From positions 44,888,001 through 44,952,000 of the forward strand of contig OZ287756.1 of the NCBI GenBank assembly GCA_965649765.1: a stretch of DNA of 64,000 nt, written 5' to 3'. Origin of the DNA: Bispira polyomma. Lineage: Eukaryota. The notes beneath the pieces are model-generated. The model had not been told where the DNA came from. It searched no databases and saw only the letters and a list, made by a program, of their open reading frames with translations. A program made the translations under genes and the position numbers. Position 1 is the stretch's first letter. Each line of letters opens with the position of its first letter. This document shows positions 1 to 64,000 of the stretch, piece by piece.

Positions 1-228
1 TTTAGAAGAGCATTCAGAAAAAACCTAAAGTCCTACCTTTTCAGGTTGGCCTATCCTTCTGAAAGTTTTGTTAATACCACATTTTCCTCAGGAACCCCAT
101 ATCATGTACCTGGAATATTTAAATGATTAACTCCATAGATGGTCCCCTTAGAGAATGATGACTGAATAACAAATTGGGGTGCCATAGAAATTATATATGA
201 TCCCACATAGATCTACAAAAATACTTAC

Positions 229-335
229 CATATCTGCGGCCAGTTTTCACAGAAACTCTGACGTCTGAATTTCTCCAGCCAGAGTTGAACACAAAACAGT
301 TCCCAAGTATAGGATTGTAGTATGGAAGAAATTGT
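229..335 (-). CDS. DEG/ENaC family channel, internal exon (QFLPYYNPILGNCFVFNSGWRNSDVRVSVKTGRRYG)
   Basis: tttcag acceptor at 336-341 and GTAAGT donor at 223-228. 107 nt, phase 2 to phase 1. The GNC-x-x-FNSG motif is typical of the DEG/ENaC ectodomain, and the phase fits the 2678-2873 exon. Confidence 0.9.
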
Positions 336-1626
336 CTGAAAGGACAAAAGATCAACAAAAGGTGAACTCGTTATGCACAGTAATGGGAAAAAGCCGAGAT
401 ACATTTTATGTTGCCATTCATATTAATTAATGGAGCTTAATTCCAGCGAAAAACATATGTTATCGGAATTTAGATCTCAAAATTCAGCAGCACAAATTTA
501 ATACAGCCATTGGTCATTATAGATATTATAAGTATTTTAGACCTTAAATAAATACAATCCCTGGACAGAAAATTGTTACATAATTATTATCCTGAAGACT
601 CAGTAGATGTATATTTTATTGACACCATAAAAGTTTTCAAATGTACACAAAATACTAGTAAGTTTTTTTTAATCTACAAATATATTTTTATTAAATGTCA
701 AAATTTCTAAATTGTGATTATTCTTGTTAAAAGCCGACAAGAAATGGCATGACTTTTTAAAACTTATTTTTTTTAATCAATTATACAATACTATAACTAT
801 GTGTTAAACTGATAACAATAAACCTGTCCATAAATGTTCTTCCCTTATAGGAATGCATTTTAACCGATGAACTGCACGGTGTCTCTAACGATAACAAAGC
901 AATGGTAACAATTTGCTCTATTATGACGTTGCAATGATGTCAGTGTGTCTTTTAGACGTTTGATGACGTCACATAATATTGATATATCTACTAGGACACA
1001 AAGGACACTAATATGGTTATCCTGCATGCCGTGTACAATCCATCCAGGTACTGAAATATGACCATTATATATCAATCATTGTGTAAATATTGAACTGGAT
1101 TCTCAAATAACTATAGCAGGAAAACTCTCTCCCCATTTTATTGGAGAGCAAAGCAAACTATTACTTCTAAACTATTAAATTACTTTCAATGTAACCATTT
1201 CTGTGAATTACACCAAATGAACATTATGCATCGGCTTTAGTTCACCTACTGTGTTTAATCTGTTCAGTATATGGATATGCTTTTTAAAAATCAGATATAA
1301 TTTGTTTGGCGCCATATGAATTAATTTAGATAGCCTGCACGAAATGAGTACCTGACATGCTCCTAACAAGAAGTGGTAGTTAGAGACTTGCTGAAGATCG
1401 GTAGTTTGCTGAGTAGCCGTGATCAACTACCCGTTCTGATTTTCTCGAAAAGTGAACAACCCGTTATGATATATGACAATGTGTTGGAAGATAAATTAAA
1501 CCCAAAATAAACTAACACCCACACGTGCCACCATGGGTTTGAATCTAAACTTTGCATCTTGGGTTTGAATCTCGGCTCTGGAGTGTATGCTCACCCCTAA
1601 ACTTGCATTGCTTACTTGCATTGCTT

Positions 1627-2703
1627 ACTGATAATAGCAATGAAAGCCTGAGTAAACCTAACCCACTCACTGGTAATAGCAATAAAAGCCTGAGTAAACT
1701 TAACCCACTCACTGGTAATATCAATAAAAGCCTGAGTAAACTTAATCCACTCACTGGTAATATCAATAAAAGCCTGAGTAAACCTAACCCACTCACTGGT
1801 AATAGCAATAAAAGCCTGAGCAAACTTAACCCACTCACTGGTAATAGCAATGAAAGCCTGAGTAAACTTAACCCACTCACTGGTAATATCAATAAAAGCC
1901 TGAGTAAACTTAACCCACTCACTGTAATAGCAATGAAAGCCTGAGTAAACCTAACCCACTCACTGGTAATAGCAATAAAAGCCTGAGTAAACTTAATCCA
2001 CTCACTGGTAATATCAATAAAAGCCTGGGTAAACTTAACCCACTCACTGGTAATATCAATAAAAGCCTGAGTAAACCTAACCCACTCACTGGTAATAGCA
2101 ATAAAAGCCTGAGCAAACTTAACCCACTCACTGGTAATAGCAATGAAAGCCTGAGTAAACTTAACCCACTCACTGGTAATATCAATAAAAGCCTGAGTAA
2201 ACTTAACCCACTCACTGGTAATAGCAATGAAAGCCTGAGTAAACTTAACCCACTCACTGGTAATATCAATAAAAGCCTGAGTAAACCTAACCCACTCACT
2301 GGTAATAGCAATGAAAGCCTGAGTAAACCTAACCCACTCACTGGTAATAGCAATGGAAGCCTGAGTAAAGTTAACCCACTCACTGGTAATATCAATAAAA
2401 GCCTGAGTAAACTTAACCCACTCACTGGTAATATCAATAAAAGCCTGAGTAAACTTAACCCACTCACTGGTAATATCAATAAAAGCCTGAGTAAACTTAA
2501 CCCACTCACTGGTAATAGCAATGGAAGCCTGAGTAAACTTAACCCACTCACTGGTAATATCAATAAAAGCCTGAGCAAACTTAACCCACTCACTGGTAAT
2601 AGCAATAAAAGCCTGAGTAAACTTAACCCACTCACTGGTAATAGCAATGGAAGCCTGAGTAAACTTAACTCACTCACTGGTAATAGCAATGGAAGCCTGA
2701 GTA
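1627..2703. repeat. 42-bp minisatellite, about 25-26 units, built from the exon end plus splice donor of the DEG/ENaC gene
   Basis: Unit ~ACTGGTAATAGCAATGAAAGCCTGAGTAAACTTAACCCACTC with a few variant positions and a 1-nt deletion near 1924. The last unit overlaps the coding exon at 2678-2703. Confidence 0.97.
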
Positions 2704-2873
2704 CTGACAGTCCAGTATGGTGTCATTAGGCTGGTGTCCCACTTGGAACTGTATCAGACTGTCCAGTTGGGCCAAGATCTCTGCCATCTTCTCCTCCTTC
2801 ATAAATGAGGCTCTGGGGTAGTTCCTGTCAAACAAACTTCCTGGGATGGGCTGACCCTCCAGGCTGGTGTTAA
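2678..2873 (-). CDS. DEG/ENaC family channel, internal exon (NTSLEGQ...VGHQPNDTILDCQYSGFHCYYQ)
   Basis: ttacag acceptor and GTGAGT donor. 196 nt, phase 1 to phase 2. Carries the GHQ-x2-D-x-ILDC-x2-SG-x2-C motif seen in DEG/ENaC channels. Confidence 0.88.
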
Positions 2874-3304
2874 CTGTAACCATACAACAAACACAAATGT
2901 ATAATATTATTGAAAGCTTCCATTTTAAGTGATCATCTAAACTACTATGTATGTGACTGTATCTGGTCGCTCCAGACTGGTATGGAACTCCGGCATGGTA
3001 TTCAATTGCAATTTGATTGGCTGGAAATATATTGTTCTATATAATCTGCTTGGCTGACACGAAGGAAAGTCTAATATAAGAATGTTTGTTAATATTGAAA
3101 CCAGATAATCTGTGTTTCCAAGTGAGTCTAGTATCCACTTGGTCACAGTTAATTCGTAATGAAATGCAGCTGTCAAAAACAGGCATTTATTTTGGCACAA
3201 ATTTCCAAATACAATTGTACAATGCATAGGATGAATAGCACTAATTATGACAGATGGTAAATTTAAAGCCTTTATAACTTTGTTATCTTCATTTTGAAAT
3301 ACTA

Positions 3305-3308
<4 letters not shown>

Positions 3309-3378
<70 letters not shown>

Positions 3379-3391
3379 AAATATATATATA
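3309..3391. repeat. (TA)n microsatellite
   Basis: Long TA dinucleotide run, seen directly. Confidence 0.95.
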
Positions 3392-5463
3392 TGATATCAA
3401 AAATTAATATTAATGATCTGCAATACACACTGTTAACAAAAAAAAAAAAAAAAAGAGCAAGGAAAAACAGTAGGCACTTGGTGTAAATTGTTGCTGCTTA
3501 TGTAAAGTAGGGTTTTAAATATAAATGTATTAGAGATTTTTGCACAATAAATATCCTTAGATAAATATTTGTTTATATGGGATTTATTTGGTGTCTATTG
3601 TTCAAAAACATAGATGGGCAAATATATATACTTAATATATTGTATGTTTTACAAAATATATCAATGGGAACAAGTATCAGTATTTCCATTGCAATATATG
3701 AAATTTAATGCCCCCCCCATATGAATATGTAATTGTATTTGATGTCCGATTATAAGCTTTCCTGGTAGTTTTCCCTTTTAACTCATTGGGTGATAACAAA
3801 GATCAGAGAGAACAAAGAACAAAGCCAGGAGTTAAAGCACTCTCTTGAGTAAATGTCTGGGCTCCCTAACAAAAGCAACAATAACCAAACATGAAACAAT
3901 GGTAAATGGAGCATGCTCTCTTTGAAGTTCAAGTAGGACAGCATTGGAACTAACAAGATACTACTGACAAAAAATCCTAGTAAATATAATTAATAATATT
4001 GTCCCACTGATTGTCCATAGATTCTATTCAAATTTGTTATATTTAGAGAGTAATGCAAATATACCTAAAGTTTTTTTAGTTTTCTGGAGTGTGTGTGAAA
4101 TAGATGGCATTGGTCTTTTTTTGTAATAAATTGATACCATTTGTATTTAGATTTACATTAATGTGCCAAAAACCCATTGACTGTTGTTAAGTATGAAACT
4201 TTTCACAGTTGACTACGTCTCGCAGTGAACAAGAAGTACAGTATTGACAGTACTTTTTGATTTGATCATAGGGTTACAAATTAAAAGTCAGAGATGCCAA
4301 AACTCCACAGCCTTTAGGTGAAATTCCACCATGATGTTGCACACCTGCACTCTCTGTTGAGTATTTGTACCAAATAGTGAATTCTGCATCCTCATGGTTT
4401 TTTAACGAACTAGCTAGGGCAGAGAATTTTGGCAGCCACTGCTTGTTAACTTGGACTAATGCCCTTCTGGATGACCCAGTGAAAGCAATACCCCATAGCC
4501 TATATATAGGTTGTTGAGTGAAACTCCAAAACTAAGGTTAAGATGTATTAGCTGTCCAGAGAGAGTGCTTCAGTAATGTAAATGTTGTATAGGTTATAGT
4601 CTGCCTATGACATTTGGTGAGGTTTCAGGGTTTACAAGCGTCCCCTAACGTAGCAAAGCCATATAAACGGAAAACGTGGTTGTTTCGTGCAAAGTGACGT
4701 CATTTCCACAAAGGGAGAGTCGATTGTGACGTTTTTGTGACGATGTTGGTACTTGTACACACAAAGCAGGGGCAAAAATCAATCACTTTACTAGTAGGAT
4801 ATCCCTATTTTCTACTACGTAGAGCTACTATGCTGCTACTTACTGGTGCGTTCTGTTGCTTTCTGCTACTTAGTGAAATGTTTTTGACTAGCAGAGACGA
4901 CTGAAGACAATCTCACTACTTACTGGGACTTCCTCGCTACCTACTACAATGTAGAGCTACTTACCGAAACGTCTATACTACTTTTGGAAACGTTCCCGGG
5001 GCGAACAGAGAAACATGGAGCAACGTGAGTTGTGACACGATTGTTATAAACAGTTTGAAACAATCGCGATAGCAGGCCAAACGGAGATGTTTCCAGAACG
5101 ATATCATCCATTAAGCAACGTCACGGAACAAACGCACCTGGGATCATCACTTTGGCATTACCTTCTACTAAGTTTCCAAACAGTTCAAAACGTCACACAC
5201 ACATAGCTCCAGCACGTGTAGGTGTGACCAGGCTATGAGGGAGCAATCATCCATATTACCCCAATGTGGTTTAGAGACTAACAACCATTTGCAGCATGGT
5301 TGACATTTATACATATGGAGATGGAAGAATGGTGTGTGAAAAAAGTACTTCGTCCAAAGCCACAATCTCCATGCCAATGAGAATCAACCTTGGAACCCTC
5401 CGATCCCCAGTCAACCTTCAGACCACTGAGATCACCCAGTCTATGGTAATAACTTTCACTTAC

Positions 5464-5599
5464 CCAGCCTGCCCTCTATAAGCTCCCTGACGGCAGGCAC
5501 CAGACCCAGCTGTCTTTTGTTGACTGGGTTCATGTTACAGATACTGATGGCTGGAAAGGTCAGCTCTCGCTGATGCTGCATCTGGATCACTATGTCCAC
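5464..5599 (-). CDS. DEG/ENaC family channel, post-TM1 exon (VDIVIQMQHQRELTFPAISICNMNPVNKRQLGLVPAVRELIEGRL)
   Basis: catag acceptor and GTAAGT donor. 136 nt, phase 0 to phase 1. FPAISICNMNP matches the family signature FPAVT(I/V)CN-x-N. Confidence 0.93.
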
Positions 5600-6244
5600 C
5601 TATGGGGCAGTATTACACATGTACAGATAGTGCACCATTACCAAAGCCATGTTAGGTACTTGTAAGTAACAAACCAAACTGCTGGAGGATACTTTTTACA
5701 ATCAAAAAAGAAAAAAAAAACATTTCATTTTGGCAAGGATAAAACATTTGATTGCCAATACAGAGAAACTTAATTGAGAAGCCAACTCTATAGAGAGACC
5801 ACTTTTGTATAAAGTCTAATATTCTTTATATACAATCTATATATAAAGAGCACCTGCTAATTTAGACCACTTTTCAGGTTCCATTGGATGGTTTTAATAT
5901 AACAAGTTGTCACTGCAAATCAACAACAAAAAGAATGTAACATCCCTTATTATGTTGTTTATACAATTCTGGTGTGCTTAGCATATATTGGTTGAAGATT
6001 ACCATTATCAGTATTCATAAATTTCTCTAGTTACATAACAATGTGCATCATTCAACATCTACAACTAGTGCTAATATTTAAATTATTGCTCAACTATTAG
6101 TGGTCACTTTATAGAAGCTACTGTTGTAGATATATGTCCAATTTATTTTCACCAATGATGAAGTCTTTGTGTTAAGGTAGTATTGCACTAGTAATGGTCT
6201 CCTAAGTATTATGCTTTATTGTTCTTTACTTGAAGCTAACATAC

Positions 6245-6345
6245 CTTGAATTTGACGAAAGTACTAACTATAAGGTACAAGTTCCCAACGAGAGCACCGA
6301 CCATGAGTAATGAGATACATGTCCACACTGACTTCTTCACTACTC
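6245..6345 (-). CDS. DEG/ENaC family channel, TM1 exon (VVKKSVWTCISLLMVGALVGNLYLIVSTFVKFK)
   Basis: Polypyrimidine/ttcag acceptor and GTATGT donor. 101 nt, phase 1 to phase 0. Hydrophobic helix preceded by KKxxW. Confidence 0.9.
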
Positions 6346-6642
6346 CTGAAAGAGAAAGAATGGGCAGACTATATGTATACTTAGATATTCACTTATTAAC
6401 ATAGAAAGATATACATCTGTGGCATTTAATAGACACAGCAGTAAAAAGCCATAAAAATATTATTAAAACATTATTTTAGTGACACTGCTTAACTTAAATC
6501 TTTATTTTACTTTACTTGTTCAACTTTCACTTTCCTAGAAAGTTCTGTTTAGCTCTAATTTCCAGTTTTTATTAATGTACTACTGATTTGTCAAAGAACT
6601 ACAATAGTTTGAGAAATATTTGTGGACAGTAATAGGACCCAC

Positions 6643-6827
6643 CTCTAGCTACATTGATATGAGGTATTCCATGAGATGTAGTGTGAGCTACCAGCCCCCC
6701 AAGTAGGGAGGAAGGTCCAATCTGGCTAAGAGGGGTGTTAGGGTCTGGGTCTGCAGTATGGAACTCATAGTTACAGCAACATTTCTTCTGTTCTGGCTCC
6801 ACCAGGGCTGTGGAGGCAGCCCTCTCT
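6643..6827 (-). CDS. DEG/ENaC family channel, N-terminal cytoplasmic exon with HG gating motif (..AHTTSHGIPHINVARG)
   Basis: TTSHG pre-TM1 motif. The GTGGGT donor in phase 1 fits the next exon. The ttccccag acceptor is plausible; the upstream start exon was not identified. Confidence 0.85.
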
Positions 6828-7704
6828 CTGGGGAAATACACAATAGGATGTAATCAGTACAACTGGTATGGGGTCTAAAGGGCAGAATGCTAATACTTAA
6901 GACATAAAGTACCCTTGACTGTCCTCTCTCTGGGGGAAATATAGACTATAATGTAATGATTATAACTTGTAGTAACTTATACAATGGTGATAAGTAATAA
7001 ATAGTAAATATAATTCAAAATCATCATCTGTTAAGGATATAATATCACTATTGTCTGATAATGGTGCATATGAACTTGTGCTTGTACACTTGAAAACCAC
7101 ATATTTAAGGTTATAATTATATCCTTCTATTGTTCTTTTCTTAATTTCTTTATTTTTCATTAAATTCATCATCATTTCAGATTAAAATGAATTCACATTC
7201 TTAGCAATACAAGTTATTGATACAAACTCTTCCTGAAGGTACATCTACCACTTAACTTCAATACTCTCTGTAATGTACAGTGTTAAAATTTTTTTTTTTT
7301 TTTTTAGATTATTGATTGTGAAAGGAATACTTCGATCATTTCAGTTATTGTCATGCCTTGCATGTATTTCTGGAATGTGAATGATCAAAGCTGCTGTTTT
7401 GTGTCAAAATTATTGGGCTTATTTTTAGTAGAATATTGTACCGTAACACTGTACACCTAAAAAAACACAAAAATTGAAGTGGCATTTATTTTCAGCTATT
7501 CTGAAGCTGCCAGAATGGCATATCGAACATGTATAGATAAATATTATTGCTTATTTTGCAGATACGTATATGACAAAACCAGTGTAACAAACTTATATTT
7601 CATACTTTGACACAATATTTCCATATTCATATATTTAATATTAATGTAGGTTTATAGTCTGATATCACCTACAATTAGACCTCATCCGACTTCGCAGTTT
7701 ACAG

Positions 7705-7946
7705 GCCCAGTGGTTAGCAAGCATTGTGCTTCACAATCACTGATCTCTCACCTCTGGGCGGCGTGAGTTCGAATCCAGTCGATGCCTATGTGGTAAAGGT
7801 GGTAGTTCCTTACTGTGGGCCGCTGGTTTCAGTGCAGAATCTTGATCAACTGTATGCAGTGTTTCCTCCAGCGTTTCCAACTACCCGTGCCAATATAACC
7901 TAAGCAGGTACTAGAGTGGACGTTAAGTATCCAAATTCAAATTCAA
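7705..7946 (+). mobile_element. tRNA-derived SINE, family 1 copy
   Basis: A/B-box-like head (agtggttag...gttcgaatcc) and tail gacgttaa-tatccaaattcaaattcaa. Highly similar to the copies at 11846 and 14224. Confidence 0.85.
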
Positions 7947-7949
7947 GCT

Positions 7950-8162
7950 TCGCAGTTTACATCGCCAGCCCTGGGCTCTTGTACTTGTCAACCAACTGTG
8001 CCACATACGGCGCAGAGAGTAACACCCATTAGCAGCCCAATTATACACCTGGGTGGAGAGGAGCAATTTTGTGTAAAGTACCTTGCCTGAGGGTACAATC
8101 TCCAGGTCAGCAGTGAGGATCGAACCTGGGAGCCTCTGATCCAAAATCAAGCACTAGGCTAT
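7950..8162 (-). mobile_element. tRNA-derived SINE, family 2 (CORE-like central domain)
   Basis: Minus strand reads ggttcgatcc (B-box), then gtaccctcaggcaaggtactttac...ccacccaggtgtataattggg. Related copy at ~17200-17410 and fragment at ~51570-51620. Confidence 0.7.
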
Positions 8163-8719
8163 AAAAACCTACCTAAAGATAATGTTACCATTCGCTTTAA
8201 TACAGCTTTTCAGGGTGGAACACCAAAAATTTGCATGTCATATTATATACCTTTACTAATGAGGTGAAGTTTTTGTCTGTGTCAATTATTTGGCTTATTT
8301 GTCAACAAAATGACTCCAACAAACTACCGAGCTGATTTGGTACAATGATGTGGCATGGACTAATAAGATCCATATAATTTTGTGAAGAGTATCCGGGTAG
8401 AAGATAGGCAAATATAAAACTCATCTTTTATAAAATTCGACAAGCATGGGCAAGCATTTCCAGGAATAGTGTGTTTTGCCAACTTCTGAGTTAGTCATGC
8501 ATTAATTAATTATATAACTTCGGCTTACACAACTATTCTTGGGTAAGAGGGTGCAGTTTCAAAAGTTTAAATTTAAGTTTTGACAATAGTTTGTCCCATT
8601 TATAACCAATATTCATATCATCTGTCACAAACAACTACTTTTGTCATCAACATACAAAACCCTCTCCTCTAAAAAAGAATAAAAAATGAAAAAGACGTTA
8701 GCTTATATCAAATAAGCTC

Positions 8720-9500
8720 ATGAAAAATGTGCTTAAGTCTATGTATCTTAAAAAAGAACTGCTGCTATATAAAAACGTATTGTGCTTTTGTCAATGTGGT
8801 TTTCATGATAGTATCAAAAATAAACTCTTGGTATAAAAAACACACTGTCTCATGTCAAGTGCATTTCATTGTTCCTATGGAGATTGCATGTAATCAAACA
8901 CAGGTTTATTTATCACCACTTGTCAACATATCTGTCATAGAATCACGACAAATAGCTAAAAAAGTATTTCATTTTTTCATTGAGTTGACACTAAAAATTA
9001 GATGTTTGAAATTTATTAAGACTTAATCCAATAGTTGTTTAAGCACAATGATTGTCTAATTCATATAGCACATTTGGTAAATGCAGTATGCAAAGTAATT
9101 AGTCTTGATTTATGTACAAATTTATTAAAGGATGGGATTGGATTTCCTCAAGTTTCACAATATAGCAATAAAACAATTGATAGAGCTCACCCCTGTGAGC
9201 TTAGTGAGTTTGTACATGATTGCATCAACAAAAGATTCAATTGAGTGAATAATTTTTACGAGGTATTGAATTGTCAAAACCCTTATTCTCTCCAAAGAAA
9301 CCTCAAGCTTAAAATGTTCACACTGTCAACTATAATGGAATTATGATTTCATATGTAGAAGGCCTTGTATATGGGACTAACCTATAATTTGTGACAATTT
9401 TTTTAAATAGAGCTTTTAGCCCAAAACTCAAATTAAAAACACTTATTATTAGCCAGCAATAGGGAGCCTTTAAATTTGAGCTTGATTCTGCTTTGAGATT
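8720..9500 (+). mobile_element. Degenerate CR1-like LINE 3' region
   Basis: Broken reading frames resembling the LINE ORF2 C-terminus (PYSL...; G..W.NL). Recognised by eye only. Confidence 0.35.
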
Positions 9501-11845
9501 CAGATTTTGTGGCTACAAATCTACCCACAAAAACCTTACGTTTTTAATGACCCAAATCAAAAACCTTGATCACCTTATGTTAGCACATGGCATCTGAATC
9601 AACTAAGACATTTCCTATAATCCAACAACTGGTGTTTAAGCCTGGCATTAAGGTCTCTCTCTATGGTGTAACTTTAGATTTTTTTCCTATTGATATGCCA
9701 AGTGGCTGCTTTTCTGTCCAGACGTATCCTGTGTCTTGAAGCATGACACTGTAAAAACTCCGGTCTCTTTATCTAGGGCGTGTGGTTGTGTGTGTATTAT
9801 TCATGAAAGCATCTTAAACTCACAATCAATCTTTGTTGTACAAGTTACATATATCTTAAATCTGACGGTATATTTATATTCATCGCCAAAAGTTCAATTA
9901 ATACGAATGGTTACATGTCTAACTTATTCCCAGGGATATCTAAGGAAATTCATTATTGTATGTGTGTATTTTGAGTTTAAACAGGAAGAGGAGCTCTCGG
10001 GACCTTTGATCAATAATACGTGTCCAGTGACATCAAAGTACAGAGAGTTACTACTTAGAAAGCAACACAGTTAAATAGACTAATCCATCAGGTAAAGCTA
10101 GAGAGGGAAGAAAGAGGTAGGGGCGGAAGGGGGGAGTAGGTACAAAAAGCAGGGGGATTTGTAGGAATGTGCTTTAACTGGTAATCCATCTCTGGTCTTT
10201 TTTGGTCCTTACTTGTAATAGAGTCAACTCACGACAACAAACCAATTGTTTAGTAGACAAAATAGACTTCCTTCCCACCCCTGCAACTAAATTTCATATA
10301 CAGCAGTTTAGCATTTATTTATTTTTTTTTTGTGATTAATCCCAGATTATATTCCTAAGCCTTAAGCTTCACATTTTGGCTGAAAAGTTACGATTTTGGA
10401 GTTGTTCCCAGGGCTAGTAACAGCACAAGAATTTCTTTGGTTAGTGTTAACATTGCTCCTAACACTGAGACTCAGTAAAAGTAGGGAGTCTTAAATATTT
10501 TGGACATGAATATTAAACTTAAAACTGATACCTTCTTGTGAATACACTTTCCCACTTGAAGCCACTGATGACAAAGCAACAAACACTGGCAACTGGCAAA
10601 ACAACCCCCTTCCCGGAGGCAATAAGAGATTCTTTATGGCCAAAAGTAGTAAACAAGCTATACAAAAATTGGTCAGGCGTGGCTGATCAGATATTGAATA
10701 ACCTACTTTAGCCTGTGGTCTACAGTGGCTTAGTTATTAGGGAGTTTAACACTAATGCTGCTAGTTTCGTTGGTGAGATAACAACCTTGGGCAAGATGTG
10801 ATCCCATCACAATTGCCTACTGATCCTCTGTGTTTATGAATTTGAGGTCATTAGATATAAAATTTTTCAGATATTTGCACTTCAGACAAAACATGTTGCT
10901 CTAATTTCATAGATATATCGCGAGAGGTTTGTAAAGCAAAGGTGGCTGCCTTAATTGGTAAATATTAAATAATAGAGACATAGCTCCACTGAAGAGCCAT
11001 AATTCGAAAAAGTAAAGAAAGACCAGACCACATGTCTGCATCTGCCCTTCTATTTAGATCCAAGAACTTTGCCTGGGTCCATGTTTGCATCCCTCCACCA
11101 AATTTCATGCAAATCGATGCAGTAGTTTTATCTGCAACCCTAGTAACAAACAAACCACTGTACCCACAGGCCTACAGGACCTCAACAATGTGAACTATGA
11201 TTATATATATATATCTTACCATTACAACACTAGTTAAAGTTTTAATGGTGTAATTTTTAAATGTAAACTTTTTCTTACAAATGACTAATGATTTCTGAAT
11301 AGTTCATTCAATGACCATAACAAAATAAGAAGGTCAGTTTCTTTCTTAATTTTCCAAAATGCCGAAATTGTTTGAGCACAGATCTGTGTCTTCAGCAAGC
11401 AAACTTACATCCTCCATTATCACCAAAGGTTAAACAGAACTGAATATGAACATCCATTATAAGCTTCTTACAGCCATTGATTTAATGCTAAATATTCAAA
11501 TTAGGGACCAAACATGAACACCCTAAAAACTTCCTGTCTTTTGTGATCATTTTTACCAAAGTCACTTCCAGGGTAATATCCTCTTATAGCTTTATGACGT
11601 CATTAACCTATTGACAAAACCATCATCAAAAGAATTTTGTGTCTCACTAGAGGTAACTATGTTCCTGTCATCTTGTTAATCAAGTATCGGTGTCACAAAC
11701 TTGTAAAGGAAAGAAACTAACTGGGACTACTTAAAGAAACTTAATTGAAAATAAAGTAAATTGATGTTTTGAAAAGTAATCATAGTGGCAAGATGCATTA
11801 CCCTCTCACCAATATTGGTTTGAATCCTGTTGTCCTTTCATGTGG

Positions 11846-12103
11846 GGGGCCGCAGTGGCCTAGTGGTTAGCAAGCATTGCGCTTCATAATCACTGGTGTC
11901 TCACCTCTGGGCGGTGTGAGTTCGAATCTCGTTGATGCCTATGTGGGAAAGGTGGTAGTTCTTTACAGTGGGCCACTGGTTTCAGTGCAAAACCTTGACT
12001 GACTGTATGCAGTGTTTCCACCACCGTTTCCAACTACCTGTCCCAATATAACCTACTAAAAGGTACTAGAGTGGACGTTAAATATCCAAATTCAAATTCA
12101 AAA
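11846..12103 (+). mobile_element. Full-length family 1 SINE nested in an older SINE, with TSD
   Basis: ggggccgcagtggcctagtggttag head and gttcgaatc B-box. Flanked by direct repeats cctttcatgtggg at 11834-11846 and 12104-12116. Confidence 0.9.
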
Positions 12104-12292
12104 CCTTTCATGTGGGAAAGTTTGTCAAGTATTTGCTATAGGCTGGTAGCTCCTCCACCATTAAATCTAGCTGTCGTCATATGACCTAAGTCATTAAGGC
12201 CAAATTAATTTAAATTTAAAAATACCAAAATATGTTGTGACATCAAACACTTATAAATTACTTATACAATACATAAGACACCCCCCCCCCCC

Positions 12293-12335
<43 letters not shown>

Positions 12336-12639
12336 GAAAAATCAAGAAAAAAATAATCTAGGATGATGGATTGGTAATTTCTTTTATCGATGACTTCAAT
12401 ATTATTTTGGTTATCAATTGCAATGCCTGCAATTATCAACTTTTGAAACAAATGTATAACAAGTCCCTAAATGGGGCTGCTAGTTCAGTGACTGTCTTCT
12501 CAAGTATTGAAAATTTTTAAATCTTGGAAGAAATGCCAGTCATTGTGGAAATTTGACTATGCAGGAGTAATATCCAGTCACAGTCCAGTTACCCTTGAAG
12601 TTAGGTGTTGTACTTAGGGTATAATAATACAGCGTGCCT

Positions 12640-13107
12640 AGCATTTAGAAAGTGCACAGTGAGAAATGCCTGGTATTTGGCTGGCCTAATGCCAAGTTTT
12701 TTAAAGTTCTTTTCTTAGAAATTCAAACTTTTCTTGTAAAAATGGATGTTCACTTTGGCCAAGCTTATATTATTGGATGACCAATACATCAATTTAGCAA
12801 AATTCTTGTGAGCTATCATAGGTTATAGTTCCATGTTTACTAAAGCATGAGACTAAAGATGAGACTAATTACACAGCATTTAGAAAGTGCACAGTGAAAA
12901 ATGCCTGGTATTTGGCTGGCCTAATGCCAAGTTTTTTAAAGTTCTTTTCTTAGAAATTCAAACTTTTCTTGTAAAAATGGATGTTCACTTTGGCCAATAT
13001 AAAATATATTATTGGATTATTATATTATTGGATGACCAATACATCAATTTATAGGTTATAGTTCCATGTTTACTAAAGCATGAGACTAAAGATGAGACTA
13101 ATTACAC
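12640..13107. repeat. Tandem duplication, 2 x ~235 bp
   Basis: agcatttagaaagtgcacagtg...gagactaattacaca occurs at ~12640-12875 and ~12876-13107. Confidence 0.9.
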
Positions 13108-13199
13108 ATGTACAAGTTAACATAGCTTAGCTATTTGTACTGTATTATTGTATTGTATGCATTTTATACAAGCTTTATTGATGAGAGTCATATTCTAAG

Positions 13200-15950
13200 C
13201 TGCAACAAGAGAATCAATTAACCAATCGAGAAGTTCACAAAACATAAAAAGGTCTTAAAGAAGGATGTGGGGGTGTACAGGAAGGAAACTGAGAGGGATA
13301 AGTGAGTTTGAGTAGTTAAGTGTTCAGGGTTTCCTCGATTTGAAATTATTTCAAGTAATCTTAGTTTAACTGAAAAATTAATCCATAACATAGGGGCAGC
13401 AACAAAGAAGACATCCAGCCCTAGATCCAGAAAGTTTCATTACCCTTTTAATGTTTCCTAATGGAAAGGCAAGCAGTGAAGTAGGATTAACAAATGACAG
13501 CTTTGAAAGTAGTAACATGGATTTTAAACAAAATTCGATAGTAAATAGGAAGCCAGTGTAATTCTGTGAGGTATGAAGAAGACATTAGTATGGATTATCA
13601 GACAAAAAATGACTCCATACAGATAGTTTTGAGTGAACTGTTACTTTGGTTTTATTCTGAAACAACCCTGCCATTACATTCAGACTGGGTGTACATAACT
13701 CTTGGCAGATGAATTGACCTAGTCACAAAAAAGAAAGTTGAACTGTTTATGTTATATTAAGGCATATGATTGCATAACAGTGTGAAAACAACATTTGGAA
13801 TACCTTATAAACTAGGAAAGTCTTTACATCATTCATTATCATGATATATTTTTAAGCATTATCTAGTTTCTCTTAAATATTTCTAGATTAAAATGCCAAG
13901 AACGTTTTGTTCTTTATTTGGTTTTTGTTCGTTTAGTTGTATTGTCTTTTGCAATTCTGAATTATTTAGGTGTAGATATTTTCTTTAATTTGAATAAACA
14001 AAGGTTTTATTTTTAATAAAATAATAATACTGATAAAAATAAATTTGATTTTAAACATCCGAAGAGAATTTTAGGTACTCCAAACTTCTGTGTGAGGGAC
14101 CTTTTTACCTTGAATAGATGAGAGTTGCAGTCGTCAAGGCAGCTACATACTCACACTGATGGTTACAGTGGATAATCCAGTGACACATGATTTCTGTTGC
14201 ATTGATATCACAAATGTGATAGTCACAATCACTGGTCTCTCACCTCTGGGCGGCGTGAGTTCGAATCCCGTCAATGCCTATGTGGGAAAGGTGGTAGTTC
14301 CTTACTGTGGGCCGCTGGTTTGAGTGCAGAACCTTGATCAAGTGTATGCAGTGTTTCCTCCAGCTTTTCCAACTACCCGTCCCAATATAACTTAAACAGG
14401 TACTAGAGTGGACGTTAAATATCCAAATTCAAAATTCACAAATGTGATAGTAACAGGAGCGACAAATGTTGCTTATATGTATATTAAATGAGAAAGCGGA
14501 GTCAATAGTGACACCAAGGTTCTTGATGTTCATAGAGGTTTGTATGTAATTGCCCAGAAGTGTAATGGGGAAATGGTGATCCTAATACTCACTGTGTTTC
14601 TTGCTGCCAATGAGAATATAATAATTTATCTTAAGCGGATGCGTTTGGAGTGTAAAAACTTGAGGCCTGACGACTCACCCATGGGGTACTCTGAAAGGTC
14701 TTTTGAGGGTGACAAGTGATCATCTAGTTTGATTTTTGGGGTTTGGAGAGTGAGATAGCAGATGTAATTCAATCAAGGACAGTTCCATTTGGTCCAAATC
14801 ACTGTCTTTTGGTGTCGAATAGTCAACCATGGTAAATGTTATCAAAACTGCTAAAAGATCTAGAAGGATTAGGACTACAGTTTCATCAAGATACAAGTCA
14901 AAGTTATGTGATTGATGATGCCAAAAAGGACACTTTCTGTGGCATGAAAGTAGATTGGTGGGAGTCAGCAAAGTTTTGTTTATTAAATTGGTCATAGATT
15001 TGTTTGCAATAGCTTTGTTAATAAGTTTAAAGACCAAGTTACGATTAGATATGGGTCTATATTTTTTCAGCGCATTTTTGTCAAGTTCTGATTTTCTTCA
15101 GTAAGGGATTGATATAAGCGGTTTCAAGCAAAAGGAGAAAATGCCATCTTGAAGTAAAAAATTAATAATGTTGGTAACAGGAGTTATAAGAATGTCGAGC
15201 TATTCAGTGAAAGTAGTGACAGGGATGCGATCAAGTTCACAGGATTTCAAAGACATGGTTTCAATGAGTTTGTGAATATTATAAAGGAGTAAATTTGAAA
15301 CTTTATAGCCCAGAGATGGTGGGTAGAATGTGACATTGCTGAAAAGTTATCCCGAATTTTGAAATGAATAATTTTCCAAATTTATCTGCTAATAATGTAA
15401 GACAGTTATTATCAAGCATACTTGTTCAGATACAAGGGGGAGTATTTCATTAATTGAGTTTTTATTGATAATGAAGTCATAGTGCTTTTTTTTTGCTTGA
15501 GTCACCAGCATATTGAAGTGGTTTGTGGCAATTCTTTAGCGCTTCCTATCAAAAGCTGATTTGGTGCAATGCCATAGATGCTCAAGTTGACGTTTACGCC
15601 GATTGGCTTTCTTGATGTCTGGATTAGTCCATTCATGGGGGTCGGAAAGTGAAAGGGTTTTAGAAATGGAGCATGGCTGTCAAGCATTAAGGATAAGGTA
15701 TGGTTGTATTGCAGGCGGATGTGGTCCGCATTCCTGCATGGGTGATGAGGCGAGATGTATGAGTGTCATCCCAAAATTTCTCATTGTCGGTTGGTCTCAT
15801 GTTACAGTATTTGATTACATATCGTTTTGTCGCACCGGTTTGGGCAATGTGAGCTGGACGAAAGTGACAAGACGGTCTGAGACTGAGACATCATTAATTA
15901 GTTTGCACTCTGGTTGAGCAATGAGTTTGTTGAGTTTATGTTTTAGTACA
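13200..15950 (-). mobile_element. L2/CR1-clade LINE remnant (RT region), interrupted by a SINE
   Basis: Minus-strand fragments KNLGVTIDSAFSFNIHISNICRSCYYHI, VLILLDL, KYRPISN and KSCELD are typical of L2 ORF2. Many stops and frameshifts. Confidence 0.8.
14224..14435 (+). mobile_element. 5'-truncated family 1 SINE with 16-bp TSD
   Basis: Direct repeat tcacaaatgtgatagt at 14208-14223 and 14436-14451. The body matches the other family 1 copies. Confidence 0.9.
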
Positions 15951-16559
15951 GTCAAGCAACACCAGCAATTGTCATTCTTCTGTACTAAAAGTTTGAATAT
16001 TTCATAATGTATAATGGTTTTAGCATATAAAAACCCTCTTTATCATTTTTTATGAAAAATTGCACTTAGAAGAGATAATGATGTATATATTTTTTCACTT
16101 CCATGGGATAGTTAAAATTGATTGATGACATTTATTTCTTCCTGTATCGATATCCCATTCTTTGTAAAAACTATTCGATAAATGACACTATTCACTGCAG
16201 TCACAATTGTCTCCTATATCCCATAGAAATCCTGTCTATAATTAATAATAATAAAATGATTGTATATTGTTATTTTTGATTCATAAGATAAGGGGTAGGA
16301 GATAACTCTCAAAATATCATGTGCTGTTCCCAAATCTATCATGTTGACAGCTTTTGTTGACTATATTGATGTTTCTCCAATTGTTCAATACACTTATGTG
16401 TCCTGTGGCCTTGAGAACTATGTGGTAAGCTCCCTCAACATAAATCTGAGAACAAACCCATGGGAGCTTACCGATATAAAAATACATTATTTATTTTAGT
16501 GCAGATTTTTAATTTTTTTAATTTCAGGGGCCATGGTGATCTAGTTGTTAGATTTCATT

Positions 16560-16790
16560 TTGGGTTTAATGTCGCTTCTAAAAACCCCCATATAGTATAT
16601 ATGTCATATCACGACAGACAGTTGGGAAATCAGTGCATAAATAGTGGATCAAGATTCGGCACTATAAACCACTGACCATTGGCAAGTAACTGCCCACTAT
16701 GCGACCCAAGGTCTGGCTCGAGACTTAAACCCTGGACCTTAGAGGTGGCAGGCGAGCATGTTACCACTGCGCTGATGAGACGCCTACCTT
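16560..16790 (-). mobile_element. Degenerate tRNA-derived SINE
   Basis: Minus-strand head gcgcagtggtaacatgctcgcc...gggtttaagtc and tail gcgacattaaaccca. Confidence 0.6.
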
Positions 16791-17199
16791 TATAATCACT
16801 GGACTCTCACCAATGTGGGTTTGAATCCTATTCATTCCTTCATGTGGGGGTGGATGGAATTAGCATTATATACAGAAAATATCTGATATAAAAAGAGATG
16901 GTTTCATTGAGGAACGCCAGCTTGTTGTATGTTGACATATAAACCCACCTCAGGGGCGTGCAGCCCCTAGATCTGCCTCTGAGCAAGTCAATGTTATTGC
17001 AAAGAGATGATCAAGCTGGGGATTATAAAATATGACTGACTTCCCTGTAGTTTGATAATTCAAATAAATGCATTGAAATACAGGAAATGTTAACCAAAAT
17101 TTCAAACTATATTAAGAACTACATCCATCTGAGGAGATCAGAGGATCTCTTGTAACTTTAATCTAGTAAATATAAAGGTAACATAAGTAATGAAACAGA

Positions 17200-17410
17200 G
17201 AGCATATTAGCCGTGCTGCCACATATTGCACACAAAGACTAACATCTATTAGCGGCCAGGTACAGGTTTATACAAATGAGTAGAGAGGGACAACTTTGTG
17301 TAAAGCACCTTGTCCAAGGGTACAATCTCAAGGCCTGCAGCGAGGGTCAAACCTGGGATCTCATGATTCCTGAGATTCGAAGTCCGACACTCTAACCACT
17401 AGGGCACAGA
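17200..17410 (-). mobile_element. Family 2 SINE copy
   Basis: Similar to 7950-8162 (tgtgtaaag.accttg.c..agggtacaatctc). Confidence 0.7.
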
Positions 17411-19039
17411 GACCACATATATGAATCCAACAAACCAGTATCAGCATCAGAAACAACACAATCCCATAAACTTGTGACCTTTTCAGAGACACACAGAGAT
17501 GATAAGCAACAACAGGAGAGAACCTTAAGGTGGCAAACTAGAGTTTTGCGGTCGTAAATTAGGGCCCTCCCTCCCTCGTTTACGTCACTTCCGTTTTGCA
17601 GAAAAAGAAGTAAACCGGAAGTGAGCAGTGTTGATCCAAGGAAGGCTACGCCCTGAAACAAAGAATTTTATATGGTCATAAATTACCAGTTGGGATATGG
17701 CTCCACCCTCACACACCACAATCCCCCTCTGCCCCCCCTTCCCCTCTCATGTGCATGATGTCCTCTCATATTTCACGGCTAGCTGGCATGGCTTTTAACT
17801 TGTCATTGGATTGGTTTATTGATCTGATTACAAGGAGAACTCTTTCACCGGGCCTTTCCTGCTAACAACAATCAGATAGGGTTGCTTGTTTGGTTCATCC
17901 TGCCTTTTGGGTGATCCTTACTTTATGGCTGTGTTCTTTTTCCTTTTTTTCAAAAACTGAGCATTTAACGAGACTAAACTGCTTTTAACAAGCGTGGAGT
18001 AAACAGTTATTATCCAACCATCTAATACTGGTATGACCAAACGTTTGTGTTTTTTTGGACACAGTTTTTCTTTTTATTACATTTTCAATATAATTATATA
18101 CTCAAAACGCCTTCTTCTGTTTTATGACTTAATCTTCTAATATTGTGAGCATAATCTTGTTTGAATAATACAATAGACAGCCCGGTGTAATTTTAACTTT
18201 TCATTCTTTTTTAAATTATAGTTTTTTTTAGCATAAATTCCCTTGGTTTCACCAAGGTTTAGTTGAGGTCACCTTTTCTATCTGTGTAAGCATATTAGCC
18301 AAACACTGCCATCTGCTATGGTACAAGTGGTTTGGTTTCCTTTAACAAAATTAAGTCAAAAGCTTATTTAGCTGATTTATGCTTATACTCCAACCTCTCT
18401 CTGTTAGAACTTTATGCCGACTGTAAAAAAAAAAAAAATATTAATTAAGTGCAAGAAATATTACCTTTCAGAAGTTCTTAACAATATAAACACATCTGTA
18501 AATAGAACTAACCAGACAAAAATCATACATTGTACAAAGTAACATTTTAATTGTGGTTAACATCCCTATTGTGATTGATATTTAGGACATCTAGATTTTT
18601 TTCTTCAACGTATTATCTTATGAAAACAACTTGTTATCTCATCATCATCTTGTGCTTACAAGTTATTAAGTCATGCACACAAGATTGTCTCGTGGTCACA
18701 ACTTCATTGTAGTATCTTGCTTGAGGATGACCATTAATCAACGTCCCCAATGTTCTTTAATCTGTTACTGCAGATAGTACTCAGTGACAGAGGATCGCTA
18801 TTTTAATTAGTCATCCAAGCCACTGGGCAAACTTGTGTTCACATCTTGCCCAACCAAGGATGTTATCCCACCAAATGAAACTAGTGACCGGTACTGGGAA
18901 TGGAACCAAGAACATTTTGATCATCACATTAATACCTGAACCACTACATCACATTAAACCAGGAGGCCAGTTTTGACCTACGATACATTCAGGATATAGT
19001 CATTTCAAATTTATATTTAAAAGTTAACCCATGATATTT

Positions 19040-19500
19040 TATACTAACAACTTAAAGTGAATGAAGGATAAACTAGTGACAGTAATAGCATATATTATTA
19101 GTGATTGTCATACATTCCAAGAGTTGACAATATATTGTCCAAAACCTTTTAATTGTGCCAGTATTTGTCATTAATAATTCCCATTTATCTTGGACAGACA
19201 TATTAATAAATAATTGTTTTACAGTAATTGCTTTATAAAATAAAACACCTTTATTATTGTCATACGCATTACAATTAAATCCAAATTGTTCCTCATTTTC
19301 TATCAAATCTGTATCACAGATCTTGCAGCTCCTATTCAACAATGGTGTGTTGGTTAATCGACACATTTCAATATACAGAGAGAAGTTATACCACATCACA
19401 GCTAAGCAATGAAAGATATGTAGTTAGAATTTCTTATGTAGAGATAGTTTTTTGATTTATTCGTCAAAACTGAAATTTAATTTTATCATGAAAAGCTAGT
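19040..19500 (-). mobile_element. LINE 3' remnant (C-terminal Cys/His zinc-knuckle region)
   Basis: LYIEMCRLTNTPLLNRSCKICDTDLIENEEQFGFNC resembles the L.IE.GR...R.C..C...EDE.HF...C motif at the end of non-LTR ORF2. Confidence 0.6.
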
Positions 19501-20043
19501 GACCTCGATTCTAATTGGTTTAAAACCAGGTAAAATATCAGATATACGTGAGTGTTTTCCTCCATAATATTTTTTATACTAATTTAAATAGTTCTTATTA
19601 ACATGAAATCAATTTTATAAATAAAACAACCTTTGTGCTGTACTTTTAACTTACTAATCTAAAAATCTAAAAGTAACATTTAATTTGAAGTAAGGATTTT
19701 ACATACAGAAGCCATAAAATGTTACCATCTGAACCATATATAAAATCTAAATCTAATACACCATTAAAGAAGTGTCTGCAGAAACTGACTAGTAGGGCAC
19801 TGAGTAGAGGACAACCTCCGCCAAAACATCACAGAAACAGGTGGAATACAAAAGCAATTTTTCTACTCCGATCTGCAGTAAAATTTAATGGATTCTTCCT
19901 TGAGCCAACATGCTATCTCTCAACCAAATTTCATTTCAATTTTATTTATTATACAAATAAACAAACCAATAGAAATGGGGCAAAATATAACCTCATTTGG
20001 GGTAGATACAAGTGTAGGACATTCAGAACATATGCGTTATTCC

Positions 20044-20225
20044 TAAAGGGCAGTTCACACAGTGCAACCATGCCATTAATCATGTAAGACAAAGTCGAAT
20101 GGTGTGAACCGTGAGTTTCATGCAACTTTTGTCTCCTGCAACCGTCACATGTAATTGGGAAGATGTAACTTTTGTCTCATGCGAATAATTGCATCCTATT
20201 AGTTGCGTCGTGTAAACCACCCTTA
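20044..20225. mobile_element. MITE with imperfect ~22-bp TIRs (PIF/Harbinger-like)
   Basis: agggcagttcacacagtgcaac ... gttgcgtcgtgtaaaccaccct, with TAA/TTA flanks. Confidence 0.55.
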
Positions 20226-22029
20226 TGTAACAGAATAATCTAAACGTCTTTGGAACTGCAAAAAAAAAAAATAGGAAATTTTAGAAACAAAAAGCAACAG
20301 ATTGTTTTGAACTTCAACATGACAAGCTATCCAGAAAAGCCGTTTCTGCAACGATATTGCACGCGGCCATGGGTACCCATATGATGAATTGTAAACATAA
20401 ATTTTTTTTATTTTTTACAATTATATTAGAAACACAGAGATAAGTTACTACTAGTTGGCAATGTTAACAAATATTGCATTGCAGATCCGTCTTCATGCTA
20501 CTATTACTGGAAGTGCAATGCATTTCTTTTAAAACGTTTTACTATTAGATCCTAGCTAGTCTTCGTACTGAGACAAGGATTACAGGCTTCAGGAAAAAGC
20601 ACAAAACACATCTGTATTAACTCGCTTTACCCCCTTAACGTTCATCTGCTGATCATGACTGAACTCTGATCATGAACCTTTTTCTCCTATCGGATTATTT
20701 TGTTAGCATATAAATTGAGATGGGCGCCAGAGAAGAAGCCTTGTCATGAATTATGGCGCTATAGAAGTAAAAAACATTCACATAACAGATATATTTTCAA
20801 CAATAAAATAAGTTACCTAATATTAGGAGCTGCCCAGGTACAAATAGACTTTCTGTTCCTCCTAAGTCCTCTCATACTGTGTAGATATAGTGCACTGTAT
20901 AGAAGTCAATTTGATAGGATCCCATTTAAATTAAAGTCACTTTTTGTCAATGATTAGACAAAATCCCCTTGCTAATCCTCCAATTATGTTATTTATATCA
21001 AAGTCACCATCACATTTAGATTATCTACTAGAAGTTGTCATTTTACAACTTCAAGATATCACATATGTCTTATTTTTATTTTCCTTTGTTAGTTTTAAAA
21101 AAAGACAATTCTGTTTGATAAAGAGTCACCACCATATTTAGAGTATCTACCCGAATATTATATCAATGTCCTTTTACAACTTGAAGACGTGACATTTGTC
21201 TATTTTGTTGTCTTGCAGTCTGTTTTAAAATAAAAGGAAAAATCCATCTTTATTTTTTCTAGTCTCTCTTTGATACTGTTATTTTACATGACAACCAGAC
21301 TTTGCTTTAGTCCTGTTTTTTTTCTTATTTGTAGCTTTTTATGCACTATTTCATCTGACATGAATCTTTGAGGGGAAAGTTTTTTTCACCAAAAATAAGC
21401 CTCTGAGTAAATTCAACATTACACTTCTATATTGACCAGACCACTGAATGGAAATAGACTGTGAGGACAGTGCAGTAAAGGCCTGTAGTGAATGAAACAG
21501 AAGGAATCAATGAACACCGATTGAATAGTCTGCTCGAATGGTTATCTTGCATGGCGGCTAGGGATGGTAATCAACACATGTAATTATAAAGCCTTGTGAT
21601 CTCTTAATTAAGAAATACTTTTGAGTATTTTGAAAAACTCTCCATTATACATAATATGGTTATTAATTTAAAGGTAGGTAAATTAAGTGCATATACTAGA
21701 CAAATGATTGTTTTTTTTTTTTAGTTTTAGTTTTATATCGCTTTCAACACACGTATTGGTGTGATATCATGGCAGGCAGTGAACGTTTTAGTTGGTCAAG
21801 TTTTTTCTGCCCTGCAAATCACCGGTCATCAATAAGTGTACAGCAATTTGAAAACATATATTTGGGCAAACATGGTACTAAAGAATCCTTTTGCTGTTTT
21901 TAATCTGAAAGACTATAATCCTATTGAGTGCATGTAAACAAAGTGATGACTGTATGTTCGGTTTCAACAAAACACAGAAATATACCTAAACCAGTAACGT
22001 AATCCTTCTTGCATAATTTCATCCCCTAT

Positions 22030-22260
22030 GATCTAGTGGTTAGGGTGTTGATCTGATGAGAAAAAGGTCCCAAGTTTTATTCCCGGTATTGACCGGATGA
22101 CTACTTAAAATGGCAGTCCTCTGTCACTGGATATAGTACTCAGTGACAGAGGACTGCCATTGTGGATGTTGATAAATGGTCATCCTCAAGAAAGCTTCGG
22201 CACCCATAGTGGCTGCACATAAAGAAGCATACTTGAAATGACCTTATGTTTTATAAATGA
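22030..22260 (+). mobile_element. SINE-like element, family 3, with internal perfect hairpin
   Basis: ctagtggttag head and a 21-bp stem at 22109-22129/22141-22161. Related degenerate minus-strand copy at ~18690-18960. Confidence 0.6.
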
Positions 22261-25200
22261 GCTATAACAAATGTCATATTTCATTGACATTTGATCTGGA
22301 ACAGTGTGTTGATAGCTAACAATAATTTATAAAATTAAGAAGTTCTCATCACACTCTCCACATAGATTCAAAATTGTTTAAATCGGTAGTTTATGCCATA
22401 TATTACACATCATTTTATCATTTTTAAGTGGAAGGAGAGACATTGACTGTTTTGTTAAATTTCTTAGATTATCAAAAAACATGCACTGCAACAGCCTTCC
22501 TGGGTTTGATGTTGTATAAGTACCAATAATTTATGTTTTTATATAAGGTGAAGTTATTTAATACCACTTTGATTTATTATTATTATAATTATCCAACCTT
22601 TTTAGCGCTTAGTTGTGATTATATCAAATTCTAAGGCACTAGATTAAATTATCATTGGAATCTAAAAATCTCAATTCATAAAACAAAAAAAGTGAACATC
22701 GAAATACCCACTGATGAAAACTATGGGGGAATGCATTGAAGAAATATGTTTGAATCTGAATCAGAACGAATATAAGGCAGGAGCTGTCCTAATGCAATTT
22801 GCATATTCATTTTAAAATTCAACTTTTACATTTTACACTACCTTACCTATTTACCTGTAAGGCTGTATATACATACTAACTTTATACAAAAAACCCCTCA
22901 AAGTATAGTTTGTCTTTCTAACTTCCCTTAACATTCACATCAATGTCAATATTCTCCATCCATTACACTTGGAACTAGGGTAAACCATTCCACAGGGTAG
23001 GACCATCAACTGCAAAATTGCAATGCCGTCTGTATGATATCTATACACTTTGCTTATCTGGTACATATACTGTATGTGTAACATGTAAGCAAAGTGCATT
23101 TGTAAATTGCACTTTGGGGCACTCTTTCAGTTGTATTGCGGCCATTTAAGACGACCAGTTATCAGCACCCCCAAGGTACTTTAGCCTGGCATTGGGCCAC
23201 TCTTTATAAAGTTCTCATTTGACCACTCTCTTTTAAGTTGTCACCGGAGCCATTATGTATCTTACATCAGTGTTTTGTGAGTCAGTTTGACACTACACTT
23301 CAAGCTTATGGATTATTTACAAATATAAATATAAGTCACTCACTGCCTGACAGTCTGCTGCTTCATGGTGGCTGTGTTTGTGCTAGTTTTATCAACGTTT
23401 TTGTCACCACCTTCGTCCTTGGGTCTACAAGGAGGCAGATTACACATACAAGAGGAATGGAAAAGCATCTGTAAATGTATGTAGTTAAAGGTGAACCACA
23501 CACAGTGTCCAGCTCATGTTTAGTGAATAAAAATTGACCCAGGGTTCAATCTCTCTCTTCCAAATTTTATGTGAACAACCTGTCAGTGGTTTGTTATGTA
23601 ATAGTGGTGACATACATACCAACAAAACAAGCCAATAGAATTGAGTGAAACATAATTTAAAGATTTATGAGTATCATAAGCACTTCACTAAGCTGCTATT
23701 TGGTGATTCTTTTTGAAGAGTTACCTTCATGTACTAGATTCAGTCCCTCTGTATTTACCTCATTCGGAAAACACCCCACAAGTCACCTCCATGCATTAGC
23801 CCTTGGTCACATATCCCCGAATTACTGACCCTTTTTATGCACACATGTTTTTACTTTAACCCAATAATTGTCAGTTTTACAGCAAGCAATACATTCTGAC
23901 TCTGTCACTATTGCCTGGTGGGTAACATACTTACTGAAGTATACCATTATATGATAACAAGGAGTTAAACTACAACTTGTTTCAGGTCTCAGGTTTTTGA
24001 TAACAGGGAGTTAAACTACAACTTGTGAATAGGTTTGAGTTTGATCTGATTTGACCTTATATGACCTGACCCAGTGGGTAACATACTTACTGAAATACAC
24101 CCTTTTATGATAACAGGAAGTTAAACTACAACTTGTGAATAGGTTGAGCTTGATCTGATTTGACCCATTATGACCATGGCCCAGTGGGTAACATACTAGT
24201 ACACGAATGCAGAGGACATGGGTTCCAGGCATAGGCCGATATATAGTGGCTCTTGTGACAACTTAAAATGAAGGTACTGTGTCATTGATATCTTCAGTGG
24301 CAGGCTAAAAAAACAGGCTAAATAGTCACTTTCAAGTCTCTAGTTAGGGGAATGGCAGTTATTTAAATATGTTCATATACACTCAACAATCTATATGTTA
24401 ACAGATACTCTAATAATACTATATAATATATATATACATATGTGCCAGTACAAAATTATTTGTAAAATCTGTTTGTAATTGGTATTATTAAATGTTATTA
24501 TTTAGCCTGGGCAAAAACGAATTGAAGTTTTCATGTATGACCAAATGCCTCTTGCTTTTCACCATGTGTTTTACACCAATCTATTCCCTAAATAAACTTT
24601 CAGTATTGATAAGATATATATATATATTTATTATACCTCGCCAGCAAATCCAGCAATCCTATTGGTTAAAATGTGATCAAGTAAATAACATAAAACCCGA
24701 TATGGCTTACAAAGTTTGGGTGCTTCGCTATAATAGACCGCATATAAGCTGTTTGTGAGGGCCATACTGCAATATATGCACCCGAGGTCAGGACAATATG
24801 GCTTGAGGGCTGTCAGGCCCAAAAGCAATATTGTGCTGACTCATGACTGTTAATACTTGTCTGGAACTACCTAGAATGGTTGAGGAGACAGATACATTTA
24901 TTGCACAGAACACCAAATATCACCTACCGGCCAGTAAGACTGTACTTTCTCATTCTTAAATTTGCACTAGATCCTCCAGTTCGGCTGAGTCTACCCATTT
25001 GCAAGGGAAAAAATCCAACTCTCTAGAATATCTGTGGAGCCTAGAAATCTGAAAAACCAATACATAAGAAATTATTAGATATATGAACAGTGATGTTAAA
25101 CTAAATACAGTCAATTTGAAGTATTAAGAAGAATAAATGATGGTACATACCTTATAAGTGACCTTGTATAGATATCCCTGCTAGTGTTAGGGAATTACCA

Positions 25201-26361
25201 AGCAATTATTGACAACAAATATGGGAACTTATGTGCCTTTTTATGCCCCCAGTTTCAAGATTGAACTCAAGGTCATAGCATTAACCAGCCGAATGTGTCA
25301 TTTGATTTCACGGTCCCGCCTTTATATATATACACACACTCCCGATACATTCCAAAAAAATTATGATGAATTTTTTCACCTTTCGGATATCTGGAGAGAA
25401 TCCAATGAATGGTGACACAATGTTCCAGAAACGGGTGTTAAAAATATAATGTAGACGTTATTCATTGATATGTTTGCAAAACTTAAGATTAACCTCTTGT
25501 TCTGGAGCAGATGGTTATCAAAGAAAGTATTGTATTTTACTGAAAAGGCATGAAAAAAACTTCAACAGGTAAATACTTTTTTCTTTATCCAGGTAATGTG
25601 TGTAAGCAAATTTCCTTCAAGGGCGCCTCCCACTTTCTCGTTGGCCTTGCGATTATCTTCGCTTACTTAGCACGTATTTGCTGCGGTGAAAATATCCATT
25701 CATCACCAATCAAATCTGCTTTTTACTCGCGGTTAGTCAGATCATATTACGTATAGACAAAAGTTAAAGTTTTTCTAAATTTCTACAATAGTCATGGAGA
25801 TCTACACTCACCCAGGAGTTCAGACAGTAATCAATGTGGGTTCAAATTTTTATACCGCTTACATTGAGGGATGTTTCTGCGACCGGCAAATTGCCATACA
25901 TGCACAAGCATCATTTTTTTAAGTCGCTAAAGTGGGAGGCAGGCATTATATTAATAGAATTAACTTAGGATCCCTAGGGGCAACATAATCAACCCTTTGA
26001 TTATCTTGTTTGTTCTGGCTGCCGCCTGTTTGTGGTGACACAGAAGTTACTGTACAAGGGAACATTTTTAGGTGGATATAATATATCTTACTAATTTCTT
26101 AATTTTATGAAATTCTGTGGGCATAATTGTTATTTTTTTGTCATTGTGTAAAATTAAAATTAACACAAATCAAAATTCTCGCCGGGAATTATTTTTCACT
26201 AATCCAAGGTCATTAGCTTAAATGGCTAAAATTCATTACTAGTGGAAACTTACAGTTTTACAGTATTTGTGTGTCTGTTTCTGTACTTTGCATTATGTCC
26301 CAGATTTTACCCTATTGTCCCAGTTACAACAACAGTACAACAATGTTTCTGTGTGTAACGT

Positions 26362-26718
26362 CCTTTATGGGATATTGGGCCAAAGTGCAATTTGAGACTT
26401 TTTCTCTTCACAGAAATGCCCTGGGTCCATATTTTCGAAAGAAGGAAGACAGATATTTTTTTATTATTGAGACCAGTTTATAAAATACAATGAATATATA
26501 CAATAACATTTCTGTATCCAGCACATCGGGCTCATTAGTGTGGTCCTTTATGGGATACTGGGCCAAAGTGCAATTTTAGACTTTTTCTCTTCACAGAAAT
26601 GCCATGGGCCTAAATTCTCGAAAGAAGGTAGATATTTTTAAATTATGGCGACCAGTACATAAAATACAATAAATATATCCAATAACATTTCTTAATCTAG
26701 CACATCGGGCTGATTAGT
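26362..26718. repeat. Tandem duplication, 2 x ~180 bp
   Basis: cctttatgggata.tgggccaaagtgcaatt...gcacatcgggct.attagt present twice. Confidence 0.88.
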
Positions 26719-26859
26719 CACTTTTTACATAAAACGAAACAACCGGTATGTGTGTTGCAGACAAATAAATCGCAACAATTCATAACAAAAATAAAAATAT
26801 ATATAATAACATAGATTAAAAATTAAAAAAAAAAATTACCAAGAACAAGATAATAATTT

Positions 26860-27250
26860 AACTACATTTTTGATACAGTTATGTAGTAGAAATATAAACT
26901 TATCCAGCTTTTCAAGGTTCACAAAATTCACAAAATCAATGGCAGCCTGAACAAGATCAATACAATCTTATTTATAACAGTAAAAGTCAAACGTATGTTT
27001 CATCTTCAACGGCACCAGTTGAACAAGTCTTTCTTCCAGTTTAAGACTTCTTAATATATTTCCATTAACTTTTATATTCCCATAATTACCAGTTTTCAAT
27101 GTGAGAGGTAGTAATTTTAATTTAAATTGTGCAATAATAGGATATTTTCTCTTTAGGATGATCATGAATAAACGATTTTCAGTGTTGAATTCTAATTTTT
27201 AAAGTGTATATGGCCTTAACTTGGGTTTAACTTTCAAATCATTAATTCAA
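26860..27250 (-). mobile_element. LINE 3' remnant
   Basis: IAQFKLKLLPLTLKTG...LEERL...(EDE)..FDFYC resembles the AQFR.GILPL.IETGR...EER.C...EDE.HF.F.C motif. Confidence 0.6.
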
Positions 27251-27479
27251 TTTACTTTTAGGAGAAAGTCAAGCAAATTTCCATTGGGAAACTCATCAGG
27301 GTACGGCTAAGTTCTGTACCAAGATATAACCTGCACTGCCATCATTTGAGGCAGACTCTGAACAAAAGTCTGTATGGTTTTTCGGTAAATTTGGCCTAGA
27401 AAGTTTACAATACATAAGTCTTCTGTATGATTGACATAATGGTTTCTGTTTTTGTTTTTGTTCGAAAAGAAAAAAAATA

Positions 27480-29800
27480 TAATCATAACTTAATACAAAC
27501 TTTTACATGGTGGGACAGTAGAAAGATGTCGTCTTCCAACAACATTACACAGAATGACATAAAGATAAAACGAAAAGGATAAAAAGTTGATCTATATATT
27601 GGAGAAAGATAAGAGAAAAAGGGTCACTTGTGTAAAATGGGGTCACATGGATGTAAGTACAAATGAGTTAACATTTTTAACACAGACAACAATCTTAAAG
27701 ATTGTCTGATTCCCATGGCTCTAGCAAGCAGTACAAATCGCAGCGCAAATTTCTTACAAAACTTCATATTTCAATGTAATGTGGAAAGGGTTTAATAAAA
27801 TGGCTACATAGTGTAGATTATTGAGAAATACTTCCACATAGACTTCTCATATTTGAGAAAATACAAGTTTCAGTTTGAGTGTCTTTGGAGAGAATATGGG
27901 CTCAGTAATTAAAATGTTTTACATCAAATGTGGATGTTTTGTGTCAGTTTTGATACAGTAGAACTGGTCTATGCTTTTTCCCCAATAGATAGATTTTTTG
28001 TGAAGGGAATTTTTTCCTCAGATAGCTGGGCTGTTAAAGAAAACAATCCATGTTGTGTTGACCTGCAAAACACCCTCTAAGGGGTTTTGATTGATAAAGA
28101 GATCAAACCGTTCAGTTAGGTTCAAATATTTCGATTAGTGAGGATGCCAGAGTAAGAGAATTAAAAAAAATGTTAAAGGACTTGTTTATTTGTCTTTTTA
28201 TTTGGTTGCTGTGAGACTATCAACAACATAGACCACATGTTAGCAGTCAGATGTACTAATAGAATATGTGGTGTCTAGTTATTATAATAAAGAAAGCTAT
28301 ACTAATGTGATTACTTTAAAATTAAAAAAAAAAAAAGTTCAGCAATATAGTTCGTTGGTAAAAGTATGAAACATAGTAGAAAAGGTTTTTAAAACTTTTA
28401 ATAACAAGAAGGAGCATCTATTCAGAAGTTTAATTGTAAATCCTGTAAACTTTTAACAGTTTTGGTTAAATTTGCAATATTTATGCAGTTTCTGATTAGT
28501 GCGGCTGCAAATATCTTGTGTTCTTGTAATTTATAATATCTGAATATTCAGTTTGATGAACACACTTTTCACTCTTTTTTGAAACTGAATGATCACGTCT
28601 AATTGATAACCTTTCTGTTATCTAAAGAAATTCAAATCTGTCACTCTTAACATGTCTAGATAATAGACGTTCTACTATATATATGTATTTCCCGCATATC
28701 CTTGAATACAACCACCTTCCGCTAAAGGACGTCACAAGACTTAAATATGATAACGTTATATGCGCTTCAGCATCCACTCGAATCAAAATTTATCGCTATA
28801 AAAGTTTGATTAGACAAGTTTAAATATGCAATAACCGGACTTAGTAGAGTAGTTTTGAGTATCTCACCCTGGTAGTCTTTTTCAGACCCATCTAAATGGA
28901 CATTTGTTAAGGCAAATATTAACTTAAAGATCACACACACCTCCAGGCAGAAACAATCGGATATCCTTCGAGTCAACTATACTCTATTTTCAAAGAGTGA
29001 AGATTAAGGATCCTAACCTACTTAATTATTACACCACAACAGGTATTTAATGCTCAACCATATACTCTTTTAAAACTCAACATGGTACAATGAGTAGTTA
29101 AGCATTTGCTATTTTTTTTACATAATTTGCTATTTTACTGTACTTCGTAGGCGGTTCCAATATGAAATCCTTAACAAATTCAATTGCTTGCTATTACTTG
29201 CCAGGTATGTGCTCTAGGTCAGGTTTTCGAAAAAATAGCACTGGTTTTTTCATATCCAATAAATTCACATTCTCTTGAGATGGATGCTGACACACACAAA
29301 AATGACATGGAAAAGCTGCACCGTACTATCAGTAACCTCCTATATATATCAGCCTGACATATACATCAGTCAACCTTCTGGATTGATTTTTCTCATTAAA
29401 ATAAATGATCTTAGCTCTTGCCACCACATCTTTGTCACTTCTTTCTGCCAGGGTTAGCATCAATGTTGTCATGCATGGTCATAATTTCATACTTGATACT
29501 CTCTATAGAAAATTACACCATCAGCTTGCATCCTTAAAATTTTCTCTGTAAGCCCCAATGTCTGCTTTTACCATGGTGCCCAGTTGCTGCCACTAAAACT
29601 TGCAACCTGGCACATCTGGTTTGAAGAGTGACCTTATCTTTTACAATGTACATCGAAACCAAAACCCATCTGTCCAAAACTCTAAATTAGCAGATATGTT
29701 CAACTGCGATTTTAAAATCACGAAGTCTTCAACTTTCAAAAATCACAGTTCACTTCTTTCAAAGTTCATTTGCTGCTTTGGCTTTGAAATATGACAATCC
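27480..29800 (-). mobile_element. Highly decayed L1/Tx1-like LINE remnant
   Basis: Scattered minus-strand fragments resembling the endonuclease (R..NP....RL) and the GEK..YF linker. Heavily disrupted. Confidence 0.4.
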
Positions 29801-31816
29801 CTCTCGAAGACCTTTAGTGGGCTAACAGATAACACGCTTACCTCTGAGGTCATGGGTTCATATCTCTGCCCTGCCACATATGTGGGGAAGTTAGCAAGTA
29901 GAGTTGTAAAAACAGTATTATACTGTTCATAAATCTGGAGCAATTTCTCTGCACTGGTTTTATCCAACTGAACAATATGATATAATACACATATGTTCAA
30001 AGTGACATTCAAGGTATGTGTACATTATAGCAAAATATCTTTAATTCTGTGTAAACAAAATCAAATAATGAAGAGATTATCAAAATAATTTACATTAAAT
30101 TATTATTATGGGAATAATTTTTTCCAAAAATATCTCACATCAGGTAGCCACCACAATGCACAGACTCCCTAACATACTTACAACTATTCACACGATTGGC
30201 AGAAATTTCCATTTTAATTGATTTTCCCCATACAATAAATCTACATTAAATAATGCCATAGCTAATATCTGAACAAATTTTACAAAATCTTATTTTACAT
30301 AAATATATATTGTGTAAGGTTGTCTTAATTTTAATTCTGCTTAAGTTAACATTACATGAAAAATGAAAGGTGGCATTAATAATCTTAAATTTATACAGTA
30401 CAAATTACATAGAATAATAAAACTGATCCCAATCATTTACTGTTTCTTACATCAAAATGTCATGGATCACACAACTTAACCAAATGAGAAAAGGTTGCTA
30501 GTCATCATGTAAAATATTCAACTATTAAACTACAAAGCTTATACTTTACAACCCTTTTAATACACATAAATTATTAAATTTAAGTCATACCTACAATAAC
30601 ATATTAAATCAAGTCACTCACAGCTACAAGGAATAAAAATTTAAGGTAAAAATTGAACAAAGTTACATTCTTTTAAGATAGTCTTTTTAAAAAAAATCTC
30701 ACCTTCACTCGCCGAAAACGTTTTATTCAGTCCTCTATCCAAAAACCCTACTCTGAATTGCTCCTTAAGTTTTCAATAACAAACATTTTATATATAGTTA
30801 ATTCCTACTAGGGGCAAGAGAATTTGCCAATACACTAGTTTTTGTTATGCATATATACTCATTGATTATGCTTCTTAAGAAAATGTGCTTCTTGGCCGAG
30901 TTAAGACAATATTTGATTTTTTTTCCTACTTTCCAGGCAGTGAGTAATTACCCGTTATCTTTTTTGTTTGTGTAAAGTTTTCTTGCTGATTTCTATTCTG
31001 GTAGTTTGTATAAGGCATTGGACCAATTTAAAAAAGAAACATCATAACAAATTCAACCACTTCTAGAATTTTAATTGTTGTTTTTAATCTGATTTTGCTT
31101 ATTTTTTTAGTTTCTTTTTAACACTAAAGTATAGCTTGAGAAAAATGACTCATGAAGGTGTCACACTGTATTGACTAATGTCAAATCTGGTCTATTGGAG
31201 CTTTTTTGGCAACTGAGCTTTTCAACAAAATACACACATTGACCTGAAGGGTGTATAGAGTTCCATTAGTTTACAAATGGCAGTATATTGGATTATTGGG
31301 TTCTCTGGACAGGCAAGGACAAACTGGAAGGGACAAAACAGGAAACAAGGAAATCTTAAATGCATGGAACAGAAGACGGATAGTTACCCAGACATAATAT
31401 ATTTATATAAAATAATAAAGATTAGTTAATTATATTTTTTTGCTGCAGAATTTTCCTAAACGGAATGTGGGTTGTCTGGTTTACAGACAAAACGTACATA
31501 TTATTTAAAATATATACCAGTTTATTAATTTTTGGACAGTTTGTCCCAGGTGGGGTACATTTTGCCCTGCACCAATGATTGATTGATTGGGGTTTAACAT
31601 TGCATTGTACAACACATTGTATAGGTCATATTACGACGGGCAGTCCAAACAAGTTGATCAAGATTTTGCACTTTAAACATTGGCAAATAATTACCAACTT
31701 TTCCACATCAATCCGTGACCGAGATTCAAACCCAAATGTGGACTACATAGCTAAGATTGGGGTGTGAAAAAGATTACTACAAAGAAAAAGAAGTTTCATA
31801 ACCTGAAAGGGGATAT

Positions 31817-32373
31817 TAGTCTAAGCTTCCTTTCAGCAGATTCAGACGTCGGCCGATTTATTAACATTATAGCCGATCCGACATCAGTTGATGTAGTGTT
31901 TTTTTCATTCGATATAGACTCAATATTTGGCGGATGTTGACTATTTTATTGTTATTACTGTGCTGTTTCCCCCTCCAAAATCCCTTGAAAAACGGCTGAT
32001 ATATTTATGATTAAAAATGGGGGCCCACATTTACTTTATGTTTTTTTGTTGAAAAAATTGGCCTGATCTGATTTTTTCTCTCCTTGACCGATAAATTCTG
32101 ATAGTGTAACAGACATCTGCTGACTTCTGATGCAAACCCGTTCAAAGGAAACAGTTCCTAAGATGTACAGTGACTGAAATATGATAAAAAAACATGCTAA
32201 AAGGCTTTTTTTTCAACTGCCGACCATCAGATGTTATTGCTCAGGGAAAATTTTTTTTTTTACAGTATTTTGCATATTGGATGAAAGGAAGCGCTGCATT
32301 GGCTGATGTCGGATCGGCTTGGATGTTAATAAATTGGCCAACGTCGGGATCGGCTGAAAGGAAACCTAGGCTT
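31817..32373. mobile_element. Non-autonomous DNA transposon (MITE) with ~70-bp TIRs
   Basis: ttcctttcagcagattcagacgtcggccgatttattaacattatagccgatccgacatcag at the left end is the imperfect reverse complement of ctgatgtcggatcggcttggatgttaataaattggccaacgtcgggatcggctgaaaggaa at the right end. Confidence 0.8.
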
Positions 32374-32999
32374 ACATGGCTCACATTGGGGTGTGTGTAA
32401 AAGATTATTATGTAGGGGAAATGCTCCATTTGCTCCAAAAAGCTTGAAATAAATGTGGTACAAATCTTTTGACATTTTAATGAATTAATATGGCTATTGT
32501 CACGAATTGGATTTGTGTCAAATCTCATCGGGTCTCCCATTTGTCTTCGAAGAGTGTTGGATTATCCCCAGATACCATATGGTAATAACAGTCACTTTTA
32601 TTCACCACAGGAAGAAATTTGTGGCAGTGAATTTGAAAAGCATTTCAATTCCCCGTTACAAATTGATTTATAGGAAAATCTTTAAACTGTCTAAATGAAG
32701 TGTTTTTATATTTGTCAAAAGCATATGTCATATTCTTCTAATGCTTACTTAATTTGACATCTATTTCCACACTAAGCGAAAATTGCTTTTTGCCTCAGCT
32801 TTTATATGTTTTGCCAAACTTTTTGGGCTTATATGTGCACATTATGCACTTGTTTGTATATATATATATATATATATGTATGTATTAAATACAAGAGTAT
32901 CTATTGCTTTATAGGTTTATACCACCATCCAAGTCAGAAACAATATTTTAACTATCTTTTCAAGAAAAAGATACAAAACCAATAAGACAGTCAGTGATT

Positions 33000-33740
33000 G
33001 GTTGCACTAAATATCGTGGGATGGCATTGTCAAAACAAAGAAGTTTTAAGTCATTGAATTTAAATCAAGCTGGTAATGCTACACGCTGTACGTACATCGT
33101 GAAGATGGTCATTCCACAGCTTAGGAGCATGATAGATGAACACTAAACATTGGATTTGTGTACAGAATGAACAACTAAGTATACTTGATCAGGATTATTT
33201 GTGTAGAACTACAGATAGGGACTCACATATTTTAGTTGGTCTGTACTGATGTAGTTGTAAACAAAGACAACAGTTTGAGAAATGGCATTGGTACTTTACT
33301 GAAAGCCGCATGAAGGGATTTGAGAGTAGAAGTGATATGTGAGAATCTGGAGAATCCCCAGTATGCATTGAAACTTTGGAACATTTCTTACTAACATATG
33401 GCAAAATAATGAGTTAAAGTACAACTGTTAGAGTTAAAGGACCCGAGGATTCCCTTGATTTCAACCTGAATACATCTGAAAAAAAAACCAAACTGAACCT
33501 GTTTGACAGATAAAATGTGATCCATTGCAGAAGAGAGCCATCAAAAACAAAGCAAGTTGACAGACAAGTATATATCATGATCAATGGTATCAAAGGTAGC
33601 AGATAGATCAAGTAGTGATGTAGGCATGCCTTCTGACAGAGATATATAAATCTTTGTTTCGTGCACAACAGAGTGGTTTCAATAGAGCTCTATTTTTATG
33701 AATGGTCACAAGTATAGGTTATTCCAATGTACATTGATTT
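33000..33740 (-). mobile_element. L2 LINE RT fragment
   Basis: Minus strand LLDLSATFDTIDHDI (canonical LLDLSAAFDT.DH) and a degenerate QG-S-LGP motif. Confidence 0.75.
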
Positions 33741-34503
33741 ACACATGCCCTCTATTTAAGTTGAGTGTAAGTTTGAGCAGTGGCTGTATTCTCGAAACTT
33801 AGCAAAGTATATCAGTTTAAGTTTTACTTTAGCTAAGTATGGTTTAGTTGGTATTCTCAAAGTAAATACTTAGCTTAGCAAATAGTAAGTATATGATGCT
33901 ACTTAAGTTTTCACAAAATATATCAATACACACTTCCTTGTTGCGTTTCTTCATTTAGAGGCACATAAGTGTATGCAAAAAAAGTTTAAAAGAATATCCA
34001 ATAAAATGTCCTAGTCGTAAAACTCTGCGTGTGGTGTGTGTTTGTGTGTGTGTGTGTGTGGAGATCATGTCCCCCTCACATAGAAATTCTACATTGTCAT
34101 AATAAATAAATTGCAATCTTACGTTTCTGACAAATGTTCAAGATAACAAACTTGGAATGCCACTCCTTTGTTGCTAAACCTATTAGAACAGATAATCTGT
34201 GTGTGTCTGCCAAAAAGTTAAAAAAATACGTTTGTGTCCCTTTTTTGGCACAAATTAGCAGTCAATAGGGGGCCCACTGAGAGTATGGACAAAGTGGTAT
34301 GGCAGGATAAATGAAATACAATGATATATATCTCTTTGGGCATTTATTATATATCTATCTAACATCTAATATTAATATGGTTAGCAACATTCACAAATAC
34401 ATCAAAGAGGTGAACTTTAAAAGTTAAGGTCACCATATACACATTTTAAAGTTTACTTTTGATTACCTGAGGGGTGAATTAAGGTCACCCTCAATTACTT
34501 TAA

Positions 34504-35220
34504 GGGGCTATGAACGTAAACACATAAACTGATTGTCGATAATCATGTTACGTGTGTTCGAGCTTCTCACAAACTGTACAACTTATATTTTTGTGCCTTA
34601 AATTTGATTTATGGATAAGATATTTACATTTTCATGAGTAGAAGTAATAAAGAAAGACATATATTTTAATTATATGCTAATTTGTATCTGTCATTTTAAT
34701 AGGTTTTTTGGGACACACAATACTTATGGCAGTGTGTAAAATTGTAATTAAAAAGGTTAATATTTTTTTTTGCTTCACAAACATGACACAATTCACACAC
34801 AAGAAGGAAACAATTTTAAAATACTATACATAAAATAAGGGAAGATATTTGAAAAAATAAATCACTTAAAATAATGCATATGTTTTTTAAAGTAGGGCAG
34901 TGTACATAATGTGTTGATATATGCTGAATATATACATGTAAAGTGTCACAAAAGAAAACCGTCTCTCTTTGATTTGTTAAATCTAAATATGACGTTCCAC
35001 CAAAGATTTCAAATTGTGTGCATCACAATATATAATTCGCTGATCATTTTGTAATAAAATATCGAAGTTATATCAAAGTGTAAATATAAATGATTAATAT
35101 TGTTTCTAAGAACCATTTCAAGGCCGCTGTTTGGGGTAGAACTAAGTGTACTAAAATTGAAATCCGTAAAAGTAATATAATATTTCGGCAGCGCATTCAT
35201 ATGTTCACGTTCATAGCCCC
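34504..35220. mobile_element. Non-autonomous DNA transposon with TTAA TSD (Kolobok-like)
   Basis: TTAA|ggggctatgaacgtaaacac ... atgttcacgttcatagcccc|TTAA: ~20-bp TIRs with GG/CC termini. Confidence 0.75.
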
Positions 35221-35439
35221 TTAAGTTAGTGACCTAAGGCCACCCTAAATTGAAAAGTTAAGAAGAGTGAAGATGGCGACTCGTTAAGGTCACCTTAATC
35301 AGTGCTTCTACAATTCAACTAAATGTAAGGTTAGCTTAAACAAGCTTGTTTTAATGTTACCTTAATGTGTAACTTTGTAAGGTAAACGCAAAGTTATAGC
35401 TTTTACTATTACATATTATATGCTACCAAATGTTACCAA

Positions 35440-37200
35440 ATATACTCCGAACATGTACATATTACAATGCCCAAACACCATACTGCATATTTAATGTGGT
35501 ATTATACTTTGTAGGGACTTAGCCACAGTTGAAGAAGCATTAGGTGTGGACTGCAAGTACGCCCATACAGCTGATGATCGCCACCCCCCATGCGCAATGA
35601 TGAACTGCAATTCGATGTTGTTGTTAAAAGCTAGTGTCACCCCGGACCGCCTAAAGGAATGGAAACAGAAGATCAGGGTCAATCTTTATAAGTTTGAAAC
35701 GCTCGCGAAAGATCTAGTTTTTATAATTTTTTAGTAGGGCTAATTTTCTTTATCCGACTAACCAGCATATCCAATGTGGGTAAAGTAAGAACACAATTCT
35801 GACTATCATATAACCTAACTGTTACCATACTACTGACTGACGTGGCATCATATGCCCATGAAAGGTCCACTATTAGCGGTCTCATGTTGTCATCACTGGT
35901 GAGCAATGTAAAAACGTAGGGTTTGTGATTCAACAGACTCGAGATTGCTTTATGTAATCATTCTGTAACAAAGTACTGATCTACACTATCCTGAAATTGC
36001 TCAGCACTGTCATGGTTTGTTACATCACTATTAAATTTACAGCTCTCATGGTTCATGTCTAAAGGGAAGCCAAGTACTCAGGTAACAATGTGCCCTCATT
36101 CCCCACTAAGGCTTGATCCAAGCTCCTATGTTAAGCTCTGAGGGGACAGGTCCTCGCGTACCCAGGCTATTAAGACAACCCCAGCTGCCAACCACTTCAT
36201 GTGCTTCAATCGCCCACTGTTCTAATTAGTCGAATTTTATGTCATTTCTATAAGCTGGCACATTCCTAACAGCTCTGGTAATACTCTAAGTTGCCAATTA
36301 CTGGACCTTCACTGAGCTCATTTTGTAAACAGGCAGTACTGCCAACTTGTTTACCACCACTATTGTGTATACTTTGATTGTTACTATTTTCAATAAATGA
36401 AATTGCTTTGTTAGTACATTTTGGTGGGAATCCACCTATACCATTTGTAGCAGTTTTCCCACTTTTTCACAGGACAAAAAGCTCACTTTATATTTACATT
36501 TGGAATTTATGTCAATACTTTTCAAATTCTGTACATATTTTTAGTTGCCTTTTCCACATTCCACGTATTGCAAACTTTCCTCATTTCACACATCTTTGTA
36601 TCCCTAACATTTTCTCTACGCTATTTACATTTCTGCCACCTTTCTTATGTCTTTCTCGTCCTGTGCTCCTTTTTAACCTTACACATATCACTCTCCAGTT
36701 GCTGTAACTTGTCGAGTATAATGTTCAGTTGTGCCCCTGTTCCCTGGGGTGTCTACTCTGTCACTCTGTGCTGGGTCCCTCACTTCCTTAGTCACCTCCC
36801 AAGTTCCCTGTTGTTGAGGTCTCCTTCTCCCTCTGGTCACAGGTGTGCTGGAAACAGTAATGTCCAATTTGCACAGACATAACAGCATTACACCTTTTAC
36901 AATATCCAGTCTTTGTAGCCATTTTTTATCACAATCTACAATAGTTCGAAATAATTGTCTGATTTTTGTATAAAGTAAAATAGAGGATTCTGCACTAAAT
37001 CCTTTTAAAAACGAAGCATGTACATAACATATTTGAATAAAATTCACGAGATAGTAAAGAAAGATACAAGCGATGCGTGAATAAATATAGACTCCTAACT
37101 ATATGGCTCACTTCCGTAAACACTTATTTAACACAACCGACCCTGAAACATGGGGTTTTATAGGTCCATTTCGTACCACAGAGCTTTAAATGGAGCGTCC
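35440..37200 (-). mobile_element. Internally deleted DIRS/Ngaro-type tyrosine-recombinase retrotransposon
   Basis: RT N-terminal motifs PVPSELN..W, GFPL...NHDSA, IVDLSW..SV, PTLD.LV and KLDLSRAF...IDPD are joined directly to the YR C-terminus HSFRRSGVTLAF...HGGWRSSAVWAY. Confidence 0.8.
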
Positions 37201-38254
37201 CATAACTGGGGAAAAGAAGGGAGGGGATAAACTTATTGTTTTAAGGTGCGGACCCTCTAACGGACACAAACTTCTGCGCAACTTCAACGCAATATTAAGA
37301 CATCTCAACTGTAACATACAACCTAGCCTTCCACTAGCCTCTAATAAGTTAAAATTAGCCTAATAGGTTTTTGATCATAGCTGTTTCAGTATATCCATTA
37401 AATGTCTGAAAGTGAGGGTATCAAAAGGTAGGACTATCTGTTGTCAACACTATATGTTACATTCTGGATATGTAACTGGCCAAAAATGCCATCTTAGAGT
37501 CAAAATATGATACCAGTGTGTACAACAAAGTTATTTACAGTATGAATAGCAAAGCCTGGTGTAATACTAATGAAAATAACCCTGCAGATGAAGTAAAGAT
37601 ATCAAATATCATTGATGTTCTCAATATGAGACAAGATCGTAATTCTGTGTTTAACTGTAATGAACTTCAAGTGATGTTAGAATTCTTTTGTACATAAATG
37701 TCATTTGTAATTAATTAATTCACACTTTTTTTTTTTTTCTTTCTCTTTCTCTTTTTTTTTTCATTATTATTGTACAATATAAAGTACGAATAAAGATATA
37801 TATATATAAAGTCCAGAGACCCTCAGGGATCTCATATTTATTTATCAGTAGTCTCTACGGTATAATGTAAAATATAACGTCAAGTACACAGTAGCTTCAT
37901 TTGCATGGACAAGTTTGACAATTCAGTAATATGCAAACAAAAAACAGGACCTTAAGCATTTTGTCCTAGGCAGAGGAAATAGAAGTATGTTGATACATGT
38001 AATCTAATAACTTTCTTTAGTTGTTTGTGCTTGTATGGATTATTTGTCAGTTGAAACTATAGCACTACATACACCCCTAATAGAGATACCTGAAGAGCTA
38101 ACAATATCATTATATTATCGTATAATATTAATAATATTGATCTGGAAGATAAAAACAACCATTACACATGTTTTGATATTAGTAACATAAAATAAACTTT
38201 ACAATTATCTATTTTGTGTTGGCTTCATAAATAAACCCTAAGAAAATGATTCCA

Positions 38255-38435
38255 CTTAATATATACATTCTCCTTTCACTTGTTTCCACTCATCCATCAA
38301 TATCTGTAAATCTGACAGTATTATTTGAATTTCATTTTCACAATTATCCAAGACAGTTTTTTGGGTATTTTGTCCATATGTATGATAGCATCCATTATGT
38401 ATAATGATACAACAGAACATAATTTTAATCAACAT
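38255..38435 (-). pseudogene. Orphan exon 1 of a type-A short collagen (donor destroyed, collagen exon absent)
   Basis: [55 protein letters not shown]. No GT donor. Intron homology continues to ~37840 and then ends. Confidence 0.85.
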
Positions 38436-39091
38436 TTTTTATTGATATTGCTTGGACAAATACACTGTGCTATTGTGGTTCCTGTGCTCAAGTAGTGATT
38501 GTCAAATCTTCCTTGTCATATATTTACCTGTTAAAATTATTTTTTGTATTTTTTTTCTTTTGACAAATTTATTTAGTTATTATGGTTCTTATGCTGAAGT
38601 GAAGCTTGTCAAAACTTCCTTGCCATATATTTACCTGGTGAAATTATTCTTTGTGAATGTTCTTTTATTTCTTAAAATACTTGATAATAAATCTCCAGTT
38701 GTTGCACACAGGTGGGAAGAATCCCCTCGGAAGACAAAAATGTTTAAGAAGGAATGAAGTTGTTTTGTCTATAAGACCATTGAAAATTGTTTATGTATTA
38801 TGATTACTTAATGTAATGGTAATAATACCCATGAAAATAATTTGACAGACACAATTCTATACCATTATGTACGTTTACCAGGGGATTGATTAATCTTTTC
38901 AAAGCCTCTAATGTTTGTTAAAGTAGTATATATCTATACATACATATTTATGTATATATATATATATATCTTTACAGCCATACATATCAGTTTACTTATT
39001 TGATAATTGTTTGATATTTTTGCTAACATTGGCACATATTTAAAAATAGTCAAAAGAGGAGTTACTTAGCAACTCTCAATCAAGCGTTATG

Positions 39092-40440
39092 TCATGGGCA
39101 TCTTCTTTCATGGCAATCAGGTCTTGTAGGTGGACAGTTATAACATCCAAAAATATCATCTTGTCCAGGTGGTCCAGGGGGGCCTTGTATGCCATTGAAT
39201 CCGTTCAATCCTTTGGGTCCCTGTGTACCTCTGTATCCTTTATACCCACTTGGTCCAGGAGAGCCACCATATCCAGTATAACCCTTTAATCCTGGTGGCC
39301 CTGTATTGCCTCTGTCACCTTTGTCCCCAGGAGGTCCTGTGGTTCCAGGTTGCCCTTTATTTCCAGTTGTTCCTGTATCACCAGGTGGTCCTGCTTCTCC
39401 TAGCTTCCCTTGAACTCCTGTGTCTCCAGTGTCCCCTTGTTCCCCTGGATCACCCTTTTTTCCCTTCTCTCCTTTTTCTCCTGTGGATCCACGTTGTCCT
39501 TCAAGTCCCCCCGGTCCTGTACTCCCACTTGCACCTGTATTACCCATTGCACCTGTGGAGCCAACATCACCTTTATCGCCAGGACTACCAGGTAAGCCAT
39601 GTGGACCTCTTACACCTGAAGATCCAGTGTAACCTGTACCACCTGTATATCCTGTAGCACCAGTGTCACCAGCAGGAGCTGTGTCACCTATAGAACCAGT
39701 TTTACCAGGTGGTCCGGTGTAACCTGTATCACCTGGCTTACCAGGTTCACCTCTTTGTCCAGGGTAACCAGGTGGACCTCTGACACCTGTAGCTCTAACT
39801 AGGCTTCCGTCTAAAAATAAACATTGGACAACTGATATTTATGTTATAAATTTGGAAACAATAAGTAGATGATTACCCATTTATCAGTGGTTTATTTGGT
39901 ATAATGTAAAATATGAGGCCAAATACCCACTAAGTATATAGTAGCTTCATCTGCATGGACAAGTTTGAAAATTCAGTAATATGCTAACAACCAAAAATGA
40001 CTTATTTTCCTAGGCAGGGGTAATAGAAGTATGTTGTTACATGTAATCTAATAACTTTGTTGCTTTTGCTAGTATAAATTATTTGTCAATAGAAACTATA
40101 GCACTAAATACGCCTCTAATAGAAATACCTGAAGAGCTATCAATGTAATTATATTCTCACATGATAATAATAATAATGATCTGGAAAATACGCTTTACAA
40201 TTATCCCTTATGTACAATGTGTTGGCTTTATAGGTAAAAACCAAGAAAACAATTGTACCACTTACCATATACTTTCCCCTTCACTTGCTTCCACTCATCC
40301 ATCAATATCTGTAAATCTGACAGCATTATCTGTATTTCATCTTCACAATTATCCAAGACAGTTTTCTGGGTATTTTGTCCATATGTATGATAGCATACAT
40401 TAAGTATAATGATACACAAGAAAATAATTTTAATTAACAT
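39092..40440 (-). CDS. Short secreted collagen, type A copy 1 (exons 40266-40440 and 39092-39810; 297 aa)
   Basis: ATG, signal-like N-terminus, G|GTAAGT donor and tttttag acceptor (phase 1). 70 Gly-X-Y triplets (one Gly>Ala). Tail [21 protein letters not shown]. Frame checked open. Confidence 0.9.
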
Positions 40441-43400
40441 TTTTTATTGGTATTGCTTAGACAAATGTATTATGTTATTATGGTTCCAATGCTCAAGTAA
40501 TCATTGTCAAAACTTCCTTGTCATATATTTACCTGTTGAAATTATTCCGTGTAAATGTTCTTTTATTTCTTAAAATACTTGATAATATCACTCCAGTTCT
40601 TGCAAACATGTCCAAAGACATAAATGTTTAGGAAGCAATGAATTGTTTAGTCTATTTAAAAAAAAATTATTGTTAATAATTAATCTATTGGTAATAATAC
40701 CCATGAAATAACTTGATTCAAAATAAATTCACCAGAAAACAGACACAATAAGATACCACTATGTATGTTTAGTAGGGGATTGATTAATCTTTTCAGAGTC
40801 TCTAGTGTTTGTTAGAGTAGTATACAAATATAATGAAAATGGAAATCTAAAACTGTTTGACATTAATATTATTCTATGTTTTGATGAAACATAGCCTTTT
40901 AAGGGTCTCTGTTGAAAACAGTCTAATTAATCTGGTATAATTAAAAATTATTTCATGTCTGGACTACTGGGCCCGTATTCACGAAAGGACTTTGCCAGGT
41001 CTTAGGCTTAAATCAGTATACTTTTGTGCTAGATTTAAGCCTAAGACCTGGCTAAATCCTTTTGTGAATACGGGCCCAGTACTCTTTATTTTCTTCCATA
41101 TTTCACTTATGTGAATCCCACTTTTAAATTAAACTTGTCCTTTTGTATTATATTGTATTGTAAATTTTTAACGCGCCTTATTGATGCTAGGCATCTCCTA
41201 AGGCGCAACATCAGAATCAGTCAGCCAATAGAAAAATCGAAAAACATAGCCAGGTCCTGCAATATGTAAGTCGTGCAATATTTAATATTAACCTGCCTAT
41301 ATGTATATGTAAGTGTGAGTGGGATTTTCTAGGATTTTATGGACCATGATCTTTGCCTTCCATTCTGAGTGTGTCTCACATCTCCTCCCCAAACCCTCAC
41401 ACTCTCAAGTTTTTTTGGGAGAGGTGAGAATATACTTATTTTGACAATTATACATTAACTTTGTGCTAGTTGACCCACCTTGTTTCCTAAGAGAGTGATG
41501 TTTTCAATGTGTGAATAAAATGCTAAAGTTTAGGGTAGATTAAACATGTCCTACAATATCTTAGTTACCTGTGTATAAAGAGGTTCCCCTAACACCCTCC
41601 CCTTTTTGAGAGAGAGTGCTTTCTTCAACTTGTGTGGTAGGCATTTTCAGAGGGGTTCAGTGACATTTGTAACTGACATTTTTAAAGGGCTAGAGCACCC
41701 TAAAGATTTACTACTGTTATGGTTATCAAGGACATGTAATGCTTGTCAAAACTTTCTTGTCATTTATTTGCCTGGTTTTAGTTGTTGCATAGAAAAAACA
41801 TTAAAAATAAATGAATATAAAGTTCAAAAAAGTTGCAATAGTTTTAACAATTTTCCTTTATGTGTATCAATATTTATGTTTGTGTATACTAATTAGTATG
41901 TTTGGTTTTAGGTAATGACATAGCCTTAAATATTAACAGCACGTAAATTAATTAAACTTAAGTCTAACAAGAGTTAAATCTAGGACGTTGTTGACATATT
42001 GCACCAAGTCAAAAATTTACTTCACTATTATTATATATAAGGTCATTGAAAATTGTTTATGCACTGTAATGAAATAATATCAGGGTAATAAGACCCATAA
42101 AAGTAATTTGATTCAAAATAAATGCTTAATCTTTTCATTAGAGTCACTGGAGTTTGTACAAGTAATATACAAACATAATAATAATTAAAATCTGAAACTG
42201 TAACATTTATACTTTTCAGAGTGATAAAATTAAAATACAACTTAAGTGAATAAATGTACCTTATTCTGTAATAATTTGCAAGTGGTAACATTCCAAGCAT
42301 GATAAACATTTGTAGATTAAAATAAAAGACATTTTGACGTGAATTTTACTTTAATTAAAACGGAATACAGATCTACCTTGTGAGAATTAAGAAAAACCTG
42401 ATGAGAAGTAAGTTATGCAATGAATAAAACTAAATGAAAAAAAATAACCATAAGCCAGTGTTTGTACTATGCCTTTTTTACTTGGTTTTAATGTTTTCTA
42501 AATTTGCTTCCTTTTTCACTGGGTAAACGTTTATGTCTAACTAATCATGTTTAATTTTTTCTGTTTTCATCCACTATTTTGAGGATATTACTGCATCTCC
42601 AGTAAGGTAAACTAGTCCATTCCAACTGAAAGAGTCATAGTTGCAAGTTTTGTAAATTGCCTGATTGACAAGACATATAAGGTGCTTATGCTCCAAAATT
42701 GTCTATTTATGGGAGAAAGTTATCACCATGGTGGATGATTGGTAAGCTTGTACAGGAAGCTTTTCAATTGACTTTTACAATTGTGCCCTAACAATTTGTA
42801 AAGGTTGACGATACTCAACTGGAGTGGTGAGGGTAAAACCGTCTTGACCACATCTGGTGAAGACTGACGGCATATTGACATGTATTAAGTTACTAGTCCT
42901 GATGAGAGAAGACAAGGGGGTTGTTCAAGTCTAATGGTTCTAAACACCATACTTCAAAAATCTCGGCTGCTCTATTGGTAAGTAAAGTATATTTAGGTAT
43001 GATAATAGTGCTGAATAGTGGACAGTCGGTACTAATTGACTTGGTACAGTGAAACTGATGTGAGGTCGTGGTTGGTATGGGGAGGGACAAATGTTTCATG
43101 GTGGGTGTGACAAATAGTTATATCACACAGACCAGGGGGTTGCCTTTTTAAGTGTTCTTCAGGAGCCAAAAATGACACCATCATTGCGCATGCATACATT
43201 GCATGAGTAGTGGTTGGTAAAACAAACGATGAACCCATTCAGAGGTCCTATTATTTAGAGGTTGTGGAGGGCACTCTTTTTATCAAGTATGTGCCAATTT
43301 CAGATAAAGAAATTGTAATTGTAGTAGCCTTTACCTTGTGCAGAACCCTTTTCTGATAGTTACAAATAAGGTTTATATTTAAAAATGTGAGGTTTTCTTT

Positions 43401-44330
43401 TTTTCGCTGTCTTACGTCTTGCGACATCCCCCATGCAACTTTTTTGGCTCCTGTGTTTCTCATCACTAGCATTTTTACAGCATAGTCAGTTGGGGCCTAA
43501 TGGCCACCATACACTACATATGGTGACATGTGACTCAGTTAACACAGTTGCACAAAACTATGTATTTAGTATGAATACTACATGTGGCAATACCCAACTC
43601 AGTACTCGCAATATATTTGTTGAAAAGTGCTGAAGTGGTTTCGTGGTTTTTATCTAATCAACGGGTATCAGGTGAACTTGTTTATAGGTAGAAAAAGATA
43701 GTAAGAATTAACGACATAATAATCGACTTAACTATTGACTAAAGAGCTTGGCAGGTAAACACAATGTCATTCAATTACCAATACTGATAAACTCTGGTTC
43801 TTGGGATAAAGTTTCCGTACCCAGTCCATGTACGTTCCTTTGAAATATAAGTATCTACAATATGAGTCACCAACTCCAAAGGTGTGAATTTGAATGAGAA
43901 GGCAGAGGAACACCAAGTCATTAAAATGGCACTCTTTGGGTTTTTATTAGTTCTAATACATCTACATAACTAAAATTAGTATTCTACTACTATTTTATGT
44001 ACAAGGTTTTGATATAATAATAAGTAACATCACAGTTAAGCTAATCACTAATGCACTTAACTGTGCTCAATAACAACATTTACAATAGTTACAATCATAT
44101 TATTCTCACATTAGTCAAGTTTGTATCATGCACTTAACTATCAAATTCACATACTAAAAGCAAGTTTATAAATAACACAGCTGCATGGATTAGTTAATGT
44201 AAGTAAGAACATGCTGCATTAATTATTTCATTGAAGTACATGCAATGTATACGCATTAATAATAAAAGATAATTATAAGACATATAAATGACAAATTACT
44301 GATATAAAAACGTATACATGTAAAGAAAGA
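39170..44330 (+). repeat. Segmental duplication, copy 1 (paired with ~59010-64000)
   Basis: Collinear, near-identical coding, intronic and intergenic sequence at an offset of about 19.7-20.0 kb. Confidence 0.95.
40965..41081. mobile_element. Palindromic MITE (~117 bp hairpin)
   Basis: tactgggcccgtattcacgaaaggactttgccaggtcttaggcttaaatc ... gatttaagcctaagacctggctaaatccttttgtgaatacgggcccagta. Confidence 0.85.
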
Positions 44331-45626
44331 TTGCCCCACTATAAGGTTAAAAGATTAAAAGAAATATTTTGAGTAATATATTGCACATTATGATATAGCT
44401 GTTTGTTTTAGTAATTTTCATCAGGACGACCTTCAGAAGTTTTTGCCTTGTGCAGCCCTGAATTCCAGAGTTCGGTAATTCGATGTTTATGTCTTGCTGT
44501 GTTTTCCTTAAGGTCAAGGCAACCCCCTTTACGAACAATCACAGCTCATTAAAGAACATATAATTGCGAGTTCAAAGCATCATGGCATGACATATATATT
44601 TTACTGGGTATTTATGTGAGGACAAAGCGTTGCTTCCATTGCATCTCACTGTCAGTTGGCATTTTCCCAGTGCCTTTGCTGTTGTAGTCATGCCACTTTG
44701 CTGGATTTCACAGTACCACTGGTATGAGTTTACCTCGCAAAATACAAAAGACAGTATGCGTTTGGTAATTGTCACAAACATAACATTCAATATACATAGG
44801 TATATAGTTAAGGTAACATATAGGTATACAAATACAGGGACTGGGGGGGGGGGGGGAATTTTAGCAGCACTTTGAGAGGCAGATAAATTTTGATGCCTTT
44901 TCTCTCAAAACCAGGGGTTTTTATAGGCAGAAGCCCAAGTTAGCAGGTGTATAATAGCTGAAAAGAAAACATTAGTCATTAGCCTGGCAAAACCTAAAGG
45001 GAGAAAAAGGGGTAAACAATCCATTAGTGTCACTTCTAGGACTGACATCTAGTGCGGCACCTCGCTCTAGTTTTAGTATGTGGTCATAATATGATTTTTC
45101 TGTGTACTCAAAACTCAATTGAACAAAGGGATATTTTGTAATAATCACTATTGCAATGTGCTAACAGTCCCACACAAACGTGTACAGTAAAATAACATCT
45201 ATGACACTAGTAGAATAATTAAGGTCTGCTGGCTGAAGGCTTTGAAAGGTAATCCATTGGAAGTGGAATTCTTTGAAAAATATGGTTCGATTTGCGGTTA
45301 GGTGTAGAATGATTAGATGTGTGATATATAGCTGATGAAATAAAGCAACAATATAATTTTTAGCATGTATTTGTGTAACAGTGCACAAAGTACAATATAT
45401 CTAGCAATAGCTCAAGTGGTTTATGTAGCATATATGTAGCATAACAGCAAAGCTCAAGTGTTTAAGTTATTGATAAAAACAATAACAATATTGTTATAAG
45501 TCAACACACTTTATGTTACTGGAGAATGTATACAGACATACGATGCCTGCACGACAGATATTGTATTTTATGTACTTTAATATATAAAATCATATTACAT
45601 TTTTGGTATGATGTATTCAGTTACTT

Positions 45627-47978
45627 TTACTGGTTGTGACACCCTATCGCTATTGTGTCTGCTCGACAACCTTTTGGTCCTGTAGGCCCTGTACTACCAG
45701 TTGCACCTTGTGGTCCTTTTGCCCCTGTTGAACCTGTATCCCCTTTAACTCCCCTACTTCCTTTGTAACCACTGTACCCTCGGGGTCCTCTAGGCCCTGA
45801 AGTACCAGGTGAACCTTTCTGTCCCTTTTGACCCTGATAGCCGATGTCACCTTGCATACCATCTGGACCTTGTATTCCAGGTAATCCTTGGTTTCCAGTG
45901 TTACCAATATATCCAGTAGAACCAAGCTGTCCCTTGAAGCCTTTATCGCCTAGTAGCCCATTGCCACCTTTTGCTCCCTTATCTCCTGATTGGCCCAGTG
46001 AGCCCTTTGTCCCAGCTGGATCTGTTAAGCCTCTTTGGCCAGTACCACCTTGCTGTCCTACAATTCCTGTTGAACCTCTAATCCCATTACTTCCTTCAGA
46101 GCCCGATATTCCAGCATTTCCACTTCTTCCGCTTGTTCCAGTCTGTCCAGACAACCCAATTACTCCATCATCACCTTTTTGACCAACTGATCCTGTACTT
46201 CCAATGTATCCCATATCGCCAATAAATCCTGTATTTCCTTTTACTCCAGTAAATCCTGGCAGACCAACAGACCCTCTTGGTCCAGGTTCTCCAGTCTGGC
46301 TTCTATCTAATAAAATAACATATTTAATGTTAATGTTAAAAATCAGCCAAAATTGTCCTCACTGTAATTTTAAGCTAATTGTTGTGAACTGCCAATATAG
46401 ATGTGATTTAGTAATGTAGATTTATAAAATATAACTGGCACATATTTCTGATTTTATAAGTCTGCAAAAATGATTAATCAGTTTTACAAAATGAGTTAAA
46501 GGAAAAACAGGTACACAATTGGTAAATAGTAAAGGTTAACATGAAGTAGATTTCAAAATATATCAAGCAAATATACACATGGAAAAATAATAAATATAGC
46601 ACCAAATTGGACTAGACCTAGCGCACCGGAGAACCTTTGCATATTTGTATCCACCAGAAAGGCAAAGCACCCTTTGTAGCAAGCACCCTAGCTAACACCC
46701 AGCCTAGAAGCCTATGATTTCCTACGGGGCATTTATGCTAAAACCTTAAATAGCACAAGTGGGTTTCACATTGGAAATTTTTGGTAGCAGGTTGTATGAG
46801 GGATCCAAGGTGATATTGGCCCACATCAAAAGATTCCCAGGCCATGATTTCCTATAGGTTGGTTTCACATCCAAAACATGTTTGACAAGAAATTAGAGGG
46901 ATATAGGCACTTTTAGGTTTAGCCATCCCCTTTTGACCTTGAAGGAGAGGCCTAAGGGCAAATCTGAGCACATAAAAAGATTCCCTGGTCATGATTTCCT
47001 AAAGGTTGGTTTATATACCAAACCTCTAGGACCAATGATAAGTGAGATATAGGCACTTTTAAGTTCGGCTATCCGCATTTGACCTTGAACAAGAGGTCTA
47101 AGGTCAAATCTGAGCGTGTCATGGTTTTGCCACTCGAATCTGTGGGACCAATAATAAGTGAGATATAATCAGTTTTAAGTTTGGTCATCTGCATTTAACC
47201 TTAAACGCGGGGCCTAAGGTCAAATCAAACCACAACACAAGATTTCCTGATCATGATTTCCTTTTGGTTGTTTCGGATCCCCAACCTGTTTGACCAATAT
47301 TCAGCAAGATATAAGCACTTTGGGAAAGTTTGGCCAAAATTGGTAACTTTGGGTACTTTAGCACCCTGAGGATGACATTGAATGAGGAGATTAAAGGTCA
47401 AATGTCTGCATGCTTATAAAGGACATATATATCCGTTAAAAATATCACCCGTAAAGAGATTCATCCTTCTACAGCTAAGAAACAGACACAGTTAAAATCC
47501 TAATTATTTTCAAAGAAACGCCCATGACGGCCATGTTGTTTTTCAAAATGAGGCAAAAAATTACTCCTAGACAAGCTTTTGTAATAAAAACATTTCCTGT
47601 AAATTTCAGGTGCCTAGGTTTTCCCAGGAGAGTGGTAACGGTAAAATCTCTACACACACTGATGCGGTGGCAGCGGCGGTGTAATGATACCTAATCCATA
47701 GTATCAACTGTAGTTTTCCAGTAGATACAATAATTCTTCTGTATACCGATTATTGTATCACTCCTATCACTGCTCACATACAACAAAATAACCATTTACT
47801 AAATGAAATTAGAATAAATACCTAAAATGTCATGTTTTATTTGTGTCCAAACACTCTTCATCATCTGTATATCCGATTTCAGCATCTGTACCACATCTCT
47901 GCAACTGAGAATATGAGGTTTTGTTGTGTATTGTCCAAATGTAGATGAAATACAAAGAAAAACTAAGAAAAACAACAT
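45627..47978 (-). CDS. Short secreted collagen, type B (exons 47822-47978 and 45627-46306; 278 aa)
   Basis: Exon 1 MLFFLVFLCISSTFGQYTTKPHILSCRDVVQMLKSDIQMMKSVWTQIKHDIL, G|GTATTT donor, ttattag acceptor, phase 1. 70 Gly-X-Y triplets (one Gly>Asp). Tail CRADTIAIGCHNQ*. Confidence 0.87.
46610..47712 (+). mobile_element. Helitron/Helentron-like non-autonomous element with internal ~130-bp tandem subrepeats, in the type B intron
   Basis: About 4 diverged units sharing aaggtcaaatc..aagattccc..catgatttcct..ggttggttt..gatatag..tttgaccttgaa. 3' hairpin gtatcaactg...cagtagatac. Confidence 0.5.
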
Positions 47979-48192
47979 CTTTGGCCTATCGTTATATCAA
48001 ATATTTAAAAGTTGTCATGTCCTTACTTACAGGGATTTGAATTCATAGTTAATGTATTCAGTCGACAAGAGTGTCAGTTATATAATATATTCGCAACTTT
48101 CCCAGGTCATAATATGTGTACTAATTGAATAAAGAGGAAGACAATTTCTATATCGTGGGCCTTAGTTTAGAGAATATGAGGAGACATCAAAC

Positions 48193-49340
48193 ATGTTAAA
48201 TATGCTCGCCTTTCATATTATAACAGTTTTAACATTATCATTTGTATTAGTTGCTGGTCAAGCAACTTTTCAGTTTGGATTATTCATGTGTAAAAGCCAA
48301 ATACAGTCCTTGGTTAATGGCATGGATACATTGAAAAGGGAATGGGCACAGGCAAAGAAAACAGTATCTGGTATAGTTTCAAATATACATAGTATGAATA
48401 TATACAATAAGTTTTAGTATAATGTCAATAAGGATAATAAAGTTGAATTATATCACCCTACTTTTTGGCATACTTAGCCCTTTTCTATAGTTTTTCAAAA
48501 AGAACAACAATTTTCTTGTTTAGCAAATATTCTGGTGACCTCAATATTTAATTGTGGGTCAATGGAACAAACTTTTACAGTTAGTAAAATGTTCAAAACA
48601 TCATATATTATTAGATATATAAGACATATTCTATTTTCAGAAGACAACTTAACTGGGGAGCCTGGACCAGTTGGCTTTGCTGGTCAACTAGGTGCAACAG
48701 GAGATACTGTAAATGTTGGACAACCCGGTGAAAGAGGCAAGCTTGGGACACAGGGTATACCGGGGAAAAGGCCCAGATGGGGTTGATGGTATTAAAGGCC
48801 TCTCAGGTCTGATTGATGATACCAGATTAGCTGGAATCAAAGGGTTTACTGGACAACAAGGTCCCAAAGAAATTAATGGTGATACTGGAGCAACAGGTGC
48901 ACATGGGATACAAGGTTCCAAGGGACCGTTAGGATCCAAGGGTAAACCAGGTCTTAAAGGTTTCAAAGGGGCGAGTGGGGAATCAGAATCACCAGGAGAT
49001 GAAGGTTAACAGGGGTTAGAAGGTATACGTGGAAATAAAGGCATTAAAGGTACAGAGGGAGAAAAAGGTGTAATTGGTCCAATTGGAGAAAATGGTGCCA
49101 GAGGATATTATGGTCCATCAGGTGATAAAGGTCCAGAAGGTGTTCCTGGACCACCAGGCTCTAGGGGTAACCGAGGGAACAATGGGGCTTCAGCCAAGGG
49201 CAATTCTGGTGATACTGGATACACAGGTCCAAGTGGTGAACGTGGAAGTACAGGACACACGGGCAAGCCTGGTCCGGCTGGTAGATATATATACTGAACA
49301 ATGGATTTCTGCAAAAAAACGACAGTTCTTATGCTACAGT
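48193..49340 (+). pseudogene. Short collagen, type E, pseudogene (exons 48193-48370 and 48641-~49340), head-to-head with type B
   Basis: Intact exon 1 (MLNMLAFHIITVLTLSFVLVAGQATFQFGLFMCKSQIQSLVNGMDTLKREWAQAKKTVS) and phase-1 intron. Frameshift near 48770, TAA at 49007-49009, several Gly substitutions, TGA at 49295. Confidence 0.85.
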
Positions 49341-52300
49341 TGTCACTTATATGTATTAACTTCAAACAGGACATTTTGAGATAAATTTAGATTTGTGAGA
49401 AAATCCAGGGGTAGAACATCTAATAATTAAAGACAGTTTCATATTTATTAACTTTGATTCTTGGATCTTCAAATAAGTGGCCATGTTTAAAATACCCATT
49501 ATATATTAATTTGGTAAAGTGTCAATTCATGTGTAACACTAATATCCAATTTTAAACATGTTAATTACCTTAGCATATGACATGTTTGCTACAAGAAACA
49601 ATTGAACTTAAACTGACAATAAATTTAGGATTGATTTGTGTCTTAATTGCATAATTAGTCTCGAATATTTAGAATAATGAATACAAATATAGAAGTAATT
49701 TATTGAAATAATGATTTTAGTATTTCTTGAAGTCAATCGAATATTCAAAATATAATAAATAGTTTCACGAACATACTTTTTTAAAAATCAAACCCTGCCA
49801 TTGAAATAAATTTGTATTGACATTGTATATTGATGTAGCATAATATCTATATAGCTCGCGTTTAAGGTTGATTATACTTGCATTTAAGGACAAATTATTT
49901 GAAGTTAAAACAGTTAAAGTAATGCCGCGTGAATTTTTGTTTTTAAGTTTTACAATTTTTTTAATATTTAACAGTTAACGTTGGTAGTATGGTTCACAGC
50001 ATGTATATTTAAAGCGTGGCCAAGTCACTCAAAAAGGTTTGAGAAACAGAAAATTGGAAGTTTTTAAGGGTTAATTTGACACTCATATATTCTGTAATTA
50101 TAAGCGTGTACCCTGATTATTGATATTAACTTTGCCACAGAGAATTGTGATGTTTAGTAATATGTAAATGCATCATCTACAGAATATGGGCCAGTTTGTG
50201 TATTTAATATTTTTATGAAGTTATTATTGTCTTGAAGTTAAGTCACATGCTGCTTCTTTAAATATGAAAAAAACAAAAGTAACTGTTATGATATATATGT
50301 TTGGTTTTAGTATGACTGCTCGTTGAGAGTGTTTCCGGTTAAATAAACATGCTTCGTTTGTAGTTTCACTTGTATGTTGTGATACAAACATTACAGTTAC
50401 CCTTAAGAGGAAAGTTTTTTAATGTATAAGATCATTGAATTGTGAATGCAGTGATGTTATTTCGATATTTTCTAGTCGTAACAATATCCATGTAAATAAC
50501 TTGATTCAAAATAAATTCACCACAAAAATACACATTTGGATATCATTAGGTGTGTTTACCAGTGGATGTGTTGTCAATAATGTCAATTAAAAAATGCCCG
50601 TCAAAACTTCCTTGTTATTTAACTAAGGTTATGTATGTTTACTGGGGAATTAATTAATCTTTCAGAGTCTAATATTTATGTAAATGGAGTATACAAAAAT
50701 AATATAAATGGAATTCTTTATTTTTTTGGTAATGATTCCACTTTCCCAGAGTGATATTTCATCCTTAAACAAGCAAATTAAGCTCTTAAATATACTTACG
50801 TCTGCATTGGTTTGCATAAGGAACATTTATGGGCCTCATAAACCTTTGTTGGCGGCTATAATTGTGATTTGATCCTTCTTTGAGGTAAAATAAAGCCTTA
50901 GTATTTGTGTATGTTTAAGACAGCTTAATTAAAATGGCGTAATCAATGTTACTGCTCATACATCTCTACGATCTTTTGTTCCCCCAAAGTAATTGGAATC
51001 AGTGACAATTAAAAAATCTAATCAAATTTATAATAAGTATTTGTACCAATACAGTTGATCACACTCTAGTCCCCTTAACCAAAAGATATATCCAGGCCAA
51101 ATATAAAGATTCATCGATGCCAAATATATATTTAATCAAGCTGGAAACCCTAACTGAGAACATATGACAAGTATCATTGGTAAGGGCAGTGGGGTCAACT
51201 CTCGAAGTTTGTCATGTACTTTGTTGTAGGTTGTTGCTTTACAGTACAAATATTCAGTGTACATTGATTTTGGTTGGTTGTACCTTTGGTAGCACCTATA
51301 TCACCTAAAGTCAGAGTAGATAAGATTGCTGATTTCAACCACCAATAAATCCTGCTACCAAATATATTGCAATAATAAATTAAAATATATATCACCAAAA
51401 TATTGAATCTTATATTTAATATAGTTAATACAATGATAATAATAAATATTATTCATTAGATATAGCACATTTTGAACATCACTGTTATCAAATGCACTTT
51501 GACATTATTACCCCAACCTGAGTTCTACCACTTGTCAACCAATTGTTCAGTCTCAGCTCCCTCAGGAAGCATAGTAGCCGTGCTGCCACATATGGCACAA
51601 GGCTGAAGACACCCATTAGAACCGTGGCTCTGAGATCACTCAGATGAAAAGCCCGACAGTCTAACGGCTCATTATAAGAGAGTACTAAAGCTTGTTGAAT
51701 TAAATTTTTCATTTTCATTCCTCTTTTTGCATTTTACAACCCTGAGAGTAATTTAACTGAAATGCTTAAATGTGTTTAAAGAGTGAAAGATTTGTTGGAA
51801 CTAAAATTGGAAAACTGCAATTATTTTATTAAATGGGTGTTGGTATTAAAGTGTCTATCATTATAACAATTCAGTAAACAATTATCTTGCGATAAGTTAA
51901 AGATTCAGTAAAGCAAGGAAAGATATATATTCATTGGGGTGTACAACGCCATGTTTTGATGTTACCCAAAAGCTGTGAGATTTTGGCATCTCATATGCTA
52001 TGTTTTTGAAAAGCCTTTTTAATGCAAATGCAAAGTCTACAAAGTTTTGTGTGGATATAACATACACATTTAAAGTATTTTCTGTGTATATTTATGTACA
52101 TCAATTTTCATTGAATTATTTTGTCCGATTATTAAATTATTTTCTAGTCGGCTTTTAAACATTTAGTTTAAAAAGCATCAATGCAATTTTTCTTCACAGA
52201 ATATGATATGGGTTGAATAACCATAGAAAGATGTGTTTGCAAATTTTATTCTATTTTTATTTTTATAATAAAGCAAACAAGGGATTTAGAGAAACATCTA

Positions 52301-52679
52301 TGTTACAACATATTTATACACAGGAGACACCATGAAGTTACCATGAAAGATTCCTACTGTTTCCTAACCCAAACCATTGTATTTAATCTTCACATCCCTT
52401 TAAATGGTTCAGTACCACATATATTGCTAACTGGCAAGTAGAGGTCCACCACAAAGATAAGCTTTTGCCACTAAAAATTTGTTTATTTGCGTTTAATGTA
52501 ATGCTGTTTAGGTTAACGAGTGCACCCACCTTTTTAAAAAGGTTAATAGAAAGAGTTTGATCAGGGTTGCAATATGAAAAAAGTGATACTTTGAAAACTA
52601 AATGACATATTCAAAACAATATTTCAATAGACTAAGAGGGGCCAACCTAAAGCTGTCCCTAGAGTAATCTTTTCCTATA

Positions 52680-53500
52680 TAGATTAGAGGTTATAGGTAA
52701 TGTTGCGTATTGATCAGTTAGGAGTTGGACAATTCAAACCATGATCAAACAAATTAGAAGCTTCTTAGGATTTTGTTCCTATTACCGTAATTTCATCAGA
52801 AACTTTTCAACAATACTAATTAGACAGACATACACACCTATGACAAAATTTTAATGGACATCAAAATGTAAAAAAGTTTTCAGTAAACTTAAGTCTTGTT
52901 AAGTAAGTGTACCAATTTTTACATATCCTGATATATCGAACCATTTATCTCAGACACTGACACAAGTAGTGTTGTCATAGCAGCAGTACTATCACAAAAA
53001 TCTAATGTTCGTTGTACAGAATTGGTACTTACAATTATACAATCATTCATTGTTCTGTCAAACTTCATGGTAATGACGATGCATTATCAAAAAGGGCATA
53101 ATTTAAAGCACGGAATGGTAGTAAGTAACCCAACAAATGATGGAACATCATTTGAATCACGAATTCAGTGTTACACATCAGATGATTGAAAAAGCCAGTC
53201 ACAAAACAAAGACTTGTCATTGATTTTTGGAAGAATAAAGGTGTCAAGCCATCCTGGCATGATATTTTAAGATATTCTACCACCTTTAAAAGTTACTGGT
53301 CACAATGGTACAGGTAGACTTGCTTACAAGTCTTTACTGTTGCTAAAGCACTGTATGACGGCATTTTAAACAGTTCCTATTCATTCAAAAGGGGGCAGCA
53401 CCAGTGTTTTTATAACTGCCAGCCTCTTTATTTTATCCAAAATGTCAATCCACACAGGGATATAGAGTAAAAGTCATAATGCCCTTATTGAAGGACCTTG
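52680..53500 (+). mobile_element. Gypsy/Ty3 LTR retrotransposon pol remnant
   Basis: KQIRSFLGFCSYYRNFIRNFS, F*WT..C...F..LK...PIFTYPD..PFISDTDTS..IAAVLSQ and HGNDDALS motifs of the RT-RNase H region. Confidence 0.85.
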
Positions 53501-53603
53501 CACAAGGGCTATGGGACAGGTAGACTTGCTTACACACACACATTAAAAACGCTTTAGTTTTTTAGCCAATCTTGTCTAACCTAGGATATAATAAGGTCTG
53601 GCT

Positions 53604-53815
53604 ACCTTGAACTCCTATGTCTCTAGTGTCCCCTTGTTCGCCTAGATCACCTTTATTTCCCTTCCCTCCGTTTCCTGTGGATCCACGTTTACCTTCAAGT
53701 CCTCCTGGTCCTATATTCCCACTTGCATCTGTAGTACCCGTTGCACCTGTGGAGTCAACATCACCATTATCACTAGGACTATCAGTTAAGCTAAGTGGAC
53801 ATCTCACACCTGAAG
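53604..53815 (-). pseudogene. Internal fragment of a type-A collagen exon
   Basis: Degenerate Gly-X-Y (STGATGTT..GNIGPGGLEGKRGSTG..KGNKGDLGEQGDT) homologous to 39410-39620. No flanking splice sites. Confidence 0.85.
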
Positions 53816-54285
53816 GTCAGGTAAAATGTTCAAATAATGAACAGAGCTGGTAGAAAGTGCTGTATACAGATGTCACTTTGGGTACATGATACCATCATCT
53901 GAATGACATAACGACCATTTGATACAATTATTTGACAAAACACTAAAATTATACGTAAATTATCAACTTTGACTAACATGTTACTCAAAATAAACCTAAA
54001 TGGTCACTATACAACAACAAACACTACAGCTGTGATGTAAGTGAACACTATCCTAAATATAGGAAAAATATTTATTTTCTCCATTTGAACCGAATTCCAG
54101 AATATATGAGATCATGTTTTTACTTGTTGATTTAAACGATTGGGCTTTGATACATATTTAAAATCTCTTTCTTATCATATATATATATCCCTTTTATAAT
54201 TGAACAATTATTTGATATTCTTATAATCTTATGACATAGTTACAAATAGTCAAAAAAGAGTTACTAGACAACTATCAATCGAGCT

Positions 54286-56133
54286 TTAGCTTAAAGTACA
54301 TCTAACGTTTACAGGGCAATGTTCCCTAGATGCTCAGATGTAGCAGTTTTTTCCAGGTGGTCCAGATGGACCTCTTTCACCCTTGAATCCTTTCAATCCT
54401 TCAGGTCCCTCTATACGTCTGTATCCTTTATAGCCACTTGGTCCAGGAGAGCCAGTATATCCAGTATAACCCTTTAATCCTGGTGACCCTGTATTGCCTC
54501 TGTCACCTTTGTCCCCAGGAGGTCCTGTGTTGCCCTTTATTACCAGTTGTTCCTATATCACAAGGTGGTCCTGCTACTCCTAGCTTCCCTTGAACTCCTA
54601 TGTCTCCAGTGTCTCCTTGTTCCTCTGAATCACCTTTATTTCCCTTCTCTCCCTTTTCCTCCTGTGGATCCACGTTGACCTTCAAGTCCCTCTGGTCCTG
54701 TATTTCCACTTGCACCAGTATTACCTGTTGCACCTGTGGAGCCAATATCACCTTTATCACCAGGACTACCAGTTAAGCCAAGTGGACCTCTTACACCTGA
54801 AGATCCAGTGTACCCTGTACCACCTGTATGTCCTGTAGCACCAGTGTCACCAGCAGCAGCTGTGTCACCTTTAGAACCAGTTTTACCAGGGGGTCCGGTG
54901 TAACCTGTAACACCTGGCTTACCAGGTTCACCTCTTTGTCCAGGGTAACCAGGTGGACCTCTGTCACCTGTAGCTCTATGTAGGCTTCCATCTAAAAATA
55001 AACATCATTTCAGTGAAAAACTATTTCATTTCAGTGAAACATTTTTTAAAATTTGTTCCAGATATTTCCAAAACATTGTTTAAATTGATCCATATCACCC
55101 CTTGAATTATAGAGGTCACAGAGCAGTTGAAATTTACTCTTAATAATTAGCAAATATTCAGAAAAAAAGGATTATTTTGTTTGTTTGCTTTTTCTTGTTT
55201 ATAAACCATTTTCCAACTAAGAGTAAATAGTTTATTAAAAGTAATTAATCATCTCGAGTAAAACCATACCTAACAAAACTCACATACTCTAACTCTGAAC
55301 TTCAAATCCAGGTTGTTTGAGATCCACAATTCAAAATTGATTTGATTGTTTACCAGAAATAAACAAAAATAAACATTTGACACATGATTTTCATGGTATA
55401 GATATGGATAAATTATTTAATGCTAAAAGAGCACATAAATGTTATGCATGGGATACAAAATCGGAAGGGTCTGTGTTTTAATTAGCTACACAAATCACAC
55501 CTCTCCAAGTCGACCAACCTATAGCTTTTCAAAAAAAAAACATTATCAAAATACTCATTCCCAGTAGTTTCCAGGGTATAATATGTCGTAAAATACCCAG
55601 TAAAGTACACGATAAAATATTGAGTAATTACTTAGCTTCATCTGCGTGGCCAAGTTTGCAAATTCAGGAGTTTACTAACAAACTGACATAATAACGGAAA
55701 GGATTTAAATGATACACTCAATGGCATAGGTACAGAGAATATATTGCTACACACAGTTCTGATTACTTGTCAGTTGAAACTATATCACTACATACGCTCT
55801 TATAAAAATAAAGATTCATTTTCTTATTTTATAGAAATATCGGTATTTACAAGATTAAACTGGAAGAGACAAAAACGGATCATACAAATTTAGGTTATGA
55901 AAACATAAAATACGCTTTACAATTATCTCATCTGTACAATGTGTTGGCTTTAAAGGTAAAACCCAACTAAACATTTGTACCACTTATCATATACTTTCCC
56001 CTTTACTTGCATTCATTCGGCCATCAATATCTGTAAATCTGACAGCATAATTTGTATTTCACCTCATTTTGTCCATATATATGATTGCATACATTGAGTA
56101 TAGTGAGACGTAAGAAAAATGTTTAATCAACAT
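54286..56133 (-). pseudogene. Type-A-like short collagen pseudogene (copy C)
   Basis: Exon 1 (55988-56133) has a deletion and a GT>AT donor. Exon 2 (54286-54991) has a +1 frameshift near 54650, an 8-nt deletion near 54530 and a TGA in the Cys tail (KNCYI*ASREHCPVNVRCTLS). Confidence 0.88.
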
Positions 56134-58935
56134 TGTTCATCAGTTTTCTTGCATCAATGAATTATGTTATTATGGTTCACATGCTTAAGTAACATGCTTG
56201 TGAAAACTTCCTTGACATTAATTTACCTGGTGAAATTATCCTTTATGAATGTTCTTTTATTTCATACAATACTTGATAATACTATATACCTTTCTGGTTG
56301 CTGCATACACGTGAAAACAAACCTTAAAAAGAAATACAAATTAAGTCGAATAAAGTTTCAATTGATTTAATAAGTTTTACTTCTGGTATAACATTTTTTT
56401 ACGTGTAGTATAAGGTACAGCCTTAACTATTAACAGTGCTTAACTTACTTAAACGAGAGTTAAATCTAGGAAGTTGTTGACATGTTGATCAGAAACATAA
56501 ATTTGGTTTGCTATTTTTATCTATAAGAACATTTGAAAATTGTTTGTGCAGTGTAATTAATTAATCTCTTAATGTAATAATAACCACTAATATAATTTGA
56601 TTCAAAATAAATTAACCAGAAAACATGCACATTACACAATTATTTTGCTGAGAAATAATTATTGTTCACCGAGTCTCTAGTTTTTATGTAAACAAAGTAT
56701 ACAAACACAATATAAATGGAAATCTGAAACTGTTTGTCATGGTTTGTGATATTTCATCCTTAGACAAGCAAATTAAATAAATAACTATACTCGATCCTGT
56801 AATAATTTGTACAATGTAATATCCTGGGCATTGATAAACATTTGCAGAATACATTGAAAAGAGATTTAAAAGAAAAACATAATTCAGTTTAGTGGAATCG
56901 TTCATAATTCATGAAAACAATCAATTGCTATTCAATATCAGCACCAACACAGTCCACCACAATGTATAAACACAAATAATGCATTAAAGGGGTTGTGTTT
57001 AATCTACAGAATATTAAGCCTTATCTATTTTAGCTTAAGTTTTTCAATTATTTATAAAAAAGATTGTGTTAACTTTACACACTTTCATTTTACTGGGGAA
57101 TGTCTACAGGTTGGCGTCATATGCCCACAGTCTAATTGCTAAGATGTGAAGTTAAAGATAAGTTTCCGGGAATGCTATAAGTAGCTTTTGTGTGAAGTTA
57201 TATAAATCAGTAAAACCATGTTTGAGGATTTTATTTTGGTACATATTAGTAGAAGTATATATACAGGCACAGATAAAAGGGGGTATAATAATATAAAAAA
57301 TTTAAAACTTGCTAAAGTTGTGACACCCATATGGTACAAATTTAATAACAACAAATACTAAAATTAATAAAATACTTTAAGGGACTAACCCTGAATTATG
57401 AAATGAACATAATGTATCATCATAGGGTGTGTTACATATTAACAGACTATCGTGCCTAAGCCAATCTTTCCCCTGATATTCTAACAAGCTTGTTTCCAGT
57501 ACAGTACTGCTCATAAACTTGACATAAACATGCAAGTAGGAATAACATGATTGCCACTGTACTAGGAAATAAATAGGTCATAATTGACCAATAATTTTGT
57601 TTCACGACCAACGTTTTTTATCACAATCAACATTTTATTTTTCATGACCAACATTTTCTTTTTATTGTTTATATATATAATAGTTAATACACACAAAGCT
57701 AGCTTCTGAAGTTGCCGACAGCCTAAGGGTGCCCAGCTTCCCCTAGAATCTGTCTCTATTACACTACATCCTGTAGGTCGGAATCACAAAGGAGATATGT
57801 GGGATACCTGACATCTAATTTCATAGTTTAATTACTTATACCATAACTACTGTTGCTTCTCTTGTTAACCACATGAGAAGACAAGTTCCCCGTGAGAACC
57901 TTGTTTAAATTGGACAACCTTTTTTGACCAACTGATCAAGTACTTCCAGAGAATCCCTGATTGTCATTTAATAATGTAGATTAATAAAATATAAGTTGGT
58001 CGTATTTCAGATTTTATAATTCTGCACAAATGATAAATCAGTTTTCTAAATGAGTAAAAGGACAATCAGGTACAAACCTGATACCAAAATGGTAGATGTT
58101 AGCATGAAGTAGATTTTAAAATATATCATGCGAATATACACATTAAAACTTATTAGCTTACAATCACACTGAAGGTGTTCTAACCTGTTCTGAAAGTGAA
58201 CACTTTATATATTTATATATATTTCATATATTTTTTGAAAAACGAAAATGGTCGATGTGATGCCAAATCTCTAAAAATATATTGTTTTGAAATTTAAGGC
58301 ACCTTGATATATGTACCTGTGTATTTATAAACTATACCTGTGATTGATGGTTATTCCTAAAGTGGTGCTTTCCCTGTTGTGTGATGTAAACTCAGACTGT
58401 GTGACAACTAGTTAAATAAGAAATGATAAACAAATATTACCTTTTACAACATGTTAAGTGTAACTCTTTAAAACATACAGAAAACAATAAATATTTTAAA
58501 CCGTACTGTATGGGTTGACGACAACGGATATAACTACAAAATGTGGTAATTGTGGGAAAAAATGAAATACATAATTATATCACAAAGCAACTTAAAGGTT
58601 TTGACTGGAATGTCCCTCACAAAGCAATATATCAAAGTCTATAAACAAGAAACCCTCCAGTCGTTATGTAAATTGGCATTGGCTGCAATATAGGAAACAG
58701 TCCATAAATACTACAGATAATTTAGTTGAGATATTTATTTTCTCAATATAAACAGAATTCAAGAATACATGAGTTTATAATTTTACTCGTTAATTTGAAC
58801 AGATATAGACACATATTTAAAATATGTTTTTTTTTTCTTGCTATATATGTCACTTCTGAATATTTGACAATTCTCCGCTATACCAATAACTTTATCACAT
58901 AGTTACAAAAAGAGGAAACAACTGACAATCAAGTT

Positions 58936-60284
58936 TTATTTTAATGGACAACCTCTATCGCAATGTATTCCATCAGGACAGTCAAAGCAGCGATGAAATA
59001 CATCTTCCCCAGGTGGTCCAGATGGGCCTTTTACACCATTGAATCCGTTCAATCCTTTGGTTCCCTGTGTACCTCTGTATCCTCTATACCCACTTGGTCC
59101 AGGAGAGCCAGTATATCCAGTATAACCCTTTAATCCTGGTGGCCCTGTATTACCTTTGTCACCTTTGTCCCCAGGAGGTCCTGTGTCACCAGGTTGCCCT
59201 TTATTTCCAGTTGTTCCTATTTCACCAGGTGGTCCTTCTGCTCCTAGCTTCCCTTGAACTCCTATGTCTCCAGTGTCTCCTTGTTTCCCAGGATCCCCTT
59301 TATTTCCCTTCTCTCCTTTTTCTCTTGTGGATCCACGTTGACCTTCAAATCCCCCTGGTCCTGTACTCCCACTAGCACCTGTATTACCCGTTGCACCCGT
59401 GGAGCCAATATCACCTTTATCACCAGGACTACCAGTTAAGCCAAGTGGACCTCTTACACCTGAAGATCCAGTGTAACCTGTACCACCTGTATGTCCTGTA
59501 GTTCCAGTGTCACCAGCAGGACCTGTGTCACCTTTAGAACCAGTTTTACCAGGGGGTCCGGTGTAACCTGTATCACCTGGCTTACCAGGTTCACCTCGTT
59601 GTCCAGGGTAACCAGGTGGGCCTCTGTCTCCTATAGCTCCAACTAGGCTTCCATCTAAAAATAAACATTGGAAATCTGATATTTATATTATAGATTTGGA
59701 AACAATAAGTAGATGATTACCCATTTATCAGTGGTTTCTTTGGTATAACGTAAAATATGAGGCCAAATACCCACTAAGTACACAATAGCTTCATCTGCAT
59801 GGACAAGTTTGAAAATTCAGTAATATGCTAACAACCAAAAATAACTTATTTTCCTAGGCAGGGGTAATAGAAGTATGTTGCTACATGTAATCTAATAACT
59901 TTGTTGCTTTTGCTAGTATTAATAATTTGTCAATAGAAACTATAGCACTAAATACACCTCTAATAGAAATACCTGAAGAGCTATCTATGTAATTATATTC
60001 TCATATGATATTAATAATAATGATCTGGAAAATATGCTTTAGAATTATCCCTTATGTACAATGTGTTGGCTCTATAGGTAAAACCCAAGAAAACAATTGT
60101 ACCACTTACCATATACTTTCTCCTTCACTTGCTTCCACTCATCCATCAATATCTGTAAATGTGACAGCATTATTTGTATTTCATCTTCACAATTATCCAA
60201 GACAGTTTTCTGGGTATTTTGTCCATATGTATGATAACATACATTAAGTATAATTATACACAAGAAAATAATTTTAGTTAACAT
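58936..60284 (-). CDS. Short secreted collagen, type A copy 2 (D) (exons 60110-60284 and 58936-59654; 297 aa)
   Basis: Same exon lengths (175 + 719 nt) and splice sites as copy 1. About 71 triplets with one Gly>Arg. Tail VFHRCFDCPDGIHCDRGCPLK*. Confidence 0.88.
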
Positions 60285-63200
60285 TTTTTATTGGTTTTGC
60301 TTGGACAAATGTATTATGTTATTATGGGTCCAATGCTCAAGTTATTATTGTCAAAACTTCCTTGTCATATATTTAACTGTTGAAATTTTTCTTTGTAAAT
60401 GGTCTTTTTTCGACAAATGTCCTTTGTTATTATTGTTCCTATGCTGAAGTAATCATTGTCAAAAAACTTTCTTGTCATATATCTACCTGTTGAAATTATT
60501 CCTTGTAAATGTTCTTTTATTTCTTAAACTACTTGATAATAACACTCCAGTTCTTGCAAACATGTCAAAAGACATAAATGGTTAGGAAGCAATGAATTGT
60601 TTAGTCTATTAATTTTTTTTTTATTGTGAATAATTAATCTATTGGTAATAATACCCATGAAATAACTTGATTCAAAATAAATTCACCAGAAAACAGACAC
60701 AATAAGATACCACTATGTATGTTTAGTAGGGGATTGATTAATCCTTTCAGAGTCTCTAGTGTTTGTTAGAGTAGTATACAAATATAATGAAAATGGAAAT
60801 CTAAAACTGTTTGACATTAATATTATTCTATGTTTTGATGAAACATAGCCTTTTAAGGGTCTGTTGAAAACAGTCTAATTAATCTGGTATAATTAAAAAT
60901 TATTTCATGTCTGGACTACTGGGCCCGTGTTCACGAAAGGACTTTGCCAGGTCTTAGGCTTAAATCAGTATACTTTTGTGCTAGATTTAAGCCTAAGACC
61001 TGGCTAAATCCTTTTGTGAATACGGGCCCAGTACTCTTTATTTTCTTCCATATTTCACTTATGTGAATCCCACTTTTAAATTAAACTTGTCCTTTTGTAT
61101 TATATTGTATTGTAAATTTTTAACGCGCCTTATTGATGCTAGGCATCTCCTAAGGCGCAACATCAGAATCAGTCAGCCAATAGAAAAATCGAAAAACATA
61201 GCCAGGTCCTGCAATATGTAAGTCATGCAATATTTAATATTAACCTGCCTATATGTATATATAAGTGTGAGTGGGATTTTCTAGGATTTTATGGACCATG
61301 ATCTTTGCCTTCCATTCTGAGTGTGTCTCACATCCCCTCCCCAAACCCTCACATTCTCAAGTTTTTTTGGGAGAGGTGAGAATATACTTATTTTGACAAT
61401 TATACATTAACTTTGTGCTAGTTGACCCACCTTGTTTCCTAAGAGAGTGATGTTTTCAATGTGTGAATAAAATGCTAAATTTTAGGGTAGATTAAACATG
61501 TCCTACAATATCTTAGTTACCTGTGTATAAAGAGGTTCCCCTAACACCCTCCCCTTTTTGAGAGAGAGTGCTTTCTTCAACTTGTGTGGTAGGCATTTTC
61601 AGAGGGGTTCAGTGACATTTGTAACTGACATATTTAAAGGGCTAGAGCACCCTAAAGATTTACTACTGTTATGGTTATCAAGGACATGTAATGTTTGTCA
61701 AAACTTTGTTGTCATTTATTTGCCTGGTTTTAGTTGTTGCATAGAAAAACATTAAAAGTAAATGAATATAAAGTTAAAAAAAGTTGCAATAGTTTTAACA
61801 ATTTTACTTTATGTGTATCAATATTTATGTTTGTGTATACTAATTAGTATGTTTGGTTTTAGGTAATGACATAGCCTTAAATATTAACAGCACGTAAATT
61901 AATTAAACTTAAGTCTAACAAGAGTTAAATCTAGGACGTTGTTGACATATTGCACCAATTCAAAAATTTACTTCACTATTATTATATATAAGATCATTGA
62001 AAATTGTTTATGCACTGTAATGAAATAATATCAGGGTAATAAGACCCATATAAGTAATTTGATTCAAAATAAATTCACATGAAAACATTGGATGGCATTG
62101 TGTGGCAAAAGAATGCTTAATCTTTTCATTAGAGTCACTGGAGTTTGTACAAGTAATATACAAACATAATAATAATTAAAATCTGAAACTATAACATTTA
62201 TACTTTTCAGAGTGATAAAATTAATATACAACTTAAGTGAATAAATGTACCTTATTTTGTAATAATTTGCAAGTGGTAACATTTCGAGCATGATAGACAT
62301 TTGCAGATTAAAATAAAAGACATTTTGACGTGAATTTTACTTTAATTAAAATAGAATACAGATCTACCTTGTGAGAAATAAGAAAAATCTGATGAGAAGT
62401 ATGTTATGCAATGAATAAAACTAAATAAAAAAAAATAACCATAAGCCAGTGTTTGTACTATGCCTTTTTTACTTAGTTTTCAGGGTTTCTAAATTTGCTT
62501 CCTTTTTCACTGGGTAAACGTTTATGTCTAACTAATCATGTTTAATTTTTTCTGTTTTCATCCACTATTTTGAGGATATTACTGTATCTCCAGTAAGGTA
62601 AACTAGTCCATTCCAACTGAAAGAGTCATAGTTGCAAGTTTTGTAAATTGTCTGATTGACAAGACATATAAGGTGCTTATGCTCCAAAATTGTCTATTTA
62701 TGGGAGAAAGTTATCACAATGGTGGATGATTGGTAAGCTTGTACAGGAAGCTTTTCAATTGACTTTTACAATTGTGCCCTAACAATTTGTAAAGGTTGAC
62801 GATACTCAACTGGAGTGGTGAGGGTAAAACCGCCTTGACCAATCTGGCGAAGACTGATGGCATATTGACATGTTTTAAGTTACTAGTCCTGATGAGAGAA
62901 GACAAGGGGTTTGTTCAAGTCTAATGGTTCTAAACGCCATACTTAAAAAATCTGGGCTGCTCTATTGGTAAGTAAAGTATATTTAGGTATGATAACAGTG
63001 CTGAATAGTGGACAGTCGGCACTAATTGACTTGGTACAGTGAAACTGATGTGAGGTCGTGGTTGGTATGGGGAGGGACAATTGTTTCATGGTAGGTGTGA
63101 CAAATAGTTATATCACACAGACCAGGGGGTTGCCTTTTTAAGTGTTCTTCAGGAGCCAAAAATGACACCATCATTGCGCATACACTACATATGGTGACAT

Positions 63201-64000
63201 GCGACTCAGTTAACACAGTTGCACAAAACTATGTATTTAGTATGAATACTACATGTGGCAATACCAAACTCAGTACTCGCAATATATTTGTTGAAAAGTG
63301 CTGAAGTGGTTTCGTGGTTTTCATCTAATCAACAGGTATCAGGTGAACTTGTTTATAGGTAGAAAAAGATAGTAAAAATTAACGACATAATAATCGACTT
63401 ACCTATTGACTAAAGAGCTTGGCAGGTAAACACAATGTCATTCAATTACCAATACTGATAAACTCTGGTTCTTGGGATAAAGTTTCCGTACCCAGTCCAT
63501 GTACGTTCCTTTGAAATATAAGTATCTACAATATGAGTCACCAACTCCAAAGGTGTGAATTTGAGTGAGAAGGCAGAGGAACACCAAGTCATTAAAAAGG
63601 CACTCTTTGGGTTTTTATTAGTTCTAATACATCTACATAACTAAAATTAGTATTCTACTACTATTTTATGTACAAGGTTTTGATATAATAATAAGTAACA
63701 TCACAGTTAAGCTAATCACTAATGCACTTAACTGTGCTCAATAACAACATTTACAATAGTTACAATCATATTATTCTCACATTAGTCAAGTTTGTATCAT
63801 GCACTTAACTATCAAATTCACATACTAAAAGCAAGTTTATAAATAACACAGCTGCATGGATTAGTTAATGTAAGTAAGAACATGCTGCATTAATTATTTC
63901 ATTGAAGTACATGCAATGTATACGCATTAAAAATAAAAGATAATTATAAAACATATAAATGACAAATTACTGATATAAAAACGTATAAATGTAAAGAAAG
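59010..64000 (+). repeat. Segmental duplication, copy 2 (runs off the window end)
   Basis: The last line of the window matches 44280-44329. Confidence 0.95.
60917..61033. mobile_element. Palindromic MITE, duplicated copy
   Basis: Nearly identical to 40965-41081 and lies inside the duplicated segment. Confidence 0.85.

What the first reader, a model, noticed from the sequence alone, without database searches (positions are those of the whole stretch)
38255..60284. Tandem cluster of an unfamiliar two-exon short-collagen family: three divergent chain types, all ~70 triplets long
Seen: types A (39092-40440, 58936-60284, pseudogene 54286-56133), B (45627-47978) and E (48193-49340) share one architecture. 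Each has a signal peptide ending G|Q, a ~30-aa helix with consensus C-x3-(I/V)Q-x3-(S/N)-x6-7-W-x-Q-x-K, a phase-1 intron, a single uninterrupted collagen exon and an 11-25 aa Cys tail. X/Y residues differ strongly between types, yet my counts give 70-71 (A), 70 (B) and 70 plus a 2-residue break (E, after repairing the frameshift). Known: fibrillar and type IV collagens are much longer, multi-exon and end in COLFI/NC1 domains; C1q proteins, collectins and ficolins end in globular domains; none of these is present here. Inference: a lineage-specific, length-matched, possibly heterotrimeric rod of ~60 nm (210 residues at ~0.29 nm), registered by the N-terminal helix and cross-linked by terminal cysteines, analogous to nematode cuticle collagens or cnidarian minicollagens. 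It could build a cuticle, tube, egg capsule or similar secreted structure.
Basis: partly seen in the sequence, partly recalled or inferred. Interest (0 to 1): 0.85.

Follow-up and report, generated by a model that had tools for sequence, protein, structure and literature searches.

The report
Three-chain short collagen cluster, fan worms
A feather-duster worm carries a cluster of genes for three very different but equally long short collagens, and a second animal keeps the same three types in the same layout, which points to an undescribed three-part collagen rod (about 60 nm) whose tissue and job are still untested.

Summary
Real and conserved. The genome is a sabellid fan worm (mitochondrial order; probably Bispira). 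The cluster runs 25 kb past the window and is the only locus in the genome with this exon 1. Three chain types (A, B, E) share a signal peptide, an invariant Gln-x9-Cys-x17-Trp heptad helix, a phase-1 intron and a helix starting exactly 14 residues after the Trp, 69-72 triplets long, although X/Y identity between types is only 6-19%. A second animal (ENA ERZ22147071) has the same triad, the same head-to-head B/E pair, the same breaks and register, at dS 0.9-1.5 and dN/dS 0.25-0.43. No other homologue was found. Corrections: the window's E is a pseudogene (two deletions, a stop); E has no Cys tail in either species; B normally has a one-residue break. Best reading: N-terminal coiled coil registers a Thr-rich, Pro-poor heterotrimer, disulfide-linked into a secreted fibre. 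Heterotrimer, splicing and tissue are untested (no RNA; charge-pair test inconclusive). It works like sawfly silk collagens or nematode cuticle collagens but fails membership of both. Other notes of this scan cover parts of this same stretch; none was seen for this family on other DNA.

The parts
38261..38435 (-). A0: orphan A-type exon 1, splice donor lost, no exon 2 of its own
   Evidence: 91% identical to A1 exon 1; no GT after the last codon
39092..39810 (-). A1 exon 2: linker, 70 Gly-X-Y triplets (one Gly to Ala), tail with 4 Cys, stop
   Evidence: Pfam Collagen E 2e-33
40266..40440 (-). A1 exon 1: signal peptide, Gln, Cys-to-Trp heptad helix, phase-1 donor GTAAGT
45627..46306 (-). B1 exon 2: 70 triplets (one Gly to Asp), tail with 2 Cys, stop
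   Evidence: Pfam Collagen E 1e-33
47822..47978 (-). B1 exon 1: signal peptide and heptad helix, phase-1 donor
47979..48192 (.). 214-bp head-to-head interval between the B1 and E1 start codons; candidate shared bidirectional promoter
   Evidence: 213 bp in the two downstream pairs and 174 bp in the second species; promoter function inferred
48193..48370 (+). E1 exon 1 (pseudogene copy): signal peptide and heptad helix, phase-1 donor
48641..49297 (+). E1 exon 2, broken: two 1-nt deletions, TAA at 49007-49009; 60 triplets, 2-residue break, 10 triplets, stop with no Cys tail
   Evidence: compared with intact E3
53605..53818 (-). A-type exon 2 fragment
   Evidence: 86% identical to A1 and A2
54286..54991 (-). 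A pseudogene exon 2: 1-nt insertion, 8-nt deletion, TGA in the tail
55988..56133 (-). A pseudogene exon 1: deletions, donor lost
58936..59654 (-). A2 exon 2: 71 triplets (one Gly to Arg), tail with 4 Cys only 58% identical in DNA to the A1 tail
60110..60284 (-). A2 exon 1: signal peptide and heptad helix, donor GTAAGT

Best explanation
A birth-and-death gene cluster of a fan-worm lineage encodes three ancient paralogous short collagen chains (mature 252-286 aa). After signal-peptide removal at the invariant Gln, a 3.5-heptad coiled coil (Cys at its start, Trp near its end) brings three chains together in the ER and fixes their register; the triple helix then zips from N to C over about 70 triplets, giving a rod of about 60 nm (213 residues x 0.286 nm). 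The chains most likely mix (A with B and/or E), because B and E are very poor in Pro, end in step with A, and B and E share one short head-to-head promoter. Stability in the near absence of Pro would come from Thr/Ser in the Y position (26-41%), probably glycosylated, and from Lys/Arg-Asp/Glu pairs. Disulfides at the N-terminal Cys (one in A and B, two in intact E) would lock the trimer, and the Cys-rich A tail and two-Cys B tail would link rods into a secreted fibre or mesh (tube, cuticle or crown skeleton). Shown: gene structure, spacing, conservation, purifying selection, composition. Inferred: splicing, coiled-coil trimer, chain mix, glycosylation, disulfides, tissue. My odds: real conserved gene family 0.95; N-terminal coiled-coil nucleation 0.8; some heterotrimer 0.6; strict 1:1:1 A-B-E 0.35; structural rather than immune role 0.75.
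For: Donor and acceptor at the same codon positions in all 12 modelled copies of three types in two species (E2's donor is mutated to GA), helix start at Trp+14. Hydrophobic residues at Cys+0, 4, 7, 11, 14, 18, 21, 25 in every copy; one long helix predicted, pLDDT 78-89 over that part. Orthologues between species align in register without indels, 52-55% identity, dS 0.9-1.5, dN/dS 0.25-0.43; type-specific breaks at triplet 46 (B) and 60 (E) are kept. N-terminal tree groups by type, not by species (support A 56, B 86, E 97). Head-to-head B/E in both species. Pro only 6-12% of the helix; Thr exceeds Pro at Y in all 12; glycosylated Thr stabilises Riftia cuticle collagen (PMC11766948). N-terminal coiled coils nucleate other collagens, and matching triplet number is the expected mark of heterotrimer partners (PMC11304992). 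EEE is the lowest-scoring homotrimer in all four chain sets and the top-scoring trimer always contains A and B.
Against: No RNA run holds the locus, so splicing and co-expression are unproven. Charge-pair scores are weak and disagree on the best order (AAB in species 1, AEB in species 2; best z 1.9-3.1 over 27 combinations). No fully intact E was seen in the second assembly: one copy has a stop and three Gly losses, the other a single-base frameshift that may be an assembly error. A genes outnumber B/E pairs and are not tied to their promoter. A1, A2 and B1 each carry a Gly substitution. Sawfly silk chains of matched length each fold alone (PMC3790195), so equal length does not prove mixing. 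Nothing in the data names the tissue.
Confidence: 0.55

Rival explanations
1. Three homotrimeric rods of equal length that co-assemble side by side (liquid-crystal or fibre packing), as proposed possible for sawfly silk collagens; length is matched for packing, not for chain mixing.
For: Each sawfly chain (60-62 triplets) folds alone. AAA and BBB score close to mixed trimers in species 1 (net 12 and 11 against 16). Copy numbers of A and B/E differ; each type has its own break.
Against: EEE has almost no net favourable charge pairs (0-3) and B has only 6-9% Pro; the three coiled coils are interchangeable in length and core pattern.
Confidence: 0.22
2. A soluble recognition or defence molecule built like C1q or a collectin (clustered A/B/C-like chains, N-terminal disulfides, bouquets), with the fast-changing Cys-rich A tail as a miniature binding head.
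For: A tails are 58% identical in DNA where exon 1, intron and helix are 92-97%; tails have 4 Cys in one species and 8 in the other; repeated duplication and loss of copies, typical of immune genes (own knowledge).
Against: No C1q, lectin or fibrinogen domain and no Pfam match in the tails; tails are only 20-30 aa; the DNA just behind the stop is equally diverged (58%), so the tail difference may be a gene-conversion boundary rather than selection.
Confidence: 0.12
3. The models are incomplete: transcripts splice from the end of exon 2 to further exons with a globular domain, making these ordinary members of a known collagen family.
For: No RNA evidence; E has GT-containing sequence near its stop in both species.
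Against: A ends Cys-Pro(-x-x)-stop in all five intact copies of two species, B ends with a two-Cys tail and stop in all copies; no donor is shared between species; comparing 4-10 kb downstream of each gene between species found only transposon-like matches.
Confidence: 0.07
4. A decaying cluster with no present function.
For: About half the copies in each species are broken.
Against: Intact A, B and E exist in this genome; dN/dS 0.25-0.43 at near-saturated dS with Gly register kept.
Confidence: 0.04

Closest known systems
Sawfly silk collagens SfC A-C (Nematus oligospilus; PMC3790195)
   Same: Three small, lineage-specific, length-matched collagen chains with little Pro in the Y position; rod of similar size (52-53 nm against about 60 nm).
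   Different: Sawfly chains have 60-62 triplets, 38-53% Pro at X, Gly-rich ends and no inter-chain disulfides; here 69-72 triplets, Pro at X 11-17%, Thr-rich Y, an N-terminal Cys/Trp coiled coil and Cys tails. No sequence link found; convergent.
Nematode cuticle collagens (e.g. DPY-17; PMC11304992)
   Same: About 280-300 aa, signal peptide, N-terminal coiled coil, Cys beside the helix, Tyr available for cross-links, multigene family.
   Different: No Col_cuticle_N match, no RxxR site, one block of about 70 triplets instead of two or three blocks (longest 37-43).
Annelid cuticle collagen of Riftia pachyptila (via PMC11766948)
   Same: Annelid; Thr outnumbers Pro in the Y position.
   Different: Those molecules have a very long helix with globular ends; this one is about 60 nm. 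Glycosylation untested here.
C1q A/B/C and collectins; COL4A1/COL4A2 pair (own knowledge)
   Same: Clustered genes for three chains with N-terminal Cys (C1q); head-to-head chain genes on a short shared promoter (COL4).
   Different: No gC1q, lectin or NC1 domain; coiled coil is N-terminal, not a C-terminal neck.
Cnidarian minicollagens (PMC4863159)
   Same: Short secreted collagens polymerised through terminal Cys.
   Different: 12-16 triplets, polyproline and CX3CX3CX3CX3CC domains; none present here.
MACIT collagens XIII/XXIII/XXV (PMC11304992)
   Same: N-terminal coiled coil, N-to-C folding.
   Different: Those are type II membrane proteins with several interrupted domains and a furin site.

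Membership tests
Collagen superfamily | Long Gly-X-Y repeat in a secreted protein | tested here: met
   69-72 triplets; PF01391 E 1e-33; signal peptide by eye
Collagen superfamily | Forms a triple helix and an extracellular assembly | not testable with these tools
   needs protein work; only single chains can be modelled here
Nematode cuticle collagens | Col_cuticle_N-type N-terminal domain | tested here: not met
   no match among 13 exon-1 peptides at E up to 10
Nematode cuticle collagens | Two or three Gly-X-Y blocks, main block 37-43 repeats | tested here: not met
   one block of about 70 with at most a 1-2 residue break (definition)
Nematode cuticle collagens | RxxR furin site near the N-terminus | tested here: not met
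   none in 12 chains
Nematode cuticle collagens | N-terminal coiled coil before the helix | tested here: met
   heptad pattern and predicted helix; trimer state not shown
Minicollagens | 12-16 triplets flanked by polyproline | tested here: not met
Minicollagens | CX3CX3CX3CX3CC domains at both ends | tested here: not met
   tails follow other spacings and vary; no Pfam match
Sawfly silk collagens | Three co-produced chains of matched helix length | tested here: inconclusive
   length match met; co-production untested
Sawfly silk collagens | Pro-rich X position, Gly-rich ends, no disulfides | tested here: not met
   8-12 Pro at X of 70; 2-9 Cys per mature chain
Annelid cuticle collagens | Very long triple helix with globular ends | tested here: not met
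   about 210 residues (definition)
Annelid cuticle collagens | Thr dominant at Y (Riftia type) | tested here: met
   14-21 Thr against 4-15 Pro at Y
Annelid cuticle collagens | Thr is glycosylated | not testable with these tools
   needs mass spectrometry
C1q, collectins, ficolins | C-terminal gC1q, C-type lectin or fibrinogen domain | tested here: not met
   only PF01391 on exon 2; no conserved downstream exon; RNA not available
Fibrillar and type IV collagens | Multi-exon, over 1000 residues, COLFI or NC1 end | tested here: not met
   two coding exons, 271-306 aa
MACIT collagens | Type II membrane anchor with cytosolic N-terminus and furin site | tested here: inconclusive
   hydrophobic stretch starts at residue 2-4 and ends at a small residue before invariant Gln, which reads as a signal peptide; no RxxR; no predictor run

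The most novel reading that the evidence does not exclude
An obligate 1:1:1 A-B-E heterotrimer, selected by a 26-residue coiled coil, covalently closed by four N-terminal Cys (E bridging A and B), stabilised by glyco-Thr instead of hydroxyproline and polymerised through the A tail into the fibres of the fan-worm tube or crown skeleton: a new collagen class and the smallest natural model of three-chain selection.
Probability: 0.25. Interest if true: 0.8.

Novelty: new variant of a known kind. Interest (0 to 1): 0.58.

Why it matters
How three different collagen chains are chosen and put in register is still debated, and natural examples are large and hard to make. These chains are under 300 aa, need little proline and have a 26-residue candidate selector, so all ten compositions can be tested in a standard expression system. 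I found no molecular description of the proteins of sabellid tube fibres or crown cartilage in the library searched; this family is a concrete candidate. The parts of the mechanism (N-terminal coiled coil, Thr at Y, Cys ends, head-to-head genes) are each known elsewhere, so this is a new combination and a new family, not a new principle.

Tried and rejected
Homology searches with the collagen exon (single; A-type profile) gave only generic collagen-like proteins: best in-register non-Gly matches 31 against 44-47 for true orthologues, and none carries the exon-1 motif. Two long hits of the exon-1 profile (P0122, a chemoreceptor-like repeat protein; P0124, a repeat ORF) match 18-25 positions only and were rejected as chance. 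ESM Atlas, PDB sequence and Foldseek searches with exon 1 gave nothing. Selenocysteine or read-through at E's TGA was considered because a Cys-rich stretch follows in frame; rejected since Rfam found no SECIS and the second species stops at the same place with no such stretch. A third exon was sought by cross-species comparison and not found. Charge-pair scoring did not fix a chain order. A single-sequence model of the 8-Cys tail was low in confidence (pLDDT 65) and was not searched. No RNA run exists for the locus; three DNA contig sets run through the introns and cannot test splicing.
Full report
Setting. The window is G000:C9:44888001-44952000 of a 1.035-Gb, 34% GC animal assembly with 14 large pieces. 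Hox genes include Lox5 with its KLTG peptide and Post2, so it is a lophotrochozoan. In the mitochondrial contig the small rRNA lies on the strand opposite cox1 and directly before it, followed by cox2 and atp8, and ATP8 begins MPQL. That block is described for Sabella, Sabellastarte, Branchiomma and Bispira, and MPQL for two Bispira species only (PMC13602327; PMC7889199). I read the animal as a sabellid fan worm, probably Bispira; the species is not shown.

Observation. Six-frame scanning finds Gly-X-Y runs only between 39158 and 59640. A1, A2 and B1 give open two-exon models of 297, 297 and 278 aa with canonical phase-1 introns. E1 does not: against its intact paralogue it has two single-base deletions and an in-frame TAA. 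The A copy at 54286-56133 is broken in both exons, 53605-53818 is a fragment, and 38261-38435 is an exon 1 without donor. DNA contigs from three public runs cover the B1/E1 stretch and show paralogous variants but no spliced form.

Extent in this genome. The cluster continues to C9:44976492 with a second broken E, B2 (transposon in its intron), E2 (donor changed to GA), B3 and E3. An exon-1 profile hits these ten places and nothing else of note in the genome. The likely working set is A1/A2, B1/B3 (perhaps B2) and E3.

A second species. The exon-1 profile, run against 1.84 billion representative proteins, returned seven hits; five are short ORFs from one 1.48-Mb contig of ENA assembly ERZ22147071; the other two are partial chance matches. 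A wider profile added only E exon 1 from the same contig. That contig holds, within 160 kb, five A genes and two head-to-head B/E pairs. Two A copies and one B are intact there, a third A is intact on a second contig; one E has a stop and three lost Gly, the other a single-base frameshift. It is an animal contig rich in the same transposon kinds; I infer a related worm, but could not name it.

What is conserved. In 12 modelled copies the mature chain starts with Gln, Cys follows 10 residues later, Trp 18 after that, the intron falls nine codons after Trp and the helix starts at Trp+14. Helix lengths are 69-72 triplets, 209-216 residues. Orthologues align across species without indels at 52-55% identity, dS 0.9-1.5 and dN/dS 0.25-0.43, and the breaks of B (after triplet 46) and E (after triplet 60) are kept. 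Between types X/Y identity is 6-19%, close to background. A tree of the N-terminal segment groups by type, so the three types predate the species split, while A copies within each species are closer to each other (82% and about 70% at X/Y), as expected from repeated duplication or conversion. B and E start codons are 213-214 bp apart here and 174 bp apart in the second species.

Anatomy and mechanism. The Cys-to-Trp+7 segment has hydrophobic residues at offsets 0, 4, 7, 11, 14, 18, 21 and 25 in every copy, a 4-3 heptad of 3.5 repeats, and is predicted helical. N-terminal coiled coils are known to nucleate collagen folding from N to C, and unequal triplet numbers are taken as an argument against heterotrimers in nematodes (PMC11304992); here the numbers are equal. 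Pro is 6-12% of the helix, Thr plus Ser fill 26-41% of Y positions and Thr exceeds Pro at Y in all chains, as in Riftia cuticle collagen, where Thr is glycosylated (PMC11766948). Tyr sits almost only at X, often in a Gly-Tyr-Thr triplet. Mature A has 5 or 9 Cys, B 3, intact E 2, both N-terminal; an ABE trimer would thus have four N-terminal Cys, enough to link all three chains, which is an inference only. Scoring axial Lys/Arg-Asp/Glu pairs over all 27 chain orders put an A- and B-containing mixed trimer first in all four chain sets and EEE last among homotrimers, but the best order differed between species and z-scores were modest: inconclusive. The A tail is the most variable coding part (58% DNA identity between A1 and A2 against 92-97% upstream), but the DNA behind the stop is as diverged, so this may be a conversion boundary.

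Are the models complete? A ends Cys-Pro near the stop in all intact copies, B with two Cys, E right after the helix, in both species; no shared donor and no conserved downstream exon was found. Pfam shows only the collagen repeat. RNA is lacking, so extra exons are unlikely but not excluded.

Comparison. Closest in concept are the three sawfly silk collagens (60-62 triplets each, evolved independently, each able to fold alone; PMC3790195), and in architecture the secreted nematode cuticle collagens. Defining features of these, of minicollagens, annelid cuticle collagens, C1q-type proteins and fibrillar or type IV collagens were tested and not met (see membership table). Searches of 5.8 billion proteins, the PDB and the ESM Atlas gave no named relative, and six literature searches on annelid, sabellid and short collagens found no description of such a family; the library lacks most subscription papers. 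Sabellid tubes contain oriented fibres 0.1-0.3 um wide and the crown has cartilage-like matrix (PMC7442040); either, or the cuticle, could be the product, and nothing here chooses among them.

Limits. Searches used single exons by reference; the joined spliced protein was not searched. 

Verdict. A real, previously undescribed family of short collagens, conserved as a three-type set in at least two species and so far seen only there. It is a new variant of a known kind. The heterotrimer is the best reading (about 0.6 for some mixed trimer) but untested. Interest 0.58.

Noticed in passing
L012:6942-7511 (G000:C9:44988942-44989511, +): Open frame of 190 aa matching glycosyltransferase family 43 (E 2e-44), 12 kb past the last collagen gene; a link to glycosylation of these chains is possible but unsupported.
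   Followed up: partly
G000:C2:81060296-81086885; C13:10018967-10322092; C6:77980568-78006678: Other dense clusters of long Gly-X-Y exons (open frames up to 743 aa on C2), none with this exon-1 motif; the C2 run could be the very long annelid cuticle collagen, still poorly known at gene level. Not read.
   Followed up: no
L009:9121-10000 and L010:1-4213 (intron of B2): A retroelement with long ORFs and a tyrosine-recombinase gene (DIRS-like) fills the 6-kb intron of B2.
   Followed up: partly
window 46600-47660: Very high-copy repeat with 146-bp units inside the B1 intron.
   Followed up: no
window 1627-2703: 42-bp minisatellite, 26 copies, beside an exon (2677-3036, -) that reads like a DEG/ENaC channel segment by eye; Pfam gave no match for that piece.
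   Followed up: no
window 40440-43199 / 60392-63190 and 49002-53534 / C9:44953442-44957957: Recent segmental duplications at 95-98% identity carry the A and E copies; about 110-bp repeated units lie upstream of each A start codon.
   Followed up: partly
L019 (G000:C75:3364-7704): Mitochondrial genes on both strands, about 500 nt AT-rich non-coding stretch with an inverted repeat between cox2 and atp8; matches the Sabellinae pattern.
   Followed up: partly
L051:7222-7350; L055:2741-2869; L050 near 9980-10068: Second-species A tails have eight Cys in 27-31 residues with paired CxxC and CxC motifs; could be a small disulfide knot or a metal-binding unit; no family match.
   Followed up: partly

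Follow-up and report, generated by a model that had tools for sequence, protein, structure and literature searches.

Short threonine-rich collagen chains of Bispira polyomma and a possible contribution of glycosylated threonine to their triple helix

The window analysed here, a stretch of 64,000 nucleotides from Bispira polyomma, harbours two-exon genes that encode short collagens, each with a predicted signal peptide, a Cys with a heptad coiled coil, and 70-71 Gly-X-Y triplets. Threonine occupies their Y positions three to five times as often as in this animal's ordinary collagens. The explanation favoured here, with moderate confidence, is a mixed ABC trimer in which O-glycosylated Y-Thr adds stability alongside other stabilisers. 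The A, B and C chains would be expressed, secreted and zipped together via their N-terminal Cys-capped coiled coil, giving a predicted triple helix of about 60 nm with 20-29% Y-Thr, likely O-glycosylated. Glycosylated Thr would share the stabilising load with hydroxyproline, Arg, Lys-Asp/Glu bridges and end clamps, as a partial and not a dominant contributor. Moreover, disulfides may clamp the helix at both ends, and Tyr cross-links may join the rods in a layer outside the cell, for instance a cuticle, a tube or a mucus sheath. O-glycosylation of Y-Thr in these chains is plausible and somewhat more probable than not.

A cluster of short two-exon collagen genes

Judged by their sequences, the three chain types, A, B and C, are a birth-and-death gene cluster. 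A1, A3 and B1 lie on the reverse strand. In A1, exon 1 (40266..40440) is predicted from sequence to encode a signal peptide, a Cys and a 3.5-heptad coiled coil and has a phase-1 GT donor, and exon 2 (39092..39810) encodes a linker, a 70-triplet helix and a C-terminal tail with 4 Cys, the model having 297 aa. The helix (39158-39787) comprises 69 Gly-X-Y triplets and one with Ala for Gly (39671-39679), and Arg stands in place of Gly in triplet 1. A3 (exon 1, 60110..60284; exon 2, 58936..59654) also has 297 aa and a tail with 4 Cys; its 71-triplet helix holds 21 Y-Thr and 13 Y-Pro, with Arg for Gly at 59317-59325. In B1, exon 1 (47822..47978) encodes a signal peptide, a Cys and a coiled coil homologous to that of A, and exon 2 (45627..46306) a 70-triplet helix with 2 Cys at its C-terminal end (model 278 aa); the helix (45663-46292) has 69 Gly-X-Y triplets and one with Asp for Gly (46014-46022). 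The stop codon follows 4-22 residues past the helix end.

B and C genes stand head-to-head in three pairs, with 215 bp from ATG to ATG in the window pair and 214 bp in the two downstream pairs. The spacer between the divergent start codons of B1 and C1 (47979..48192) likely serves as a shared promoter. On the forward strand, C1 exon 1 (48193..48370) encodes a signal peptide, Cys and coiled coil, and C1 exon 2 (48641..49297) is a pseudogene with a frameshift near 48770, an in-frame stop at 49007-49009 and Gly losses. Copy C2 has a GA donor instead of GT, and C3, outside the window (G000:C9:44,975,340-44,976,490), is the only C copy found with an open frame and a GT donor. A2 has a pseudogene exon 2 (54330..54982, reverse strand) with several frameshifts and a broken exon 1 near 55989-56102, and a further A fragment lies near 53600-53850. 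Additionally, an orphan copy of A exon 1 (38268..38435, reverse strand) is 88% identical, with no Gly-X-Y exon found in the 8 kb downstream. Copies B2 and B3 carry a one-residue insertion. Most copies carry damage, and the Gly substitutions of A1 and B1 are not present in their respective paralogues.

Such damage lends some colour to the view that A1 and B1 are themselves decaying duplicates, with a composition inherited from functional paralogues: B1 has a mid-helix Gly-to-Asp change, A1 a Gly-to-Ala change and a lost first Gly, and the neighbours C1 and A2 are pseudogenes, with the orphan exon nearby. This is nevertheless very improbable. Both A1 and B1 keep an open frame, canonical splice sites and a signal peptide, no open A copy other than A1 and A3 was found, and pairwise dN/dS of the helix is 0.34 (B1/B3) and 0.59 (A1/A3), by which the helix is judged to be under purifying selection. 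No RNA run was listed among the sequencing runs that carry the sequence; the three runs listed, all of one study, cover the intron over 39060-40400 with no splice joints and are uninformative on expression.

Threonine in the Y position

The sequence-only reading had counted Y-Thr:Y-Pro as 20:15 over 70 triplets in A1 and as 14:4 in B1, and the recount, over 70 triplets in each chain, was identical, corresponding to 29% and 20% Y-Thr. A frequency equal to that of ordinary collagens in the species, which would have spoken against its glycan proposal, is not seen. The share is 6% in two fibrillar genes (42/703 triplets; Fisher p=5e-8 for A1, 2e-4 for B1) and 2.5% in two collagen IV loci (8/324; p=8e-11 and 1e-6). 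Thr is the most frequent Y residue in A1, B1 and C3, with Y-Lys in B1 nearly as numerous (13 against 14). The further claim that Thr outnumbers Pro in Y survives in B1 as a modest excess (p=0.03), whereas the A1 difference is not significant (p=0.50). Thr is also commoner in Y than in X, at 20 vs 3 in A1 (p=0.0005) and 14 vs 3 in B1 (p=0.013). Since tandem repeats are confined to one 41-bp, 2.3-copy array in A1, with none in B1, the Thr count is not a tandem-repeat product.

Pro in X is rarer among the Gly-X-Thr triplets of these chains (1/48 vs 28/160, p=0.004), with 0, 1 and 0 Gly-Pro-Thr triplets in A1, B1 and C3. X = Asp, Ser, Tyr and Ala are favoured instead, which overlaps the Ser/Ala/Asp preference of a giant collagen described below, and X=Tyr makes up 8.7% of triplets vs under 1% in the fibrillar and type IV genes. 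Earthworm-type X-hydroxylation gives a helix stabilised by Gly-Hyp-Thr, a peptide result; for these chains such stabilisation is ruled out by the single Gly-Pro-Thr among 48. Between paralogues, Y-Thr is retained at 18/21 and 13/15 sites, no better than Y-Pro (13/15, 4/4) or Y-Lys/Arg (13/15, 17/20), and the Thr sites of A show no alignment with those of B or of C (p 0.65-0.9).

Genome-wide, collagens split into Y-Pro collagens with 0-9% Y-Thr and Gly-X-Thr collagens with 20-77%, and Y-Thr and Y-Pro are inversely related across loci; the census left out four loci as simple repeats and not collagens (C3:64.43, C4:28.57, C5:87.06 and C6:83.79 Mb). At least eight other loci reach 47-77% Y-Thr, the window chains being among the weakest Gly-X-Thr cases. 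Four other Gly-X-Thr collagens have 1325/1731, 277/583, 182/317 and 223/420 triplets with Y-Thr. The extreme is a giant collagen (G000:C2:81.05-81.09 Mb) of about 1,700 triplets and a predicted 1.47 micrometres, with 77% Y-Thr, 0.7% Y-Pro and 0.5% Y-Lys; the window chains have about one third of its Y-Thr (p 1e-16 and 1e-22). As Y-Thr rises to 77% with under 1% Y-Pro, Y-hydroxyproline can hardly be the support of the Gly-X-Thr class. Downstream of the giant's helix are EGF and membrane-helix exons, and several Thr-rich collagens of the genome have such exons after the helix, which suggests a surface coat.

These exons fit the idea that Thr is glycosylated for solubility, hydration, spacing or recognition of secreted rods and not for helix stability, as does the clustering of Thr towards the C3 ends (adjacent pairs: 7, against 2.6 expected; p=0.002). 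However, A1 and B1 have no Thr clustering (p=0.12, 0.52), and the strict Y placement with the inverse Y-Pro relation fits structural substitution, which leaves sugars of a purely non-structural kind quite improbable.

Other searches around the Gly-X-Thr class were negative. In the stretches scanned around the short Gly-X-Thr genes of C10 and C11, a profile of exon 1 picked up no relative, and a C8 match to the N-terminal domain of the giant had no Gly-X-Y tract in the adjoining 40 kb. The ESM Atlas returned only sub-0.9 leads for that domain. Furthermore, no glycosyltransferase-25 expansion was seen, with one weak match.

Chain assembly and helix stability

The A, B and C chains quite likely form a heterotrimer, as their sequences suggest. 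The triplet register starts 32 residues past the Cys in 6/6 modelled chains of the three types, and the a/d heptad positions are hydrophobic at 8/8 sites in 12/12 sequences, this N-terminal coiled coil matching no family above the Pfam cut-off. On a crude axial charge-pair score, the best ABC arrangements reach 10.5-11.5 vs about 6.7 in shifted registers (p about 0.035), and the B1 and C3 homotrimers 3.5 and -0.5; A2B outranks ABC, and the homotrimers of A3 (10.5) and B3 (9.5) come near the best ABC (11.0-11.5). Equal register, head-to-head genes and charge complementarity make B a likely partner of A and/or C. The earlier suggestion that the Pro-poor B chain looks marginally stable and may rely on glycans is thereby weakened: B1 is indeed Pro-poor (Y-Pro 4), but a verdict based on B by itself exaggerates how much sugars are needed.

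The strongest role for glycans would have glycosylated Thr dominate stability, as it does in the cuticle collagen of Riftia, with B especially unable to fold without sugars. B1 has 5.3% imino acids and a Pro-free run of 26 triplets (triplets 5-30), Thr leads the Y residues in A1, B1 and C3, and even the averaged ABC trimer has 23% Y-Thr vs 12% Y-Pro. Yet Pro, Arg or Lys fill 38% of ABC Y sites, the helix is short, flanked on one side by a coiled coil and, in A and B, on the other by Cys, and Y-Thr is only a third of that in the giant; dominance is therefore unlikely.

At the other end, Thr may be unmodified and the helix held by the coiled coil, disulfides, Hyp, Arg, Lys-Asp/Glu bridges and Thr hydration, and locked by Tyr cross-links, comparably to Hyp-free bacterial collagens. 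According to the relevant passages of PMC8968730, PMC11923368 and PMC7824840, the latter melt at 36-42 C via charge and hydration, and KGD/KGE is worth 15-17 C in host-guest peptides; here the three chains have 4, 2 and 1 such motifs, and mixed trimers 10-14 predicted axial pairs. Unmodified Thr is nonetheless rather unlikely. It leaves unexplained the strong preference of Thr for Y over X, the scarcity of Pro in X and a class with up to 77% Y-Thr and 0.5% Y-Lys, and (Gly-Pro-Thr)10 without sugar is described as a random coil (PMC11923368).

A joint reading of the genome is tentative: two parallel collagen chemistries from separate gene sets, with Y-hydroxyproline giants (C13) on one side and a glycosylated Gly-X-Thr repertoire on the other. 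The latter might range from 60-nm ABC heterotrimers to the membrane-anchored, EGF-bearing giant of about 1.5 micrometres, which might in turn be the gene-level counterpart of Riftia-type cuticle collagen. If so, a search for the Thr-specific collagen glycosyltransferase would have in the 70-triplet ABC trimer its smallest natural substrate that can be expressed.

Relatives and comparison with known systems

Glycosylated Gly-X-Thr is, to our knowledge, the single well-known substitute for hydroxyproline in animal collagen, and its evidence base is Riftia protein work and model peptides. One genome with graded collagens of 0-77% Y-Thr offers full sequences and internal controls, and the short chains are small enough for expression and melting with vs without sugars. 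Should glycans prove important, the strategy would be open to annelids in general and would point the way to recombinant collagens poor in Hyp; otherwise the window holds an undescribed short-collagen family and no more.

The Y-Thr glycan mechanism is already known from Riftia, and the short A/B/C family is apparently undescribed. An A1 helix search gave 1672 matches at E<=0.001 among 7982 scored, up to 54% identical; as these are generic collagens only, no named orthologue emerges, and the short family was in no named record found. A scan of JGI metagenomes with the exon-1 alignment returned no relative (0/107 pattern matches), and A- and C-type exon-1 relatives are on ENA contigs of 1,483,784 bp, probably one same contig. 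Neither the short family nor a membrane-anchored annelid Gly-X-Thr giant was found in the open-access literature searched. According to a 2025 annelid genome paper, siboglinid gene predictions include no collagen of alvinellid giant length.

These chains have no C1q, lectin or NC1 domain, Collagen being their only Pfam match, and no C-terminal globular recognition domain of the C1q/collectin/ficolin type, the tails having 4-22 residues. They are not of the fibrillar class, which has a COLFI C-propeptide and a helix of ~340 triplets split over many small exons: they carry no COLFI, whose matches are confined to C9:51.73 Mb and C13:7.33 Mb. Collagen IV resembles them in gene order. COL4A1 and COL4A2 are head-to-head, partner-chain genes like B and C, and the main pair of C4-domain genes on C10 is likewise divergent. 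Type IV differs, however, in its 2.5% Y-Thr vs 20-29%, and here there are 70 triplets, one helix exon and, unlike in type IV and spongin short-chain collagens, no C4 (NC1) domain at the locus (0/20 genome matches). Cnidarian minicollagens, nematode cuticle collagens and C1q/collectin proteins share with A and B small size, a signal peptide and Cys beside the helix, and collectins trimerise by a coiled coil. Minicollagens, though, are described with 12-16 triplets and polyproline and Cys-rich domains, and nematode cuticle chains with short interrupted blocks (PMC11766948), unlike the chains here.

Bacterial and phage Gly-X-Thr proteins of BclA type likewise use Y-Thr for Hyp, and some are reported as glycosylated (PMC8968730, PMC11923368). 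Gly-Pro-Thr is typical of the microbial proteins, whereas it is avoided here (1/48), and the genes here are animal genes with introns, whose Y-Pro could be hydroxylated. Acquisition from Gly-X-Thr bacteria by horizontal transfer is ruled out by the introns, the signal peptides and the many classes of paralogues.

The cuticle collagen of Riftia pachyptila, a molecule about 1.5 micrometres long, has an annelid host, as is probably the case here. The present genome has haemoglobin-linker genes, its 19 best COX1 hits are all annelids (73-76%), and in the tree the query, on a long COX1 branch, stays outside the supported clade of molluscs, echinoderms and arthropods. A haemocyanin search, a weak control, gave no match, and a mollusc is the less likely host. 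In both the Riftia protein and the window chains Thr is the commonest Y residue, though here at only 20-29% and with an excess over Y-Pro that is not significant in A1. Riftia cuticle collagen is the precedent for galactosylated Y-Thr, together with the (Gly-Pro-Thr)10 galactose experiment, as given in PMC11766948 and PMC11923368, citing Mann et al. 1996. Annelid cuticle collagens are described there as a very long helix with globular ends (PMC11766948), in contrast to the 70-71 triplets with 20-29% Y-Thr found here. The closer counterpart of Riftia cuticle collagen in this genome is the giant on C2, which does have a very long predicted helix with globular ends.

Threonine in the Y position of the short collagens

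The helix exons of two short minus-strand collagen genes, A1 (39092..39810) and B1 (45627..46306), had been read from the sequence alone as a candidate glycan-stabilised triple helix in which Thr outnumbers Pro in the Y position of Gly-X-Y triplets (Y-Thr, Y-Pro). The underlying counts were reproduced, with 20 Y-Thr and 15 Y-Pro in A1 and 14 and 4 in B1 (70 triplets each, including one non-Gly triplet per gene). The excess itself stands modestly in B1 (p=0.03) and falls short of significance in A1 (p=0.50). Thr is clearly biased towards Y over X in both chains (p=0.0005 and p=0.013, respectively). Moreover, Y-Thr is higher in A1 and B1 than in all ordinary collagens of the same genome that were compared, so the two are not equal. 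Two COLFI-bearing fibrillar genes have 22/341 and 20/362 triplets with Y-Thr (22/326 and 20/347 under a stricter tract filter), and the two main collagen IV loci 3/173 and 5/151; against these, p ranges from 2e-4 to 8e-11. The giant Y-Pro collagens on contig C13 have 75/1959 and 46/1249, counted over part of each gene. These two giants, which point away from each other (C13:10.02-10.32 Mb), show 36-40% Y-Pro, 7% X-Pro and almost no Y-Lys, and one exceeds 1,950 triplets within its first 100 kb.

Between paralogues, Y-Thr is kept no better than Y-Pro or Y-Lys/Arg. Gly-X-Thr triplets in the window avoid Pro at X (1/48 vs 28/160, p=0.004) and favour Asp, Ser, Tyr and Ala. Tyr occupies 8.7% of X positions in the window chains vs under 1% in the fibrillar and type IV genes, and this suggests later cross-linking.

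Gene anatomy, relatives and host

The A, B and C genes are each predicted to be split by a phase-1 intron into two coding exons. The first contributes a hydrophobic signal peptide, followed by one Cys and 3.5 heptads, the a/d positions of which are 8/8 hydrophobic in 12/12 sequences (homologous, with the register picked by eye). The second carries the helix plus a short tail, in which type A has four Cys and type C lacks Cys, while B ends with two. The triplet register begins 32 residues past the Cys and spans 70-71 triplets in 6/6 modelled chains, and at the collagen rise of 0.286 nm per residue the predicted helix length is ~60 nm. Type C adjoins B head-to-head, with ATG-ATG distances of 215, 214 and 214 bp in three pairs. 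The cluster extends to C9:44.976 Mb of the source genome (G000) and is turning over. C1 (exon 2 at 48641..49297, plus strand) and A2 are pseudogenes, the second type C copy has a GA donor, and an orphan exon 1 lies at 38268-38435. A1, A3 (58936..59654, minus strand) and B1 carry Gly substitutions without counterpart in paralogues, and B2/B3 show an insertion of one residue. Helix dN/dS is 0.34 for B1/B3, 0.59 for A1/A3 and 0.70 for B2/B3 (nine changes). Two-copy tandem repeats occur at 46822-47115 (146 bp) and 60304-60518 (110 bp); the 110-bp unit directly precedes the A3 start, and A1 too has similar sequence upstream. Additionally, tandem copies of a unit of roughly 39 bp at 1545-2729 produce long open frames, spurious ones, on either strand.

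The A1 helix matched generic collagens only. An exon-1 profile run against 1.84 billion representatives gave eight matches at E<=0.001, comprising six true look-alikes (five A-like, one C-like) and two unrelated repeats. All six look-alikes are on ENA contigs of 1,483,784 bp each, probably one contig, and the cluster is therefore probably present, unannotated, in at least one other animal. No description of this short family was found in the literature searched or in named database records.

The host is a probable annelid, judging from its genes. The 19 best COX1 matches are all annelid (73-76% identity), and a tree of 44 rows, for which 43 of the 120 listed matches were used, places the query on a long branch among annelids, beside a sabellid and outside a supported clade of molluscs, echinoderms and arthropods. 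The mitochondrial COX1 (contig C75), from a fast-evolving lineage, is only 73-76% identical to any listed database COX1. Erythrocruorin-linker genes were found, the extracellular haemoglobin linker genes being at C7:48.557-48.568 Mb, and haemocyanin had no match in the genome, a weak control. A molluscan host is less favoured by these results.

Gly-X-Thr collagens across the genome

The window's chains are a mild case of a genome-wide Gly-X-Thr class, because many collagens of the same genome are far richer in Y-Thr. These were located by a search seeded with A1, a seed biasing the census towards Thr-rich loci, in which 150 of 539 candidates were scored; among the loci examined, a Pfam-seeded search added Y-Pro types only. 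The more striking object is a giant outside the window, on the minus strand at C2:81,050,472-81,093,042. Its tracts at 81.06-81.09 Mb have Y-Thr in 1325/1731 triplets (76.5%) and Y-Pro in 0.7%. An AG acceptor stands at the start of 22/25 tracts, which yields roughly 1,709 triplets, of which 77% have Thr and 12 have Pro at Y, and a length of 1.47 micrometres; the Riftia cuticle collagen is about 1.5 micrometres long. Its Ser/Ala/Asp preference at X overlaps that of the window's chains. The giant has large phase-1 exons and a non-Pfam domain N-terminal to the collagen part. Downstream on the same strand come EGF-like exons together with one that encodes a membrane helix plus cytoplasmic tail, all of which we infer to share one transcript with it. 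The giant is possibly a membrane-tethered cuticle collagen of ~1.5 micrometres. A match to its N-terminal domain lies immediately upstream of another collagen, at C2:48.15-48.19 Mb, and a third copy is at C8:58.79 Mb.

Y-Thr reaches 277/583 at C6:77.98 Mb, 182/317 at C6:57.3 Mb and 223/420 at C2:48.17 Mb. These multi-exon collagens (C6:77.98-78.01, C6:57.30-57.32 and C2:48.15-48.19 Mb; 47-57%) are rich in Gly-Arg-Thr/Gly-Ala-Thr. Short single-exon genes clustered at C10:25.88-25.98 and C11:41.49-41.54 Mb have 53-63%; most of them have a basic Lys/Arg tail at their end, and C10 exon starts resemble that of type A. Y-Thr is 20-38% at several further loci, some of which contain EGF exons; at C1:21.12, C3:101.42, C2:84.00 and C7:61.12 Mb, tracts with 20-30% run directly into EGF-like or membrane-helix sequence.

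Helix stabilisation and known threonine collagens

Most likely, the coiled coil would pick partner chains and set the register, Cys residues would clamp the helix ends, and a mixture of stabilisers would hold the helix. An A1-B1-C3 trimer would carry 23% Thr, 16% Lys, 12% Pro and 10% Arg at Y. Counting axial charge pairs, a crude measure, puts mixed trimers ahead of homotrimers of B1 or C3 (best ABC 10.5 vs 3.5 and -0.5; shifted-register null 6.6, p about 0.035). A2B comes out highest by this score, and A3 as a homotrimer reaches 10.5 and B3 9.5, so the score does not fix the composition. Glycosylation of the window's Thr appears likely because of host kinship and the near-pure Gly-X-Thr giants in the genome.

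Thr of earthworm and Nereis carries O-glycans, and a peptide result exists for a Gly-Hyp-Thr-stabilised helix. PMC11766948 describes the helices of annelid cuticle collagens as very long and ties the stability of the Riftia one to glycosylated Thr. PMC12403961 lists alvinellid and earthworm giant collagens, siboglinid gene predictions reaching no similar length; excerpts of PMC8789280 mention cuticle fibres without gene detail, and those of PMC8233474 report Hyp in the X-position of earthworm collagen. Sections of PMC7824840 and PMC8968730 cover KGD/KGE and Y-Arg effects and bacterial collagen Y-Thr figures, respectively, and passages of PMC11012932 gave nothing further on Thr. According to PMC11923368, enrichment of Thr triplets is seen in microbes but not among collagen-like proteins of humans or eukaryotes, charge and Pro can hold Hyp-free bacterial collagens, and (Gly-Pro-Thr)10 is a random coil unless galactosylated. 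Glycosylated-Thr chemistry, on which the sequence-only reading supposed these chains might rely, is a known annelid mechanism that is putative here, with a role that is probably only contributory.
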